From: Vairimorpha necatrix | Lineage: Eukaryota | DNA: 64,000 nucleotides | NCBI GenBank assembly: GCA_036630325.1 | Contig: CP142737.1 | Coordinates: forward strand, 620,001-684,000 | Direction of reading: 5' to 3' | Shown here: in pieces, positions 1 through 64,000 of the stretch | Layout of the letters: every line of letters starts with the position of its first letter | How positions within the stretch are numbered: the stretch's first letter is position 1 | The notes under the pieces: generated by a model | Databases searched by the model: none | What the model was told of the DNA's origin: nothing | The model's input: only the letters and a program-made list of their open reading frames with translations | Made by a program: the position numbers and the translations under genes

Positions 1-716
1 CGAAATAAGAACTGATCCCGGTAAGACTTTATCTCCTATTATCTTTGTTAAAAAATTTATCTTTCGATCCGGAACTTGTACTATACAATTTTTTTTTCTA
101 TCTACAGCTTCTATTAACCCCAAAATCCATGCAGTATCTTTAATTCCATCATCTGCTCTAGATGGAACTCTAATAGTTCCTCTTCTACAAAGTACAGTTT
201 CATCAACTTGAACTCCCGATCCACCGATTTCGCAATCGGTTTAAAATTTCTTTCTAATATATTCCCTCAATTTAAGCTTTATTTTTAAAATAGTGTCATT
301 TGACACACACGTTAAACATTTAATTAATCTATAATTGCTGTTACAAAGGACCAAGAACAAAACAAAAAGATAAATTTCAAATGATAATGTAATGCTAGGT
401 AAAAAGCTGTTTTTTGCCCTGCATTGTTGTCTCATACACCTATAAACTAATCTTTCCTTTCCCCTTTCCAATAATATTGTAAGCTTTGCAACAACATGAT
501 CACAAGAACCACATCGTCTAATCAAATTAATAATTCCAGTCTCTATCATGTAGTCTTTACATATGGCAAGACTGGAAAACAAAGGATGTCTAAAATTATA
601 AAAGTTTCTTTTTGTCATTTTTGGGGCTTTTTTTTAAAAAAAAAATAAAAATTATTAAATTTTTGCTTTTCTCCGTTTTGCTCCCTAAAAAATGGGGCAG
701 CAAAACGGAGAAGACC
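1..716 (-). mobile_element. Merlin/ISXO2-like DNA transposon, truncated by the window edge; transposase interrupted by a stop at 241
   Basis: ORF 241..618 has a Cys-rich N-terminus. It continues below 240 as IGGSGVQVQVDETVLCRRG...WILGLIEA, the start of an ISXO2 DDE domain. The terminus ...CAAAACGGAGAAGACC at about 716 has an inverted copy at about 669-685. Confidence 0.8.
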
Positions 717-1229
717 CTATAAAGCGATGTATATTGCATAAGAAAGCGACTAATCACAACGATACATCAATTCACGTCATGTAAATCTATAGTATTATAT
801 GTAGCGAGCTCAGGTAGGGTGTTACCCGAGCCGGCCTGATTCTCCAATTTTTCTTATTTTTTTTAGATCATTTACTTATTTTAATTTTATGAATTATATT
901 TTCATAATTTTATACCGTACTGATCAGTAATTATTTTTCAGAAAACTTTTTTCATTTTAGCACGTAATTTCACGCATATGCGACTCGGACTAGATGTTTG
1001 CAGGACAAAACCACTGAGCTAAACAGCCTAGTAATAAATAATATTAGAATATTAAAATCGAGTATAAGTTATTTATAAAATAATTTTTTATCCCTTCATT
1101 AAAGGGATCAAAACTCAAGAAGAGTACGATCTTCTTGTTGAATTACTACAAGGAGAAATTTGTTACAATCTTCGACAAACAAGTAGGTTATAACCAAAAA
1201 GAGCCGAAAAGTTCCTTTTTGTAGATAAT

Positions 1230-3050
1230 ATACTTTTTCTGAGAGATTTATTCTGGCTTGCACGAAGGGTAGTTGTGAGAGTATAATATAGTCCATGAAA
1301 TTGGAAATACAAACACAACATAGTAAGTATCAAAATGCACACAATAGTTTATATAGGTTGTGTCAGTAATTCTACTTCAATTTCCCCGGAAGCCTTGTGC
1401 GAGAGGGTTGCAAAAGTGCAATATTTGTTCACAGGCACAACCTACAAAACAAAGGAATCCTACAAGCATTAATAACCAAACCCCTCTTTGTGGGGGTTAT
1501 GTCGACCAAAACAAAGGGCAAATTTGGCTACTAACCGCTATAGATGTATATTCTAAGTATGCATTTATAAGTGTTGGAAATATAAAACGGCCTCAGAAGT
1601 TTTACTACATTTGAAAGATAATTTTAATCGATATTTCTTCGTAGTAAACTTCAGTTTGTTATGGTAAAGAATTCAAAAATTCACTTTTTTCCGAATTCTG
1701 CGAGCAGAATCAATTTTTACTAGTCCATGGCAGACCCAGGTATTCTCGGAGTCGAGGTCAAGTTGAGAGATTTATTCAATTCTCACTCGATACTTGCAAA
1801 AACATCTCTACGTAGAATTTGGTTCAAATAATATAAATTAGACCTTATTAATCGACACAATTGTTTTTCAATACAACATCGCAGCATATTTTGCAACAAA
1901 AAATCTCCATTTAATTTATTTTATAAAAAACGGGATACAATACTTGTAAAAGCAGTAACAACGAAGAAGACTTATATTTTAAGTTTAGGCGAAAAATAGA
2001 TCTATGTAGACGAAAAAACATCTCTTAAGAATGAACAAAAAAAATTGTCCAAAATTCTATCAATGATTTTATTATAGGCGATAATGTTATGTATAAAAAG
2101 GATTTCGATGCTAACTCACAATCGAAAAAGTTGAAATTCTCTTCATTTTTTTAAGCGGGAGATGTAACAAGGGTGCCCTTAGCACAGTGGTAGAATGCTA
2201 TGCTTCCATTGAGCAGTGGCTGGGTTCGATTCCCAGGGGCACCAAAATTGTTTCTACTTTCTATGATGCAGTTGGAACAACTCAGATGATGAAAATGTCC
2301 ACGGTAATCATTAAGTTGATTCAATGAAACTTCTGTGTGTCCAGCCACAAGGGGATTAGCATCTAGTGTAGAAACGCACCTCAAGGCCAAAAAGCAGTAT
2401 CGCCCTTTGGTGACTTAATGATACATAAAAGTATCTAATGGGTACGGCCTAGTTGGAGCCCATGGCTGGTGCACTCTAGAGTGGGATCCTAGAGCTAACT
2501 AAGAGACTAGACGAAGTAGGGCAATAGAAGGTCTCGTGGACCCTATCCTACATGATTCTGTAACACGGTGGCCGAAACTAGTGGGAGACTGGTGGTCAAC
2601 GCAGCCCAATAAAAACGCCGGGCTGGGGATGTGGTCGTGTAAGGAGCCGTGTGTGCAATACGGATGATTGTAGGGACCTTTGAGTCAGTACGATGATGTC
2701 TCTCCTCGGGTTATAGATAACCATGCCCGTTAAGTATATCCGCTGTGAGGTCACTCTGGACGCGATTTGAGGTATAAATGGAAAGTGTTCTCCTGGAGCC
2801 AAAGTCCAATGGATACGGCGGAGCTTGCTGCACCGGCAAGTGTATGGAGGGAGTTTTAGTGAGTAAGAATCTCACAGTACCAGTTGGATAAGGATCACAC
2901 CCAAATCCCTCTGGTCCCTATGTAAGGTTTCTCCCTACCTCTTACTTGCAAGAAAAAAAAAAGAGATGTAACAGCAATTTTGTCTAATAATCAGCTAAAA
3001 GTTAAGTATAATGATTCTGAAGAAATTGTGTCGATAATATGGTGAAAAAA
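1230..3050 (+). pseudogene. Decayed Ginger2/KRBA2-like (rve-type) integrase, interrupted by a SINE
   Basis: Frameshifted fragments KCNICSQAQP, WLLTAIDVYSKYAF and GKEFKN...HGRPRYSRSRGQVERF resemble the DNGREF...HGKPRHSQSQGSVER motif. Boundaries are approximate. Confidence 0.65.
2170..2962 (+). mobile_element. tRNA-Gly-derived SINE, about 790 bp, with A-tail
   Basis: tRNA-like head 2172-2244: A box TAGCACAGTGG, CTTCCAT anticodon loop, B box GGTTCGATTCC, acceptor stem GGTGCCC/GGGCACC. A-tail 2950-2962. 11-bp TSD GAGATGTAACA at 2159-2169 and 2963-2973. A second copy lies at about 17294-18066. Confidence 0.9.
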
Positions 3051-4394
3051 TTTTAATAAATAGTAAAGCTTTGATATATTAAGTTATCATTCTTTAAATA
3101 TATTTTTAAATTTAAACATGGAATTTTTTTTCAGCACAGTTTATTATTCCATACTAACGTTAATTTAATTAAATATAAACAAAGATGTGCCAATAGTATA
3201 TTGAACAGATAGAAACGCTTGAATGCAGTAATATTTTTGCTGTTTTTTTTTGTACAAATAATTTTATTAAAGCTATCTAGATCATAACCTTGATTTATAT
3301 TGTTTAAGGTTAGACGTTGACATTCTTCTTTTATTTCGTAAATTATATTTTTATTTTTTTGACAATTACAACCATTAAAAAAGTCCGTGAGAATTGAATT
3401 GGTCTATGTAAACAGGTTGTACATATATATATATATATAGTTTTGCTGGTAAAATAAACGAATTTTAATTTTTAACTAACAATTTTTGCGATGAAAATAT
3501 TAGATATTATTTAAAATGGGCATGTAAATTAAAATATTCAAATATAAATTTTGATAGAAAATATGTAATTTTTTATTCTAATATACTAAATAAAAAAAAA
3601 AATTTAAAAATATGATAATAAAAGTAAAGAAAATTTTCAGGAATAATGTATTTTTTTATTATTTTTTAGATTAAATTAAAATTTGAGTTTTATCCACATA
3701 AGTTTTTGTGATAAACATGTTAAACAACTCTAATTAGCATTTTAGATCCTTACTTTTGGGTATTTTTTAAAAAGAAAAATTTCATTTTTCTGGTAATCAG
3801 CTGGGCTCGCGACATTACATGCTAAAATAAGTAGAAACCATACAGTTTGGAAACGTATAGCTACGAATAGATTGTAGTACGAGTTAAAAGAGTTTATTTC
3901 CAAGTATAAATGTACAAAACATGCCGTACATACTAATTGACAAATTTAGAAACTATACTGCTTTCTAAAGGTAGACTACCAGTTTTGATATTAGGCATGC
4001 AACAGGAAACAGCCTTAATGAATAGGATTTTAAGGCAATCACGTGACTTCGTTCATAAATACGAGCTATAATTTGTTCCTTTGCAATGATTTTAATAATA
4101 TAGTGTTCATTATAGCGCATACAATAAGAGTTTTGGTTAGAATATAGATGAAAACATATATTTAATGAAAAATTCAAATAATAAAAACGTATGAAACCCA
4201 TTATCAAGCAGAATGTGTTGGATACATATAAATAAGGACTATTTGCTTCATAATGAGCGTATATATGAGCAAAATTTCTAACTGATTTTGGAGAATATGA
4301 CCGTAATCATTAAAAAGTAAAATCTTAATGAAAAATTTGCCAGATAATTTATTTATAGGGTGTTTTGCGCCTTCAATCGATTACTCTAAAAAAC

Positions 4395-6676
4395 GGTGTC
4401 CGGAGAATTCACCGACCATCAATTCACCGACATCAATTCTCCGAAAGCAATTCACCGAAAATCAATTCACCGACAACAAATTCACCGAAAAATTGAAATA
4501 TGTATTTTTTATGGGTATATTTATGATATACATATTTAATTTAAATTTTTTTTTGTATGGATCATAAATATTGTGCAAAATAGCATTTGAATATTACTAT
4601 ATTTATATCACTAAATAAATTACAAAATAGAAAAAGTATCAAAATGTTCATTAAAAATTAATCTGAAAAGAAAGATTATGAAACAACGCGACAACAATTC
4701 CTCAAAATTATGACATATAATGTACTAGTATACTTGTAACATTAATGTTTTTACATTGCATTGGGGTGTAATGTTCTATCTAGACATATTGTAATAAAGT
4801 CTCATCCAATTCGATACCAAAGTGTAATGAAGGTATCTTAGGCACAATTGGTAAGGCGCAGGTTTGCGAAGAAAGATCTATACTTTACTTAAAATGGCAC
4901 AACTCTTTTTAAACATTTTAACATTTTAATTCTGAACCCCTAATTTCAATAATGCAGATCGAATATTTACTCTCAGAAAAGGGGAAGAAAAAATTAATTT
5001 TAGAAGGTCATCTTTTCTTTAAAGAAAAAGATGTTTGGGAACTATCTAAAATATATTGGAAATGTGAATACTATCAAAAGTACAAGTGCAAGTGTAGAGT
5101 GATTACAATGTCTAATGGGAAAATTAAAGTGTTTGGCGAACACAACCATTCGGGAGATGCTGCTAAAGTCGAAGCCGATAAAATATATGCTAATGTTCGA
5201 GCCTTGGCAAAAAGCTCTAGAGAAGCGCCACAATCTATTATATCAGATTGTTTATCTCGATGCAGCCATGCTGCAGCTCCAAAATTGCCATCGATTGACA
5301 ATATGAAGCGTAGCGTTCGGTATATCGACAAATTGCAGAAACTAGCCCCGCACTCCAAAATTCGCGGCAAGAAATTACATTCACAGATGAATTCAAAGAA
5401 ACGACAAGAGGGGAAACCTTTTTGCTATATGATTCTGGACCAGATGAAAACAGAATTTTAATTTTTTCGACGACTCACAATTTACGGCTTTTGGCAGATA
5501 GTCAACACTGGTACGCAGATGGCACCTTTAAAACCGTACCATTATTATTTCATCAACTGTACACAATTCACGGGCTAAAACAAAGTGCTTCTATTCCCTT
5601 GGTCTTCGCTTTATTGCCAAATAAATTAGAGCAAACGTATTCTAAATTTCTTTGCACTTTAAAAGAGTTGGAACCATCATTAAATCCGCAATCCATAACT
5701 GTAGATTTTGAAAAGGCCATGATTAATGCTATTTCAGTACAGTTTCCTGGTGCAAGTGTAAAAGGATGCTTTTTTCATTTCTCAAGTGCATTTTTCGAGC
5801 CGTTCAAAATCATGGACTCAAACTACTGTACAATACAGATCCAGAATTTGCACTGCAAATAAGATCGCCGGCCGCCATAGCATTTGTACCTTCCAATTTT
5901 GTTGTTGAAGTTTTTGAAGAATTGTCTGACAGAATACTGCCCATCGAAGCTCTGCCCGTCTTAGATTATTTTGAAGATACTTGGATTGGCCGCCCAAACC
6001 GAAGACAGCGTCGAGCCCCGAAATTTGCATCAGAGATATGGAATATGTACTCCAGAACAATAGATGGTCTACCGAGGACTAACAACTCGGTCGAAGGTTG
6101 GCATCGTGGGTTCGAGTCGCAAGCTGGTGGTACTCACCTGAATATTTGGAAGTTTATCAATTGCTTTAAAAAGGAACAATCTCTAAATGAAGTTCGAATA
6201 GAACAATTTTTGTCTGGTTTTAATGCTCCTACGTCTAAAAAAAAATATCGCGATTGTAGAACGAGACTTCTAAATATAGTGTCCAATTTTAATCGAGAAA
6301 ATATTATAGAATATATTCGTGCCATTGCCCATAATCTGACATTTTAATAATAAATTATTAGATTTTTATGTTTTCTATTATTTTTAATTAGTTTTTTATG
6401 TTTATGATCATTTTGATACTTTTTCTATTTTTTAATTTATTTAGTGATATAAATATAGTAATATTCAAATGCTATATTGCACAATATTTATGATCCATAC
6501 AAAAAAAAATTTAAATTAAATATGTATATCATAAATATACCCATAAAAAATACATATTTCAATTTTTCGGTGAATTTGTTGTAGGTGTTTTTGTTGGTCG
6601 GTGAATTGATTTTCGGTGAATTGATTTTCGGTGAATTGCTGTCGGTGAATTGATGTCGGTGAATTCTCCGGACACC
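4395..6676 (+). mobile_element. MULE (Mutator-like) DNA transposon with long TIRs
   Basis: TIRs of about 250 bp start GGTGTCCGGAGAATTCACCGA and contain tandem ~15-bp AATTCACCGA subrepeats. They enclose a FLYWCH plus MULE transposase. No clear TSD. Confidence 0.92.
4952..6347 (+). pseudogene. FLYWCH-domain MULE transposase with two frameshifts
   Basis: ORFs 4952..5461 (YWKC...C...HNH), 5422..5862 (WYADGTFK, QLYTIH, VDFEKAM, GCFFH) and 5766..6347 (RTNNSVEGWH). Confidence 0.9.
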
Positions 6677-8153
6677 GGTTTTGAGAACATCGAAAGCGTT
6701 ATTTTTAAGTTCCCCCAATTTAACATTTTGTCTTTCTTAAATAAATTATTCAACATCGTGAAAAACTAAAAAACCCAGGAATTTTTTTTACATAAAATCA
6801 ACAAAACCATAAAAATTTTGCAATGATCTTCTATCGTAAGGCAATTTATTTTAAAGATACCCTAGCTGCCTTTTATTTTTTTTAATTTTATTATTTTCTA
6901 TAATATATTCTTAAAATTCAACCGTTTTATTTTTGTTAATAGTTTTATTTACAGTTAACTTTAAGTATTTTTCTTTAAACTTTCCGTTGTAATCATAATG
7001 TTCTATTCAAGAATCCTTTAGTTGTTCAAAAACTACGATATATCAACATAAGTGCAATACCTTTTACTAATATAATCTTGTCAAACATCATTCAAATTTT
7101 TTTGAAATGTGGCCGACAGACTTTAAATCTTATTCCATTATATTATATTCTTACAAAAGAAGTTTATTCTAAAGCTGTCTTATTCTGATAATTCTATCTA
7201 AAGAACAATCTTTTGAGTCCAACTTTGAAAAAATTTTATGATCTACAAATTTAAATAGAAATTTTATGATCGAAAGCTTGTGTTTGTTTTGATCTGCTGA
7301 CTTATAGAGCGCAAACGAACTTGTTTTTTCCAGCAAAGATTTTTATTGTCTTATAACTGGCCCAAGATTGTCTAGCCACGTAGATCTTGATATACGAATA
7401 TATTTTTTCTTTGAAACTTTTCTATCTTGAGGGATAAGGCCGCTCTTAATTGCTGTTGCAATACATACACCTTAAGCGACATTCAGCTCATAGTGGCTTT
7501 AAATTGATATATACTGTTTTTTTTGCTTTGAAAGATTTCTTGTTAACTCTCGCTTTCTAAATAATACAGGAATTTAGCGACCTGTAGCAAACTAAAGAGT
7601 TCTCTTGGATTTATATTGACCATGTATTTAAATTCTAACTCTACTTTGCCTCTAACTTGAAATTCTTCATCTAAACACGTAAAAAACTGCAGGCCTTTTT
7701 TCTTCGTAGCACTCGTAATTTTAATTCTTTAAAGCAGATTCTGAATTAAAATTGAAACTAGAACCAAAATCAAAACAACCGGCACCTACTTTCCCATTAA
7801 CATAAGCGTATTTGTTTTTATTAGCGTAAAGCGATGTCTTTTGTTTTAATATTGTGTCATCGAATCACGAAATTGTTACTTCTTTTGTTTTTTAATTTAT
7901 TTCAATATTTAACAAAAATGTATTTTCTAGAAATTTTTACTTTAAAATAAAAAATATTCAAAGAAGGGGACATTAAAATGGAAAGGAACAGAGATCATCA
8001 TATGACATTACAACTAATATGGGAACCACAAAGATGATCCCAACATAAATAAAACAGTTTAATACAAATCTACATTCGATCCCTATTGGAGCAATATTTT
8101 CGTTTTAGCTCCCTCACTAGAGGGTAACACAAATATCTATTGAGTATTGAATA

Positions 8154-8520
8154 CCGGGGTTTCCGGGTTATAAGATCCACCCATAGAAAAGACCATGGAT
8201 TTTTTCTATTGTTATAAAATATTTGAAATTTCTTTTAAAATTTTTTGAAACTTTAACCCCATGAAAAAAATCTTAAAGCTAAAAGAAAAAACAGAAGGAT
8301 TACAAAATTTGCGTGAAAACAATGGCAACATAAGTATGACTACTTTAAAGTTGCAAATTACTGGGAAAATTTAAGGGTTTCTTTTTTATATTAATTTTTT
8401 ACCATTTGGGTTAAGGTGGATCCTATCTATAGGTGGATCTCTTCTACTAGTATAAAAATACCAATTTAAAAAGTCGTAAAATTCGACTTTGGGGTGGATC
8501 TTATAACTCGAAACCACTGC
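8154..8520 (+). mobile_element. Non-autonomous pogo-like deletion derivative (MITE-like)
   Basis: Starts TA|CCGGGGTTTCCGGGTTATAAGATCC and ends GGATCTTATAACTCGAAACC.. |TA. The internal sequence matches the 5' and 3' ends of the pogo element at 33872-35395. Confidence 0.75.
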
Positions 8521-9358
8521 TACTATCTCATGTACTTCCAACTTTAAACAGTGCCTTTATTTCTTTTCCGGAAAAGGCAACTTGTAGAAACATGTCTTGG
8601 GCTTTTACAAAAGAATCAGGTTGAGATTTCTTGGTGTTTCTTATAAGCTTAAGTATTCAAAAAAAAACTGAGTCGGGGGTTCCCACTTCTTCAATATTTC
8701 AAAAAATTCTCCATTTGCTCCATTTTTACTAGGTAAAAGCATTTTTATGAGTTTATTTTTGCAGTTAATGGCGAGTTTTGAAATTTTTCACTTTTTTCTC
8801 AATACTTAATTCTGTACACAATGAAATCGTTATTTATAAAGGCTTAAACAGACTAAATATTTTTTTTGTTTCTTTGAGCAAAGGTGATCTTTAAAAATTT
8901 ACTTACTAAACTTCCATGGCTATCTTTCTTTAATCTTCATAATTAAAACATGGTTTTCAATAGTTTGCAAATTCTTCTGAGTAACAATTTAGATGTTTAT
9001 ACTAAATATCTGATCAACTCATCCATTTTGATTTCTTTATTCTTTTTATCCATCTACTAAGAACCTCTTCTCTTTATATTTCAGTATTATGTTATTTTTT
9101 CGTTCATATTCTCCACCATATTTATTTGTGAATCTATCGGGGATATAAAAACATTTATTTTGATATTTAACAATCACAAATAATAATATACACGGCATAA
9201 TATAACCTCAAAACGTATTGAAAGATTATTTTTGAGATCACATGAGAAATTATCTGTAAGCTTTACCCTTGTATTTAGCATCAGAGAAAAATAAAATACA
9301 TAGTTATGAAATTTTATTCTAACAAATTTTACGCTTTTTACAATTATAATAATATTTA

Positions 9359-9707
9359 TGGCGTGTTTACCGGGAGCTTGCCAGTGGCAAGAAAGCATTC
9401 AATAATGCTACGGGTTGGTATGCTGTGAACCCCGGAGTTTAGATTGATGAAAGGAAAAGATTGTTTATTGTTATAAATAGAATTTGGCTTTTTTGAATTA
9501 TAGAAGGAAGAATGTTTCTCAGTATCGAAGAATGATGTACCATGTTGTTTATGGAATTTCTTTATTTATATTTTATAGTAACCAATAGAAGGAAGTTAGA
9601 TTGACCTGACCAATAATATCTGGCCATTACTAACCGCTCCGTAATCATCAGCGTTTTATTTTTATTTGGTAATGTAGAAATCAAGTGGTATGATCCATTA
9701 TACCACA
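9359..9707 (-). repeat. Solo LTR of the family at 37717-40406
   Basis: 349 bp, TG...CA, alignable along its length to LTRs 37717-38064 and 40059-40406. No clean TSD. Confidence 0.88.
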
Positions 9708-10634
9708 TTTGCTTTAAAATTTCAAAAAAAATTTAAAATTTACTTAAAACAAATAAAATTTTTAAAAACACATAAACAAAACTTGTAAATTATATAGCCG
9801 GTCCAGTTTTTCCAACTTCTACCATAAGAATTATGTATTTGTATACTTTCCATAACACTTTTTTGCCTTCAGTAATTCCTTATATTTATAGTATATTGGT
9901 TTCTTTATTCTTTTAGGTTAAAAATCCTGGCTTCTAAGATCGGTTTTCAGCATTGTCAATATTATTTGAGAGGGCAGATCTAAAATAACTATTCTCATAT
10001 TTTCGATTTTTTAATCCGATATTTTTACCTGAAATGGCCCGGTAAATGTTCATATTTTTTTCATATTAATAAGAGAAACATTAAAAATGTCTGGATTTTT
10101 TTGTAATTAAAGATTTATTTATTTTAAATCAAAAATAAAAAATATACGTCAAATTTATTTTTTATAAATTCATAAATAGTAAAAGAAATGTAAAGACTAA
10201 TGATTTTATTTAGATATCCATACAGAAAAACTGTAAACTTAGATAAAAAAAACTTAAAGTTTAATAGTTAAAGGTAATTTTAATTTATTATACATTATTA
10301 AAACATCATACGCCAGTCATTTTGACCATTCTCGTTTTAACTAACGATGAAACAAAAACAAAATAAACGGAAATATGCAGTAAAAAGAAAATTAAATCTA
10401 TTAAAATAATAAATTTTTTAAAATATCTTTAAAATCTTTTATAAAAATCAAGCTTTAAAATGTTTTATAAAGAAAGTATAGTATGAGTCACAATGTATTG
10501 TATGATTTTTTAGTGTTTATAGGGCTTATTGTATTTAATTTCTCCGGTTTACTATAGAATGATCTTTATTTCAATAAAATACAAAAAAATTAATTTATTT
10601 TAATATAAAACTAGTTCAAAACCTTCACCCAAAA

Positions 10635-10928
10635 ATGCTGATTCCAACCTTATTATTTTATATACAATGTATCATGAATTTAACTCCAAGGGAAATTGAA
10701 AAATTGTTACGTCTTCAAAGTCGATATCTATTGGCAAAACAAAAAATCAAAGAAGTTAAAAAAGAAATTAAGGTATACAGAAGCCGAATAACAGGTAATA
10801 ATAAACAAAAGCGCGATGCAAAAGAGAGAGGAAAAAACTACAAAAAAAATGGGGAAATGAAAATGGGGGATTACATCATACGATTGATAGGTTACTTCAT
10901 TTCAATTTTGTCGCAAAAAGAAAAATAG
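10635..10928 (+). CDS. Hypothetical small Lys-rich protein with hydrophobic N-terminus; possibly a host gene or pseudogene continuing into 10931..11155
   Basis: 97-aa ORF with CCC-AAAAA directly before the ATG. No recognisable domain. Confidence 0.35.
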   Translation: MLIPTLLFYIQCIMNLTPREIEKLLRLQSRYLLAKQKIKEVKKEIKVYRSRITGNNKQKRDAKERGKNYKKNGEMKMGDYIIRLIGYFISILSQKEK

Positions 10929-11466
10929 TTGTGTGTGAAAAAATAATTGAAAGAATGAACAATAAAATTACGTATTTAATCAATTATGAAGTGACAATCA
11001 CTACGATCTATTATTGTGACGGTGTGGAAAATTACAGAGAGAAAACAGAAGTAAAATTGGGGGAAATAACTGAGCATCATTTATCCATTAAAACAACCAC
11101 TACAAGACATGATAATACGATAACCAGAAATCTTAATTCGTGTTTAATTCAATAATATTGTTTCTTATTAAAATAACTAGTGTTTTGTATAATTTTTATT
11201 TCAAGTTAACCCGGAATATAGTTGTGGTATCCACCACTTAAGAACATGTCAAGAATATTAATATTTATTTGTTTGTTAACCGTATTGGTTATTCTTCTTG
11301 TTTCCTGTTCTTTATTCATCTCGTACCCCTGGATGGATAAAATGTTTAAATATTTATCGGAGGGAAAAGTATTGGACTTGGAGGGAAAGATGTCAAATTT
11401 GGAGGGAAATGTTAGTAAACATATCGTATGATATTTAGGATATCATAATCTGCCTCTCCCAACATT

Positions 11467-14400
11467 TTAGAGTTTGGTGTCGGCAATGTGAATCCACTCG
11501 TAGACTCCTTTGACTTTGAACCACCTGCCATTCTTACCAACTGATTCTACTAGGTATGGTCCCGTGAACGCCTTTTCCCACTTCTTAGCTAGAAAGTTTC
11601 TTACATACACCTTATCTCCGATTTTTACTTTCTTGATCTTTTTCTTCTCCAGATTCTTCTTCGCGGTCTTTGTTATCTTCTTAAGCCGCACTCTTCCTTT
11701 AGGGTCAAATTGATTATTCCCCGTGACTAGCTCTTCCGGGGCGCAGCCTATTGATCTTCTAAAGTTTTTATTTAATCTAATTTCGATGTTTTCTAGTATT
11801 TTCTCAAGCGGCTCTGATTTGTATAACCTGATTATTTCCGATATAGTGGTATTTGTTCTCTCACAGATGCCATTGCTCTGTGGGTGGTATTTTGGTACAT
11901 GTATGAGATTTATATTATTTTCAATTGCAAAGTTTTTAACTAGATTACTTGTATACTGTGTTCCGTTGTCTGTAATTATAGTTTTAGGATAATGGAACTC
12001 CCTGCACCATTTTTCAAAACACTCGACCACTCTATTGTTTGTGATTTCTCTTAATTTATACACCTTTGTATATCTGGTATAAACGTCGATGATCGTCAAT
12101 ATGAACCATTTTTTATTGTTTATCCTTGATGGACCGTATATATCTGAACATATTTTTTCAAACGGTGTTTTGGCTGTGATTCCCATTTTATCTTCGAGTT
12201 TGTGATAGCTAAATTTTTTGTTATGTTTACAGTTTTGACAACTGCTGACTACCCTTTTAATAATTTCTTTCATTTTGTATATATAGTAATAATCTTTCAA
12301 GTTATAATATAAAACAAACATTCCTGCATGCTTGCTTTTTAAATGCATGCTTTTAATAAAATTTTCACTTTCACTAGACTTTATGTGTAGTTTGTCGTTT
12401 TTCTTAGTTCCCGGAACACCTAAGGTTTCCTTACATACTTCCTTTACTTCCTTTTCATTGTCTGTTTTAATTTGTAATATTTCTTCTGTGGGCGACCGTG
12501 ATAGATGATCCGCAATTACATTTCTTTTTCCCTCTATGCCTTCTAGTGTAAGATTATATTCATTGAGCATCATCTTCCATCTTATCATTCTGCTATTATT
12601 ATTTTTGGCATCAAATAGGCAATTTCTGTTATCGCACATAACTTTAACTGGGTATCCCATGACAATTCCTTTAAAGAATATTAGGCTTTGCAATATTGCG
12701 AACATTTCTTTTTCGACAATTGTGTAGTTTGCTTCGGCGTCGGTAAATTTCTTGCTGTAATAACCTATGCATCCGTGTTGTTGAAACAATACCGCTCCCA
12801 TGGCTTTCTCCGATGCATCAGTTTGTAGACAAAATTCTTCCTCATATTTCGGGGCCACCAGTTTTCCATTTTCATTAATTTCATTGACTAAGGCCCGTAT
12901 ATTTTGCTTCTCGCTCTCTGTTAATTCTATCTTTTGCTCAGCTCCCTTCAGCTTATCAGTTAAATTCATGACTTTGGCACTAAAATTGGGCACGAACTCT
13001 CTGTACCAGTTTAAGATTCCTAGGATTTTCTGTAGCTCCCGTCGTTTTGTTATATCTAACTTTACTAATACTTTACCTATATTACTTACATTGGGCTTTA
13101 TTTCCTTTTCATTTATAATCATGCCTAACATCTCGACTTCTTTAACCGCAAATATACTCTTTTCGAAGTTAATTTTTATTTTATAACTGGATAATCTGTC
13201 TAGTACTTGGTTTAAAATCGTATTATGTTCCTCTTTGGTTAAGGTGTATATTAAAATATCATCAATATATACTACTACATTGGGTATCTCTGCCAATATT
13301 TTATTTATCGTTCTTTGAAATAGTTTGGGGCCTGATTTAATGCCGAATGGGATTCTTGTATATTTGTAAACATTTCCTAAAATTTTAAAACTGGTCAGAC
13401 TCATGGAATTTTCTTCTATGGGTACCTGATTGAATCCGTTTTTTAGGTCGATTTTAGTGAAATACTTTGCACCCTTGACCTCGTTCATCATATCTTTTAT
13501 CTCAGGTAGTAAATCCATTTCATCAACTATATTTTGGTTCAATTCCCTATAATCTACTACTAGCCTTATTTCGTTATTTTTCTTGGCAATGACGAATGCG
13601 GGGCTGCTGTACTTACTTTCACTGTATTTGATAATTTTCTCTTTCAACAGTCTTTTTATCTCCTGCTTAGTTGCATCAAGGTACTTGTGTGGGATCGTGT
13701 ATTTTTTATTTGTCAGTCTTAAGTTCCCTTTGCTGCTCAGTTCAAATGCAATTCTCTTGATTTTCATCTCTTTGAATAACTCATTGTTTTTCATGTATTT
13801 TAATATCTTCGAGGTGTTCTCGGTGCTGACATTCTTTTCGTTTATGGCAAAACATCTTTGCAATAGTAAATCTCTGTTTTCCTCGTATGGAAGTGGTAAT
13901 CCGTTAACCATATTGATAATCCTTTGGTTATTACAGATTGTTTGGGTGGCAAAGTTGAGGATGATTTGATTCTCACTTAAGAATTCTACCCCCAAGATTA
14001 TGTCGGCCGATAGTTCTCTTATTACGTGCAGTCTTGTTGGGTTTTCAATATTTAGACTGCTTATTCGAATGTTTTCTTCTATAATCTCTCCTGACATCTC
14101 CTGGTGTCCGTTACCAAATATAAAGTTTACTCCGATGCCCTTCCTCGTAGTGATCCCTAGTTGGTTCACCTTGTCTACGCTTACTAGGTTTTTAGTGCAG
14201 CCCGTATCCAATATGGCGAGTACAGTCTGGCCGTTAATATACACGGGTAGTTTTACTGTTAGATACTCGGATTTTTCTTTTAAAATTACTTTACAATGGG
14301 AAAACGTAATATCTTTATTGGATTTAAATTCCTCTTTCTTTATTTTGCTACTCCTATCTTCGTTTCTTTTATTCCTACTAAAGCAGTCACTAGTGTTATG

Positions 14401-15201
14401 TGTTCTTGACCTATGCAAGCTACACCATCGATTCATTTCATTTCGTAGCATTGGTTCTCTAACGTCGGTCGAGGTACTTCTGGCTCGATCTAAATCACTA
14501 TGTATTCTAGCGATTAGTTCCTTCTCCAGAGTTATTAGTAAGTGTATAATTTCTTTGACGTTCTTTACACCAGCTTTCATAACATAATCTTTAGTGGCAT
14601 CTGTTAACGAATTTAGGCATACTTCATTAAATCTTCTTTCGTATTCATTCTTAGTATATTTTTCTAGATACGACGCCACTTCTAATTTGATCTGAATTTC
14701 CGTAATCATCTCCTCTATTAGGTCATAATTAGTCTGTTTTATTTCTAGCACTCTTACACCCGCCGAAGAGAATAGGTTTTTTGGATAGGCTATACTTAAG
14801 ATCTCTTCCTTTAATTTCGCGTACGTCTTAGCATCATTTCCATATTGATTTTCATAACCTTCAATTACATTCTGCAGTACTATTAGATTCTCTTCATCGT
14901 TCCATTCTAGTTTATTGCTAATGTCTTCAAATTTTTTAAACCATTTTAACATGTTGGTTTTTTCAATATATTTCACTTTTTCTAATTGTTTAATAATTGG
15001 CTCCTTTAGGCCTTTGATTTTGACTTCAAAGCTGATCATTTCTTTGATAGATTCAGTTTTTATCCTTTTGTTTAGTTTAGGATACAGCTTGGTTAAATTT
15101 AACTTGTGGTATCCATCACTTAAGAACATGTCAAGAATATTAATATTTATTTGTTTGTTAACCGTATTGGTTATTCTTCTTGTTTCCTGTTCTTTATTCA
15201 T
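11467..15201 (-). CDS. Gag-Pol polyprotein (Gag, CHHC knuckle, protease, RT, RNase H, integrase)
   Basis: 1244 aa with WCSLHRSRTHNTSDC, ILDTGC, RIPFG/YIDD, QTDAS/NVIADHLSR, H-H-C-C and SDIYGP/TDNGTQY/SNGICER. Domain order PR-RT-RH-IN is the Ty3/Gypsy order. Confidence 0.97.
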   Translation of the reverse strand: MNKEQETRRITNTVNKQININILDMFLSDGYHKLNLTKLYPKLNKRIKTESIKEMISFEVKIKGLKEPIIKQLEKVKYIEKTNMLKWFKKFEDISNKLEWNDEENLIVLQNVIEGYENQYGNDAKTYAKLKEEILSIAYPKNLFSSAGVRVLEIKQTNYDLIEEMITEIQIKLEVASYLEKYTKNEYERRFNEVCLNSLTDATKDYVMKAGVKNVKEIIHLLITLEKELIARIHSDLDRARSTSTDVREPMLRNEMNRWCSLHRSRTHNTSDCFSRNKRNEDRSSKIKKEEFKSNKDITFSHCKVILKEKSEYLTVKLPVYINGQTVLAILDTGCTKNLVSVDKVNQLGITTRKGIGVNFIFGNGHQEMSGEIIEENIRISSLNIENPTRLHVIRELSADIILGVEFLSENQIILNFATQTICNNQRIINMVNGLPLPYEENRDLLLQRCFAINEKNVSTENTSKILKYMKNNELFKEMKIKRIAFELSSKGNLRLTNKKYTIPHKYLDATKQEIKRLLKEKIIKYSESKYSSPAFVIAKKNNEIRLVVDYRELNQNIVDEMDLLPEIKDMMNEVKGAKYFTKIDLKNGFNQVPIEENSMSLTSFKILGNVYKYTRIPFGIKSGPKLFQRTINKILAEIPNVVVYIDDILIYTLTKEEHNTILNQVLDRLSSYKIKINFEKSIFAVKEVEMLGMIINEKEIKPNVSNIGKVLVKLDITKRRELQKILGILNWYREFVPNFSAKVMNLTDKLKGAEQKIELTESEKQNIRALVNEINENGKLVAPKYEEEFCLQTDASEKAMGAVLFQQHGCIGYYSKKFTDAEANYTIVEKEMFAILQSLIFFKGIVMGYPVKVMCDNRNCLFDAKNNNSRMIRWKMMLNEYNLTLEGIEGKRNVIADHLSRSPTEEILQIKTDNEKEVKEVCKETLGVPGTKKNDKLHIKSSESENFIKSMHLKSKHAGMFVLYYNLKDYYYIYKMKEIIKRVVSSCQNCKHNKKFSYHKLEDKMGITAKTPFEKICSDIYGPSRINNKKWFILTIIDVYTRYTKVYKLREITNNRVVECFEKWCREFHYPKTIITDNGTQYTSNLVKNFAIENNINLIHVPKYHPQSNGICERTNTTISEIIRLYKSEPLEKILENIEIRLNKNFRRSIGCAPEELVTGNNQFDPKGRVRLKKITKTAKKNLEKKKIKKVKIGDKVYVRNFLAKKWEKAFTGPYLVESVGKNGRWFKVKGVYEWIHIADTKL
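15092..15103. promoter_or_regulatory. 12-bp palindrome GTTAAATTTAAC at the PBS position
   Basis: Lies 1 nt from the 5' LTR end (15105); no TGG tRNA-type PBS is present. Confidence 0.8.
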
Positions 15202-17293
15202 CTCGTACCCCTGGATGGATAAAATGTTTAAATATTTATCGGAGGGAAAAGTATTGGACTTGGAGGGAAAGATGTCAAATTTGGAGGGAAATGTTAGTAA
15301 ACATATCGTATGATATTTAGGATATCATAATAGTATTATCAATGGTTTCGATATACTTTAAAAATCTTTTTATTGATAATGTTTTTTTTTGTTAGTAGAC
15401 CCAATTACGGTAGTTATGTAATCTTTTATAGTGCGTAGAACTGATTTTTACAAATAAAGAATCTGATCATTCGTATGTATGAAAAAATATACTAACGTAT
15501 TTCCTATGAATCAAAATGTTTGGATTTAGAGCTATTTCGCATTTTGCACTGAAACGTACCCAGGAAAATTAGAAATTATATTCGTAGCACGAGAAGCCCT
15601 AATAAATGCTCGGTGCGTCAAAATTGTTATCTCAGTTAATATTTATTATTTTTGATTTCTCTCATGTTTTGTTCAGAGTTAATAACTTAATTTTTTACTA
15701 CTATGAATTTTCTTTAAGTTTGAGTAAAAGTTCTTGTATTTATAATCTTTCATATAAAGACTTTGTAAACTCTAGAGACACTTCGTGAGTTGTCATAGAT
15801 TTGTTGGAAATGATATATTTTTTCGCGCCAATGACACAGTTGTATTAAGATTAACAGCCAAGAGATTGATACTTGAGTTTTATTCTATCATTTGCTCATG
15901 AAGAATGTACTGTAATAATATTTAAAAACTGCTTACTCATTATAATTTGATGGTAATTATTTTTCGCCATGCGCGAAGGATAGAGTTAAAAAACGTGTTG
16001 AATTTTCTTAAAGAAAATTAACTTACGTAAACTTGTTTATATTAAAAATGTTTTTTTTGAAATATAGACGTAATTTTGTTGAAATCGAAAAATATAACTA
16101 CCCGCCTTGAGTTTCCTTTATGCACTAATTTTTTTTCATTGTACTGTATTAGAAAATATATAAATTGATAACTGTTAACTATATCTGATTCAGGCATATT
16201 TTATTATTTATATGAGTAGTGCGATGTTTTAAAATATCAATAAAGGCTTCTGTGGCACTAAAAAACAAGTTGCTTATTTTTAGATCATCAATTTTTATTT
16301 TAAAATAGATCATTAGTGTTCAATTCCAAAATATTTGTCATAGTTTGTATTTTGTCTTCCATAATGCACCATGACAAGAAAAATGATCTGGTAGGATTGC
16401 GCTTTGAGGTCTAATTTTGAAGAAGGATTTTACGATCTTGTATAAGACTTTTACTTAAAGCGCTATATGCAGCTATAACTAAAATATAATTATGTATATT
16501 AGAATTTTTCATTAAACTCCTTCTCTGGATTAAGGAAATCAAATTTTTTTAAAATTATTTAATATTAAATAAATTTTTAGGAACTATTTTTTATATAAAT
16601 ATTAATACTTTATAACTAGGATATAAACATTGTTTAGAAAAAATTGTTAATTCATTTACGGTCGTCGATATTAATTAAAGAACGAAGCAACGCAGAAAGT
16701 AGCCATAAAAAGAAATTTAATATCAACTAAGAGACTTCGATAATCTCAAATTTTATTGAAAAGCAAAGATTACATAAAAAATCTTGCAAACATAAAGAAG
16801 ATTTTTTGCCCTATTTTAAAAAAATGAAGGAAAGATTTATGACAAGAGAAGAAATAAAAGCAGTATATAATATTTTGTAGGCAAAATAAAAAAAATTTTG
16901 AGCAGTTTGTAATTATAACGAGGTTACTAAGAACACGGAGTTGTCTTTAAATGTACTTAAAAGTATTGTAAAAAGACGTTTCATATGGTAAGATACTTTC
17001 TTTGATAGACTTGAACTAATCGTTTAATAATTTGGCAGATATTTAATCTAATGATTCTTGGTTTCCTTGCAAGAATATTTGTCAAGTTTCAGGGGTTCTA
17101 AAAATTCTATGTCTTTTATTAAAAAAAATAAACACAGAATAGTACATTAATGCTAAATATTATCCTCTTTGAACAACATAGACGGAATAGATATTGTTGT
17201 AAAATAGAGAAACGAAAATTGGAAAGAATAATATTACAGAGGTAAACTAGAAAGAGGATTCTAATGTTTTGCTATGAAAGCACGATCTATCTA

Positions 17294-18066
17294 TTTTTTT
17301 CTTTGCAAGTAAGATGTAGGGAGAAACCTAACATGGGGACTAGAGAAATTTGAAAGTGATCATTATCCAACTGGTACCGCAAGATTCTTACTCTCTAAAA
17401 CTCCCACCATATAACTTGCCGGAGTATTAATCTCAACAGTATCCATTGGGCTATGTCTTCAAAAGAACACTTTCCATTTATACCGCAAATCGCGTCTAGA
17501 GTGACTTCACAGCGAATATACTTAACGCATGGCCATATATAACTCTAGGAAAACATCATTGTACTAACTCAAAGGTTCCCACAATCATCTGTATCGCATA
17601 CGCGACCACATACAAGACTGGGATTTTTGTTGGGCTGCGTTGAACGCCAGTCTCCCACTAGTTTCGGCCACCGTGTTACAGAATCTTATAGAATAGGATC
17701 CACGAGACCTTCTATTGCCCCACTTTGCCTAGTCTCTTAGTTAGCTCTAGGATCTCACTCTAGAGTGCACCAGCCATGGGCTCCAACTGGGCCGTACATA
17801 TTAGATACTTTTATGTATAATTAAGTCACCAAAGGGCGATTCTGCTTTTTGGCTTTGAGGTGCGTTTCTACACTAGAGGCTAATCTCCTCGTGGCTGGAC
17901 ACACACAAGCTTTTTTGAATCAACTTAATGATAATCGTGAACATTTTATCACCTGAGTTGGTCCAATTGCATCATAGAAAGTAGAAACAATTTTGGTGCC
18001 CCTGGGATCAACCCCAGCTATTGTTCAATCGAAGCATCGCCTGCGACCACTTATTTGAAGGCATCT
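17294..18066 (-). mobile_element. Second, more diverged copy of the tRNA-derived SINE
   Basis: Reverse complement of 2170-2962. T-tract at 17294-17300. Decayed 15-bp TSD AGCACGATCTATCTA / AGCACGGCCTACCTA. Confidence 0.88.
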
Positions 18067-18589
18067 AGCACGGCCTACCTAACGTATAAAGAGGCTTTTT
18101 AATATATATAAAAAAGATAAAAATATATACTTACGGGGTTATACTAAAATTTGTAAGTTTGGAAAGTATCATATTTGGCGATATGTGGATGACTTCTCAT
18201 TTTCTAAAAACCATATTAAGTAAAAAGACATGCTGTATCACACTTTGCACCATCGAGATCAAAATACTGTGGTTCAAATAATCACTATAGAATGCAATTG
18301 GATGCATGAAAAATTTTATGCCTAGTAGAATAAGATTTGTTTATAAAGCACCCCTTTTTATTTAGGTATGTGTGGTATTACCACACGTAAAATTATCTTT
18401 CAAATATTTTGTTCCTCAAAAATATAAAAAGAAATAATTTCTTTACCCCATGCCTTTCAAGAGCAATCAAGAGAAAATAAATAAATCTTTTACAATTAAG
18501 GATTATACTACAGGGATCGATGTATCCAAGTGCCACAGCGTCCTAGAGAACTACCTAGGGACGGGACACATCTCCGTACACGACCTCAA

Positions 18590-18601
18590 GTTGAATTCAA
18601 C
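18590..18601. promoter_or_regulatory. 12-bp palindrome GTTGAATTCAAC at the PBS position
   Basis: 1 nt downstream of the 5' LTR end ...GACCTCA (18588). Confidence 0.8.
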
Positions 18602-21600
18602 GACAAAAAGTGCAAACAACTCAGATGAACATAGAAGTGATAAATACTGCCAGTTCACCAAGCAGGTTCTTGGAACTGAAGAAAAAATTTAAGAAAGAAT
18701 TAAGAAAATCTTTGATGTACGACAAGAATTAGAACTTTCATGGTTTAAAAGATTTGAACACTTATCTAAATGTAATAGCTGGAATGACTCACAGATGGGA
18801 CTAATTGCTTATAGCCTCATACTAGATGAATACTACAAGGATGAACTAGAAAGTACTTCATACTTGCATCCGAAAAGGGAATTACTTGCTATCAAGTATC
18901 CCCTTGAAAACAAAAGACTATACCTAAATAAACTGGAGAACATCAAGCAGAGTAACTTCAGAACTGTGAAAGAATACTTCAATAAGATAACCAAGGATCT
19001 CGAGGCGTATAGCTTTCTAGGACACATGAGCAAAGTCGAAACTGATAGAATAACAGAAGAAATCTTCTTACGAGGGTTAAACCCATATACCGACATGGAA
19101 CTATATGAAGCCGGGATACACAATAGAACACTACGAGAGATCATTCTTCACCTAGAAAGGACTGAATCGGGACTCTTAGTGTATAGTGAGAAAAGTAAGA
19201 AAATGATGCTACCTCAACCCCCCCCCCCCCAAACTAAAGCTCCACTTTAAAGTACTAAATGGTGCACTCACCATAGAAATATATATAACAGTAAAGATTG
19301 CTATTTCCTTAACAACAATAAAGGCATTAAGGGAAAAGAAAACAAAACAATGATATTACGTGAAGAGAACGAACATGAACCCTTAGAACTGATATTAGAA
19401 GGTACTACTCATGGAAACAACATAAATTTATTAATCGATTCTGGATCACCCCGCAACTATGTACGAAGTGATGTAATTAAAGCCTTGATCTATCAGTAGA
19501 AGACCGTAAGCCACTAAGAACTACATTTGGAGATGGTACTCACAGGATCATAAGCAAACAAGCTTTAATCAACGTCACTCTACCAAACAGAAAAAATTAC
19601 CATATTAACTTTAAGATATTAGACAATGCCATTGGTAGAATTTTTGTTAGGAAACGAATTCCTCACTTCATACAATGCTATTTTAAATTATAAGGATCGT
19701 ACAATCGTGCTGGATAACGACATCGTAGTTCTAAGAAATGCGAGAAAAAATATCGACGAAATACTAGAGGATAGGTTAATGGACAATATATGTAGTGTCG
19801 TTCAAGAAGATGAAATAATTAAATATTATAAGTTTTACCAACAGAACAACAACAATTTTAGTCACATTAACAAGTTAAAAGTAGAGTTTAAAATACAAAG
19901 GAACTGAAAAATATGAAGCCAAAAAATTACAGCGTTCCGTTCAAATTTCTGGAAAGGGCCAAAGACGAAATAAATAGACTACTTAAAGACAACATAATAG
20001 AGAAAAGCGAATCACATATCACGAGTCCGGCCTTTTTCCAAGAAAAAAAGAAGACTAATAAACTACGACTTCTCGTAGATTACCGAGAGATAAACAAATA
20101 CATTGGAGACGACATATGGAACATTCCAAATATTGAAGACTCAATTACACTCATGGGAGAAAATTTATATTTTAGTCAAATTGATTTAAAAAATGGGTTT
20201 AACCAATTCTTTTAGAAGAAAATAGCAAAAACTACACGTCATTTTTCTTGTTAGGAAAACAATACCAATATAAAAGAATACCTTTTGGGATAAAACCGGG
20301 GCCGAAAATCTTCCAAAGAAAAATCTCAAACATGCTAGAAGAAATAAGTAACATCTTTGTGTACATTGACGACATAATTATTTTCAACAAAACCAAAGAA
20401 AAATATACTGCGACCCTATTACAAGTACTTCAACGACTATTTGAACACCACATTAAAATTAATTTTGAAAAATCAAAATTCTTTCAATCAGAAGTAGAAG
20501 TATTAGGAAACGTCGTAAAAAGTGATGGAATTTACCCAAAACAGTCTTAATTAGAAAACAAAATCTTCTACAAGGAAATCAAAACACTAAAAGATGTACA
20601 AAAACTATTAGGAGTCATGAACTGGTACAGGAAATTTCTACCTGATTTGGCAATGAAACTACATGCAATTAGTGATCTACTAAAGAAAGAAAACAAAAAC
20701 AAAGCACTCACCCAAGAAATGAAATTAGAGATTGAAAGGATGAAACTACATATCCGCTAAAATCATAAATTATGTTTTCCCAATTTCAAAAAAAATTTAA
20801 ACTCAACTGCGATGCTAGTGAGTTGGGAATGGGAAGCGTATTATACACAGAAGATAGAATCATAGGCTATTATAGCAAAAAAATATGGAGGGCCGGAACT
20901 AAACTATACAATAGTAGAAAAAGAGTATCTCTCAATATTGCTATCAATGATTCACTTTAGAAAAATTACACAGGGATCTTACATAGAAGTCTACACAGAC
21001 AGTAAAAACTGTGTAATGGGATGCAATAAAGTAACTTCAAAAATACTAAGATTGAAGCTAAACATGAATGAATTTGATTACGACCTTTTTCCCGTAGGCG
21101 GCAAAGAAAATGTAATAGCCGACAACTTATCAAGATGCTTTGCAATCACTGAAGAGGAAACCCCTAAAATTAATGAATACATCGCAAGTTTGCAAAAGGC
21201 AAGCCACTACAGAGACGGAGAATATTTACTGGACTCAAGGGGTAGAATCATCTTAAAGGATGCCGAGACAAAAATGTTTTTAAAGAACAATCACGTGTTA
21301 TTTGGTCATCGGGGCATTACCACGATGTATAACAACTTGAAAAATATAGTCTACGTAAAAAACGTCATTCAAAACTTAAAGGGATAAAATCAAAAATTGA
21401 AACTTGTAAAAGATATAAACCACGAAATAACGGAATAGAGACTGAAGGACCCCCTATATCTGCCAACCATAAATTTGAAAAAATAAGCTGCGACATTTTC
21501 GGACCTTTTAAATTAAATGACTACATTTATAAAGGGAAAAGGAGGCAGGATATATCTTGTCCATCACAGACATATATTCTAGATTTACAAGATTATACTT

Positions 21601-22352
21601 CTATTACAATGTTGGAGCAAGTAAAGTCTTAGAGGCTTTAACCCAATGAGAAAGAGATTACGGCAAACCAAAACAAATCATATCTGATAACGGAAAATAG
21701 TACATTGGTAGAGAACTTAAAACATACTTAGACAATACAAAGATCACTCATACACTAATTCCAACCTACAGCCCGAGATCCAATGGAATATCTGAATCTT
21801 TCAACAAACCTATTGCGTTTATCCTAGCAATAAACAAGAAAAGAAACATTCGGCAAATCCTCACCGGCATCGAGGATACAATAAACATGAACCATAATCG
21901 CACCATAGGAACATCGCCCCTTGCAGCCATCAAGCAGTTCTCTCTATTCGATCCCCTACACAACAAAACCACGGTAAAATCACGCCATACATCATTCCAC
22001 CATTCAACGTCAACATAGGAGATTTAGTATACGCCAAAGACCATCACGCTAAAAAACTAGATAAGAAATTTAAAAGGAAGAAACAAGTCACGGAGATAGG
22101 ACGGAAGGGAAGATGGATTAGACTAAAAGGAGATCGCCACATGACGCACATAATAAACGGTAAATTATAGGAGAGGCAGAATGTGGTATTACCACACATA
22201 AAATTATCTTTCAAATATTTTGTTCCTCAAAAATATAAAAAGAAATAATTTCTTTACCCCATCCCTTTCAAGAGCAATCAAGAGAAAATAAATAAATTTT
22301 TACAATTAAGGATTATACTACACAGATCGATGTATCCAAGTTCCACAACATC

Positions 22353-22651
22353 TGTGGTATAACCACATGTTTCTAGAGTGACCAATCAATAAGGAAACGT
22401 CAAACAGTTTCAAAACACGACAATATTAAACAAAGGCTAATAATCCATTACGAAACATTCAAAAGTGGTTGGTGGACCACAACTATAAATCGCAAAATTA
22501 TGTCGTAGACACGCATCCATGAACAGAAACTCAAACACACATTTTACACCTAACAATAAACAAACAAAAACACCTAACAATAAAACAATTAAAAATACTA
22601 AAATTAATTCTATAAGCGTGCTGGAACATTTTTACCAGCACGGATACGTCA
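22353..22651 (+). repeat. Solo LTR inserted in the 3' LTR of the 18371 element
   Basis: TG...CA, TSD ACATC/TCATC. Starts with the hairpin TGTGGTATAACCACA. Encodes MNRNS...SVLEHFYQHGYV. Confidence 0.85.
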
Positions 22652-22926
22652 TCATCCCAGAGAACTACCTCGGGACGGGACACATCCCTGTGCACGACCT
22701 TAGTATGCTTTAAAAAATTCCCTAACTTTTGTGTTTAATGTTCATTTTATCCATTGGTTTAGTCTTAATTTTGATTCATTCACAACAGTTTCCTTTCTCT
22801 ATTTTTGAAAAAAGGGACCCACAACTGCAAAATTGTTAGCTAGTGCTGATTATAGCATGTTTTTTTTATTGATTCTTTTTATATTCAAAAAATATCATCA
22901 TAAAGTAAAAAATACTGAAACCAATG

Positions 22927-22952
22927 ATATATATATATATATATATATATAT
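22927..22952. repeat. (TA)n microsatellite
   Basis: Visible AT dinucleotide run. Confidence 0.9.
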
Positions 22953-24559
22953 CTAGTTCGTAGCTAAGTCAGTAATAAATTTGCGGCAATTGCGAAAGAC
23001 AATGTATGAAAAGTGCAACAAATGGTATATTTGGCTCTTGTAGTATCTAAAACAAACGAATAAGAGCATTTCAAAGTATTTTTTATATGATTTGCAGAAA
23101 AAATTACTAGATATAATATATTTAAGGGTCGCGAAAAAGACATAGTATCTGAGGTTTAGATGAAATCAACTAAACCCAACACGTGATTATGGAAAAATAA
23201 AAATGATAAAAGGCATGACAAAAAAATTTACAACAATCTTACAAAGAAGAGGCTAAATATAAAGAAAGAATTGTTTCGAAGAATTGGACTGTTTAAACAT
23301 CTGGGATTAACAGGGTTATATGATCATTTAGCCTATAAATGAAACTTAAGACTTTTAATTCGAGTGGAATAGCAATTGTTTTACACATAAGTCAAAATTT
23401 AATATAAATACATGAAAATATAATTCCATGAATGATATCTTTAAAACAAGAGGTTGGGCGGTTTTTTATGCGAAGCCAACAATTTTATTACAAAAATAGG
23501 ATAGTCAAAAAATAATAAGTTGTAGTACATGTTATTTTATCAATATTTTATTTATTTTCCTTTCTGCCAAAAATGATTTTTTCAGATTTTTATTTTTAAA
23601 TAAAATTTTGACAAATAGGATACATAAAGGCGATGGGGGAAAAAACACAAATAGTGTTTAGATATAAAAAGAACAAGGAGCTATATTGAAGTCCGAAATG
23701 ACATACAAAAACAAACAGCAATATATAAATCTCTTTTAGTGTGGTACTTTACTGTCGGGGGTGGGGGGTTCCCAGGATTAAACATGACTTACAAACAAAT
23801 TGGAAATTTTATAAATAAAGTAAGGTATAAATTAAGTAAAGATATTGTCATAACTGTTTCATTACACATTAGAAGCATATAAAGAGGTCAAAAATCAAAA
23901 ATATTATTTTCAGTATCACTGAACAAATGAAAACAAATAAAAGAGACGGCTTGCTGGCTGTTTTAAATTTGATTAATTTGTTTTAGTGTCTTTATCTTTA
24001 GATATAGAATTTAGGAAGGGGATAATGAGAAAACATGAAAAACAAATAACTAACGTTTTCAAAAATTTTTCTGTAAACCAGAAACATTAGATCTGTGTAT
24101 ATTTTTCGTAATAACTAAAAAGGTCGCTTTTCCAAGCTTGAATTTCTTGAACTAGAATACATTTGTTACAATATATACATTCAAGTCTTAATCGAAATCT
24201 CCTTTCTTAATAGGGGACTTCTTTATTAGAACCTAAAAAAATAATAAAAAAGGGGCTTCATGACAGCGCTTCAATAACACAACACATTAATATTAAAAAA
24301 AAATTTGTTTAAAATTTATTGTCACAGTTCGGAGAGAACGCCTGTTAGGAGCGGGCGCCAGGGGTAAAAAATTAAAAAATCTTTCTGGTGGGGGGGGGGG
24401 GGGCGAACCAGAAAACGAGAACAAAAAATGTTCAATTCTAATGACTACCATATTTTGTCTCGATTTTTAAAGGGGTATATTTTTGTTTAATTTTCATAAT
24501 AATGAGAGAGATTAACGAAAAAAGGAAAAAATAAAATAAACAAAATTTTTAGTGCTTTA

Positions 24560-25850
24560 TTCATTACCAAGCAACCTTATCTCTGGTATTATTTCTTCTA
24601 TAATAATTCCATTATTATCTTCACTGCATAATTCCCCTTTATTGAATTTCTTAATGTCTGTTACAACATAGACTTCTGCATCTAAATGTTCAAAAAGAGA
24701 ATGGCTTTGGTAATGACGTTGTTGCCCAAATAAGATCTTATAAGGACTCTACCTTCTATTTTAAATTCTAAGAAATCATTTCTCCGCATACTTCTTTGTA
24801 CCATTCTATCTGCAGAAGTTTATGTTAAATTCTAGCTGCATTATGATAAAAATCAATGAAAAAAAAGGTTTGCGTTATTCAGAGCATATATTTGCTGTAT
24901 TTCTATCTTAGTATTGCAATCTAAAACAACTGATAAACTTTCTTCGGCGCGTTCTTTGTCTTCACATTCTTGTTCGTGATTTTCGCCATTAATCGGATCT
25001 AGAATACCCGTGGTTCTAGACTCGTCCATTATGTCCCTAATGGGTCTTTTAAACATTAAAGAGAATGGTGTTTGTTTCGTAGTAGAGTGTCTTAAATATT
25101 ATATAACCAGGTAACTTCTTCTCTTATCTTGATCCATTGACACAAGATATTTTTAGTCCTATGAGTAATTGCAATTATCTACTTTTCTGTTTGATTCCAT
25201 GATTCTATCTGTCTTTGTATCCATTGACATCTAGCTCTCCCTTTACGTGTCCTATTTCATATTTTTGACATAAATGGAATAGTACTTGATTTATAAATTC
25301 TCTGCCGTTATTGGTAGGGAGTAAAAACAAGAGCCAAACGTCCCAAACGATGTTTTAAAGGCATTCCCTACACTAATACATGTTTTGTCAAGCAGTGGTA
25401 TCGTCCAACAAAACTTGATAAAAAATCGAAACCCTTAATAAACATTTATATCCTTCATTAAGTACGTGATATTGCCTGAGATCAATGAGGTCTGAAAAAT
25501 GTCTTTCCCTTGGATATTTTGCTACAATTGGTCTAATAACTGGTCTAATTTTTTAGATTTCGCCTTGATTGACATATATCACAGCTATATAAAACTCTAT
25601 GGGCATCTTTTTGGGTTAGTCGTAGACTTTTGTTTGCAATAATGGAAACAATCTGTCCCGTTCCGCACGCATATTTAAAACATGGATCAATTTTGAAGCG
25701 TTGCTTGTTGGTGGTAAAGAATCTTTTTGATCTATATAGACCTACTTAAATATCACCGTGAGCTCTGTGATACCATTAATCACACCTTAAAAGAATAAAT
25801 TTTTTTTTGCTTCTTTCATAAAAGTATCCCTTCGTGGTTTTCTACCAACT
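24560..25850 (-). pseudogene. Decayed Ginger2/KRBA2-like integrase
   Basis: Minus-strand fragments PVIRPIVAKYPRERHFSDLIDLRQY, NGREFIN and HSTTKQTPFSLMFKR. Many frameshifts; boundaries are approximate. Confidence 0.6.
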
Positions 25851-27761
25851 TTGTTAGAAGTGTTGTGTATAGCATGTCAATCACTGATATAATAAACATC
25901 ATTTGATATTTACTATAAATTGAATAAATAAATAAACCCATGTTTTTCATTTATTATTCTGATCACAACAGTTTGGCGACAACGGCAAACAAAAAAATCT
26001 TCAGGAACAATAGAAAGATGATCCTGATGCATTATTAGCATACATAAGGGGATGGGCAGTAATTACAAACTGTGGAAAAGAGGGAAAGGGTTACTTCCTT
26101 CGTGATCTTTTAACAGAAGAAGCTGCTATATGAACGGAATCGGTGCCATGAAACTGTCAATTTGAATTCTTGTGTGAGGCATTTTTAAAAAGATTTAAAG
26201 GAAGGTTAAGCAGTGTGGGGCACATAAAAAATCTACCACGATGTCTATACCAGCCGGGTTCGTTTTTATCATACTTGGATCAAATGAGGAGAATTTCAAT
26301 AAAAGCTGGACTTCCGGATAATGTCCTAATTGCATTCGTACTCAATGGATTGCCTGGCGATATTGAAAAAATTTTATTGATGAATACGCCGTCTGAACTT
26401 ACATGGAACTATATCTATAATGCTTGTGAAGGACTCGATTGTAGTAATAGATCGAATACGTAGACGACATTACCTCAAAAGGCCAAAGAAGAAACGATGG
26501 TAATATGTGTCCTGTATAAACGAAACTTTGCTATATTTAAAATAGCTTTTTAAAATGTTGTTGGGAGCATTTTCACTTTATCCCCCCCTTACCAATATAA
26601 ATACAGAATTTTTTATTTTTATCCCTGATTTTCGAAATTCAAAATGGAAAAAACTAGAAGGAGAAAAACTCGTCAAAAAAGTCGCAATAAAAATTCATTA
26701 CAAAAACAAATAAAAAATATTATGTATTTATTTTGTCTCTAAACATCAATATTTTACATTTATAACTCCAAAGCCTTTCTATTTGAATGGAAAATTTTAA
26801 TTTATCAAAAACCTTATTATGGTTTAAAATTTGATTTTTGAAGTTTTATACAAAATTTGAAAGAACAAAGTTTCATAATTATCGTATTTACTATCTATCT
26901 ATTAAAAAATGATTTTAGAAACGCCCTACTTATGTTAAATAACGATGAAATTATGAATTTATACGAAGCAATAAAATGCAAACTACTTCAAAAACCATGT
27001 AGTAAATGTTTTTATCCAGTAAAACTAAGGATAAACAAGAAAAATGCTGTAAGATGCATAAATAAAAAATGCCAAAAGGAAAGAAGTCCTTTTGAAAATT
27101 CAGTTTTTGCTAAAACGCACCTAGACCATATCTTAATGATAAAGATCCTAAACTTATAAATGATAAAAACTCCGCCGATACTTATCGCCAAGTTGTTATA
27201 CATCAATCCATGTGTTGTTACTAGATGCCTTCGTCAATTCAAATGATTCTAGCTTATTTCAAATACATGAAAAAAAACAACAACTCAAGTCGGTGGTCTG
27301 AATATAGTAGTCGAAATCGATGAAAGTAAATTTGGAAAGCGTAAATATAACTAGGTCATAAAGTTGAAGGAGTCTGGATTTTTGGAATGGTTGAAAAGAC
27401 ACTAGAAAGGAAAATAATTTTACTTTCTGTTCCAAATAGATCGAAAGAAATACTTAAAAAGTTAATAATGTTATATATTAATAAGGACCCCACAATGCAC
27501 TCTGACATGTGGAAAGGATACTCTAAAATGGAAGAGTACATCAAAAAACATGCTACTGTAAACCATAGCAAATTTTTCAAAGACCCTATAACTAGGGTAC
27601 ACACTAATACAATAGAAGGGAATTGGGCAGCAATTAATCATCAAACTCCTGTTAGATGTAGGACTAAGAATCTAATTTTGCCATATTTGTTGAGATATAT
27701 GCTTTTAAGAAATTTTAAAGATGATTATTTAACATATTTAATAAATTTAATTTGGAGGTGA

Positions 27762-29013
27762 GGTACCACAGTACCCCCCATTTGAGGGTGTTTACTTTAT
27801 TTTTTCGAACCCCAAAAACGAAGTGCAAAAAAAGGAGGAGCAGGAAGGGGACAAAAATTACTAGGCCTTTATGATAGTAAAAATACATAATAAAATAATA
27901 AAATGACTTAAAATTGAATTTCAAACCAAATTTTGTAACTAAATATATGATATAAAAAAAATTAAGATTTATACAAATTTATTTACTTAATCCTAGTTTT
28001 TATTTAATACCCTTAAAAATGACAGATCTCTATAAGGATGTCGAGAAAATAATGGAAAAAATGATTTTAAGAACATTAGAAGGCAGATTTTGTCCATTAT
28101 GCCTTGGAAATGTACATCGACGTATGGAAATACAAAATCAAATGCGTTGTACCTCAAGAGGATGTCGAAAAGAATATATAATAACGAAAAAGAAGCCTTT
28201 TTTTAATGCTAAATTGTCTTGGTTAAAAATATGCCAGGTTCTATATTTATTGTTTGAAAATACAACATTCAGAATGATAAAAAACCTACTTAATATTCAC
28301 AAAAAAACAATCTATAGAATTATCAGAAAAAGTAGTAAACATATAACTGGCAATAAAAAAATAGGAGGTCCAGGTATAATTGTAGAGATTGATGAATCTA
28401 AATTCGGAAAGAGAAAATACAACAAAGGCCACAAAGTTGACGGTGTGTGGGTAATTGGGATGGTGGAAAGAACAGCCGAAAGAAGTCTAGTGCTTCTAAA
28501 AGTAAAAAACAGAAAAGCCGAAACTCTTGAAAGATTAATAAAAAAATATGTAAGTCCCGGAAGTATTATATTTACCGACTGTTGGAAAGGTTATATAAAT
28601 TTAAATCAATTGGGGTTGTATGAACACTACACTGTTAACCATTCTCTTGGTTTTATAAATCCAGAGAATGGTGTTCATACTAACACGATTGAAGGGACAT
28701 GGGCTGGTGTTAAAAGAGTGATTCCTGCCAGACATCGGACTGAAAAGGATATAAATCGTTATCTTAATTTATTTACTTTTAAAAGAAATAATCCTATAAA
28801 TACGTTCGAAATGTTTATAAAAAAGGCATTTTCTTAATACATCTTATTTTAAAATATAATTCTGTACATAAATATATATTTATTTGTTATTTTTAATGTC
28901 GTAAGTGCTTAGTAATTTTTGTCCCCTTCCTGCTCCTCCTTTTTTTGCACTTCGTTTTTGGGGTTCGAAAAAATAAAGTAAACACCCTCAAATAGGGGGG
29001 GTACTGTGGTATC
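27762..29013 (+). mobile_element. Merlin/ISXO2 transposon with intact transposase, nested in the 26564 element
   Basis: TIRs of about 100 bp (GGTACCACAGTACCCCCC... / ...GGGGTACTGTGGTATC). No TSD recognised. Confidence 0.88.
28019..28837 (+). CDS. ISXO2-like (Merlin/IS1595 family) DDE transposase
   Basis: 272 aa with CPLC...C...C, VEIDESKFG, FTDCWKGY, VNHS and HTNTIEGTW. Confidence 0.93.
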   Translation: MTDLYKDVEKIMEKMILRTLEGRFCPLCLGNVHRRMEIQNQMRCTSRGCRKEYIITKKKPFFNAKLSWLKICQVLYLLFENTTFRMIKNLLNIHKKTIYRIIRKSSKHITGNKKIGGPGIIVEIDESKFGKRKYNKGHKVDGVWVIGMVERTAERSLVLLKVKNRKAETLERLIKKYVSPGSIIFTDCWKGYINLNQLGLYEHYTVNHSLGFINPENGVHTNTIEGTWAGVKRVIPARHRTEKDINRYLNLFTFKRNNPINTFEMFIKKAFS

Positions 29014-29664
29014 TTTCACTCATTTAATTTTTTTAATATTTTTCGAGTTTTTCTCCTTCTCGTTTTTCCATTTTAAATTTCGAAAATCAGGGATAAAAAT
29101 AAAAAATTCTGTATTTATATTGGTAAGGGGGGATAGAGTGAAAATTAGCCTGTTGTTATTATTAATAACTTTATTGATGGTGTTTCTATTCCTCAGATAA
29201 TCCATACCCTTCAAAGACAAACTTCTTTTTATATTTTATTTTTAATTTAATAGTTGTTTAGCAATTTTAATAAAGATTAGTGCTTTCTCATTTGTAAGCA
29301 TGTTTTTACAATATTCTTTTGTTACGTTATTTTATTCCCGATTTGACATGTCATGGATGAAATATTTGACAGATGATAATATTGATACCTGTTATTGTGA
29401 TGTAGTCCATAACATCACATTCTGCCCTTTCCTAAAGCATAAAGTTTCAGAAGGTCTTCATTTATTATTATATATAGCTGCCCATTCATCATATCCTGGT
29501 ATTATATTATATATTAAATTTGGCAACATTTCTTTTGTCTTATTAATAGTATTCTTTATTTTTTCTCCCTTTTTCTTAGTATTTATGTTCTCCAATGTAG
29601 CTCTCATTTCCTTTATTTTTTACAGGTCTCTAGTATTTTTGATTTATCACTGAATTAAACTTTA

Positions 29665-30884
29665 GGCGCTACTTCATTTTCTTGCCCCCCTAAAAAAAAA
29701 TATTAATAAAAAGATACAAAATCGTGTTATTTTTCAAATCTAAACATTTTTTTTGAGGGGGGGGGGGGGGCAAGAAAATGAAGTTAAGGTATTTTTTGTC
29801 GATTTGAGAATTTTTAAATGCCTCCTGCAGATTCCTCATTAAGGGTTAAAAAATTTAAATTTTTTTAACCCCTTAATGAGGAATCTGCAGGAGGCTATTC
29901 GCGAGCTAAATATCTGCGAAGATGCGTGCTTTAGGAACAATGAAGCAGCAATTGATTTTTTTCAGATAATTGTTTTCTAAAAAGATCAATTGCTTGCAGA
30001 CATTGTTCGACATCAGAACGAACTGTTCTTATGAACATTAGTGGATGTTTCGGCTACATTGACGTTAAAGTTTATCGTTGTATTAATAAAAAGTGTAGTT
30101 CGAAGAGCTCACTTAAAAATGGTACGATGTTTAAGGAATAAGCGTTCCATTTCACAAAATTCTTAGAGCATTCTATTGCTGGGTATTTAATTATACTACT
30201 TACCAAGCAATAGATCTGTGCAAAATATGTAAAAATTCATATATTAAAATCAAGGATACAGTGATGGAAATCATTGCTCCTAAAAGCGATGATAGCTACT
30301 AAATTGGAGGAACTTCTGTTCGTGTACAATTTGATAAAACCGCCATATGCAACGGGTTAATTGTATCTAATCCTTCTTCAACTTTGGATTCCATGCCTGG
30401 AATTCAATGGATTATAGGCGGCATAGTAGAAGGTAATTGTAGAGAATTTGTTCTTGAATTGCTATCTAATCGACAATCTAGTACTATAGAAGACTTTTTT
30501 AGACGCAGAGTAAAACCTGGCTCTATTATAATTACTGATGGATACCCTTCATATCCATCAGCCTCTAGAAATTTTGGCAGTGAACATTACATAGTAAATC
30601 ATTCGCTTGGATTTATAAATCCAGAAAGAGACCACACAAATAATATAGAAAATTTGTGGTCCCATTTGAAGAATGAGTATAGATCGAGAAGTGGGCTTAA
30701 AAGGCATAGGATTAATTTGTTGCTAATCGAATTTGCTTGGAAAAAAAGAAATATCAATCATTTTAATAATGATGATCATAGATGTGACTATATAAAAATT
30801 TTAGAACTTTGTAGGTTTGAATAAATAAAATTTCTTCTAAATAATTTTTTTTTTCTGGGGGGAGCAAGAAAATGAAGTAGCGCC
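29665..30884 (+). mobile_element. Merlin/ISXO2 transposon (decayed)
   Basis: TIR GGCGCTACTTCATTTTCTTGC, perfect 8-bp TSD AAACTTTA, and a C-terminal fragment ITDGYPSY...HTNNIENLW (30384..30824). Confidence 0.92.
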
Positions 30885-31624
30885 AAACTTTAAACAAACT
30901 AGTGACACGGTTATGCTTAATTTCTTCTTTGCTGTTCTTGATATTTTCTTTCAGCAAATTGTTCATTTTGATTAATTTTTTGAAACTTACTTGTAATTTT
31001 TTCTGTTTCCCATTTTTAACTACTCTGTTTTTAAGATTTTTTTCGGCATTTTTCGTACCCACTTCTTTAAATTTATCTGTGTTAATTTTATCAGTTTACT
31101 TTTCAACATTTACTGATGTTTCATGTTTAATTTTAGTTTCCTTCAATTTTTTCTTTTTTAACGTTTCTTCTTTTAATAAATCAATGATCTCAATTTTGTC
31201 TGTTGTTTCTTTTTCTTTAACTTCCTTCATCATGTATAGCTTTACTGGGCAATACTTTTTGGTTTTACGATGTTGTGATATTTCCCTTAGCTGTTCGAAG
31301 GTATTATTTTTTAGTATAAAACATTCATTTGAATCGTGTGTATTGTTTTTATGTATACTGCACCATTAAAATTTATATAGATGTCTTTTTCATTTCTGAA
31401 TCTTTCTCGATTCATGTTAATTTGTCCTTGTTTAAGTCCTCGTCTCTTACCTTCTAATATAAGATGTTTTTCTACTGATTCTAGATATGCAACGATATCT
31501 TCAATTTTTTTATTCCCAATTCTAAATTTTCAATCTAGTTAAAAATCCTAACCCTAAAAGAAACTTTCTCTTAGTTTTCTTTCGTATTCCTTTCTGGTTA
31601 AACCTTCAATTCTGCTATATTGGC

Positions 31625-33297
31625 TGTCACGGAACAGCTCTCCAGTGGTCCTACGCCCACCCCGGAGGCCAGAGAATACTAGTATAAAAAAAAGTCTCCT
31701 CTTTATTTTAATCATGTTTTTGGAGGGAAAATGTCCCACATTTTTCCGCCCATAAACATAAAAGGAAATCATCCTCAGGAGGGCATGAAGAAATTTAATA
31801 AACAGCTTAACAGTAAAGATTCTTTGAGGGCTGTTGGGCATACAACAGTTCACAATGGTGGTAACGGTGATGAGGATTGTGACTGCGGCTATAATCAGTT
31901 GGCCTCACTGATGAGAAAATTATGTCTAAGTAATAAATGGATGGAATTCAATGGAGAGAATTTAGATCATGCAGAAACATTTATCAGTCAATTTCGAGAA
32001 ATTGAAGACGTATACTCATAGGAAAAAACTTTAGACATTGCCAAGACGCAACTGAAAGGCAAGGCATTAATATGATTTAAAGCATATGAGGGGGAAGAAA
32101 TCACGGATTATAAGTCGTTCATCCGATACTTTAAAAAAAAATAATGACAGAGAAACTTACAGAAGACACAACCGACATGTTTATGCATCTCTATGTCGAA
32201 TGCCCAAAAGAAAACGATATTCTTAGTTACGCTTATGCCCTGAAGACATGTTCAAAAAGAAACGAAGAGTACTTCTTGAGATCAAAGATAGCAATCGAGA
32301 AAAACTCTCCAGAAACGATAAAGGAGTAAATTGCAGATACAACAGACTGGATGGATTTACTATAACTCTTGAAAACCACGGTAGCTAAATTTATTTTCGA
32401 AGAGATTGTATGTAGACATGTGCCCCAAACGAACTACCATCAGACAGGAGACTTGAGTTCTTAAACATTACAGTCAAAGAAATATGTAGAATCTTCAATA
32501 CACGAAAATCTTTTACTTCGTCTTATCATCCACAATGTAACGGTACAGTAAAAAGAACTAATCAATCTTATGTAGCAAAACTGGCCAAAATTACAAACGG
32601 AAGATGGAAGGAATAAGACGAATACCTAGAGCTGGCTCTATATGCTTATCTAATCTTTCCAAGAAAAAAAAACAGGGCATTGCCCATTTGAATTATTGTA
32701 TGGACGTAAACCGCAGACATGGGAACAGATAATTGAAGAGTTAATACCAATAGAACCCAATTTATTAATATTCGAAAGGCTAAAACAGACCCGAGAAATT
32801 ATGCTTTAAGCAGAAAGAGATATGGGAAGTATGAAAGAACAAACTTTAAAAGGTAGGTGATATAGTATTGACACGTAAACCTTCCATTAATATAAAAAAT
32901 AAATTAGACAGTAAATTTGAAGGTCCATATACTATAACAAAAATTCGGCATGAAAGGCGCGTATGAAATAGTAAGTCCATATATATAGTGGTTTTCTCAG
33001 TTAATCAGAAGGATCTTAAGAAGATAGATGTTGAAATGGGTACATGAGAGCTTCTAAAGGAGAGGGGAGTGTCGCGGGACAGCTCTCCAGTGGTCCTACG
33101 GCTACCCTGGAGGGAAAAGAATACTAGTATATAGGAAGTCTCCTCTTATTTTAATCATGTTTTTGGAGGGGAAATGTACCACATTTTACCGCCCATAAAC
33201 ATAAAAGGAAATCAACCTCGGGAGGGCATGAAGAAATCTAACAAACAGCTTAACAGTAAAGATTCTTATAGGACTGTTGGACAAACAACAGTCCACA
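31625..33297 (+). mobile_element. Internally deleted Gypsy element related to 54540-58548
   Basis: LTRs 31625-31854 and 33070-33297, TSD TTGGC/TTGGT, PBS TGGTGGTAACG. Gag is fused to the integrase core near 32375, so PR-RT-RH is missing. Confidence 0.9.
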
Positions 33298-33871
33298 TTG
33301 GTCGATCAAGTCTTTTAATTCTTTAAATATTCTTTGATATATTTGAACTGTGTCTGCTTACATTCAATTAATTTCAGCTGTGGCATTAATGAACTCACTT
33401 TTATAATCATTTTTTTCTATAAATATTTTATTTTTTTCCATTTCTGATAAGGAAAATATTGGTTGTAATGTTGGGTCTCGTACTAGCTCTCCTAAGGCCA
33501 TTCTTTGTTTTTTGAAATCCCATTTTTTATGTCTGCTTTTCTGGTTAAAATCTTCAAACCAGTGCTCTAATTCAGCAGCATCATACTCCTCAATGTCTGC
33601 TATAATACTTACGTGTTTTTCAACCTCTAGGTCGGATTCTTCAATCGTATATTTAAATTTCAATCCTTCTTTGGCTTTTTTTTTCAGTGTTCCTTTGATA
33701 CAGTTTTCTCTTTGAAAACAAATTTGTCCTGTATAAACGGGACTTTGCTATATTTAAAATAGCTTTCTAAAATGTTGTTAATATTAATAACTTTATTGAT
33801 GGTGTTTCTATTCCTCAGATATTCCATGCCCTTCAAAGACAGACTTCTTTTTATATTTTATTTTTAATTTA

Positions 33872-35395
33872 CCGCGTTTTCGGGGTTAAGAGATCCATTT
33901 CAAATCAAATTTTGCGACTTTTTATTATAAAAATTATACTTGTATAAGAGATCCACCCCAGCCAAATGGTAAAAAAATTATACTAGAAAAAAATGAACCC
34001 TTCATTATAAAAAACATTTAAATTTCTATAAAATCTTCAAATAAATTTCACAGTCTAGACCTTCGTCTTCAATTTCAGCACAATTAAGAACATCTTGAAG
34101 TTTATTGTTTTAATGAAAAATTGAATCTGTTCCACACAATCTAAAAGCCTTAGAAGCCATTTCGGAGTTATTTTTTTTAATGCATCCGCTATTGAATTCA
34201 AAATATATTTCTAGCTCGGTCTACGCGAAAAAACTTTATTTGTATATTCCTTTGGCCCGTTTGCGAGCCATTCCTGCCATTTTCTTTTTAATTCGGCCTT
34301 AAATGAAGAATTTATCAAAACATCCAATGGTTGTAAATAAGACGTAGTTTGGGGTACTAAAACGGTTTCAATGTTATTATTAGCAAAACTTTCCATAACT
34401 TTTTTAAGAATAGTGAGATTTATAGGTGTCAAGAATAAGAAGGTTTTTTCTATTTTCAAATGGCCCATATTTGTTTAAACATGCACGAATCCATAATAAC
34501 ATCAGATTTTGATCCATGTTCCCAGATTCAGATGTAGCTACAAAAAGATTATTTGGCACAAAGCATTTTGGCGGGTTTTTAAGGCCTTTTAAAATGGCCA
34601 TTCCCCTTTAAACAGTACCTTTTGAGGAAATAGTAATAACGACGAAAATTTTAGTCTTCAGATTTCCAGTTGTATATGCCTCAGTGTTTTTTTCGCCGGT
34701 AAATAATAATGTCTGTGATTGCATCATATCAAGGTAAATAGGAGTTTCATTCGTATTATACGCCACTGTTTGGCTGTCCATACAGTTAAATTTATGATTA
34801 AAGGCTTCAAAATAATTCAACACGGTTTCTTTAATCTCCTGGGGCCTTCTGTTGTCTTCCTGTCCAAAAGATGTTATTTTTCTAAATGAAAAATGATTTC
34901 TTCTTTTGAACCCCATCAACCAACTCATACTTGCCTTAAAATCTGTAATGGACAACTTCTCTGCTATTTCAAAGGCCTTATCTCTAATATTATAAGTTGA
35001 GATAATTCGCTTCTTTTCACCTCACTCTACCTTCACCCAATCCACCAACATTTTTTCAAGAGGAGGCCATTTGGCAGAAGTACCGGCACGGATTCTTTTA
35101 GTATTTTTAATGTTGCTTTGGCCATACATTTTAACTTCGGCCTTTTTCCAATCACGAAGCATTTTCCTAGTAATCTCCAACTCTAGAACAGTCATACTTA
35201 AATTCCCATTGTTTTCACGCAATCTTTGTAATCCTGCTAATTTTTCTTTTAGAGTGTACGCTTTCTTTTCATGGGGGTAAATTTAGAAAAAAAATTTAAA
35301 AGAAATTTCAAATGTTTTATATCCTTATAAGATTTACCCATATATGAGATCCATGTTCTCTTATATGGGAGGATCTCTTAACCCGGAAACCTCGG
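33872..35395 (-). mobile_element. pogo/Tigger-like DNA transposon (decayed)
   Basis: TA TSD and TIRs CCGCGTTTTCGGGGTTAAGAGATCC / GGATCTCTTAACCCGGAAACCTCGG. CENP-B HTH (FKASMSWLMGFKRR) and DDE_1 fragments (NETP, LILDTYKSH, YLQPLDV). Confidence 0.92.
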
Positions 35396-35454
35396 TAATA
35401 GTTGTTCTGCAATTTTGATAAAGATTGGTGCTTTCTCATTTACAAGCATGTTTT

Positions 35455-37709
35455 TGTGGTATCCCGGGGAAACCCTCTCGGTTATAAAGTAATATTCTAA
35501 AATACTTTTAATAAATTGTTTTTTATTTGTTACAGTCCCGCTGGACTCTCTAACATGACGCTCTTTGGTCCTCTCATCCATCTCCTTTTATGTACCCTTC
35601 CTTTTCTGAAAATATATTTATAGTAAATTTTATTCATGAAAATTCAATGATAGTTTTGACAGGGAAGGAAATAAAATAAATGTTGAAGACTAACAGTCTA
35701 CAACATCCTGCCCCCTCTCAAAGCTTTAGCTGTTTCCTGTGAAACCATTCTACTAATCCAAGTACTTTGTACCATAATCCATTTTTTCCCTTTTGCACAC
35801 CTTGTATGGTCCTATAAATTTTTTATCAAGTTTGTTTCTTGAAAAATTCTTCACATAAACAATGTCTTCGTTTTTTGGCACCTGGTCATAAATTTTTACC
35901 TTGATCATTTTATTTCTAGATCTCTCTGTATTGGTATTTCCCTTTTTTCTAAAAGGATCATAAAATCTTATATCGGTACTTTTATCTCGATATTTTACTA
36001 CAGTATCGAACTGCTCTTTTAATTTTTTATTAGTAGTTTTAACAGCATTACATTCTCCTACTACTTCCATAATTTTATTATTTTTAATCCAACTACCTTT
36101 TCCAAATGCTTTATTTCTTTCATTCTTTTGTTTATTCCTGATATATTTAATATTAATATCTTTAGTTTTCGCTGTATAATTTTTTACTTTTATCTTATCT
36201 TCTTTTTCGATTTTTTTATCTTCCACTATGCAAATTCTTTCAATCATTGCCTTGTCTAATGTCTTTTCTTCTATTTCTTTGTATTCAATAAATTTAATCA
36301 ATTCATTATCACACATTACCACTTTATTTTTGTAGTCTAGAATACAATTATTACCAAATAAAAAATCTCCACCAAAGATTACATCATGCATACATTTATC
36401 AAAAATATATGGCTTAATAATGTAATCTCTATCTACACCTTCAAATTTAAATTCAGTTGATCTATTAGTAGCCATCACCTCGCCATTTGCTATAACTGTT
36501 TTAATTAACTTATTCTTTTTTGACTTTAAATTTAATTTATGGACTAGTTCTTTAGATATGAAGCTTCTGCTAGCTCCACTATCAAGTAATATTTTTATTT
36601 TTAAGCCATTTATTATGGCTCTTACCCTCGTTCCACTGATGGGATCTTTCACTTCTTCCATAATATTCATTTCATCACTTCTTGTTTGGCGGTTATCATA
36701 ATGCGCCTTTTTATCTTTATTTAGAAAACAATCAACTGAGTTGTGCCCATTGTGCTTACAATATCTGCACCATTTCTTTTGTACAGGGAAATTATTGTAA
36801 CTAAAATTATTAGTAGCTGTTTCGTGGTTTCTCATATCCATGTTGTTGTTTCTTAACTTTAAAATTTCTTCCTCCATCGTCTTTAACTTCTTCATCTATG
36901 CATCCATTTATGCATCAAGACTTTCAATTAGTATTCTCTTCGTTTTGCTTCCTAAACCCTTCTTGAAGCATTCCCATAGCTTCCTGTTGTATTCTTCTCT
37001 GCTTATCTTATGGGCAATACTATAATATTTTATATAACTATTGATGTATTCATAATACTCACTTATCGACTCAAAATTTTCTTGTCTTGCACTGGATAAT
37101 TTATCAATCCATTCTTCCGCTCTATCAATACTATAAACTCTACTTAGAATTCTTTCAGTAATTTTACTTAATTCTCCTTTAAATACTTTATCATCAATTG
37201 ACTTATCATTTATTAAATCTCTTAAGATGAGCTCATACTGCTCACTGTTCCATTTATTTCTTAAACTTATTTTTTCGAATGTTTCTAGCCATTCACACAT
37301 ATCAAAACTATAAATATCCTCTATGATATTTAACTCGGTCTCGATCTTCATATCCGTTCCTATAACGGTGTAACTTAATTTCACTTTCTTCTTGTTAACC
37401 TCACTATGGTTAATCTTTTTGTAGCTCGTGCTCAAAATTCTCGCACTTGAATTCAAGCTGTGGTATCCCGGGGAAACCCTCCCGGTTATAAAGTAATATT
37501 CTAAAATACTTTTAATAAATTGTTTTTTATTTGTTACAGTCCCTCTGGACTCTCTAACATGACGCTCTTTGGTCCTCTCATCCATCTTCTTTTATGTACC
37601 ATTCCTTTTCTGAAAACATATTTATAGTAAATTTTATTCATGAAAATTCAATGATAGTTTTGACAGGGAAGGAAATAAAATAAATGATGAAGACTAACAG
37701 TCTACAACA
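35455..37709 (-). mobile_element. Non-autonomous Gypsy element (gag-protease, no RT/RH/IN core), palindromic-PBS clade
   Basis: 251-bp LTRs 35455-35705 and 37459-37709. TSD GTTTT/GTGTT. PPT GAGAGGGGGCAGGA. ORFs 36908..37585 and 35753..36895 (WCRYCKHNGHNSVDC, LLDSGA, integrase C-terminal tail). Confidence 0.93.
37446..37457. promoter_or_regulatory. 12-bp palindrome CTTGAATTCAAG at the PBS position
   Basis: 1 nt from the 5' LTR end (37459). Confidence 0.8.
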
Positions 37710-37716
37710 GTGTTTA

Positions 37717-40406
37717 TGGCGTGTTTACCGGGGAGCTTGCCTGTAGCAAGAAAGCATTCAATGATGCTACGGTTTTGATAGCCGTGAAAACCGGAGTTAA
37801 AAGAGTTAGAGTGAATAGATTGTTTATTGTTATATAAAGAGTTTTGTTTATCTGATTTGTAGAAGGAAGAGTGCTTGTTATTGTTCTGATGTTGTACCAT
37901 GTTTGTTCATGGAGTTTCTTTATTTATATACATGGTAACCAATAGGAAGAAATAAGATTTGGCTGACCAATAATAGTCGACCATAACTGATCGTTCCGAA
38001 GAAGCATCAGCGTTTAAGTATTTATTGGTTTTATATATCATGTGGTATGATCCATTATACCACATACTGGCCTCCTTCAGAACTTCAAATTTCGAATATG
38101 CGTCCATGTCTTATCGCCTTTGAGTCGTACCCAATTCCCTTTAGATCCAACTTCTTCAATTAACCTTTTTGGTCCATATTTGCGATCAAGTTTAGAGGCG
38201 GTCAAATTTCTTTTATAAACTGTATTTCCTTTATGAGAGGTGGAATATGCTTGATAGATTTTTGCTTTGGTGTGTATGTCTATGGCTTGTTTTCAATGTC
38301 ATAGAAATCTCGCTTATTGGCTATAATATATGGAGATGTTCGAATTCCTCTATTATAGTTTATGTTTAAAGTTTCCTCGGCTGTTTTAACTGTTTTTAGT
38401 ATACTTTGATTTTTATTAATGGATAGTATGAACGCGATAGTCTGATTTATTCGCTCTGAGATTCCGTTAGATTTGGGTGCATAAGTAGGTATCAATATAT
38501 GATTTATTCCTACTTCTTCAAAATAGTTCTTTAGTGCTGACGACGTGTATTGCCTGCCGTTATCTGATATTACGTGCTTAGGCTGTTCTTTTATTTTTGT
38601 CCAATAAATTATCGACTCGATTATTTGTCTTGTTTTAAAAGATTTAAAGAAAAATAATTTGGTCTCTCTTGAAAATATATCTGATATAGTCAGAATATAT
38701 CCTGTCTTTTCCTCAGGAGTTGAATTGTCTTTTTGTTCGTAATATTTGAACGGTCCGAATATGTCCGTCGATATCCGTTCATATAGCCTTAGTGATTCTA
38801 ATTTTGTATTTTTAAGCGTTTATAAGTACTTAATAATTCTTTGTCTTCTGAAACAATGGGTAAGCACGTGGTTTCGTATAATATTTCATCAAGTGACTCT
38901 TTGGTCGACTTCTCTGCGTCGATGAAAGGGATCTTTTTATTATTCTCCAAAACTAGCATTCTTTTGTTAATATTTAATATAGCATTGTTGGCGACAAGAA
39001 ATTCATATCCTATAATTAAATCTTCTGGTATTCTTTCTAACACATAAAACTTAACAAAAAATTCTTTTTCGTCAAGCGCTAACTTTGTTTCTACGGATAA
39101 GGATGTCGTTTCCTTAGTACCACTTCCAAATATCATGGTTACTGGTTTTGCCTCGATAGGTTTTAGATCTAATTCTTTTAATAATTTTTTATGAATATAA
39201 TTGTATGTTGCGCCTGTATCAATGAAAAATTGTAGCTTTTTAGAGTTCAACTTTCCCTGTATTTTGATTCCATCTTGAGTAATTGTTTTTAGTTCCGAAA
39301 TAAGTAAATTATTTTTCGGTTCTTTATCATTCCTATGCAGGGAACAGTCCTTTGTGTTATGAAATTTCGATTGGTGATACTTACACCATTTTTTGTTTGA
39401 AAAGGTTTTTTTTACTTTAGAGTCAGATATCGTGGTTGCACAGTATTGTTTAGCGTCTGTCAATTGTGCTATGATGGTTTCTTCCAATTCCGATAAAAAA
39501 TTAATTACTTCTTCGAATGAAGCCGTTTTAAGTCGTTGGTCTGTAATTTTTATTGTGGTGTGTGCACCTAGACCTTTAAAGAAAATTTCTTCTTGTTTTC
39601 TTTCTACCTCCTTCCTTGTCAATTCATTTACGTGTATATATCCTTCTAATTCTTGTAAAATTTTCTCCATATATTCGTTTATGGTTTTATAGTCCGTCTG
39701 CTTAATTTTATCTATTTTATTAGAAAGTATTCTGTATTTTGTTTTTGGGTAAAGTATATCAAGAAGCTGTTTTCTTAGAGCAATATAGCTATTCTTAGCA
39801 AGTTTTTCTTTGTACATGCTATCGTAAATTAAACTGTGGTAAATTTGTCCAGCTTGGGAGCCGTTCCACTTGTTATAACTAGAAAGTGTTTCAAAATCAT
39901 TTAGATTTCTTAGTGAAAGTTCTGTTTTAATATTATAAATTTTTTGTATATGCTCTCTGATGGTAGTTTCGGTTCCTTCTATGGTTCGCGTAAATTCAGC
40001 GTAGAAATGTTTATTTTCGATATGAACTCTTTTTTCGTATAGCCATTTGAGCTCAAATTGGCGTGTTTACCGGGAAGCTTGCCTGTAGCAAGAAAGCATT
40101 CAATGATGCTACGGTTTGGGGAGCCGTGAAAACCGGAGTTAAAAGAGTTAGAGTGAAAGGATTGTTTATTGTTATGGAAAGAGTTTTGTTTATCTGATTT
40201 GTAGAAGGAAGAGTGTTTGTTATTGTTCTGATGTTGTACCATGTTTGTTCATGGAATTTCTTTATTTATATACATGGTAACCAATAGGAAGAAATAAGAT
40301 TTGGCTGACCAATAATAGTCGACCATAACTGATCGTTCCGAAGAAGCATCAGCGTTTAAGTATTTATTGGTTTTATATATCATGTGGTATGATCCATTAT
40401 ACCACA
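37717..40406 (-). mobile_element. Internally deleted Gypsy element (gag-PR plus integrase core, RT/RH missing), palindromic-PBS clade
   Basis: 348-bp LTRs 37717-38064 and 40059-40406. TSD GTTTA. PPT GAAGGAGGCCAGTA. ORF 38798..39817 (WCKYHQSKFHNTKDC, FIDTGA), followed by integrase TDIFGP...SDNGRQY...SNGISER. Confidence 0.94.
40045..40058. promoter_or_regulatory. Palindrome ATTTGAGCTCAAAT at the PBS position
   Basis: 12-bp core 40046-40057 lies 1 nt from the LTR end (40059); it extends to 14 bp here. Confidence 0.8.
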
Positions 40407-42339
40407 GTTTAAAATATTCTTTTGTTTGTTAATTTATTCACGATTTGACATGTCATTGAAGAAATATTTGACAGATGATATTATTGACACCTGTTATTGT
40501 GATGTAGTCCATAACATCACAATATGCAAAGTACAGAGCAATAGGGAAGGTTGGTTTTGACGCAGAAAAAGACATTTTTAAAAAAGAATGTGTAAAAAAA
40601 AGAACAACGTAAACAAGGATTAGGCAAGTTTGAAATGGAAATTAAAGAAGAAGATGAACGTAATGAAAATAAAACTCTTAATTATTACAACGCTATTAGG
40701 TCCTTAACAAATACTTCAAATAAAGACCTCACAGTAGTAGAAAAATTGGGAAATTCGATGTACAAGCGCTAGTCGACTCATGAGCATGCGTCATCCTATT
40801 AAAGAAAATACGTTAGAAATATCAAACTGGAACACACAGGAAACCTTATCTCTGCAAACGGCAATTATGAAATAAAAATTTTGGGTATGACAAGACGAAA
40901 ATTCACGATCAGAAAAAGAGTTTTCAAAGAAAATTTTGGGTGCTTCTTTGGTATTCGATCGGAGATTTTTTTAAAAAAATTCCAACCCCCAAAAAATGAA
41001 AAATTCGGATTTTAAAATTTCTGATCGAATGCCGAAGAAAAGCACGAAAGTGAAAATCAAGCCAATACAGAGGCTTTTCTACGGTACTGACGATTGTTTG
41101 AACTCATTAATTGAGTTAGAAGTCTTTCTGAACAAAAAATATGTTTTAAATGCAATGAGATTTCAAATTTAGTAATATTTAATGAAAGAGGAATTAAAAA
41201 AGTAGTATACAGGTGCACAGACTATAAGTGCAGTGCAAAAGTATCCATAATAAAGGATGTAAGTTGCCTTTGAATAACTACTGCGAATTAATATTTTTAA
41301 TTATATGTAGAAGTAGTTATTTTGCATTAGAAGCAAAATTGGGAGTTTCGTCATCAACAGTAGCCACTTCAAAAAAACGACCTAGACAAATTTCGAAAAA
41401 AGATTGTCTAATAGTCTAATTATTGGTGGACCAGGAAAAATTGTCCAAGTTGATGAGTCTGTCATTTGTAGAAGATGTAAAATAAGATATCCAACAAGCT
41501 CAGATGATTAAATTCCTGACACAGTTTAGATATTGGGGATAGTAGAAGCTGATAATCACACAAACTTTTACATTACAAGAGTTGATAACAGAACCATCGA
41601 GTTTTTTAACAGAGGCTTTAAAATTTTAAATAGGTATAGGTTAATTTTATATAGTGATGGTCATCCAAGTTATCCAGGCGTAGAAGCAAACTTCGTCTCG
41701 AGCATAAGCTTGTAAACCATTCTATGGGGTTTAGATCTTCTGTTGGACTTATACCAACAATATTGAGAACATTTGGTCGCAATTAAAACCCGAAATGACC
41801 AAGGAACATGGAGTTAAGCGTAAAGAAGTTGATGCTTGGCTTATTAAATTTATGTTTAGGAAATTTAATTGTAAAGAAGACGATTGGGCTAAAGTTAGCT
41901 TTAGCTAACAAAAATGCATATAGGGTTTTTTTCTTTTTTTTTGCCCCTTCTTTTAAAAAAATGGAGGAGAGAAAATGATGAGGAAGGAACAAAAACAAAA
42001 ATTAGAACAATAAATTTAATAATGCATCAAAAACAGAATTAGATGCATTTCTTCAAAGCATATACCTAAACAAATAGTGTTTGGCACTATTGCAGACCTA
42101 TTTCGATTAGATATAGAATTTTTGAGTAATCTCCAATTACCTTCTATGGTATTGGTATGAACCTCAGTATTAGGATCTCGAAAGTGTAATGAGTGGTTGA
42201 CCATGTGATGTTGCTTGAAATCATTACCCAAGGAACGGCAAGCCTCCCACATATCGCTGTATATAGTACGTCCCATGCTCACATATTATAATAAAAGGTC
42301 AATAAGTGTTTTTATCTCTTTTTTTAATATACGTAATTA

Positions 42340-43578
42340 GGTTAAGTTCTCGACTTACCCCCCCCCCCCACCCCTAAAAAAAATAAAAAAAGGGGAAAAA
42401 ATAAAAAAAAATAAAAAAAGGGGAAAAAATAAAAAAAAATAAAAAAACGTTTAATTCTCGACTTAACCCCCCCCCCTTACCCCCCAAAAAAACAAAAAAA
42501 ATTATTCCACAATTGTAAAATCTATTTCAGGAATAATATCATAAGCTACAATACTAAAATTACCTATTTGAAAAAATTCTAACATTTTATCTAATAGATT
42601 TTCACGATATATTAATTTGAATCTGTTAATGTAAATCTTTCTTACAAGATTCATAATAGTACCATGACTAGTTCCGCCTTTTCTTAGTTCTCTTTTAATA
42701 ACCGACCACATTCCCTCTATAGTCTGAGTATGCGCACCAGTTATATTATCAACAAAATTTTGGCTGTGATTCACAGTCAAATGTAGATACTCATATTCTA
42801 CACAGATTGTTTGAATATCACTATATCCACGCCAACAATCTGTCACAATTGTGGTCCCCGGAGCAATTTTTCTTGTAATTAATTCAACAAGAGTAGCTCT
42901 TGTTCTATTTTCTACGATCTCAAAGAAAAAAGAATTTGCATCCCCTCTCACAACGCCTCCAACTGCCCATACTTGATATTGAAGAACCCTTCCCGCATGG
43001 TTTTTACTTTTTACAAGTAAAGTTTCATCAATTTCAACAATACAACCGACGCCGCCAATCGTTTGATTGTTTATATATGTTGAATAAGAGACGTACACGG
43101 CGTTATTAAAACGCGTAAACCATCTTGATACCGTACATTTACCTATATCAAGTTCTAACGTGGCGGCCAAATTACTTGAACCCTTTACCCATTCGCAAAG
43201 CAATATTAAAAGATCCTCAATGGGCAATTTTGAGTTCTTGAAAACGCTTTGTTTCATTATGGTTCCTTTGTTAGAACATTTTTTACCATCACGTCTTGAA
43301 TAACAACGATAGTTTTCAGTGTTGGTCCGATTTTGAGTCATTGGTATATTGCATTTATTGCACATAGGGACCCTCAAAATGTTTTTTGCAAATAAAAATT
43401 GCATTAACTCATTTTTTTTATAGATGAGTTTTCTAAATTCTTTAATTCTCATTATGGGTCAAATAATTTATTTTTTTATTTTTCCCCCTTTTTTTATTTT
43501 TTTTTATTTTTTCCCCTTTTTTTATTTTTTTTTATTTTTTTTAGGGGTGGGGGGGGGGGGTAAGTCGAGAACTTAACC
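42340..43578 (-). mobile_element. Young Merlin/ISXO2 transposon, copy 1
   Basis: TIR GGTTAAGTTCTCGACTTACCCC, perfect 8-bp TSD CGTAATTA, intact ORF. Confidence 0.96.
42502..43452 (-). CDS. ISXO2-like (Merlin) transposase
   Basis: 316 aa with CNKC..C..C, VEIDET, VTDCWRGY, VNHS and HTQTIEGMW. Confidence 0.95.
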   Translation of the reverse strand: MRIKEFRKLIYKKNELMQFLFAKNILRVPMCNKCNIPMTQNRTNTENYRCYSRRDGKKCSNKGTIMKQSVFKNSKLPIEDLLILLCEWVKGSSNLAATLELDIGKCTVSRWFTRFNNAVYVSYSTYINNQTIGGVGCIVEIDETLLVKSKNHAGRVLQYQVWAVGGVVRGDANSFFFEIVENRTRATLVELITRKIAPGTTIVTDCWRGYSDIQTICVEYEYLHLTVNHSQNFVDNITGAHTQTIEGMWSVIKRELRKGGTSHGTIMNLVRKIYINRFKLIYRENLLDKMLEFFQIGNFSIVAYDIIPEIDFTIVE

Positions 43579-43604
43579 CGTAATTATCATAGTTCGTTTT
43601 AAAG

Positions 43605-45220
43605 GGTGACCGTAATTTTCGTCCCGGTGGTAGGGGTTAAAAAAATAAAAAAATAAAAAATCTCGGTTTTTTTATTTTTTTATTTTTTTAACCCCTACCA
43701 CCGGGACGAAAATTCCGAAAAAAAAATAAAAATAAAACTTTAATATTTCAATAATTTCAAAGACAAAATCTAAACCAAACCCTTCATCCACAGTTTTATT
43801 CAAAAAATCAGCTAGCCGAATCTCCTTTTCAATATATTTTTGTTTACGTTCAAAAACATGATTTAAAATTGTTTGTTGGATTATCTTGATTCGCACTATA
43901 TCTTCTTCATCCTTTAACTTGCTCACTAATAGATAAAAACTGTATCGACTTGTACCAAATGTGTTTTTAAAGGTATCATGCCAACCTTCAATCGCATTAT
44001 TAGTTCTTGGAAAATCTATATCCATATTATTTCTCGTGTGCCACAAATTCGGCGGAAAACGACATCCTAAATCAATATAATTTGTAAAGAAATAGGCATA
44101 TAACTCAGTCAAGCATTCAGGGAAATTTCTGTCTTGTTTTAGTTCCAAAAAAGTAGACAATATTTCGTCATATTCAACATATGCAAGTGCCGTAAGAGAC
44201 AAAACAAATTTTTTCACCATAGGTGAACATGTGTAAAAAGAAGAAAGTCCTGAACTTTTAACACGTCTATCAATAGCCTGGGCTAAGTGAAAAAGACAAC
44301 CCGAAATTTGACAATCCGGGAAAATTATTGAAAATGCTCTTATCGCAGCATACTCAAAATCGGTTTTTATCAACCTTGGGTTGAGCTCTGGAAACCTTCT
44401 ATTTAACATTTGAAACAAAAAACAATAGGTTTCAAAACTTTTATCTTTTAAAATTGCAAATATTATCGGAAATACATGCGCTTCACGGATAAAACTAATT
44501 GTGTAAAGTTGATAATATGGAATTGGAACCACCGTAAAGGTCCCATCCATCGCCCACATGTCATATAGAGCCAGTTTTTCCATAGCCGAATCTGTATAAA
44601 AAACTATTATACTGTCATTGGGTTTATCACTCCCGTAATTTTCAGGCCCATATCGATACCATTGTTCGCCTGTATGACTGATTAATAAATCAGCACATAA
44701 ACCCAATGTTTGGTTGGCGTATGGTTTTGGATTTAAGAAATTTAGCCTAGCTTTCCTTAATATCCTCGTAATAGGCTCAATAGGGCCTATTGCGGCGATT
44801 GTTTCTTCACCAGCTCCTCTTAAGGAAGAAAAAAAATGTTTCTAGGAGAATCTTTGCCAGAGATAATTTCCCGTTTCATTTTATCTATTTTATTCTTCCT
44901 ACAGACCTGTTCAGGATTTGGTTCATGATTATGAGGCGAAGAAATAATAAAGGATTCGAGATTATTGACGTAAACAATACTACTAATGGCCTTGGCATTA
45001 CAGCTTCGTACAATGCAGCGCCACTTTATAGTAGTATTGTTGATTCTTTTTTCTCGTAAATATATAGATTTTCATCTATTATTTGGTCCATATTTCTTTT
45101 GCTTTTAATGATCCTTTTTGTCCCGGTCATAGGGGTAAAAAATAAAAAAAGAAAAAAGTCCGTTTTTTTTATTTTTTAATTTTTTTAACCCCTATGACCG
45201 GGACGAAAAGACCGGGTACC
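43605..45220 (-). mobile_element. MULE transposon with fold-back ends
   Basis: Perfect 9-bp TSD GTTTTAAAG. Transposase 43672..44706 (AMDGTF, QLYTI, TDFE, GCLFH, RTNNAIEGWH). Frameshifted N-terminus (WRC..C) to about 45090. Confidence 0.93.
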
Positions 45221-45716
45221 GTTTTAAAGAACGCTCTATCATTCCAAAACACCTAACCCCTTTCACTAGTTTACCTCTATTATACTTATTTTTTCCTACT
45301 TTTGTTTCATCTATTTCTACTATAATATCTTCCCGGCCTATCTTTCCCAAAGATGATAAATAATTATCATAAATGTCTATTTCCTATAATTTAATAAAAA
45401 TAAACGATATTGAAGGTTTTGAACAACATAAAATTTGGCTAATATACTTACGAGGATAGCCCAGAATCCACAAATTAAGTACCTGCAAAATTTTGATATG
45501 ATCGAGTCTAAAGTTTTCAAAGAATGTACCTTTCCACATAGAAACTGTCTTCTTACAGTCCTTCCAAGTACATTTTAAGATAGCACCCTGTTTACTAAGT
45601 GTGGTATCTTTGTGCAGCGCAGATCCACAAGAAGAATTGTTTGTTTGTTTACACAACAAACATATAAAACTATAAATATAATTTCAGCCCTTACCCATAC
45701 ATAAACAACAACAACG

Positions 45717-48700
45717 ATGAACACCAGACGAACTAAACAGAAAACAATCACAGGGAAGAACCCTATATCTAACAACATAAATAAAAAAATTGTAAATAAA
45801 AATATTTTAGAGACATACTTCGAATTAGGATATGTCAATTTGAGCTCAAAAGATGAGAACCTAAACGAAATAAAGATGAAACAAAAAACTGACCAAGAAA
45901 CGAAATTAAAAGGATTAACCTTCTCAATGAAGATAGAAGGATTAGAACATAATTTAACACAAGAAGTGAAAATTATAGAACAGATAGAAGTAATCGACAT
46001 CATAAAATGGTGCGATGAATTTGAAAATTTGATAAATATGAACAAATGGAACAAACAAATACAATTTGCAATACTAAAACAACTAATAACAGATTCGAGA
46101 TTAGTAGATTTTGAAAAGAATCAGTCTTGGAAAGAAATCAAGCGATATTTGATAGCTTTTAAGTTTCCGCCAGAGGAGCGTAGATATTATAGGAGAAAAT
46201 TATTAAACATACATCAGACTCACTATGAAAAGATGCAAGACTATTACGACGCAATCAAGGAGATTTTAGTAATTATAAAAACCATGGAACAGTTAACTGA
46301 AGCTGAAGTAGAAAAGTTATTCGACGAAGCCTTCCACGCAGGACTAGAAAAGTTTACATACGGTCGAGTAATAGAATATGGTCTAGGAACTTATCGGGAC
46401 TCTTTTGAATTTTTGAAAAGTCTTGAGAACAAGATCAGAATCAGAGCTAAAGAGATGAAAGAAACACGCAACTCAGACAGTTACGAGAGCAAAAGCGTTT
46501 TCAAAAAAGACGACAATAATACGAATAAATTTACTGACAAATATTGCAAGTTTCACAAGCACTGTAATCACACAACAGAACAATGCACAAAATACGATAA
46601 GGATTTTTATAACAAACAGAAAGGAAAAAATCAGAAAAATAATTTCTATTACATCAAGGAAAAGGTGAATAACTTTGAGAAGACACAAATCAAGGGAAAG
46701 ATAAACAATACAGTAATTGAAATAATGATAGACAATGGAGCTAATAGAAGTTTTTTGAGTGAAGAAGCAGCTAAGGAATTAAAACTTGACATGTATGAAA
46801 CCGAAGAAGTAACACTCCAATTCGGAAACGGATCGACAGGACGCACTCATAAGAAAGCCAGAGTAGCGATAAAATTAGAAGGAGTAAAGAAAAAAATTGA
46901 AGAAGACGTATACATATACAACGAACTACCTGTAAAAATGATTCTAGGCAACGATTTTTTGCTTAACAATGGCTGGCTACTGGATTACAAAAATAAGTGT
47001 GTAATGGTTCATAAAAATATGGTACCTATGATAGGAGCTGATAAGATCAATGAGGACGAAATGGATGCAATATTGTATGAACGAGTCTTATTGATCGAAG
47101 ATGCTAAAATTGTGGAGAACTCGGAAATACCATACAAATTAAAAGAATATGTGAAAAAGAATGATGATTATAAAAAAATCAACATAAAACCTATAAAACT
47201 ATACATTGAGGATAAAATTAAAAACCATAAGTTAGACCTGAGATATTATACGGTCCCATTAAAATACGAACAAGAAGCAAAGAAAGAAATATTACGACTT
47301 CTAAATAACGACATAATTGAAAGAAGCAGAAACTACTATGCGAGTCCTTCTTTCTTTATTGAAAAGAAAACAAAGGAACTAAGATTAGTAGTTGATTATA
47401 GAATAGTCAATAGATTCATCAAGGATGAGATATGCTTAATACCAAAAATTTTCGAAAACTTACTTAAACTCGGAGGAAACACGTTCTTTAGCAAGATTGA
47501 TTTAAAGAACGGCTTTAACCAGCTGGAACTGGACGAATATAGTAGAGATATTACAAGTTTTACCATATTTGGAGAACAATACAGGTACAAAAGAATACCT
47601 TTCGGCATCAAATCTGGCCCTAAGTTGTTTCAGAAAACAATAAATCTAATACTAGATGGGATTGAAAAAATAATAATATATATAGATGATATTGTGATAT
47701 ATGGAGAGACACCTAGCGAACATAACCAGACCTTGTCTCAAGTATTAGATCGACTCTCTGTATATAACGTGAAAATAAACTTTGAAAAGAGTACGTTTGC
47801 AACAAGACGACTAGAAATATTAGGTAATATAATAGAAGGTAATCAAATACGAATTGATACGAAAAATATAGATAAACTGATAAATGAGAATGCAACCCCA
47901 ACATCTAAGAAAGAAATCCAAAAAATAATGGGAATAATAACATGGTATCGTAATTTTATACCAGATGTTAGCAGAAGAATTGCTTGCATATCAATGCTGC
48001 TACAAGCAAATACTAAAGAAAAGTGGGGAGAACCTCAAACTAAAGCCTTAAAGGAGATTAAGCACGAAATAAAAACGTCAGCACAACTAAATTTACCAGA
48101 TTTTAAAAGAGTATTTATTATACAATGTGACGCCTCAAATGAAGGCATGGGAGCAGTTATTTATCAGGCCCATGGAGTCATAGGGTATTACAGCAGGAAA
48201 TTCAACAACACGGAGAAAAATTATACGATTGTCGAAAAGGAAATGTTTGCAATCATTAAAACATTAGAATTTTACAGAGTGCTTATTCTGGGATACAGAA
48301 TAGAGATACAGACAGACAGTAGAAACTGCATTTTTGAAAATAAAACGATATCTAAAAGAACGGAACGTTGGAAACTTTTATTGAACGAATACGACGTAAC
48401 GGTACGCAACATTGAAGGTGCGACTAACCACATAGCAGATAAACTATCAAGATGCTTTACGATTAAGCTTTCACACGACGAATTAGAGTATTACATAAAA
48501 CGATATTTAAAAGAAAAAGATGGAAAATATCTATTAGACAAACACGGTAGATACATTGTGCATGAAGAAAAGGCCGATAAATTTATCGAAGAAATACACA
48601 AATTTACTGTACACCCAGGAGTGACAGTTATGTATCAGAATATTAAAAGAAAGTACAATATAAAAAACATAAAAAAGAGAATTTTGCAAGTTGTCAGCAA

Positions 48701-49529
48701 ATGCATTGTTTGCATTAAATGCAAGAAAATCAAAACAAAGAAGAAGAAAAGCTTAAAAATAGAATCAGACCAATTAATGAAGAAGATAAGTACGGACATT
48801 TTTGGCCCGTTTGAAATAGTAGAGTACGAACACTCGTTACCTAATGAAAAAGCATTTTTTTTGACGATAACTGATATTTACAGTAGGTATACAAGAGTAA
48901 TTTTAATGGAAAAAACAACTACTACAAAATTAATAAAGGAATTTAAAAAATGGATCGAAGATTTCGGTTGCCCACAAACAGTAATCTGCGACAATGGAAA
49001 GCAATACACCAGCAAAGAGTTTGATATATTTTTAGAAAAACAAAACATTAATAAGATTGCAACACCTATGTATCATCCTTCGTCAAATAGCATCAGTGAA
49101 CGCCTAAATCAGACAATAGCAGAAGTGATACGAATGTACAGAGGAGAAAATATAGCGAAAGTAACGAAAATGATTATGAGAAGATTGAATATCAACTTCC
49201 ATAGAGGGATCCATGAACAACCCATAGCAATAGTAACCGGATATTCCCCGTTTGACTTAAACAAGCAGGTTGGAAAGCATGAACCGCACACTATAAAAAA
49301 TATTGATAATAAAACAAGCAACTGGGAAATGACGAACAACGAAGACATTAATAGATTCAAAATTGGAGATAAGATCTTCTTGAAAAATTTTACAGGATCA
49401 AAAATTGATGATTGTTATTTAGGACCATACAAGGTCACAGTAGTTAGTAAGAAGGGAAGATGGCTAAAGATAAGTGGAAAAAATGAATGGATACACATTG
49501 ACAATGTAAAAAGGATGACCAGCTATTGA
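45717..49529 (+). CDS. Gag-Pol polyprotein
   Basis: 1270 aa with YCKFHKHCNHTTEQC, MIDNGA, RIPFG/YIDD, QCDAS, HPG...CIVC and TDIFGP/CDNGKQY/SISER. Confidence 0.97.
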   Translation: MNTRRTKQKTITGKNPISNNINKKIVNKNILETYFELGYVNLSSKDENLNEIKMKQKTDQETKLKGLTFSMKIEGLEHNLTQEVKIIEQIEVIDIIKWCDEFENLINMNKWNKQIQFAILKQLITDSRLVDFEKNQSWKEIKRYLIAFKFPPEERRYYRRKLLNIHQTHYEKMQDYYDAIKEILVIIKTMEQLTEAEVEKLFDEAFHAGLEKFTYGRVIEYGLGTYRDSFEFLKSLENKIRIRAKEMKETRNSDSYESKSVFKKDDNNTNKFTDKYCKFHKHCNHTTEQCTKYDKDFYNKQKGKNQKNNFYYIKEKVNNFEKTQIKGKINNTVIEIMIDNGANRSFLSEEAAKELKLDMYETEEVTLQFGNGSTGRTHKKARVAIKLEGVKKKIEEDVYIYNELPVKMILGNDFLLNNGWLLDYKNKCVMVHKNMVPMIGADKINEDEMDAILYERVLLIEDAKIVENSEIPYKLKEYVKKNDDYKKINIKPIKLYIEDKIKNHKLDLRYYTVPLKYEQEAKKEILRLLNNDIIERSRNYYASPSFFIEKKTKELRLVVDYRIVNRFIKDEICLIPKIFENLLKLGGNTFFSKIDLKNGFNQLELDEYSRDITSFTIFGEQYRYKRIPFGIKSGPKLFQKTINLILDGIEKIIIYIDDIVIYGETPSEHNQTLSQVLDRLSVYNVKINFEKSTFATRRLEILGNIIEGNQIRIDTKNIDKLINENATPTSKKEIQKIMGIITWYRNFIPDVSRRIACISMLLQANTKEKWGEPQTKALKEIKHEIKTSAQLNLPDFKRVFIIQCDASNEGMGAVIYQAHGVIGYYSRKFNNTEKNYTIVEKEMFAIIKTLEFYRVLILGYRIEIQTDSRNCIFENKTISKRTERWKLLLNEYDVTVRNIEGATNHIADKLSRCFTIKLSHDELEYYIKRYLKEKDGKYLLDKHGRYIVHEEKADKFIEEIHKFTVHPGVTVMYQNIKRKYNIKNIKKRILQVVSKCIVCIKCKKIKTKKKKSLKIESDQLMKKISTDIFGPFEIVEYEHSLPNEKAFFLTITDIYSRYTRVILMEKTTTTKLIKEFKKWIEDFGCPQTVICDNGKQYTSKEFDIFLEKQNINKIATPMYHPSSNSISERLNQTIAEVIRMYRGENIAKVTKMIMRRLNINFHRGIHEQPIAIVTGYSPFDLNKQVGKHEPHTIKNIDNKTSNWEMTNNEDINRFKIGDKIFLKNFTGSKIDDCYLGPYKVTVVSKKGRWLKISGKNEWIHIDNVKRMTSY
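45839..45850. promoter_or_regulatory. 12-bp palindrome TTTGAGCTCAAA at the PBS position
   Basis: 1 nt downstream of the 5' LTR end ...TATGTCA (45837). Confidence 0.8.
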
Positions 49530-50115
49530 TTTTTGGTGGAAAGAGCAGATTGTGGTATCTTTGTGCAGCACAGATCCACAAGAAGAATTGTTTGTTTGTT
49601 TACACAACAAACATATAAAACTATAAATATAATTTCAGCCCTTACCCATACATAAACAACAACAACGATGAACACCAGACGAACTAAACAGAAAACAATC
49701 ACAGGGAAGAACCCTATATCTAACAACATAAATAAAAAAATTGTAAATAAAAATATTTTAGAGACATACTTCGAATTAGGATATGTCACTAAGCAACCTC
49801 ATTCTACCATTACACACTTTGCATAACTGATTCTTTTTTTTGTCAAATAAAATATTATAGACTGTTTCCATTTCTGCTCTAGTCATAATTGTCTTCTCCA
49901 TTTTTTTAGAAAAGAGGGCAAAAAACGAAAACCCCCTATATGCATTTTTGTTAGCTAAAGCTAACTTGGGCCTACGATTGTAATAGTTTTATGATTGTTA
50001 TCTTGATTTATTATCTTATTTATTAAATTATATTTCTAGTATTTTTTCCTATTTTCCATTTTTTACGCTACAAGGGGGATGGTCTTTGGGTCTGATCGAA
50101 TACCAAAGAAGCACC

Positions 50116-51256
50116 GTAAATTCCGTGTCATTATACACGACAAATCGTTTCTTTAGATGGGTTGTAAATTCATCGCCTCTTATTTTCCATTGCCGGCTTT
50201 CCAATAATTCCGAAGCCCAAGAAAGAGCTATGCCTCTCAGCTTCATCACTATAAGTTGCATTAAATCTTCATCTCCCAAACCTGCTAGTTTAATTATAAG
50301 TAGTAGATCTCTTAGCCATACGACTATATCTTCGTCTAGGCTACCATGGAAATTTATTATACCATTGGTCATTGTCGCCATGTTAGTAAATTGGTTTATT
50401 TTAATTTGTTCTTTTTCTTCTTTCATAAGATGGGATAAAATATTATAAAAATACGAAGAAACATTCAAGCATTATAAATGCTCGATTTAAGCGTAAGTAA
50501 TACGACAATTATAATCAATTTTTTTTCACCCCCCCCCCCAAACCACAGACTTATTTGTCTTGCTTCCATAATTAAACTCCTTGTTACTGTTATCAGTAGA
50601 ATTGCTACTCATATCTTTCCTGTCCGAGTCTATCCTTGTATTTTTTCTTTCTCCCACTGATGGTATTTTTAATTTATAATCGTTCTTTCTCCATAAATTC
50701 TTCTTGTTTGACACATTATTATCATAAATACCAAAATACATAAAATTTTTATTCACATCTTCTTCTTTATGTTTTTCTATACGATTCATACATCTTCTAG
50801 CTATATGTCCTACTTCTCCACATACGAAACATATCTTCTCTTCTTTTACGTTGATAATGTTTCCCGGCATTGCTGATCTTCTTACCAGTTCCCTTTTGAT
50901 CTCATTTCTTAAGTTTTCTTCAATATCTTCAGCCAACTCTTCCAATTCTTTCTTCCTCAAATTTTTCTTTTTCTTCTTTCTCTTCCTCATTTTTAACCAA
51001 CTTTCTGATTTCCTCAATTATTCAAATTTACTAAATTCCCCTTTATGATCAGATCCTGTAGTTCGACACTTGCTTATCCTAATCCCTGGTTTATAGATAC
51101 TTCTTCCGCCCCTTCCTTCATTATCGTCATTGCTCCTATTTTTTCGCCTCTTTATACAAGTTTCTGGCCACTTGCCCACATGTCTCACTTGTTACCCCAT
51201 TTACTCTTGTATTCGCCATGTTAGTCTCTTTATTCATAAGGGTTCCAAACCCAACA
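50116..51256 (-). pseudogene. Retrotransposon gag relics (two fragments)
   Basis: 50116-50428 is gag-like (FHGSLDED..WL..KLRGIALSW) after a ...TAACA|TGGCGACAA PBS-like junction. 50526..51017 has the CCHC knuckle CFVCGEVGHIARRC. LTR limits are unresolved. Confidence 0.6.
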
Positions 51257-51295
51257 TGTTATTAAATTATCATTTTTAGATTTAATGTTTTTATT

Positions 51296-52599
51296 GGTTA
51301 AGTTCTCGACTTACCCCCCCCCCACCCCTAAAAAAAATAAAAAAAAATAAAAAAGGGGGAAAAAATAAAAAAAAGGGGAAAAAATAAAAAAAGGGGAAAA
51401 AATAAAAAAAATAAAAAATTTGACCCATAATGAGAATTAAAGAATTTAGAAAACTCATCTATAAAAAAAATGAGTTAATGCAATTTTTAATTGCAAAAAA
51501 CATTTTGAGGGTCCCTATGTGCAATAAATGCAATATACCAATGACTCAAAATCGGACCAACACTGAAAACTATCGTTGTTATTCAAGGCGTGATGGTAAA
51601 AAATGTTCTAACAAAGGAACCATAATGAAACAAAGCGTTTTTAAGAACTCAAAATTGCCTATTGAGGATCTTTTAATATTGCTTTGCGAATGGGTAAAGG
51701 GTTCAAGTAATTTGGCCGCCACGTTAGAACTTGATATAGGTAAATGTACGGTATCAAGATGGTTTACGCGTTTTAATAACGCCGTGTACGTCTCTTATTC
51801 AACATATATAAACAATCAAACGATTGGCGGCGTCGGTTGTATTGTTGAAATTGATGAAACTTTACTTGTAAAAAGTAAAAACCATGCGGGAAGGGTTCTT
51901 CAATATCAAGTATGGGCAGTTGGAGGCGTTGTGAGAGGGGATGCAAATTCTTTTTTCTTTGAGATCGTAGAAAATAGAACAAGAGCTACTCTTGTTGAAT
52001 TAATTACAAGAAAAATTGCTCCGGGGACCACAATTGTGACAGATTGTTGGCGTGGATATTGTGATATTCAAACAATCTGTGTAGAATATGAGTATCTACA
52101 TTTGACTGTGAATCACAGCCAAAATTTTGTTGATAATATAACTGGTGCGCATACTCAGACTATAGAGGGAATGTGGTCGGTTATTAAAAGAGAACTAAGA
52201 AAAGGCGGAACTAGTCATGGTACTATTATGAATCTTGTAAGAAAGATTTACATTAACAGATTCAAATTAATATATCGTGAAAATCTATTGGATAAAATGT
52301 TAGAATTTTTTCAAATAGGTAATTTTAGTATTGTAGCTTATGATATTATTCCTGAAATAGACTTTACAATTGTGGAATAATTTTTTTTGTTTTTTGGGGG
52401 GGTAAGGGGGGGGGTTAAGTCGAGAATTAAACGTTTTTTTATTTTTTTTTATTTTTTCCCCTTTTTTTATTTTTTTTTATTTTTTCCCCTTTTTTTATTT
52501 TTTTTATTTTTTCCCCTTTTTTTATTTTTTTTTATTTTTTCCCCTTTTTTTATTTTTTTTTAGGGGTGGGGGGGGGGGGGGTAAGTCGAGAACTTAACC
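51296..52599 (+). mobile_element. Young Merlin/ISXO2 transposon, copy 2
   Basis: Same TIRs as 42340-43578, perfect TSD TTTTTATT. Confidence 0.96.
51430..52380 (+). CDS. ISXO2-like (Merlin) transposase
   Basis: 316 aa; differs from 42502..43452 at two residues (F/I, S/C). Confidence 0.95.
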   Translation: MRIKEFRKLIYKKNELMQFLIAKNILRVPMCNKCNIPMTQNRTNTENYRCYSRRDGKKCSNKGTIMKQSVFKNSKLPIEDLLILLCEWVKGSSNLAATLELDIGKCTVSRWFTRFNNAVYVSYSTYINNQTIGGVGCIVEIDETLLVKSKNHAGRVLQYQVWAVGGVVRGDANSFFFEIVENRTRATLVELITRKIAPGTTIVTDCWRGYCDIQTICVEYEYLHLTVNHSQNFVDNITGAHTQTIEGMWSVIKRELRKGGTSHGTIMNLVRKIYINRFKLIYRENLLDKMLEFFQIGNFSIVAYDIIPEIDFTIVE

Positions 52600-52628
52600 T
52601 TTTTATTTGATAATTGTAGATGTGTATA

Positions 52629-54170
52629 CAGTCCATTTCATTTTTATAGACACCTTGTTTCATAATTATAGACATCTTGTACCATTTTTATAGACACCCT
52701 ATTTCATTTTTATAGAACCCTCATTTCATTATTATAGAACCCTTGTTCTAAAATTTATTTTACTTTCCTTTAAAATTTTTAAACCTTAAAATATGAGAAA
52801 CCTAAATGTCAGAGATGAACTTAAGGAATATCGTAAAAAAGATCATTTGCTGAGATAGAAGATGAAACGCAGATTTCTACCCCAAGAAAAACCAGGAAGA
52901 TGATTACCAGGTCGATAATCGAAATTTTTCTTTCGTTACTCGACCTGGTATGAAACTTATTGATATAGAAGTTGCTTTAAATCTCAGTAAGTCTAGCGTC
53001 AAACGCCTATATAAAATATATTTCACAGGAGAATTTACCAACCTTAAAACTTTTAAAACGGTAGGACAAAAAAAGAGAGAATCTTTAAAAGATATTTCTA
53101 TGGTTTCAAATATTATTGCAACGGAAATGGCCCGTATTCCTTGTCTAGGTCTATATAATTTATCCGATAAATTGCAAAATTTAAATTCCACGGGACATTA
53201 CTCTAAGTCAACTGTTTGCAGACTTGTTAAAAAAATAGGGTATAGTTCTAAACCCTGACATTTATTCCACTATGTAAAAACAGTCCTCAGAACAAGCTGT
53301 TAAAGTGTCAATATGCGAGAGTAATAGATATCATATCGAATTATAATTTAATATTTCTCGATAAAACTGGTTTAAATCTGCACCTTAACAATACTTTTGG
53401 TTATTCTTTAAAAAATACTAAGTGTTGTGTAACGGTCCTGAATTCGAAAGGGACTAATGTTTCTTTAATGTGTGCTATAGGCGTTATTGAATTATATGCG
53501 CATAAAACTAAATTCGGAATTTTAAATCTACAGATTTTGTCAATTCAATGACGATAATTTACCTATTTGTGAGCAAGAGGAAAACAGATTTATAATATTG
53601 GATAACACATCTATACACAGAACATCCGAAGTAGCTGCTGCATTTAGAAACAAAGGATACAGTCTAAAACTTCTCCCTTCATATTCTTCACAACTAAACC
53701 CTATCGAGGAGTTTTTAAACAGTTTCAAATCCCGAGTAAAACAGAGACCTAGACCAACAACCACTCCTTTGTTAATTGATTGTATTGAGGACGTGTTGAA
53801 CACAGAAGTATTCGTCATGGATGGTTACTTTTCTCATATGGAGAATTTAGCGATAAAGCTCTTGTCAATGCGATTTTTTTTCTGAATTAATATTAAAAAT
53901 TTTAATTAAAAACTTCTAAGATGTTTTCATAGTTCGCCATGTAAATATTGATGTTTATATCTATATCGTTATCTCTTCTTTACGATTCAACTATATAAAT
54001 AAACTATAAAAAAAATAAAAATGAATTTTATAACAAGGTGTCTATAAAAATGAAACAAGGTGTCTATAATAATGAAATGAGGGTTCTATAATAATGAAAT
54101 GAGGGTTCTATAATTATGAAACAAGGTGTCTATAATTATGAAACAAGGTGTAAAAAAATGAAATGGACTG
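52629..54170 (+). mobile_element. Tc1/IS630-like DNA transposon (decayed)
   Basis: TA TSD. TIRs CAGTCCATTTCAT... built from ~21-bp tandem units. HTH fragment 52950..53258. DDE_3 motifs IFLDKTG, DNTSIH and LPSYSSQLNPIEE. Confidence 0.92.
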
Positions 54171-54539
54171 TAAAATATATTAATGCTTTTTTGTTTTAAT
54201 TATTATATTTGTACAACTCAGTTCCAAAATATTGTCAGAAACGTTTTTTAGAATTTATTTAACCCCTCCACGAAAAATTTGAAATATTTGACTATAAAAA
54301 TTTTGAATACCAAGTGTCAAAAATTGAGCTTTAAGAGTTCTAAAATTATCTCATTGAGATTCATAAGTGTTTCCAACTTCATTTTTTTTCTATAATGTCA
54401 AAAAAAGTATATTTGAAAAATCATGCCTTTTCCTGTCAAATTCAATCATCCCAAAATGGAAACTTACCAAAATTTACCAAGGCGGGACAAATTATAAAAT
54501 AAAACATACAAATTCCGTTTTCAAAACTAGAAAGCATAC

Positions 54540-57500
54540 TGTCAAGGAACAATTCTCCAGTGGTCCTAAGATTACCCTGGAGACCAGAGAATACTATTCT
54601 ATAGGTATTCTCTTCCTCTTCCCAATAATGTTTTTTGGAGGGAAAATATTGTATATTTTCCCTCCGACAAACATAAAAGAAATTCATGCCCAGAAGGGTA
54701 TGAAGGATAATAAAAAATATGGTTTAAAACATTCTTCTCGGTCTGTTGGGAAACCAACAGACCACAATGGTGGTAACGATGATGAGGATAAGAGCGATGA
54801 TCTCGACAACATCCTTTCTCAAATGAAAAAACTATGTCTTCAGAACAGATGGCTAGAATTTACCGGCGAAGATCTAAACAAAGCCGAAGACTTTCTGTCT
54901 CAATTTCGAGAAATTGAAGATGTGTACTCTCAAGCGAAGACGCTAGATATTGCCAAGTCAAAACTAAAAGGCAAAGCGTTGAAATGGTTTAAAGCTTTTG
55001 AGGGCGAGGAGATTGTAGATTACGAGACATTCAAATCCCACTTTAATAAAAAATACCTTAAAAAAAAACTAGTGGAAGACGTAACAGATCTATTCATGCA
55101 CCTATACGTAGAGGGTCCGAAGGAAAGCGACATCTTGAGTTACGCTTATGACCTAAAAAGGTGTGCTAAAGGAAGCATTGAGCACTTTGAGAGATCTAAG
55201 ATTGCGATTGGAAGAAACTCCCCCGAGATATTAAAGGAGGCGATCAGTGAAACCAAAGAGTGGATAGAGTTACTAGAACTCGTAGAAGAAAAGGATTTTT
55301 TAATAAATAAATACCTAAAGAAAAGGAAAACTTTTTATAAAAAGCCACAGAATGAAGTAACCTGTCAAGAAATGAAAGAATATAAAACTGTCCCCAAGAA
55401 AGCAGTACAGACAAATTCTTCATTAATTCTAAAGATAGGTAGAGTGGCTAAAAACGATAATTTAGCGGATGTCCGAGCAAGGATTAATTTTTTTTCAGGG
55501 AGAGAAAAGATTGCTGCGCTCATAGACACGGGAGCAGAAATTAATTGCATTAATAAAAAGAAAGCCCAATTATTGGGGCTGAATCCAAGAAAAGAGACGC
55601 TGAATATAGTAGGAGTGGGCGGTACAGTGAAATCAGAAGGCATAGTGGAATTTAGTGTCAAAGAGCCTAAAACTAAGAAATCAAGAATAGTAGAAGCACA
55701 TGTAGTAGCAAACTTACCAGAAGACCTTATTATTGGCCTCGCAGATGTTCTAAATCTGAACTTACTCAAAATTCTTGATAAGATGAGAAATGCGTTAATA
55801 ACGAAATCAGTCTGCACAACAACTCCCGAAGTACTCGAAACTCAAACTGTAGACGTCGGAGAAGAAGACACGGCACAGGAGGACAAAGAAAAATTTAATA
55901 AACTTATCTCAAAGTATCCAGCTGTTTTCTACAATAATGATTTAAAATCAAGCTTAGATATTGAGCACGCCATAGAAATAACAAATGACTTTTCGGAAGT
56001 AAGAAATATTCAATACAGAAGATCTCCAGAACAAAACGAGATTATTGAAAGTAAGATTCAAGAGTTTTTGAGTAAAGGATTTATTGAGAACAGTGAATCA
56101 GACTATACTTCCCCGGTGGTTCTTGTCAAGAAACCTAATGGTGATATTAGATTTTGCATAGACTATAGAAGGTTGAATAAAATCACAAAGAAGATGATCT
56201 ATCCTATTCCACTTGTAGAAGAAACTATAGAAGAATTACAAGGAGCATCTATATTTACAGTATTGGACTTGGAATCTGGGTACCATCAAATAAGAATTCG
56301 GGAAAAAGATAGATATCTTACAGCTTTTAGGAGTAGGACAGGAACGTTTCAATGGGTTAGGATGCCATTTGGACTCGTGAATGCACCCTTTACATTCCAG
56401 AAGATAATGAATTCTATACTGTCTCCGTACCTACATAAATTTGTACAAGTGTATCTAGACGACATTATGATATACTCTAGATCGACTGAAGAGCACGTAA
56501 AGCACATTGAAGCAGTTTTTGAAATTTTAAACAAATTGAAATTGAAAGTTAATCACAAAAAATGTAAAATCGGAAAGAATACGGTAAATTTTTTGGGATA
56601 TACGATAAATAAGAATGGAGTAAGTATACCACTTGAGCAACAGACGAAATGTCTTAATTTAAAAATCCCAGCCACTCTTAAAGAAACTAGAGCCTTTATT
56701 GGGTTCATAAACTATTTTAGAAAATTTATAAGGAATTATACAGATATAATGGCTCCTATCTATGACTGCTTGAAGAAAGGTAAATTTAAATTTTCTGAAG
56801 AAGCAAAACAAAGTGTAGGGAAAATAAAAGAAATTATTACGAGCTCTCCCGTTCTCAAGTTACCGGACTTCAATAAGAGATTTATCTTATACACAGATGC
56901 ATCCAACCTTTACATAGGAGCAACACTGATGCAAAGATACGAGGAGACTGAAATGCCCGTATATTTTATCTCAAGGAAATTAAATACTGCTGAAATTAAT
57001 TACACCGTAACCGAAAAGGAATGCTTGGCAATAATATGGAGCATATCCCAGTTCCGGATTTACCTAACAAATACTTTTACAATTCGAACAGATCATCAAG
57101 CCCTCAAATGGCTGCTGAGTTATAAAGAGAGCACTGGCAGATTAATGAGATGGATTCTCACACTCGAAAACTACTCATATGACATCGAATATATTAAAGG
57201 CAAAGAGAACATTATAGCGGACGGACTAACGAGATTTGTTCATGTAGTAAATTATGAAGATGAACTAGAATTATCGGCCGAGAGTCGTAAAGAAATGATT
57301 TTAAAATGTCACGAAGAGTGTGGACATGGCAGTATTTATCCAACATATGCTTTAGTTCTCGATAAAACAAAATGGAAAGGTATGTACGCAGATATTAAAC
57401 AGGAACTCGAAAAATGTCAGGTGTGTCTAAAATTTAATTTAAAAAGAACACCAAAGCAACATCATAGAATTCGACTCAAGGACCCATTTTCACTGATAGG

Positions 57501-58548
57501 AATTGATATGGTAGGTCCTCTACCTAAGTCGGAAAATGGGAAAACATATTTAATAGTCGCCACGGATTATCTAACAAGATGGTGCGAAGCAAAAGCCGTG
57601 AGAAATAAATCGGCTAAGACGGTAGCTAAATTTATTTTTGAAGAAATAGTATGTAGACATGGTCCGCCCAACGAATTACTATCAGATAGAGGACTTGAAT
57701 TTTTGAACAACACGGTCAAGGAATTATGTGGAATATTTAAAATAAAGAAATCTTTTACTTCAGCTTACCACCCACAATGCAATGGCACGGTAGAGAGAAC
57801 CAACCAATCATTAGTAGCAAAACTGGCTAAAATGATAAATGGAAGGTGGAAAGACTGGGATGAATATTTGGAACTGGCTCTGTACGCATACAGAATTTCT
57901 CCGAGGAAGAAGACAGGATTTTCTCCTTTTGAATTATTATACGGACGGAAACCCTTATTATGGGAGCATCCCGAAAGAGAACTCTTATGTTTAGAAGATA
58001 ATTTTTTAATATTTGAAAGATTGAAGCAAACCCGTGATACTATGTTACAAGCCGAAAGAGAGGCCAGAGAAAGGGAAATAGTAGAGGGGAAAGAATTTGC
58101 ACTTCAAGTAGGTGATGTGGTATTAAGAAGAAAACCACCTATAAGCATTAGAAATAAACTAGACAGCAAATTTGAAGGCCCATACAATATAACGAAAGTC
58201 GGGAGGAAAGGTGCATACGAGATAATAAATCCCAATAATGACGTGTTTAAGGTAAATGGGAAAGACTTAAAAAAGATGGACTTTGAGCTGGAAACATGGG
58301 AGCCAATAAAGAAGGGGGGAGTGTCAAGGAACAATTCTCCAGTGGTCCTAAGATTACCCTGGAGACCAGAGAATACTATTCTATAGGTATTCTCTTCCTC
58401 TTCCCAATAATGTTTTTTGGAGGGAAAATATTGTATATTTTCCCTCCGACAAACATAAAAGAAATTCATGCCCAGAAGGGTATGAAGGATAATAAAAAAT
58501 ATGGTTTAAAACATTCTTCTCGGTCTGTTGGGAAACCAACAGACCACA
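54540..58548 (+). mobile_element. Intact Ty3/Gypsy LTR retrotransposon (4009 bp) with a tRNA-type PBS
   Basis: 227-bp LTRs 54540-54766 and 58322-58548, apparently identical. TSD CATAC. PBS TGGTGGTAACG at 54768. PPT AAAGAAGGGGGGAG. Confidence 0.97.
54700..58386 (+). CDS. Gag-Pol polyprotein; likely start is the ATG at 54700 inside the 5' LTR
   Basis: In frame with track ORF 54367..58386. Motifs LIDTGA, RMPFG/YLDD, YTDAS, HEECGH..CQVC, GIDMVGP/SDRGLEF/NGTVER and GPY. The stop lies inside the 3' LTR. Confidence 0.93.
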   Translation: MKDNKKYGLKHSSRSVGKPTDHNGGNDDEDKSDDLDNILSQMKKLCLQNRWLEFTGEDLNKAEDFLSQFREIEDVYSQAKTLDIAKSKLKGKALKWFKAFEGEEIVDYETFKSHFNKKYLKKKLVEDVTDLFMHLYVEGPKESDILSYAYDLKRCAKGSIEHFERSKIAIGRNSPEILKEAISETKEWIELLELVEEKDFLINKYLKKRKTFYKKPQNEVTCQEMKEYKTVPKKAVQTNSSLILKIGRVAKNDNLADVRARINFFSGREKIAALIDTGAEINCINKKKAQLLGLNPRKETLNIVGVGGTVKSEGIVEFSVKEPKTKKSRIVEAHVVANLPEDLIIGLADVLNLNLLKILDKMRNALITKSVCTTTPEVLETQTVDVGEEDTAQEDKEKFNKLISKYPAVFYNNDLKSSLDIEHAIEITNDFSEVRNIQYRRSPEQNEIIESKIQEFLSKGFIENSESDYTSPVVLVKKPNGDIRFCIDYRRLNKITKKMIYPIPLVEETIEELQGASIFTVLDLESGYHQIRIREKDRYLTAFRSRTGTFQWVRMPFGLVNAPFTFQKIMNSILSPYLHKFVQVYLDDIMIYSRSTEEHVKHIEAVFEILNKLKLKVNHKKCKIGKNTVNFLGYTINKNGVSIPLEQQTKCLNLKIPATLKETRAFIGFINYFRKFIRNYTDIMAPIYDCLKKGKFKFSEEAKQSVGKIKEIITSSPVLKLPDFNKRFILYTDASNLYIGATLMQRYEETEMPVYFISRKLNTAEINYTVTEKECLAIIWSISQFRIYLTNTFTIRTDHQALKWLLSYKESTGRLMRWILTLENYSYDIEYIKGKENIIADGLTRFVHVVNYEDELELSAESRKEMILKCHEECGHGSIYPTYALVLDKTKWKGMYADIKQELEKCQVCLKFNLKRTPKQHHRIRLKDPFSLIGIDMVGPLPKSENGKTYLIVATDYLTRWCEAKAVRNKSAKTVAKFIFEEIVCRHGPPNELLSDRGLEFLNNTVKELCGIFKIKKSFTSAYHPQCNGTVERTNQSLVAKLAKMINGRWKDWDEYLELALYAYRISPRKKTGFSPFELLYGRKPLLWEHPERELLCLEDNFLIFERLKQTRDTMLQAEREAREREIVEGKEFALQVGDVVLRRKPPISIRNKLDSKFEGPYNITKVGRKGAYEIINPNNDVFKVNGKDLKKMDFELETWEPIKKGGVSRNNSPVVLRLPWRPENTIL

Positions 58549-58553
58549 CATAC

Positions 58554-58858
58554 TGTGGTATTAACTGCCAAATTATTATTTTTATTCTTATTTTCCCTAC
58601 AAGTGAATTTTCTAGAAAATATTTTACTATAAATATTTTCTCTTTATTTTACTCCACACAGAAAGGATGAGAGAAATGAAGAATCATCCAAGGAACTATG
58701 GGAGGCCGCAAGACAGTCTACCCCCTCACAAGAGGATAACCAATTACCCGCATGGGATGAACAATATTAACAATTCAACTAAAACAAATTTTGGTGCAGG
58801 GAGAGGCATTCTTGAATGCTATTTACAAAATGGCCATCTCCTTGGTGGTAACATTACA
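58554..58858 (+). repeat. Solo LTR with palindromic-clade signature
   Basis: TGTGGTAT...TTACA; encodes GILECYLQNGHL near its end. The flanks CATAC and GTATC do not match. Confidence 0.78.
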
Positions 58859-59042
58859 GTATCCTAGACACAATTGGTAAGGCGCAGGTTTGCGAAGAAA
58901 TATGTATACTTTACTTAAAAATTGTACATTTTTTTTAGATTTTTATACATTTTAATTCTGAACCCCGAATTTTAATAATGCAGATCGAATATTTACTCTC
59001 AGAAAAGGGGGAAAAAAATTAATTCTAGAAGGTCATCTTTTC

Positions 59043-61354
59043 GGCGCTACTAAATTATCTCGGCCAAGGGGTGAAAATAGGGGTAAAAAAAATAAATATT
59101 TCGTTCAAATTTAAAGGGTAACTTTTTCTTGGCCGAGATAATTGAGTAAAGGTGAAAAGGGGTTAAAATCCGCCCCAAACACGGAAAGACTTATTGACGA
59201 GCTAACAAGCTTAGACTTCTCCCATGAAATATTCCAAAACAACGAAAAAGCATTGGAATTTTTCACAAGACATAATGTTTTCCGGAGTTCTCTTATTTGT
59301 GATAAGTGTGTTAGTGCTAATCGCTTGAAACCGAGAGAAAGCACTAGACGGGAAAGTTTTTCGATGTGTCAACACATCATGTAGGAGAAGGATGTCCACA
59401 AGGAAGGGTTCAAAGTTAGAAAAAATAAGAAATGATGCAAACAAAGTTTTAAAAGGAATACATTGCTGGATTTTTAACGCTAGCAGCTATCACGCAGTAA
59501 ATTTATGTAAAATATCTGAGCCAACCTACATAAAACTAAAAAACATAATTGATGAACTGATTGGGGAAAGAGAACAAGAGGAGAAACAGATTGGCGGTGA
59601 AGGCGTCGAAGTACAATACGACGAAACTGCTATCTGTAATGGGTTAATAATCGAGAACCCAATAAGTGTAGATGATGATATTCCTGGGATACAATGAATT
59701 TTAGGCGGCGTATAGAAGGATTATTTCAGAAATTTTGTTTTAAAAATAATTCCAAACAGAAAAAAAGAAACAATATTTGAGTTTTTTAAACAATATGTTG
59801 GGCCGGGTTCTATAATAGTAACAGATGGATATCCTTAGTATCCATGGGCAGTGCGTCAATTTGGGTCAGTTCACTGCGTTGTAAATCACAGTGAGGGGTT
59901 TTGCGCGCTGGAGGAACGAACACCAATCAAATTGGAAACCTGTGGTCTCAATTGAAGCAGCAATATCGTGCACGAGGTGGTGTATATAAAAAGAGAATCC
60001 AAATATTTTCAAATGAATTCGTATTAAAAAAATATAGGTGCTTCTTTGGTATGCGATCGGACACCAAGACCCCCCTTGTAAAGGAAAAAAAAATGAAAAA
60101 AACATGAAAAAAACGTTAAAAATACTATAAATTTGATTTAATTGAGTAAATTATATAATAAATCAACATAAAAGTCGTAAAACTTCCTATATTGTCATCT
60201 CTACAAAAACCTTTTCTAAATATAAATATATTGGGCCATGAATCAATTTCATTACGCTTAACTCCATCTTCTTTGGTCATTTCAGATTTTAGCTGCGACC
60301 ATACATTCTCAATGTTATTGGTATGAGTGCCATCTGCAGATTTAAACCCGATAGAGTGGTATACTACCTTATGTTCAAGACAAAGATTTCGTGCTACACT
60401 TGGATAACTCGGATGACCATCACTATGTAAAATCGAACCAACGCCTATTTTACCTTCTAGAGCAACTGTTAAACACTCGACTTTCCTATTATCCACCACT
60501 GTAATGTAAAAGTTCGCAGGATTAGATGCTTCTACTATACCTAGTATCCAAACAGTATCAGGGATTATATCATCACAACTTGTTGGATTTCTTATTTTAC
60601 CTCTTCTACAAATTACAGACTCATCAACTTGGACAATTATTCCTGGTCCGCCAATAATAAGCCTCTTAGAATATTTGTTTTTAAAAATTTCTCTAATTCT
60701 TTTTTTTGCATCGGAAACTGTCGATGAAGAAACTCCTAGTTTTGCCTTTAAAGTAAAATACTACTCCTACACAAAATTAAAAATATTAATTCACAAAAAT
60801 TATATAAAGGTAACTTGCTTTCTTTGTTAACTGATATTTTAGCACTGCATTTATAATTGGAACACCCGTATACCACTCTTTTAACCTCTCGCTCCTTATA
60901 TAATACAAATTTAAAATCTCATCGCTTTTAAAGCACGTCTTTTGCCCTTTCAAGACTTCTAACTCAAGTAATATGTTTAAACAGTCGTCAATCCCATAGA
61001 AAAGCCTTTGTATTGCCTTTATTTTGATTTTCGTGCTTTTCTTTGTATGCGATCAGAAATTTTAAAGTCACTATTTTCCATTTTTAGGGGATCAGAATTT
61101 TTTTTTAAAAAAAAATTCTGATCGCATACCAAAGAAGCACCAAAATATTTAAATAATTATGACTAAATCCCTCCTTTTAGCCTTCTTTGAGATAATATTA
61201 CTTTTTCTACATCTTCCCATTAATATTTTAATAAATATTTTAAATTTTAATTCAGTTTTTTTTTCTATTTTTTTTTTTAAAAATTTTCTATCTGCCAACT
61301 TTTTATTTTTTTTACCCCTCTTTTGAAAAGTGGCCGAGATAATTTAGTAGCGCC
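59043..61354 (+). mobile_element. Merlin/ISXO2 transposon (decayed)
   Basis: TIR GGCGCTACTAAATTATCTCGGCCA, TSD ATCTTTTC/ATCTATTC, fragments VQYDETAICNG and VTDGYP. Confidence 0.9.
60037..61141 (-). mobile_element. Merlin/ISXO2 transposon nested in the 59043 element
   Basis: TIR GGTGCTTCTTTGGTATGCGATC, TSD AAAATATA/AAAATATT, fragment HSDGHPSY...HTNNIENVW. Confidence 0.9.
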
Positions 61355-61420
61355 ATCTATTCTTTAAAGAAAAAGAGGGTTGGAAAATATCCAAAATATA
61401 TTGGAAATGTGAATATTATC

Positions 61421-62074
61421 TGTGATCAGGCACGAGGTCTCATCTGAAGTAGATGACGGAGTATCAGCAATAGATTTATTTGGTTTATTCGATGTAGCCA
61501 TGATTAAGGGTAAGGGCTGGAGAATAAATAAATAGGAAATATTTGGAATAGACCATTTCGACGGCCTATTCCGAAAAGAGTTGGCGTATTTACCTGGAAT
61601 TGTGCCAGTGGCAAGAAAGCATTCAATAATGCTACGGTTATGTGCACCGCGAATTCCCAAGGTAGGTGTAAATGTATTTGAATAGTGTTTATTGTTATTG
61701 GCGTCATGGGCCTGAGCTGGAGTGCGGCTGTTGTTGTTCTTAGGCATCCTCATTCTTTTAAGTGATGAATTTCGTTATTTATATTTGTGTGTAACCAATT
61801 AGAAATTAGTGTTTCAAAATTGTCCACTAACAATTAGAGATGCTTGACGTGTATCATTGCACATTAGCGTTTTATCGTCTATTGGTCACCATAAACATGT
61901 GGTATGAGATATTATACCACAAGAGTAAATTGCTAAAATTAAAGTAACTATCTAAATGCTCGTATTCAATATTAATTTACCGCCTGTCACTTATATCATC
62001 CTCCACATTTATATTAAATAAGAATCAGTCACATTTGGGGATTCTTATTGTCAGCGTAGGTTCGTCGCCTGACA
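61421..62074 (-). repeat. Solo LTR (about 309 bp net) interrupted by another solo LTR
   Basis: TG...CA with TSD TTATC inside the MULE ORF. Terminal hairpin 62049-62074. CCC motif followed by ATG (MATSNKPNK...). Confidence 0.82.
61582..61921 (-). repeat. Solo LTR related to the 37717 family
   Basis: 340 bp, perfect TSD AGAGT, terminal hairpin TGTGGTAT...ATACCACA, encodes SIIECFLATG. Confidence 0.9.
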
Positions 62075-62150
62075 TTATCAAAAGTACAAGTGCAAGCGTA
62101 GAGTGATTATAATGTGTAATGGGACAATTAAAGCGTGCGGCGAACACAAT

Positions 62151-62310
62151 TGTTACAGGATGATAATCTAGTTACTGAGATTATCCTGTAATTACTTTAT
62201 TGTGAAAACTTACCCAAAGTATCTACTGTAAAATATTTACTATAAATAATAAATAAATCTTTTACCCATCTAAAAATATTATGAAAAGGAAGGAGAAACT
62301 TTATTTAACA
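62151..62310 (+). repeat. Short (160 bp) solo LTR
   Basis: TGTTA...TAACA with perfect TSD ACAAT inside the MULE ORF. 5' hairpin TTACAGGA...TCCTGTAA. Confidence 0.8.
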
Positions 62311-64000
62311 ACAATCATTCAGGAGATGCAGCTAAAGTCGAAGCCGATAAAATATATGCAAATGTTCGAGACTTGGCAAAAACCTCTAGAGAAGCGCCAC
62401 AATCAATTATATTAGATTGTTTGTCCCTATGCAGCCAAGCCGCAGCTCCCAAACTGCCATCGATTGACAATATGAAGCGTAGCATTTATATTCGACAAAT
62501 TGCAGAACCCGGCCCGCACTCCCAAATTCAAAGCAAAAATTAAATTCACGGACGAATTTAAAGAAACGATAAGAGGTGAACCCTTTATACTGTATGATTC
62601 TGGAGCAGATGAAAACAGAATTTTAATTTTTTCGACGAATCATAATTTACGGCTTTTGGCAGATAGTCAACTTTGGTACACAAATGGCACCTTTAAAACC
62701 GTACCATTATTATTTCATCAATTGTACACAATTCACGGTCTAGAACAAAGTGCTTCTATTCCCTTGGTCTTCGCTTTATTGCCAAATAAATTAGAGCAAA
62801 TCTATTCTAAATTTCTTTGCATTTTAAAAAAAATGGAACCATCATTAAATCCGCAATCCATAACTGTAGATTTTGAAAAAGCCATGATGAATGCTATTTC
62901 AGTACATTTAGCTGGTGCAAGTGTAAAAGGATGCTTTGTTCATTTCTCACAGTGCATTTTTCGAGCCGTTCAAAATCATGGATTCAAACTACTGTACGAT
63001 ACAGAACCTGAATTTGCACTGCAAATAAGATCGCTGGCAGCGATCGCATTTGTACCTTCCAATGTTGTTGTTGAAGTTTTTGAAGAACTGTGGGACAGAA
63101 TACTGCCCATCGAAGCTCTGGCCGTCTTAGATTATTTTGAAGATACTTGGATTGGCCGCCCAAACCGAAGACGACGTCGAGCCTCGAAATTTATATAGCA
63201 CATATGGAATATGTACTCCAGAACAATAGATGGTCTTCCGAGGACCAACAACACGGCCGAAGGTTTACATCGTGGGTTCGAGTCGCAAGCTGGTGGTACT
63301 CTTCTGAATATTTGGAAGTTTATAAATTGCTTAAAAAAAAACAATCTATAATGAAGTTCGAATAGAACAATTACCGTCTGGCTTTAAAGCTCCTTCTTCT
63401 GAAAAAAGTATCGCGATTGCAGAACAAGAATTCTAAATGTAGTGTCCAATTTTAATCAAGAAAATATTTTAGAATTTTTTCGTGCCATTGCCCATAAACT
63501 GACATTTTAATATTAAATTAAATAGATTTTTATATTTAATGTTATTTTTTTTATTTTTATAAACATTCTGATACTTTTTACATTTTTTAATTCAAAAAGT
63601 GATATAAATATATTAATATTCAAATGCTATATTGCACAAGATATATGATACATACATAAAAAAAAAAATTTAAAATGAAATATATATATATCATGAATAT
63701 CCTTATAAAAATATATATTTTAATTTTTCGGTGAATTATTTTCGGAGAATTGCTGTCGGGGAATTCTCCGGACACCATAAATTTCTTTACTTAGTTAAAT
63801 TTAACTATGTAGCGCTTTTCTTTATCAACTATAAAGTTACCTCCATTTTCTTTGAGACAACATTCTTGGTTAGTTTAATGATTTTTTAGTGATTATTGTT
63901 TTCATTATTTTCGATTCCAATGAAATTTCTTGATAGGTTATATGCTATACAATTTTTATTTCCATCTATATGATTTAGTGAAAAACTAAATTCATTTAAC

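Follow-up and report, generated by a model that had tools for sequence, protein, structure and literature searches.

Long terminal repeat (LTR) retroelements depend on a defined host RNA at only a few steps, and one of these is the start of reverse transcription, which is normally primed by a host tRNA. To our knowledge, the exceptions are few, namely half-tRNAs and Tf1-type self-priming. A set of gypsy elements in the microsporidian Vairimorpha necatrix raises the question of what fills this role when a short palindrome occupies the place of the primer-binding site (PBS). The initial annotation of the 64,000-nucleotide stretch analysed here (the window) had read this palindrome as a candidate device by which one copy of the element RNA primes another.

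Five elements, A–E, carry the palindrome. Element E, part of which is displayed above, is intact and lies on the forward strand. Its 238-bp 5′ LTR (45600–45837, TG..CA) holds the gag ATG at 45717, from which a gag-PR-RT-RNase H-IN polyprotein extends to 49529 (stop-to-stop frame 45705–49529, 1,274 aa), followed by a polypurine tract (PPT; GGTGGAAAGAGCAGAT, 49535–49550) and the 3′ LTR (49551–49788); the target-site duplication is CTAAG (45595–45599 and 49789–49793). Element A (11223–15329, reverse strand; 5′ LTR 15105–15329, 3′ LTR 11223–11447, PPT 11448–11460, duplication ACTAT at 15330–15334 and 11218–11222) is likewise intact, with the gag ATG (15199–15201) inside the LTR and an ORF of 1,285 aa running to 11467. 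Element B (18371–22702, forward strand) is degraded, with a 5′ LTR at 18371–18588, a composite 3′ LTR at 22182–22702, a PPT at 22169–22181 and the duplication GTATG at 18366–18370 and 22703–22707. The two remaining elements lie on the reverse strand: C (35455–37709; 5′ LTR 37459–37709, 3′ LTR 35455–35705, PPT 35706–35719) is internally deleted, and D (37717–40406; 5′ LTR 40059–40406, 3′ LTR 37717–38064, PPT 38065–38078, duplication TAAAC at 40407–40411 and 37712–37716) is internally deleted and frameshifted. In Logan contigs from four runs, joints that correspond to the empty site are present for E and for C and D together; among the 40 of 843 differing letters listed for such contigs none falls within a palindrome, which is uninformative on palindrome variants.

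The description of A and E as intact elements with near-identical LTRs is correct (99.56% and 99.58% identity, respectively), as is that of the LTRs as non-alignable between families: those of A–E have no mutual match in self-BLAST (E≤1e-10), and pairwise identity among the A, B and E polyproteins is only ~35%. The gypsy assignment is supported by the Pfam order aspartyl protease, RVT_1, RT_RNaseH, Integrase_H2C2 and rve in P0001, P0002 and P0003, and by direct LTRs with TG..CA termini, a 5-bp duplication and a PPT before the 3′ LTR, the exceptions being the LTR of A, which begins with TA and not TG, and C, which has no clean duplication. The host-tRNA-type PBS (TGG...) that is a further criterion of Ty3/gypsy is missing from A–E at the PBS place.

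LTR ends were set without reference to the palindrome, from the 3′ LTR and the 5-bp target-site duplications for A, D and E, from a related LTR ending in ...CACGACCTTA and abutting the second copy of the GTATG duplication for B, and from the 3′ LTR alone for C. With these boundaries, a perfect 12-bp palindrome starts 1 nt past the terminal CA of the 5′ LTR in all five elements, at the positions originally reported: GTTAAATTTAAC in A (15092–15103, reverse strand, spacer A at 15104), GTTGAATTCAAC in B (18590–18601, forward, spacer A at 18589), CTTGAATTCAAG in C (37446–37457, reverse, spacer G at 37458), and TTTGAGCTCAAA in both D (40046–40057, reverse, spacer A at 40058) and E (45839–45850, forward, spacer A at 45838). 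In D the palindrome extends to 14 bp. The reported lack of a TGG-type PBS stands for A–E at the PBS place and needs one small correction, as D has a TGG at +14 (TGGCTATACG) that is absent from the other four elements.

The symmetry is kept while the sequence changes. All 30 pair cells are Watson–Crick, with no G–T among them, and the compensatory swaps noted earlier at pairs 1/12, 4/9 and 6/7 are real: at the DNA level in A–E, three of the six pairs change on both sides and none on one side only. Pair 5/8 is an invariant A–T, and pair 6/7 varies between AT and GC. The covariation score of 0.600 compares with 0.230 in shuffles, none of 500 reaching it; sliding the partner by ±1–3 columns lowers the paired fraction to 10–60%, and pairing ends at the palindrome edges, pair 0/13 being Watson–Crick in one of the five. 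Six of the 12 palindrome columns are invariant, compared with 5 of 48 in the flanks; near the LTR, the palindrome alone is conserved at the nucleotide level.

The palindrome falls within the gag reading frame of A–E (in E, AAT TTG AGC TCA AAA), but it is not a by-product of coding. Given the encoded peptide and codon usage, the probability of a palindrome is 0.0023–0.029 per element, and these synonymous-codon probabilities multiply to 3e-12 over the five. Palindromes of 12 bp are frequent in the window (60 centres, overlapping AT runs counted, versus ~33 in shuffles), and therefore the signal lies in the fixed position and not in mere presence. Two further palindromes were set aside: TACTGATCAGTA at 918–929 contains the core of the GalEa site discussed below, has no preceding LTR end or CA and was treated as chance, and TAGTTAAATTTAACTA at 63792–63807 adjoins a MULE-type repeat and not an LTR.

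Relatives were compared at the protein level across at least five microsporidian genera, the named sources being V. necatrix, Nosema granulosis, Dictyocoela muelleri, Hepatospora eriocheir and Pancytospora epiphaga, so that palindromes outside the window are read from amino acids and not from DNA. At the HMM-anchored column, 26 of 36 relatives have residues compatible with a perfect palindrome in unchanged phase, and 10 do not fit; no other column exceeds 24%, and the background is 3,388 of 101,458 windows (3.3%). An encodable palindrome occurs within ±6 residues in 34 of 38 relatives, as against 5–14 of 38 at control anchors. The suggested clade-wide covariation is also found at this level: in 29 of 36 proteins the residues allow both outer pairs, 1/12 and 2/11, to form together, compared with a shuffle mean of 14.5, and none of 20,000 shuffles reached this count. 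The shuffles overstate independence, however, because the 38 relatives share common descent. For example, a codon 5 that begins with A accompanies Leu (TTR) at codon 2; where codon 2 is Met or Ile, codon 5 encodes Phe, Tyr, Leu or Ser, and where it is Val, codon 5 encodes Pro or Leu. Together, the relatives' proteins imply ~10 palindrome core types, and Ile codons imply TA at pair 6/7. The palindrome at the PBS place thus appears, from these proteins, to be a clade-wide feature. The gag family of A–E is specific to microsporidia, and alignment A1 retrieved no DNA relatives from metagenome, viral or prokaryote genome contigs. Twenty-two metagenome gypsy loci (L001–L022, alignment A4) matched in the protease part only, lacked the clade's gag and were not used; tblastn with 10 gag queries found no match in them.

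Three divergent families in the window retain a tRNA-type site. Family F is represented by an intact element (54540–58548, forward strand; LTRs 54540–54766 and 58322–58548, duplication CATAC) with the PBS TGGTGGTAACGATG at 54768–54781 after a spacer A at 54767. F′ (31625–33302, forward) is deleted; its 5′ LTR ends at 31854, and the PBS TGGTGGTAACGGTG lies at 31856–31869 after a spacer A at 31855. G is a fragment (58554–58852, forward) with the LTR start TGTGGTATTA at 58554 and the tRNA-type site TGGTGGTAAC at 58843–58852. These families resemble A–E in their compact single-ORF layout, the gag start within the LTR and the 5-bp duplication, and U5 of G encodes the ILExY motif of the clade (as ILECYL). 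The 1-nt spacer is common to F, F′ and A–E, and the codon phase of the site to F, F′, G and A–E. In contrast to A–E, no hairpin is present where the LTR begins in F and F′, and all three families carry TGGTGGTAAC, which is invariant and not self-complementary (−1.8 kcal/mol). The proposed use of the TGG family as an internal contrast is thus valid and stronger than claimed, with one 10-mer invariant and at the same position and codon phase throughout F, F′ and G. Its invariance in divergent families fits a fixed host partner, and the variation of the palindromes among A–E fits two partners that are both element-encoded. The sole tRNA gene of the window (2172–2244) shows no match to the F PBS beyond 6–7 nt, and no Rfam family reached its gathering score in the 64-kb window.

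We propose, with confidence that is evenly balanced, that the 12-mer may be the PBS and its partner encoded by the element and not by the host, two element RNAs pairing through the palindrome. Two co-packaged genomic RNAs would pair in antiparallel orientation to form a 12-bp RNA duplex, and one of them would be cleaved where the duplex ends on its 3′ side, probably by RNase H of the element; both the cut and the nuclease are what we infer. Extension of the new 3′-OH, which would be paired with position 1 of the partner's palindrome, would copy the spacer, U5 and R into minus-strand strong-stop DNA. The uncut partner, still carrying the PBS, would be the template when the second strand transfer takes place. 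Plus-strand strong-stop DNA must also be halted at the primer edge, which requires an additional rule in the model; a stop at the primer 5′ edge might be provided by a second cut or by trimming to a 12–13-nt primer.

Predicted duplex strengths are consistent with such pairing. The self-duplexes of the 12-mers are predicted at −9.4 to −15.3 kcal/mol, compared with −1.8 for the F site; that of family A is weak (12 bp, AU-rich, −9.4 kcal/mol). In predicted homodimers of 193-nt leaders all 12 pairs are interchain in A–E and none in F. This test discriminates little, because cofolding makes many hairpins intermolecular, and the F leader also gains 9.2 kcal/mol as a dimer.

Palindromy, however, fits a dimerization signal or a double-stranded DNA site as well as it fits a PBS. 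In the first case, the palindrome would act only in dimer initiation or packaging, as an extended-duplex analogue of the retroviral dimer-initiation site (DIS), and priming would rely on some other feature. In HIV-1 the DIS is exemplified by the SL1 loop palindrome, which is ~6 nt long, sits in a hairpin loop and lies downstream of the tRNA PBS. There a 5′-leader palindrome pairs two genomic RNAs, as is proposed for A–E; a dimer linkage site would need just such covarying self-complementarity, the palindromes of A–E pair in the predicted homodimers, and the comparison with the DIS is drawn in a passage of the GalEa paper (PMC5445492). We nevertheless consider this reading unlikely. According to the same passage, the retroviral DIS coexists with a tRNA PBS (PMC5445492), whereas A–E have no separate PBS: in A, B, C and E, the first 45 nt past the LTR are free of any alternative TGG site, and with 5 of 48 flanking columns invariant nothing else is nucleotide-conserved. 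Moreover, the distance of the DIS from U5 is not fixed, and nothing about a DIS would call for a distance of exactly 1 nt to the LTR end, matching the register of the F and F′ TGG sites.

In the second case, a homodimeric host or element protein would bind the palindrome as double-stranded DNA for regulation of LTR transcription or for chromatin marking. The perfect Watson–Crick symmetry without G–T in 30 of 30 cells suits such a site, and the cores GAATTC, GAGCTC and AAATTT resemble typical dimer sites. A bound protein would, however, be expected to conserve the sequence, yet half of the pairs change and the proteins imply many core types; in addition, the palindrome is located downstream of the promoter, ~40 codons past the gag start, and its fixed +2 position in the PBS register is left unexplained. 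We rate protein binding as improbable.

An intramolecular route is more doubtful still. Here, a cut 3′ of the palindrome would let the 5′ fragment snap back into a 4-bp stem with a 4-nt loop and prime its own U5-R. The geometry likewise puts the 3′-OH opposite the spacer, and monomer folds often show the 12-mer as a 4-bp hairpin, although across A–E they reveal no common presentation of the 12-mer and no conserved loop. An AU-rich 4-bp stem would be very weak, and loop positions 5–8 need no pairing, whereas 5/8 is invariant and 6/7 covaries. Covariation at 6/7 instead argues that a full-length duplex is required, formed by two molecules or as double-stranded DNA, rather than a 4-bp snap-back hairpin.

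Ordinary Tf1-type self-priming, in which the site would pair with the LTR-encoded start of the transcript (its first ~11 nt), could account for the missing tRNA site in single-ORF elements like Tf1, but we give it very little credence. The claim that the palindrome has no copy in its own LTR is borne out, neither copy nor complement exceeding chance in A–E: the 16 nt that follow the LTR find at best a complement of 5–7 nt in it by Watson–Crick pairing (5–9 nt with G–U), and 45–300 of 300 shuffled LTRs did equally well or better for every element, so that the Tf1 geometry probably fails. Elsewhere inside each element, complements reach 9 nt at most. Tf1-type priming also leaves the palindromy unaccounted for, and no chromodomain, which in Tf1/sushi elements (chromovirus lineage) lies at the integrase C-terminus, was found in P0001 or P0002 (Pfam, E≤0.001). 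We give equally little credence to a primer supplied by the host, be it a tRNA, a piece of one or a different small RNA. Such priming is the norm among LTR elements, and half-tRNA sites without TGG are described in a section of PMC6317226, but each of the 4 DNA-verified and ~10 inferred variants would need its own host RNA, itself a 12-nt palindrome with the shared pattern, neighbouring tRNA-type sites are invariant across families, and the one tRNA gene of the window matches the palindromes over ≤6 nt.

The dimer-priming model is not without precedent, and the novelty first attached to a covarying palindrome at the PBS place was overstated. Fungal GalEa elements of the Ty1/copia group have a Conserved Hairpin Site, described in part of PMC5445492 as a short palindrome that occupies the PBS place and matches no tRNA, and its variants CTGATCAGT and CTAATTAGT keep the symmetry, as in A–E. 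According to that part of the paper, LTR length (~235 bp), duplication size (5 bp), the use of a single ORF and the lack of an LTR complement are further shared traits, and the authors term the mechanism unknown. GalEa elements differ in being copia (IN before RT), and not of gypsy order as A–E are. The GalEa palindrome, as described there, has 9 nt (10 with the last A of the LTR) and abuts the LTR, unlike the 12 nt with 1-nt spacer inside gag of A–E. In the same account, a second complementary copy (CHSeq2) 12–41 bp downstream forms a hairpin; in A–E no second palindrome copy beyond chance occurs within 100 nt downstream in any of the five, the best downstream 9-mer having 2–3 mismatches and being equalled by 146–298 of 300 shuffles.

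If the model is true, A–E would share with Tf1/Tf2 of Schizosaccharomyces pombe a tRNA-free mechanism in which the element supplies the RNA primer itself, and a paper by Haag, Lin and Levin from 2000 reportedly concerns trans priming between co-packaged Tf1 RNAs. Both systems have a single ORF, and the short duplex at the PBS place just past the 5′ LTR (11 bp in Tf1) would have its counterpart in the proposed 12 bp here. They differ in that the Tf1 partner is the transcript 5′ end in the LTR and its site is non-palindromic, whereas the site of A–E is self-complementary. In Tf1, RNase H cuts the RNA duplex between bases 11 and 12 to create the primer, as stated in the relevant section of PMC7175516. 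From their sequences, A–E may thus represent a new variant of self-priming whose nearest precedent is the GalEa palindromic site. A search for palindromic PBSs in the open-access literature returned no description, and one for the PBS of microsporidian or Nosema bombycis LTR retrotransposons, with the same scope, no relevant paper; PBS, primer binding, palindromes and tRNA go unmentioned in the available main text of a microsporidian transposable-element survey (PMC4202319).

Taken as a whole, the picture of a microsporidia-wide gypsy lineage with host-RNA-free priming, in which co-packaged genomes pair via a 12-bp palindromic PBS and one of them is cut and sacrificed as primer, is one that we put forward tentatively. 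If it is true, symmetry-breaking mutants should fail, compensatory ones should work, and mutually complementary half-mutants should rescue each other. PBS-based annotation tools will overlook or misclassify the whole lineage. Both priming partners would be the element's own palindrome, a third solution beside half-tRNAs and Tf1 self-priming, and genome dimerization and priming would become a single event. The same principle could explain the GalEa palindromic site as convergent or related biology. For the elements themselves, it would mean independence from host tRNA sequence, which would be useful in the fast-evolving, reduced genomes of parasites and after horizontal transfer.

Each of the five Ty3/gypsy elements designated A–E has a perfect 12-bp palindrome that begins one base past the terminal CA of the LTR, in the place of the primer-binding site (PBS), as the initial annotation had stated. 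Chance alone predicts ~33 such palindromes in the window, so that one by itself says little; the informative feature is its fixed position. With the columns anchored at the LTR end, 6 of the 12 in the palindrome are invariant, compared with 5 of 48 in the flanks. Watson–Crick pairing holds in 30/30 pair cells across A–E; the variable pairs are 1/12, 4/9 and 6/7 and their changes are always two-sided, which bears out the compensatory swaps described earlier (covariation score 0.600 versus 0.230 in shuffles, 0/500 as high). Sliding the partner by 1–3 columns leaves 10–60% paired, and the pairing edge is sharp, the next outward pair being Watson–Crick in D only. The palindrome lies in coding sequence; when synonymous codons are drawn by the elements' own usage with the peptides fixed, the probability of a palindrome given the observed peptide is 0.0023–0.029 per element. 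The Asn-to-Ser change at the centre uses AGC, not AGT, and thereby restores pair 6/7. Two solo LTRs related to that of D (61582–61921, duplication ACTCT, and ~9359–9707) have no palindrome after them, and hence the palindrome belongs to the internal region, like a PBS. The 12-mer is conserved, exactly bounded and self-complementary, in the position and register of a PBS.

Elements A (11223–15329, minus strand) and E (45600–49788, plus strand) are intact, with duplications ACTAT and CTAAG and one ORF each (1285 and 1274 aa) encoding protease, RT, RNase H and integrase in gypsy order; their LTR pairs are near-identical, as first noted (99.56% in A, 99.58% in E, one differing base per pair). Element B is degraded, and its composite 3′ LTR terminates in a related LTR that ends ...CACGACCTTA, directly after which B's duplication GTATG recurs. 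C and D carry internal deletions; the duplication is TAAAC in D and not clean in C. Ahead of the 3′ LTR, all five carry a purine tract that closes with (G/C)CAG and two further bases. The LTRs of A–E, previously described as non-alignable, have no mutual match, the polyproteins are ~35% identical and the gag parts 22–28%; by sequence, each element stands for its own family within a single clade. The 5′ LTR contains the gag start codon, R-U5 encodes the conserved N-terminal motif (I/V)(L/I)(E/D)x(Y/F)(F/L), and the reading frame crosses the LTR end into gag in identical phase in 5/5. The E polyprotein shares 66% identity with a protein of Vairimorpha necatrix, and more distant relatives come from Nosema granulosis, Dictyocoela muelleri, Hepatospora eriocheir and Pancytospora epiphaga, which makes the host a microsporidian. 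In two public runs (X1, X2), contigs pass straight from one flank of E to the other and omit 4194 bases (45593–49790), that is, E plus one duplication; these empty sites indicate that E is a discrete and probably recent insertion. One X2 contig bridges C plus D, skipping 4955 bases (35452–40408), and near 29248–29419 the C/D target has an uninterrupted paralogue.

At the palindrome's place, the contrast elements F (54540–58548), its diverged relative F′ (31625–33302) and the fragment G (from 58554) carry the tRNA-type site TGGTGGTAAC; the 1-nt spacer is common to F and F′ and the codon phase to all three. The family at 54540 thus serves as the internal contrast originally suggested: its site, pairing with a host tRNA, is invariant across F, F′ and G, whereas the palindromic site drifts yet stays symmetric. 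Such drift is, as we read it, the signature of a duplex with both strands derived from the element. Fragment G (58554–58852) combines the LTR-encoded ILExY motif of the palindrome clade with TGGTGGTAAC, and these mixed features suggest that the PBS type switched within or near that clade.

Database searches recovered no related DNA of the clade, and proteins were used instead. A gag–protease profile built from the five families and the Vairimorpha protein matched 116 cluster representatives at E≤1e-30, and 38 of the 150 matches listed reached the N-terminal region. We scored 5-residue windows for codons that could yield a perfect 12-nt palindrome in the codon phase of the elements. Among the matches listed, the column aligned to Asn-Leu-Ser-Ser-Lys of E is encodable in 26/36 and misfits in 10/36, against a background of 3388/101458 (3.3%) in all matched proteins and ≤24% at other HMM columns with at least 15 sequences. 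Within ±6 residues the count is 34/38, versus 5–14/38 at eleven control anchors. Residues in the relatives co-vary as base pairing predicts: Leu at codon 2 goes with a codon 5 starting with A, Met/Ile with T and Val with C; at codon 1, Lys goes with Thr/Ile, Asn with Lys/Asn/Ser/Arg and Met with Thr. Of the 36 representatives, which share descent, 29 can satisfy pairs 1/12 and 2/11 together, versus a shuffle mean of 14.5 (0/20000 as high). In the relatives, palindromy and covariation are thus predicted from amino acids.

We propose, with evenly balanced confidence, that the palindrome is the PBS and that a second copy of the element's own RNA would be the primer. The position of the LTR end demands that DNA synthesis start opposite the spacer base; the primer 3′-OH would then lie at palindrome position 12, paired with template position 1, and the RNA duplex would have to be cut at its 3′ edge, by analogy with Tf1, the self-priming element of S. 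pombe, whose RNase H cuts between bases 11 and 12 (PMC7175516). Only one of the two RNAs would be cut, since otherwise the template would lack a PBS for the second transfer. Plus-strand strong-stop synthesis would need to stop at the primer's 5′ edge, for which the model supplies no cause. For the 12-mer self-duplexes, predicted energies range from −9.4 to −15.3 kcal/mol; the duplexes also appear in predicted homodimers of the leaders, although cofolding favours dimers generally.

Alternatively, the palindrome might be a pure dimerisation signal, which is unlikely but not negligible, or a protein site in double-stranded DNA, which we regard as improbable. A snap-back hairpin within a single RNA is rather more doubtful still, for it would leave positions 5–8 unpaired, yet pair 6/7 co-varies. 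Tf1 priming requires a site complementary to the transcript start inside the LTR (PMC7175516); this geometry is scarcely credible here, as the best LTR complement to the 16 nt after the LTR is 5–9 nt and is equalled by 45–300 of 300 shuffled LTRs for every element, in keeping with the initial annotation, which saw no palindrome copy inside the LTRs. A host RNA as primer is barely conceivable, because a separate palindromic host RNA would be required for each of four DNA-verified and about ten inferred variants, and the sole tRNA gene in the window matches any palindrome over ≤6 nt.

A hairpin begins every palindrome-type LTR, its stem starting at LTR base 1 (TGTGGTAT-loop-ATACCACA; in family A, with compensatory changes, TATGATAT/ATATCATA). 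The eight LTR starts, at 15329(−), 18371(+), 37709(−), 40406(−), 45600(+), 22353(+), 61921(−) and 9707(−), have predicted hairpin energies of −4.9 to −10.3 kcal/mol; ≤11/200 shuffles are as stable for A–E and the two D-like solo LTRs, whereas 21/200 equal the LTR at 22353. No LTR-start hairpin is present in the tRNA-type F and F′, where 108/200 and 146/200 shuffles are as stable. The hairpin may further characterise the lineage, with a possible role in, for instance, plus-strand priming or integrase binding. In three cases a new insertion lies at the very 5′ end of a different LTR: the D duplication ends 2 bp before the C LTR (37710–37716), the F duplication directly adjoins the LTR of G (58549–58553), and the partial 3′ LTR of B is followed 5 bp on by another full LTR (22348–22352). 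These may reflect LTR-start targeting or tandem-LTR formation.

The AT-rich window (~32% G+C) is densely packed with mobile elements. Besides compact LTR retrotransposons, it holds five Merlin-like ORFs with an IS1595/ISXO2-like DDE transposase domain (27956–28837, 30303–30824, 42502–43458, 51424–52380 and 60125–60760), inverted copies among these units (42375–43578 and 51296–52506), two MULE transposase ORFs (43672–44841 and 62476–63198) and one FLYWCH zinc-finger ORF (4922–5461). A tRNA-Met (CAT) gene called by ARAGORN at 2172–2244, and not reported by Rfam at gathering score, lies mostly within a 770-bp repeat (2186–2959) that has an inverted copy at 17294–18051 (85% identity). A perfect 34-bp palindrome, GATCAGAATTTTTTTTTAAAAAAAAATTCTGATC, occupies 61090–61123. 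At 918–929, TACTGATCAGTA includes the exact palindrome core (A)CTGATCAGT of the fungal GalEa elements without a preceding LTR end, probably by chance.

Tf1 reportedly offers a precedent for priming in trans. The nearest precedent for the site itself is the palindromic site of the GalEa copia elements, which no known model fits according to the authors who described it (PMC5445492); in the openly searchable literature, a single later paper takes it up. A–E differ from GalEa in superfamily, length, spacer and coding context, and they have no hairpin partner: the second complementary copy that the GalEa site is described there as requiring 12–41 bp downstream (PMC5445492) is absent within 100 nt downstream of the palindrome. 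For the priming chemistry, the precedent is Tf1 (PMC7175516). In the main texts of the openly searchable literature, no gypsy or microsporidian element is described as having a palindromic PBS. The observation is well supported and the mechanism is a proposal; new here, within that literature, is a palindromic site at the PBS place in gypsy and microsporidian elements, which would fall under the non-tRNA, self-encoded priming already known from Tf1.
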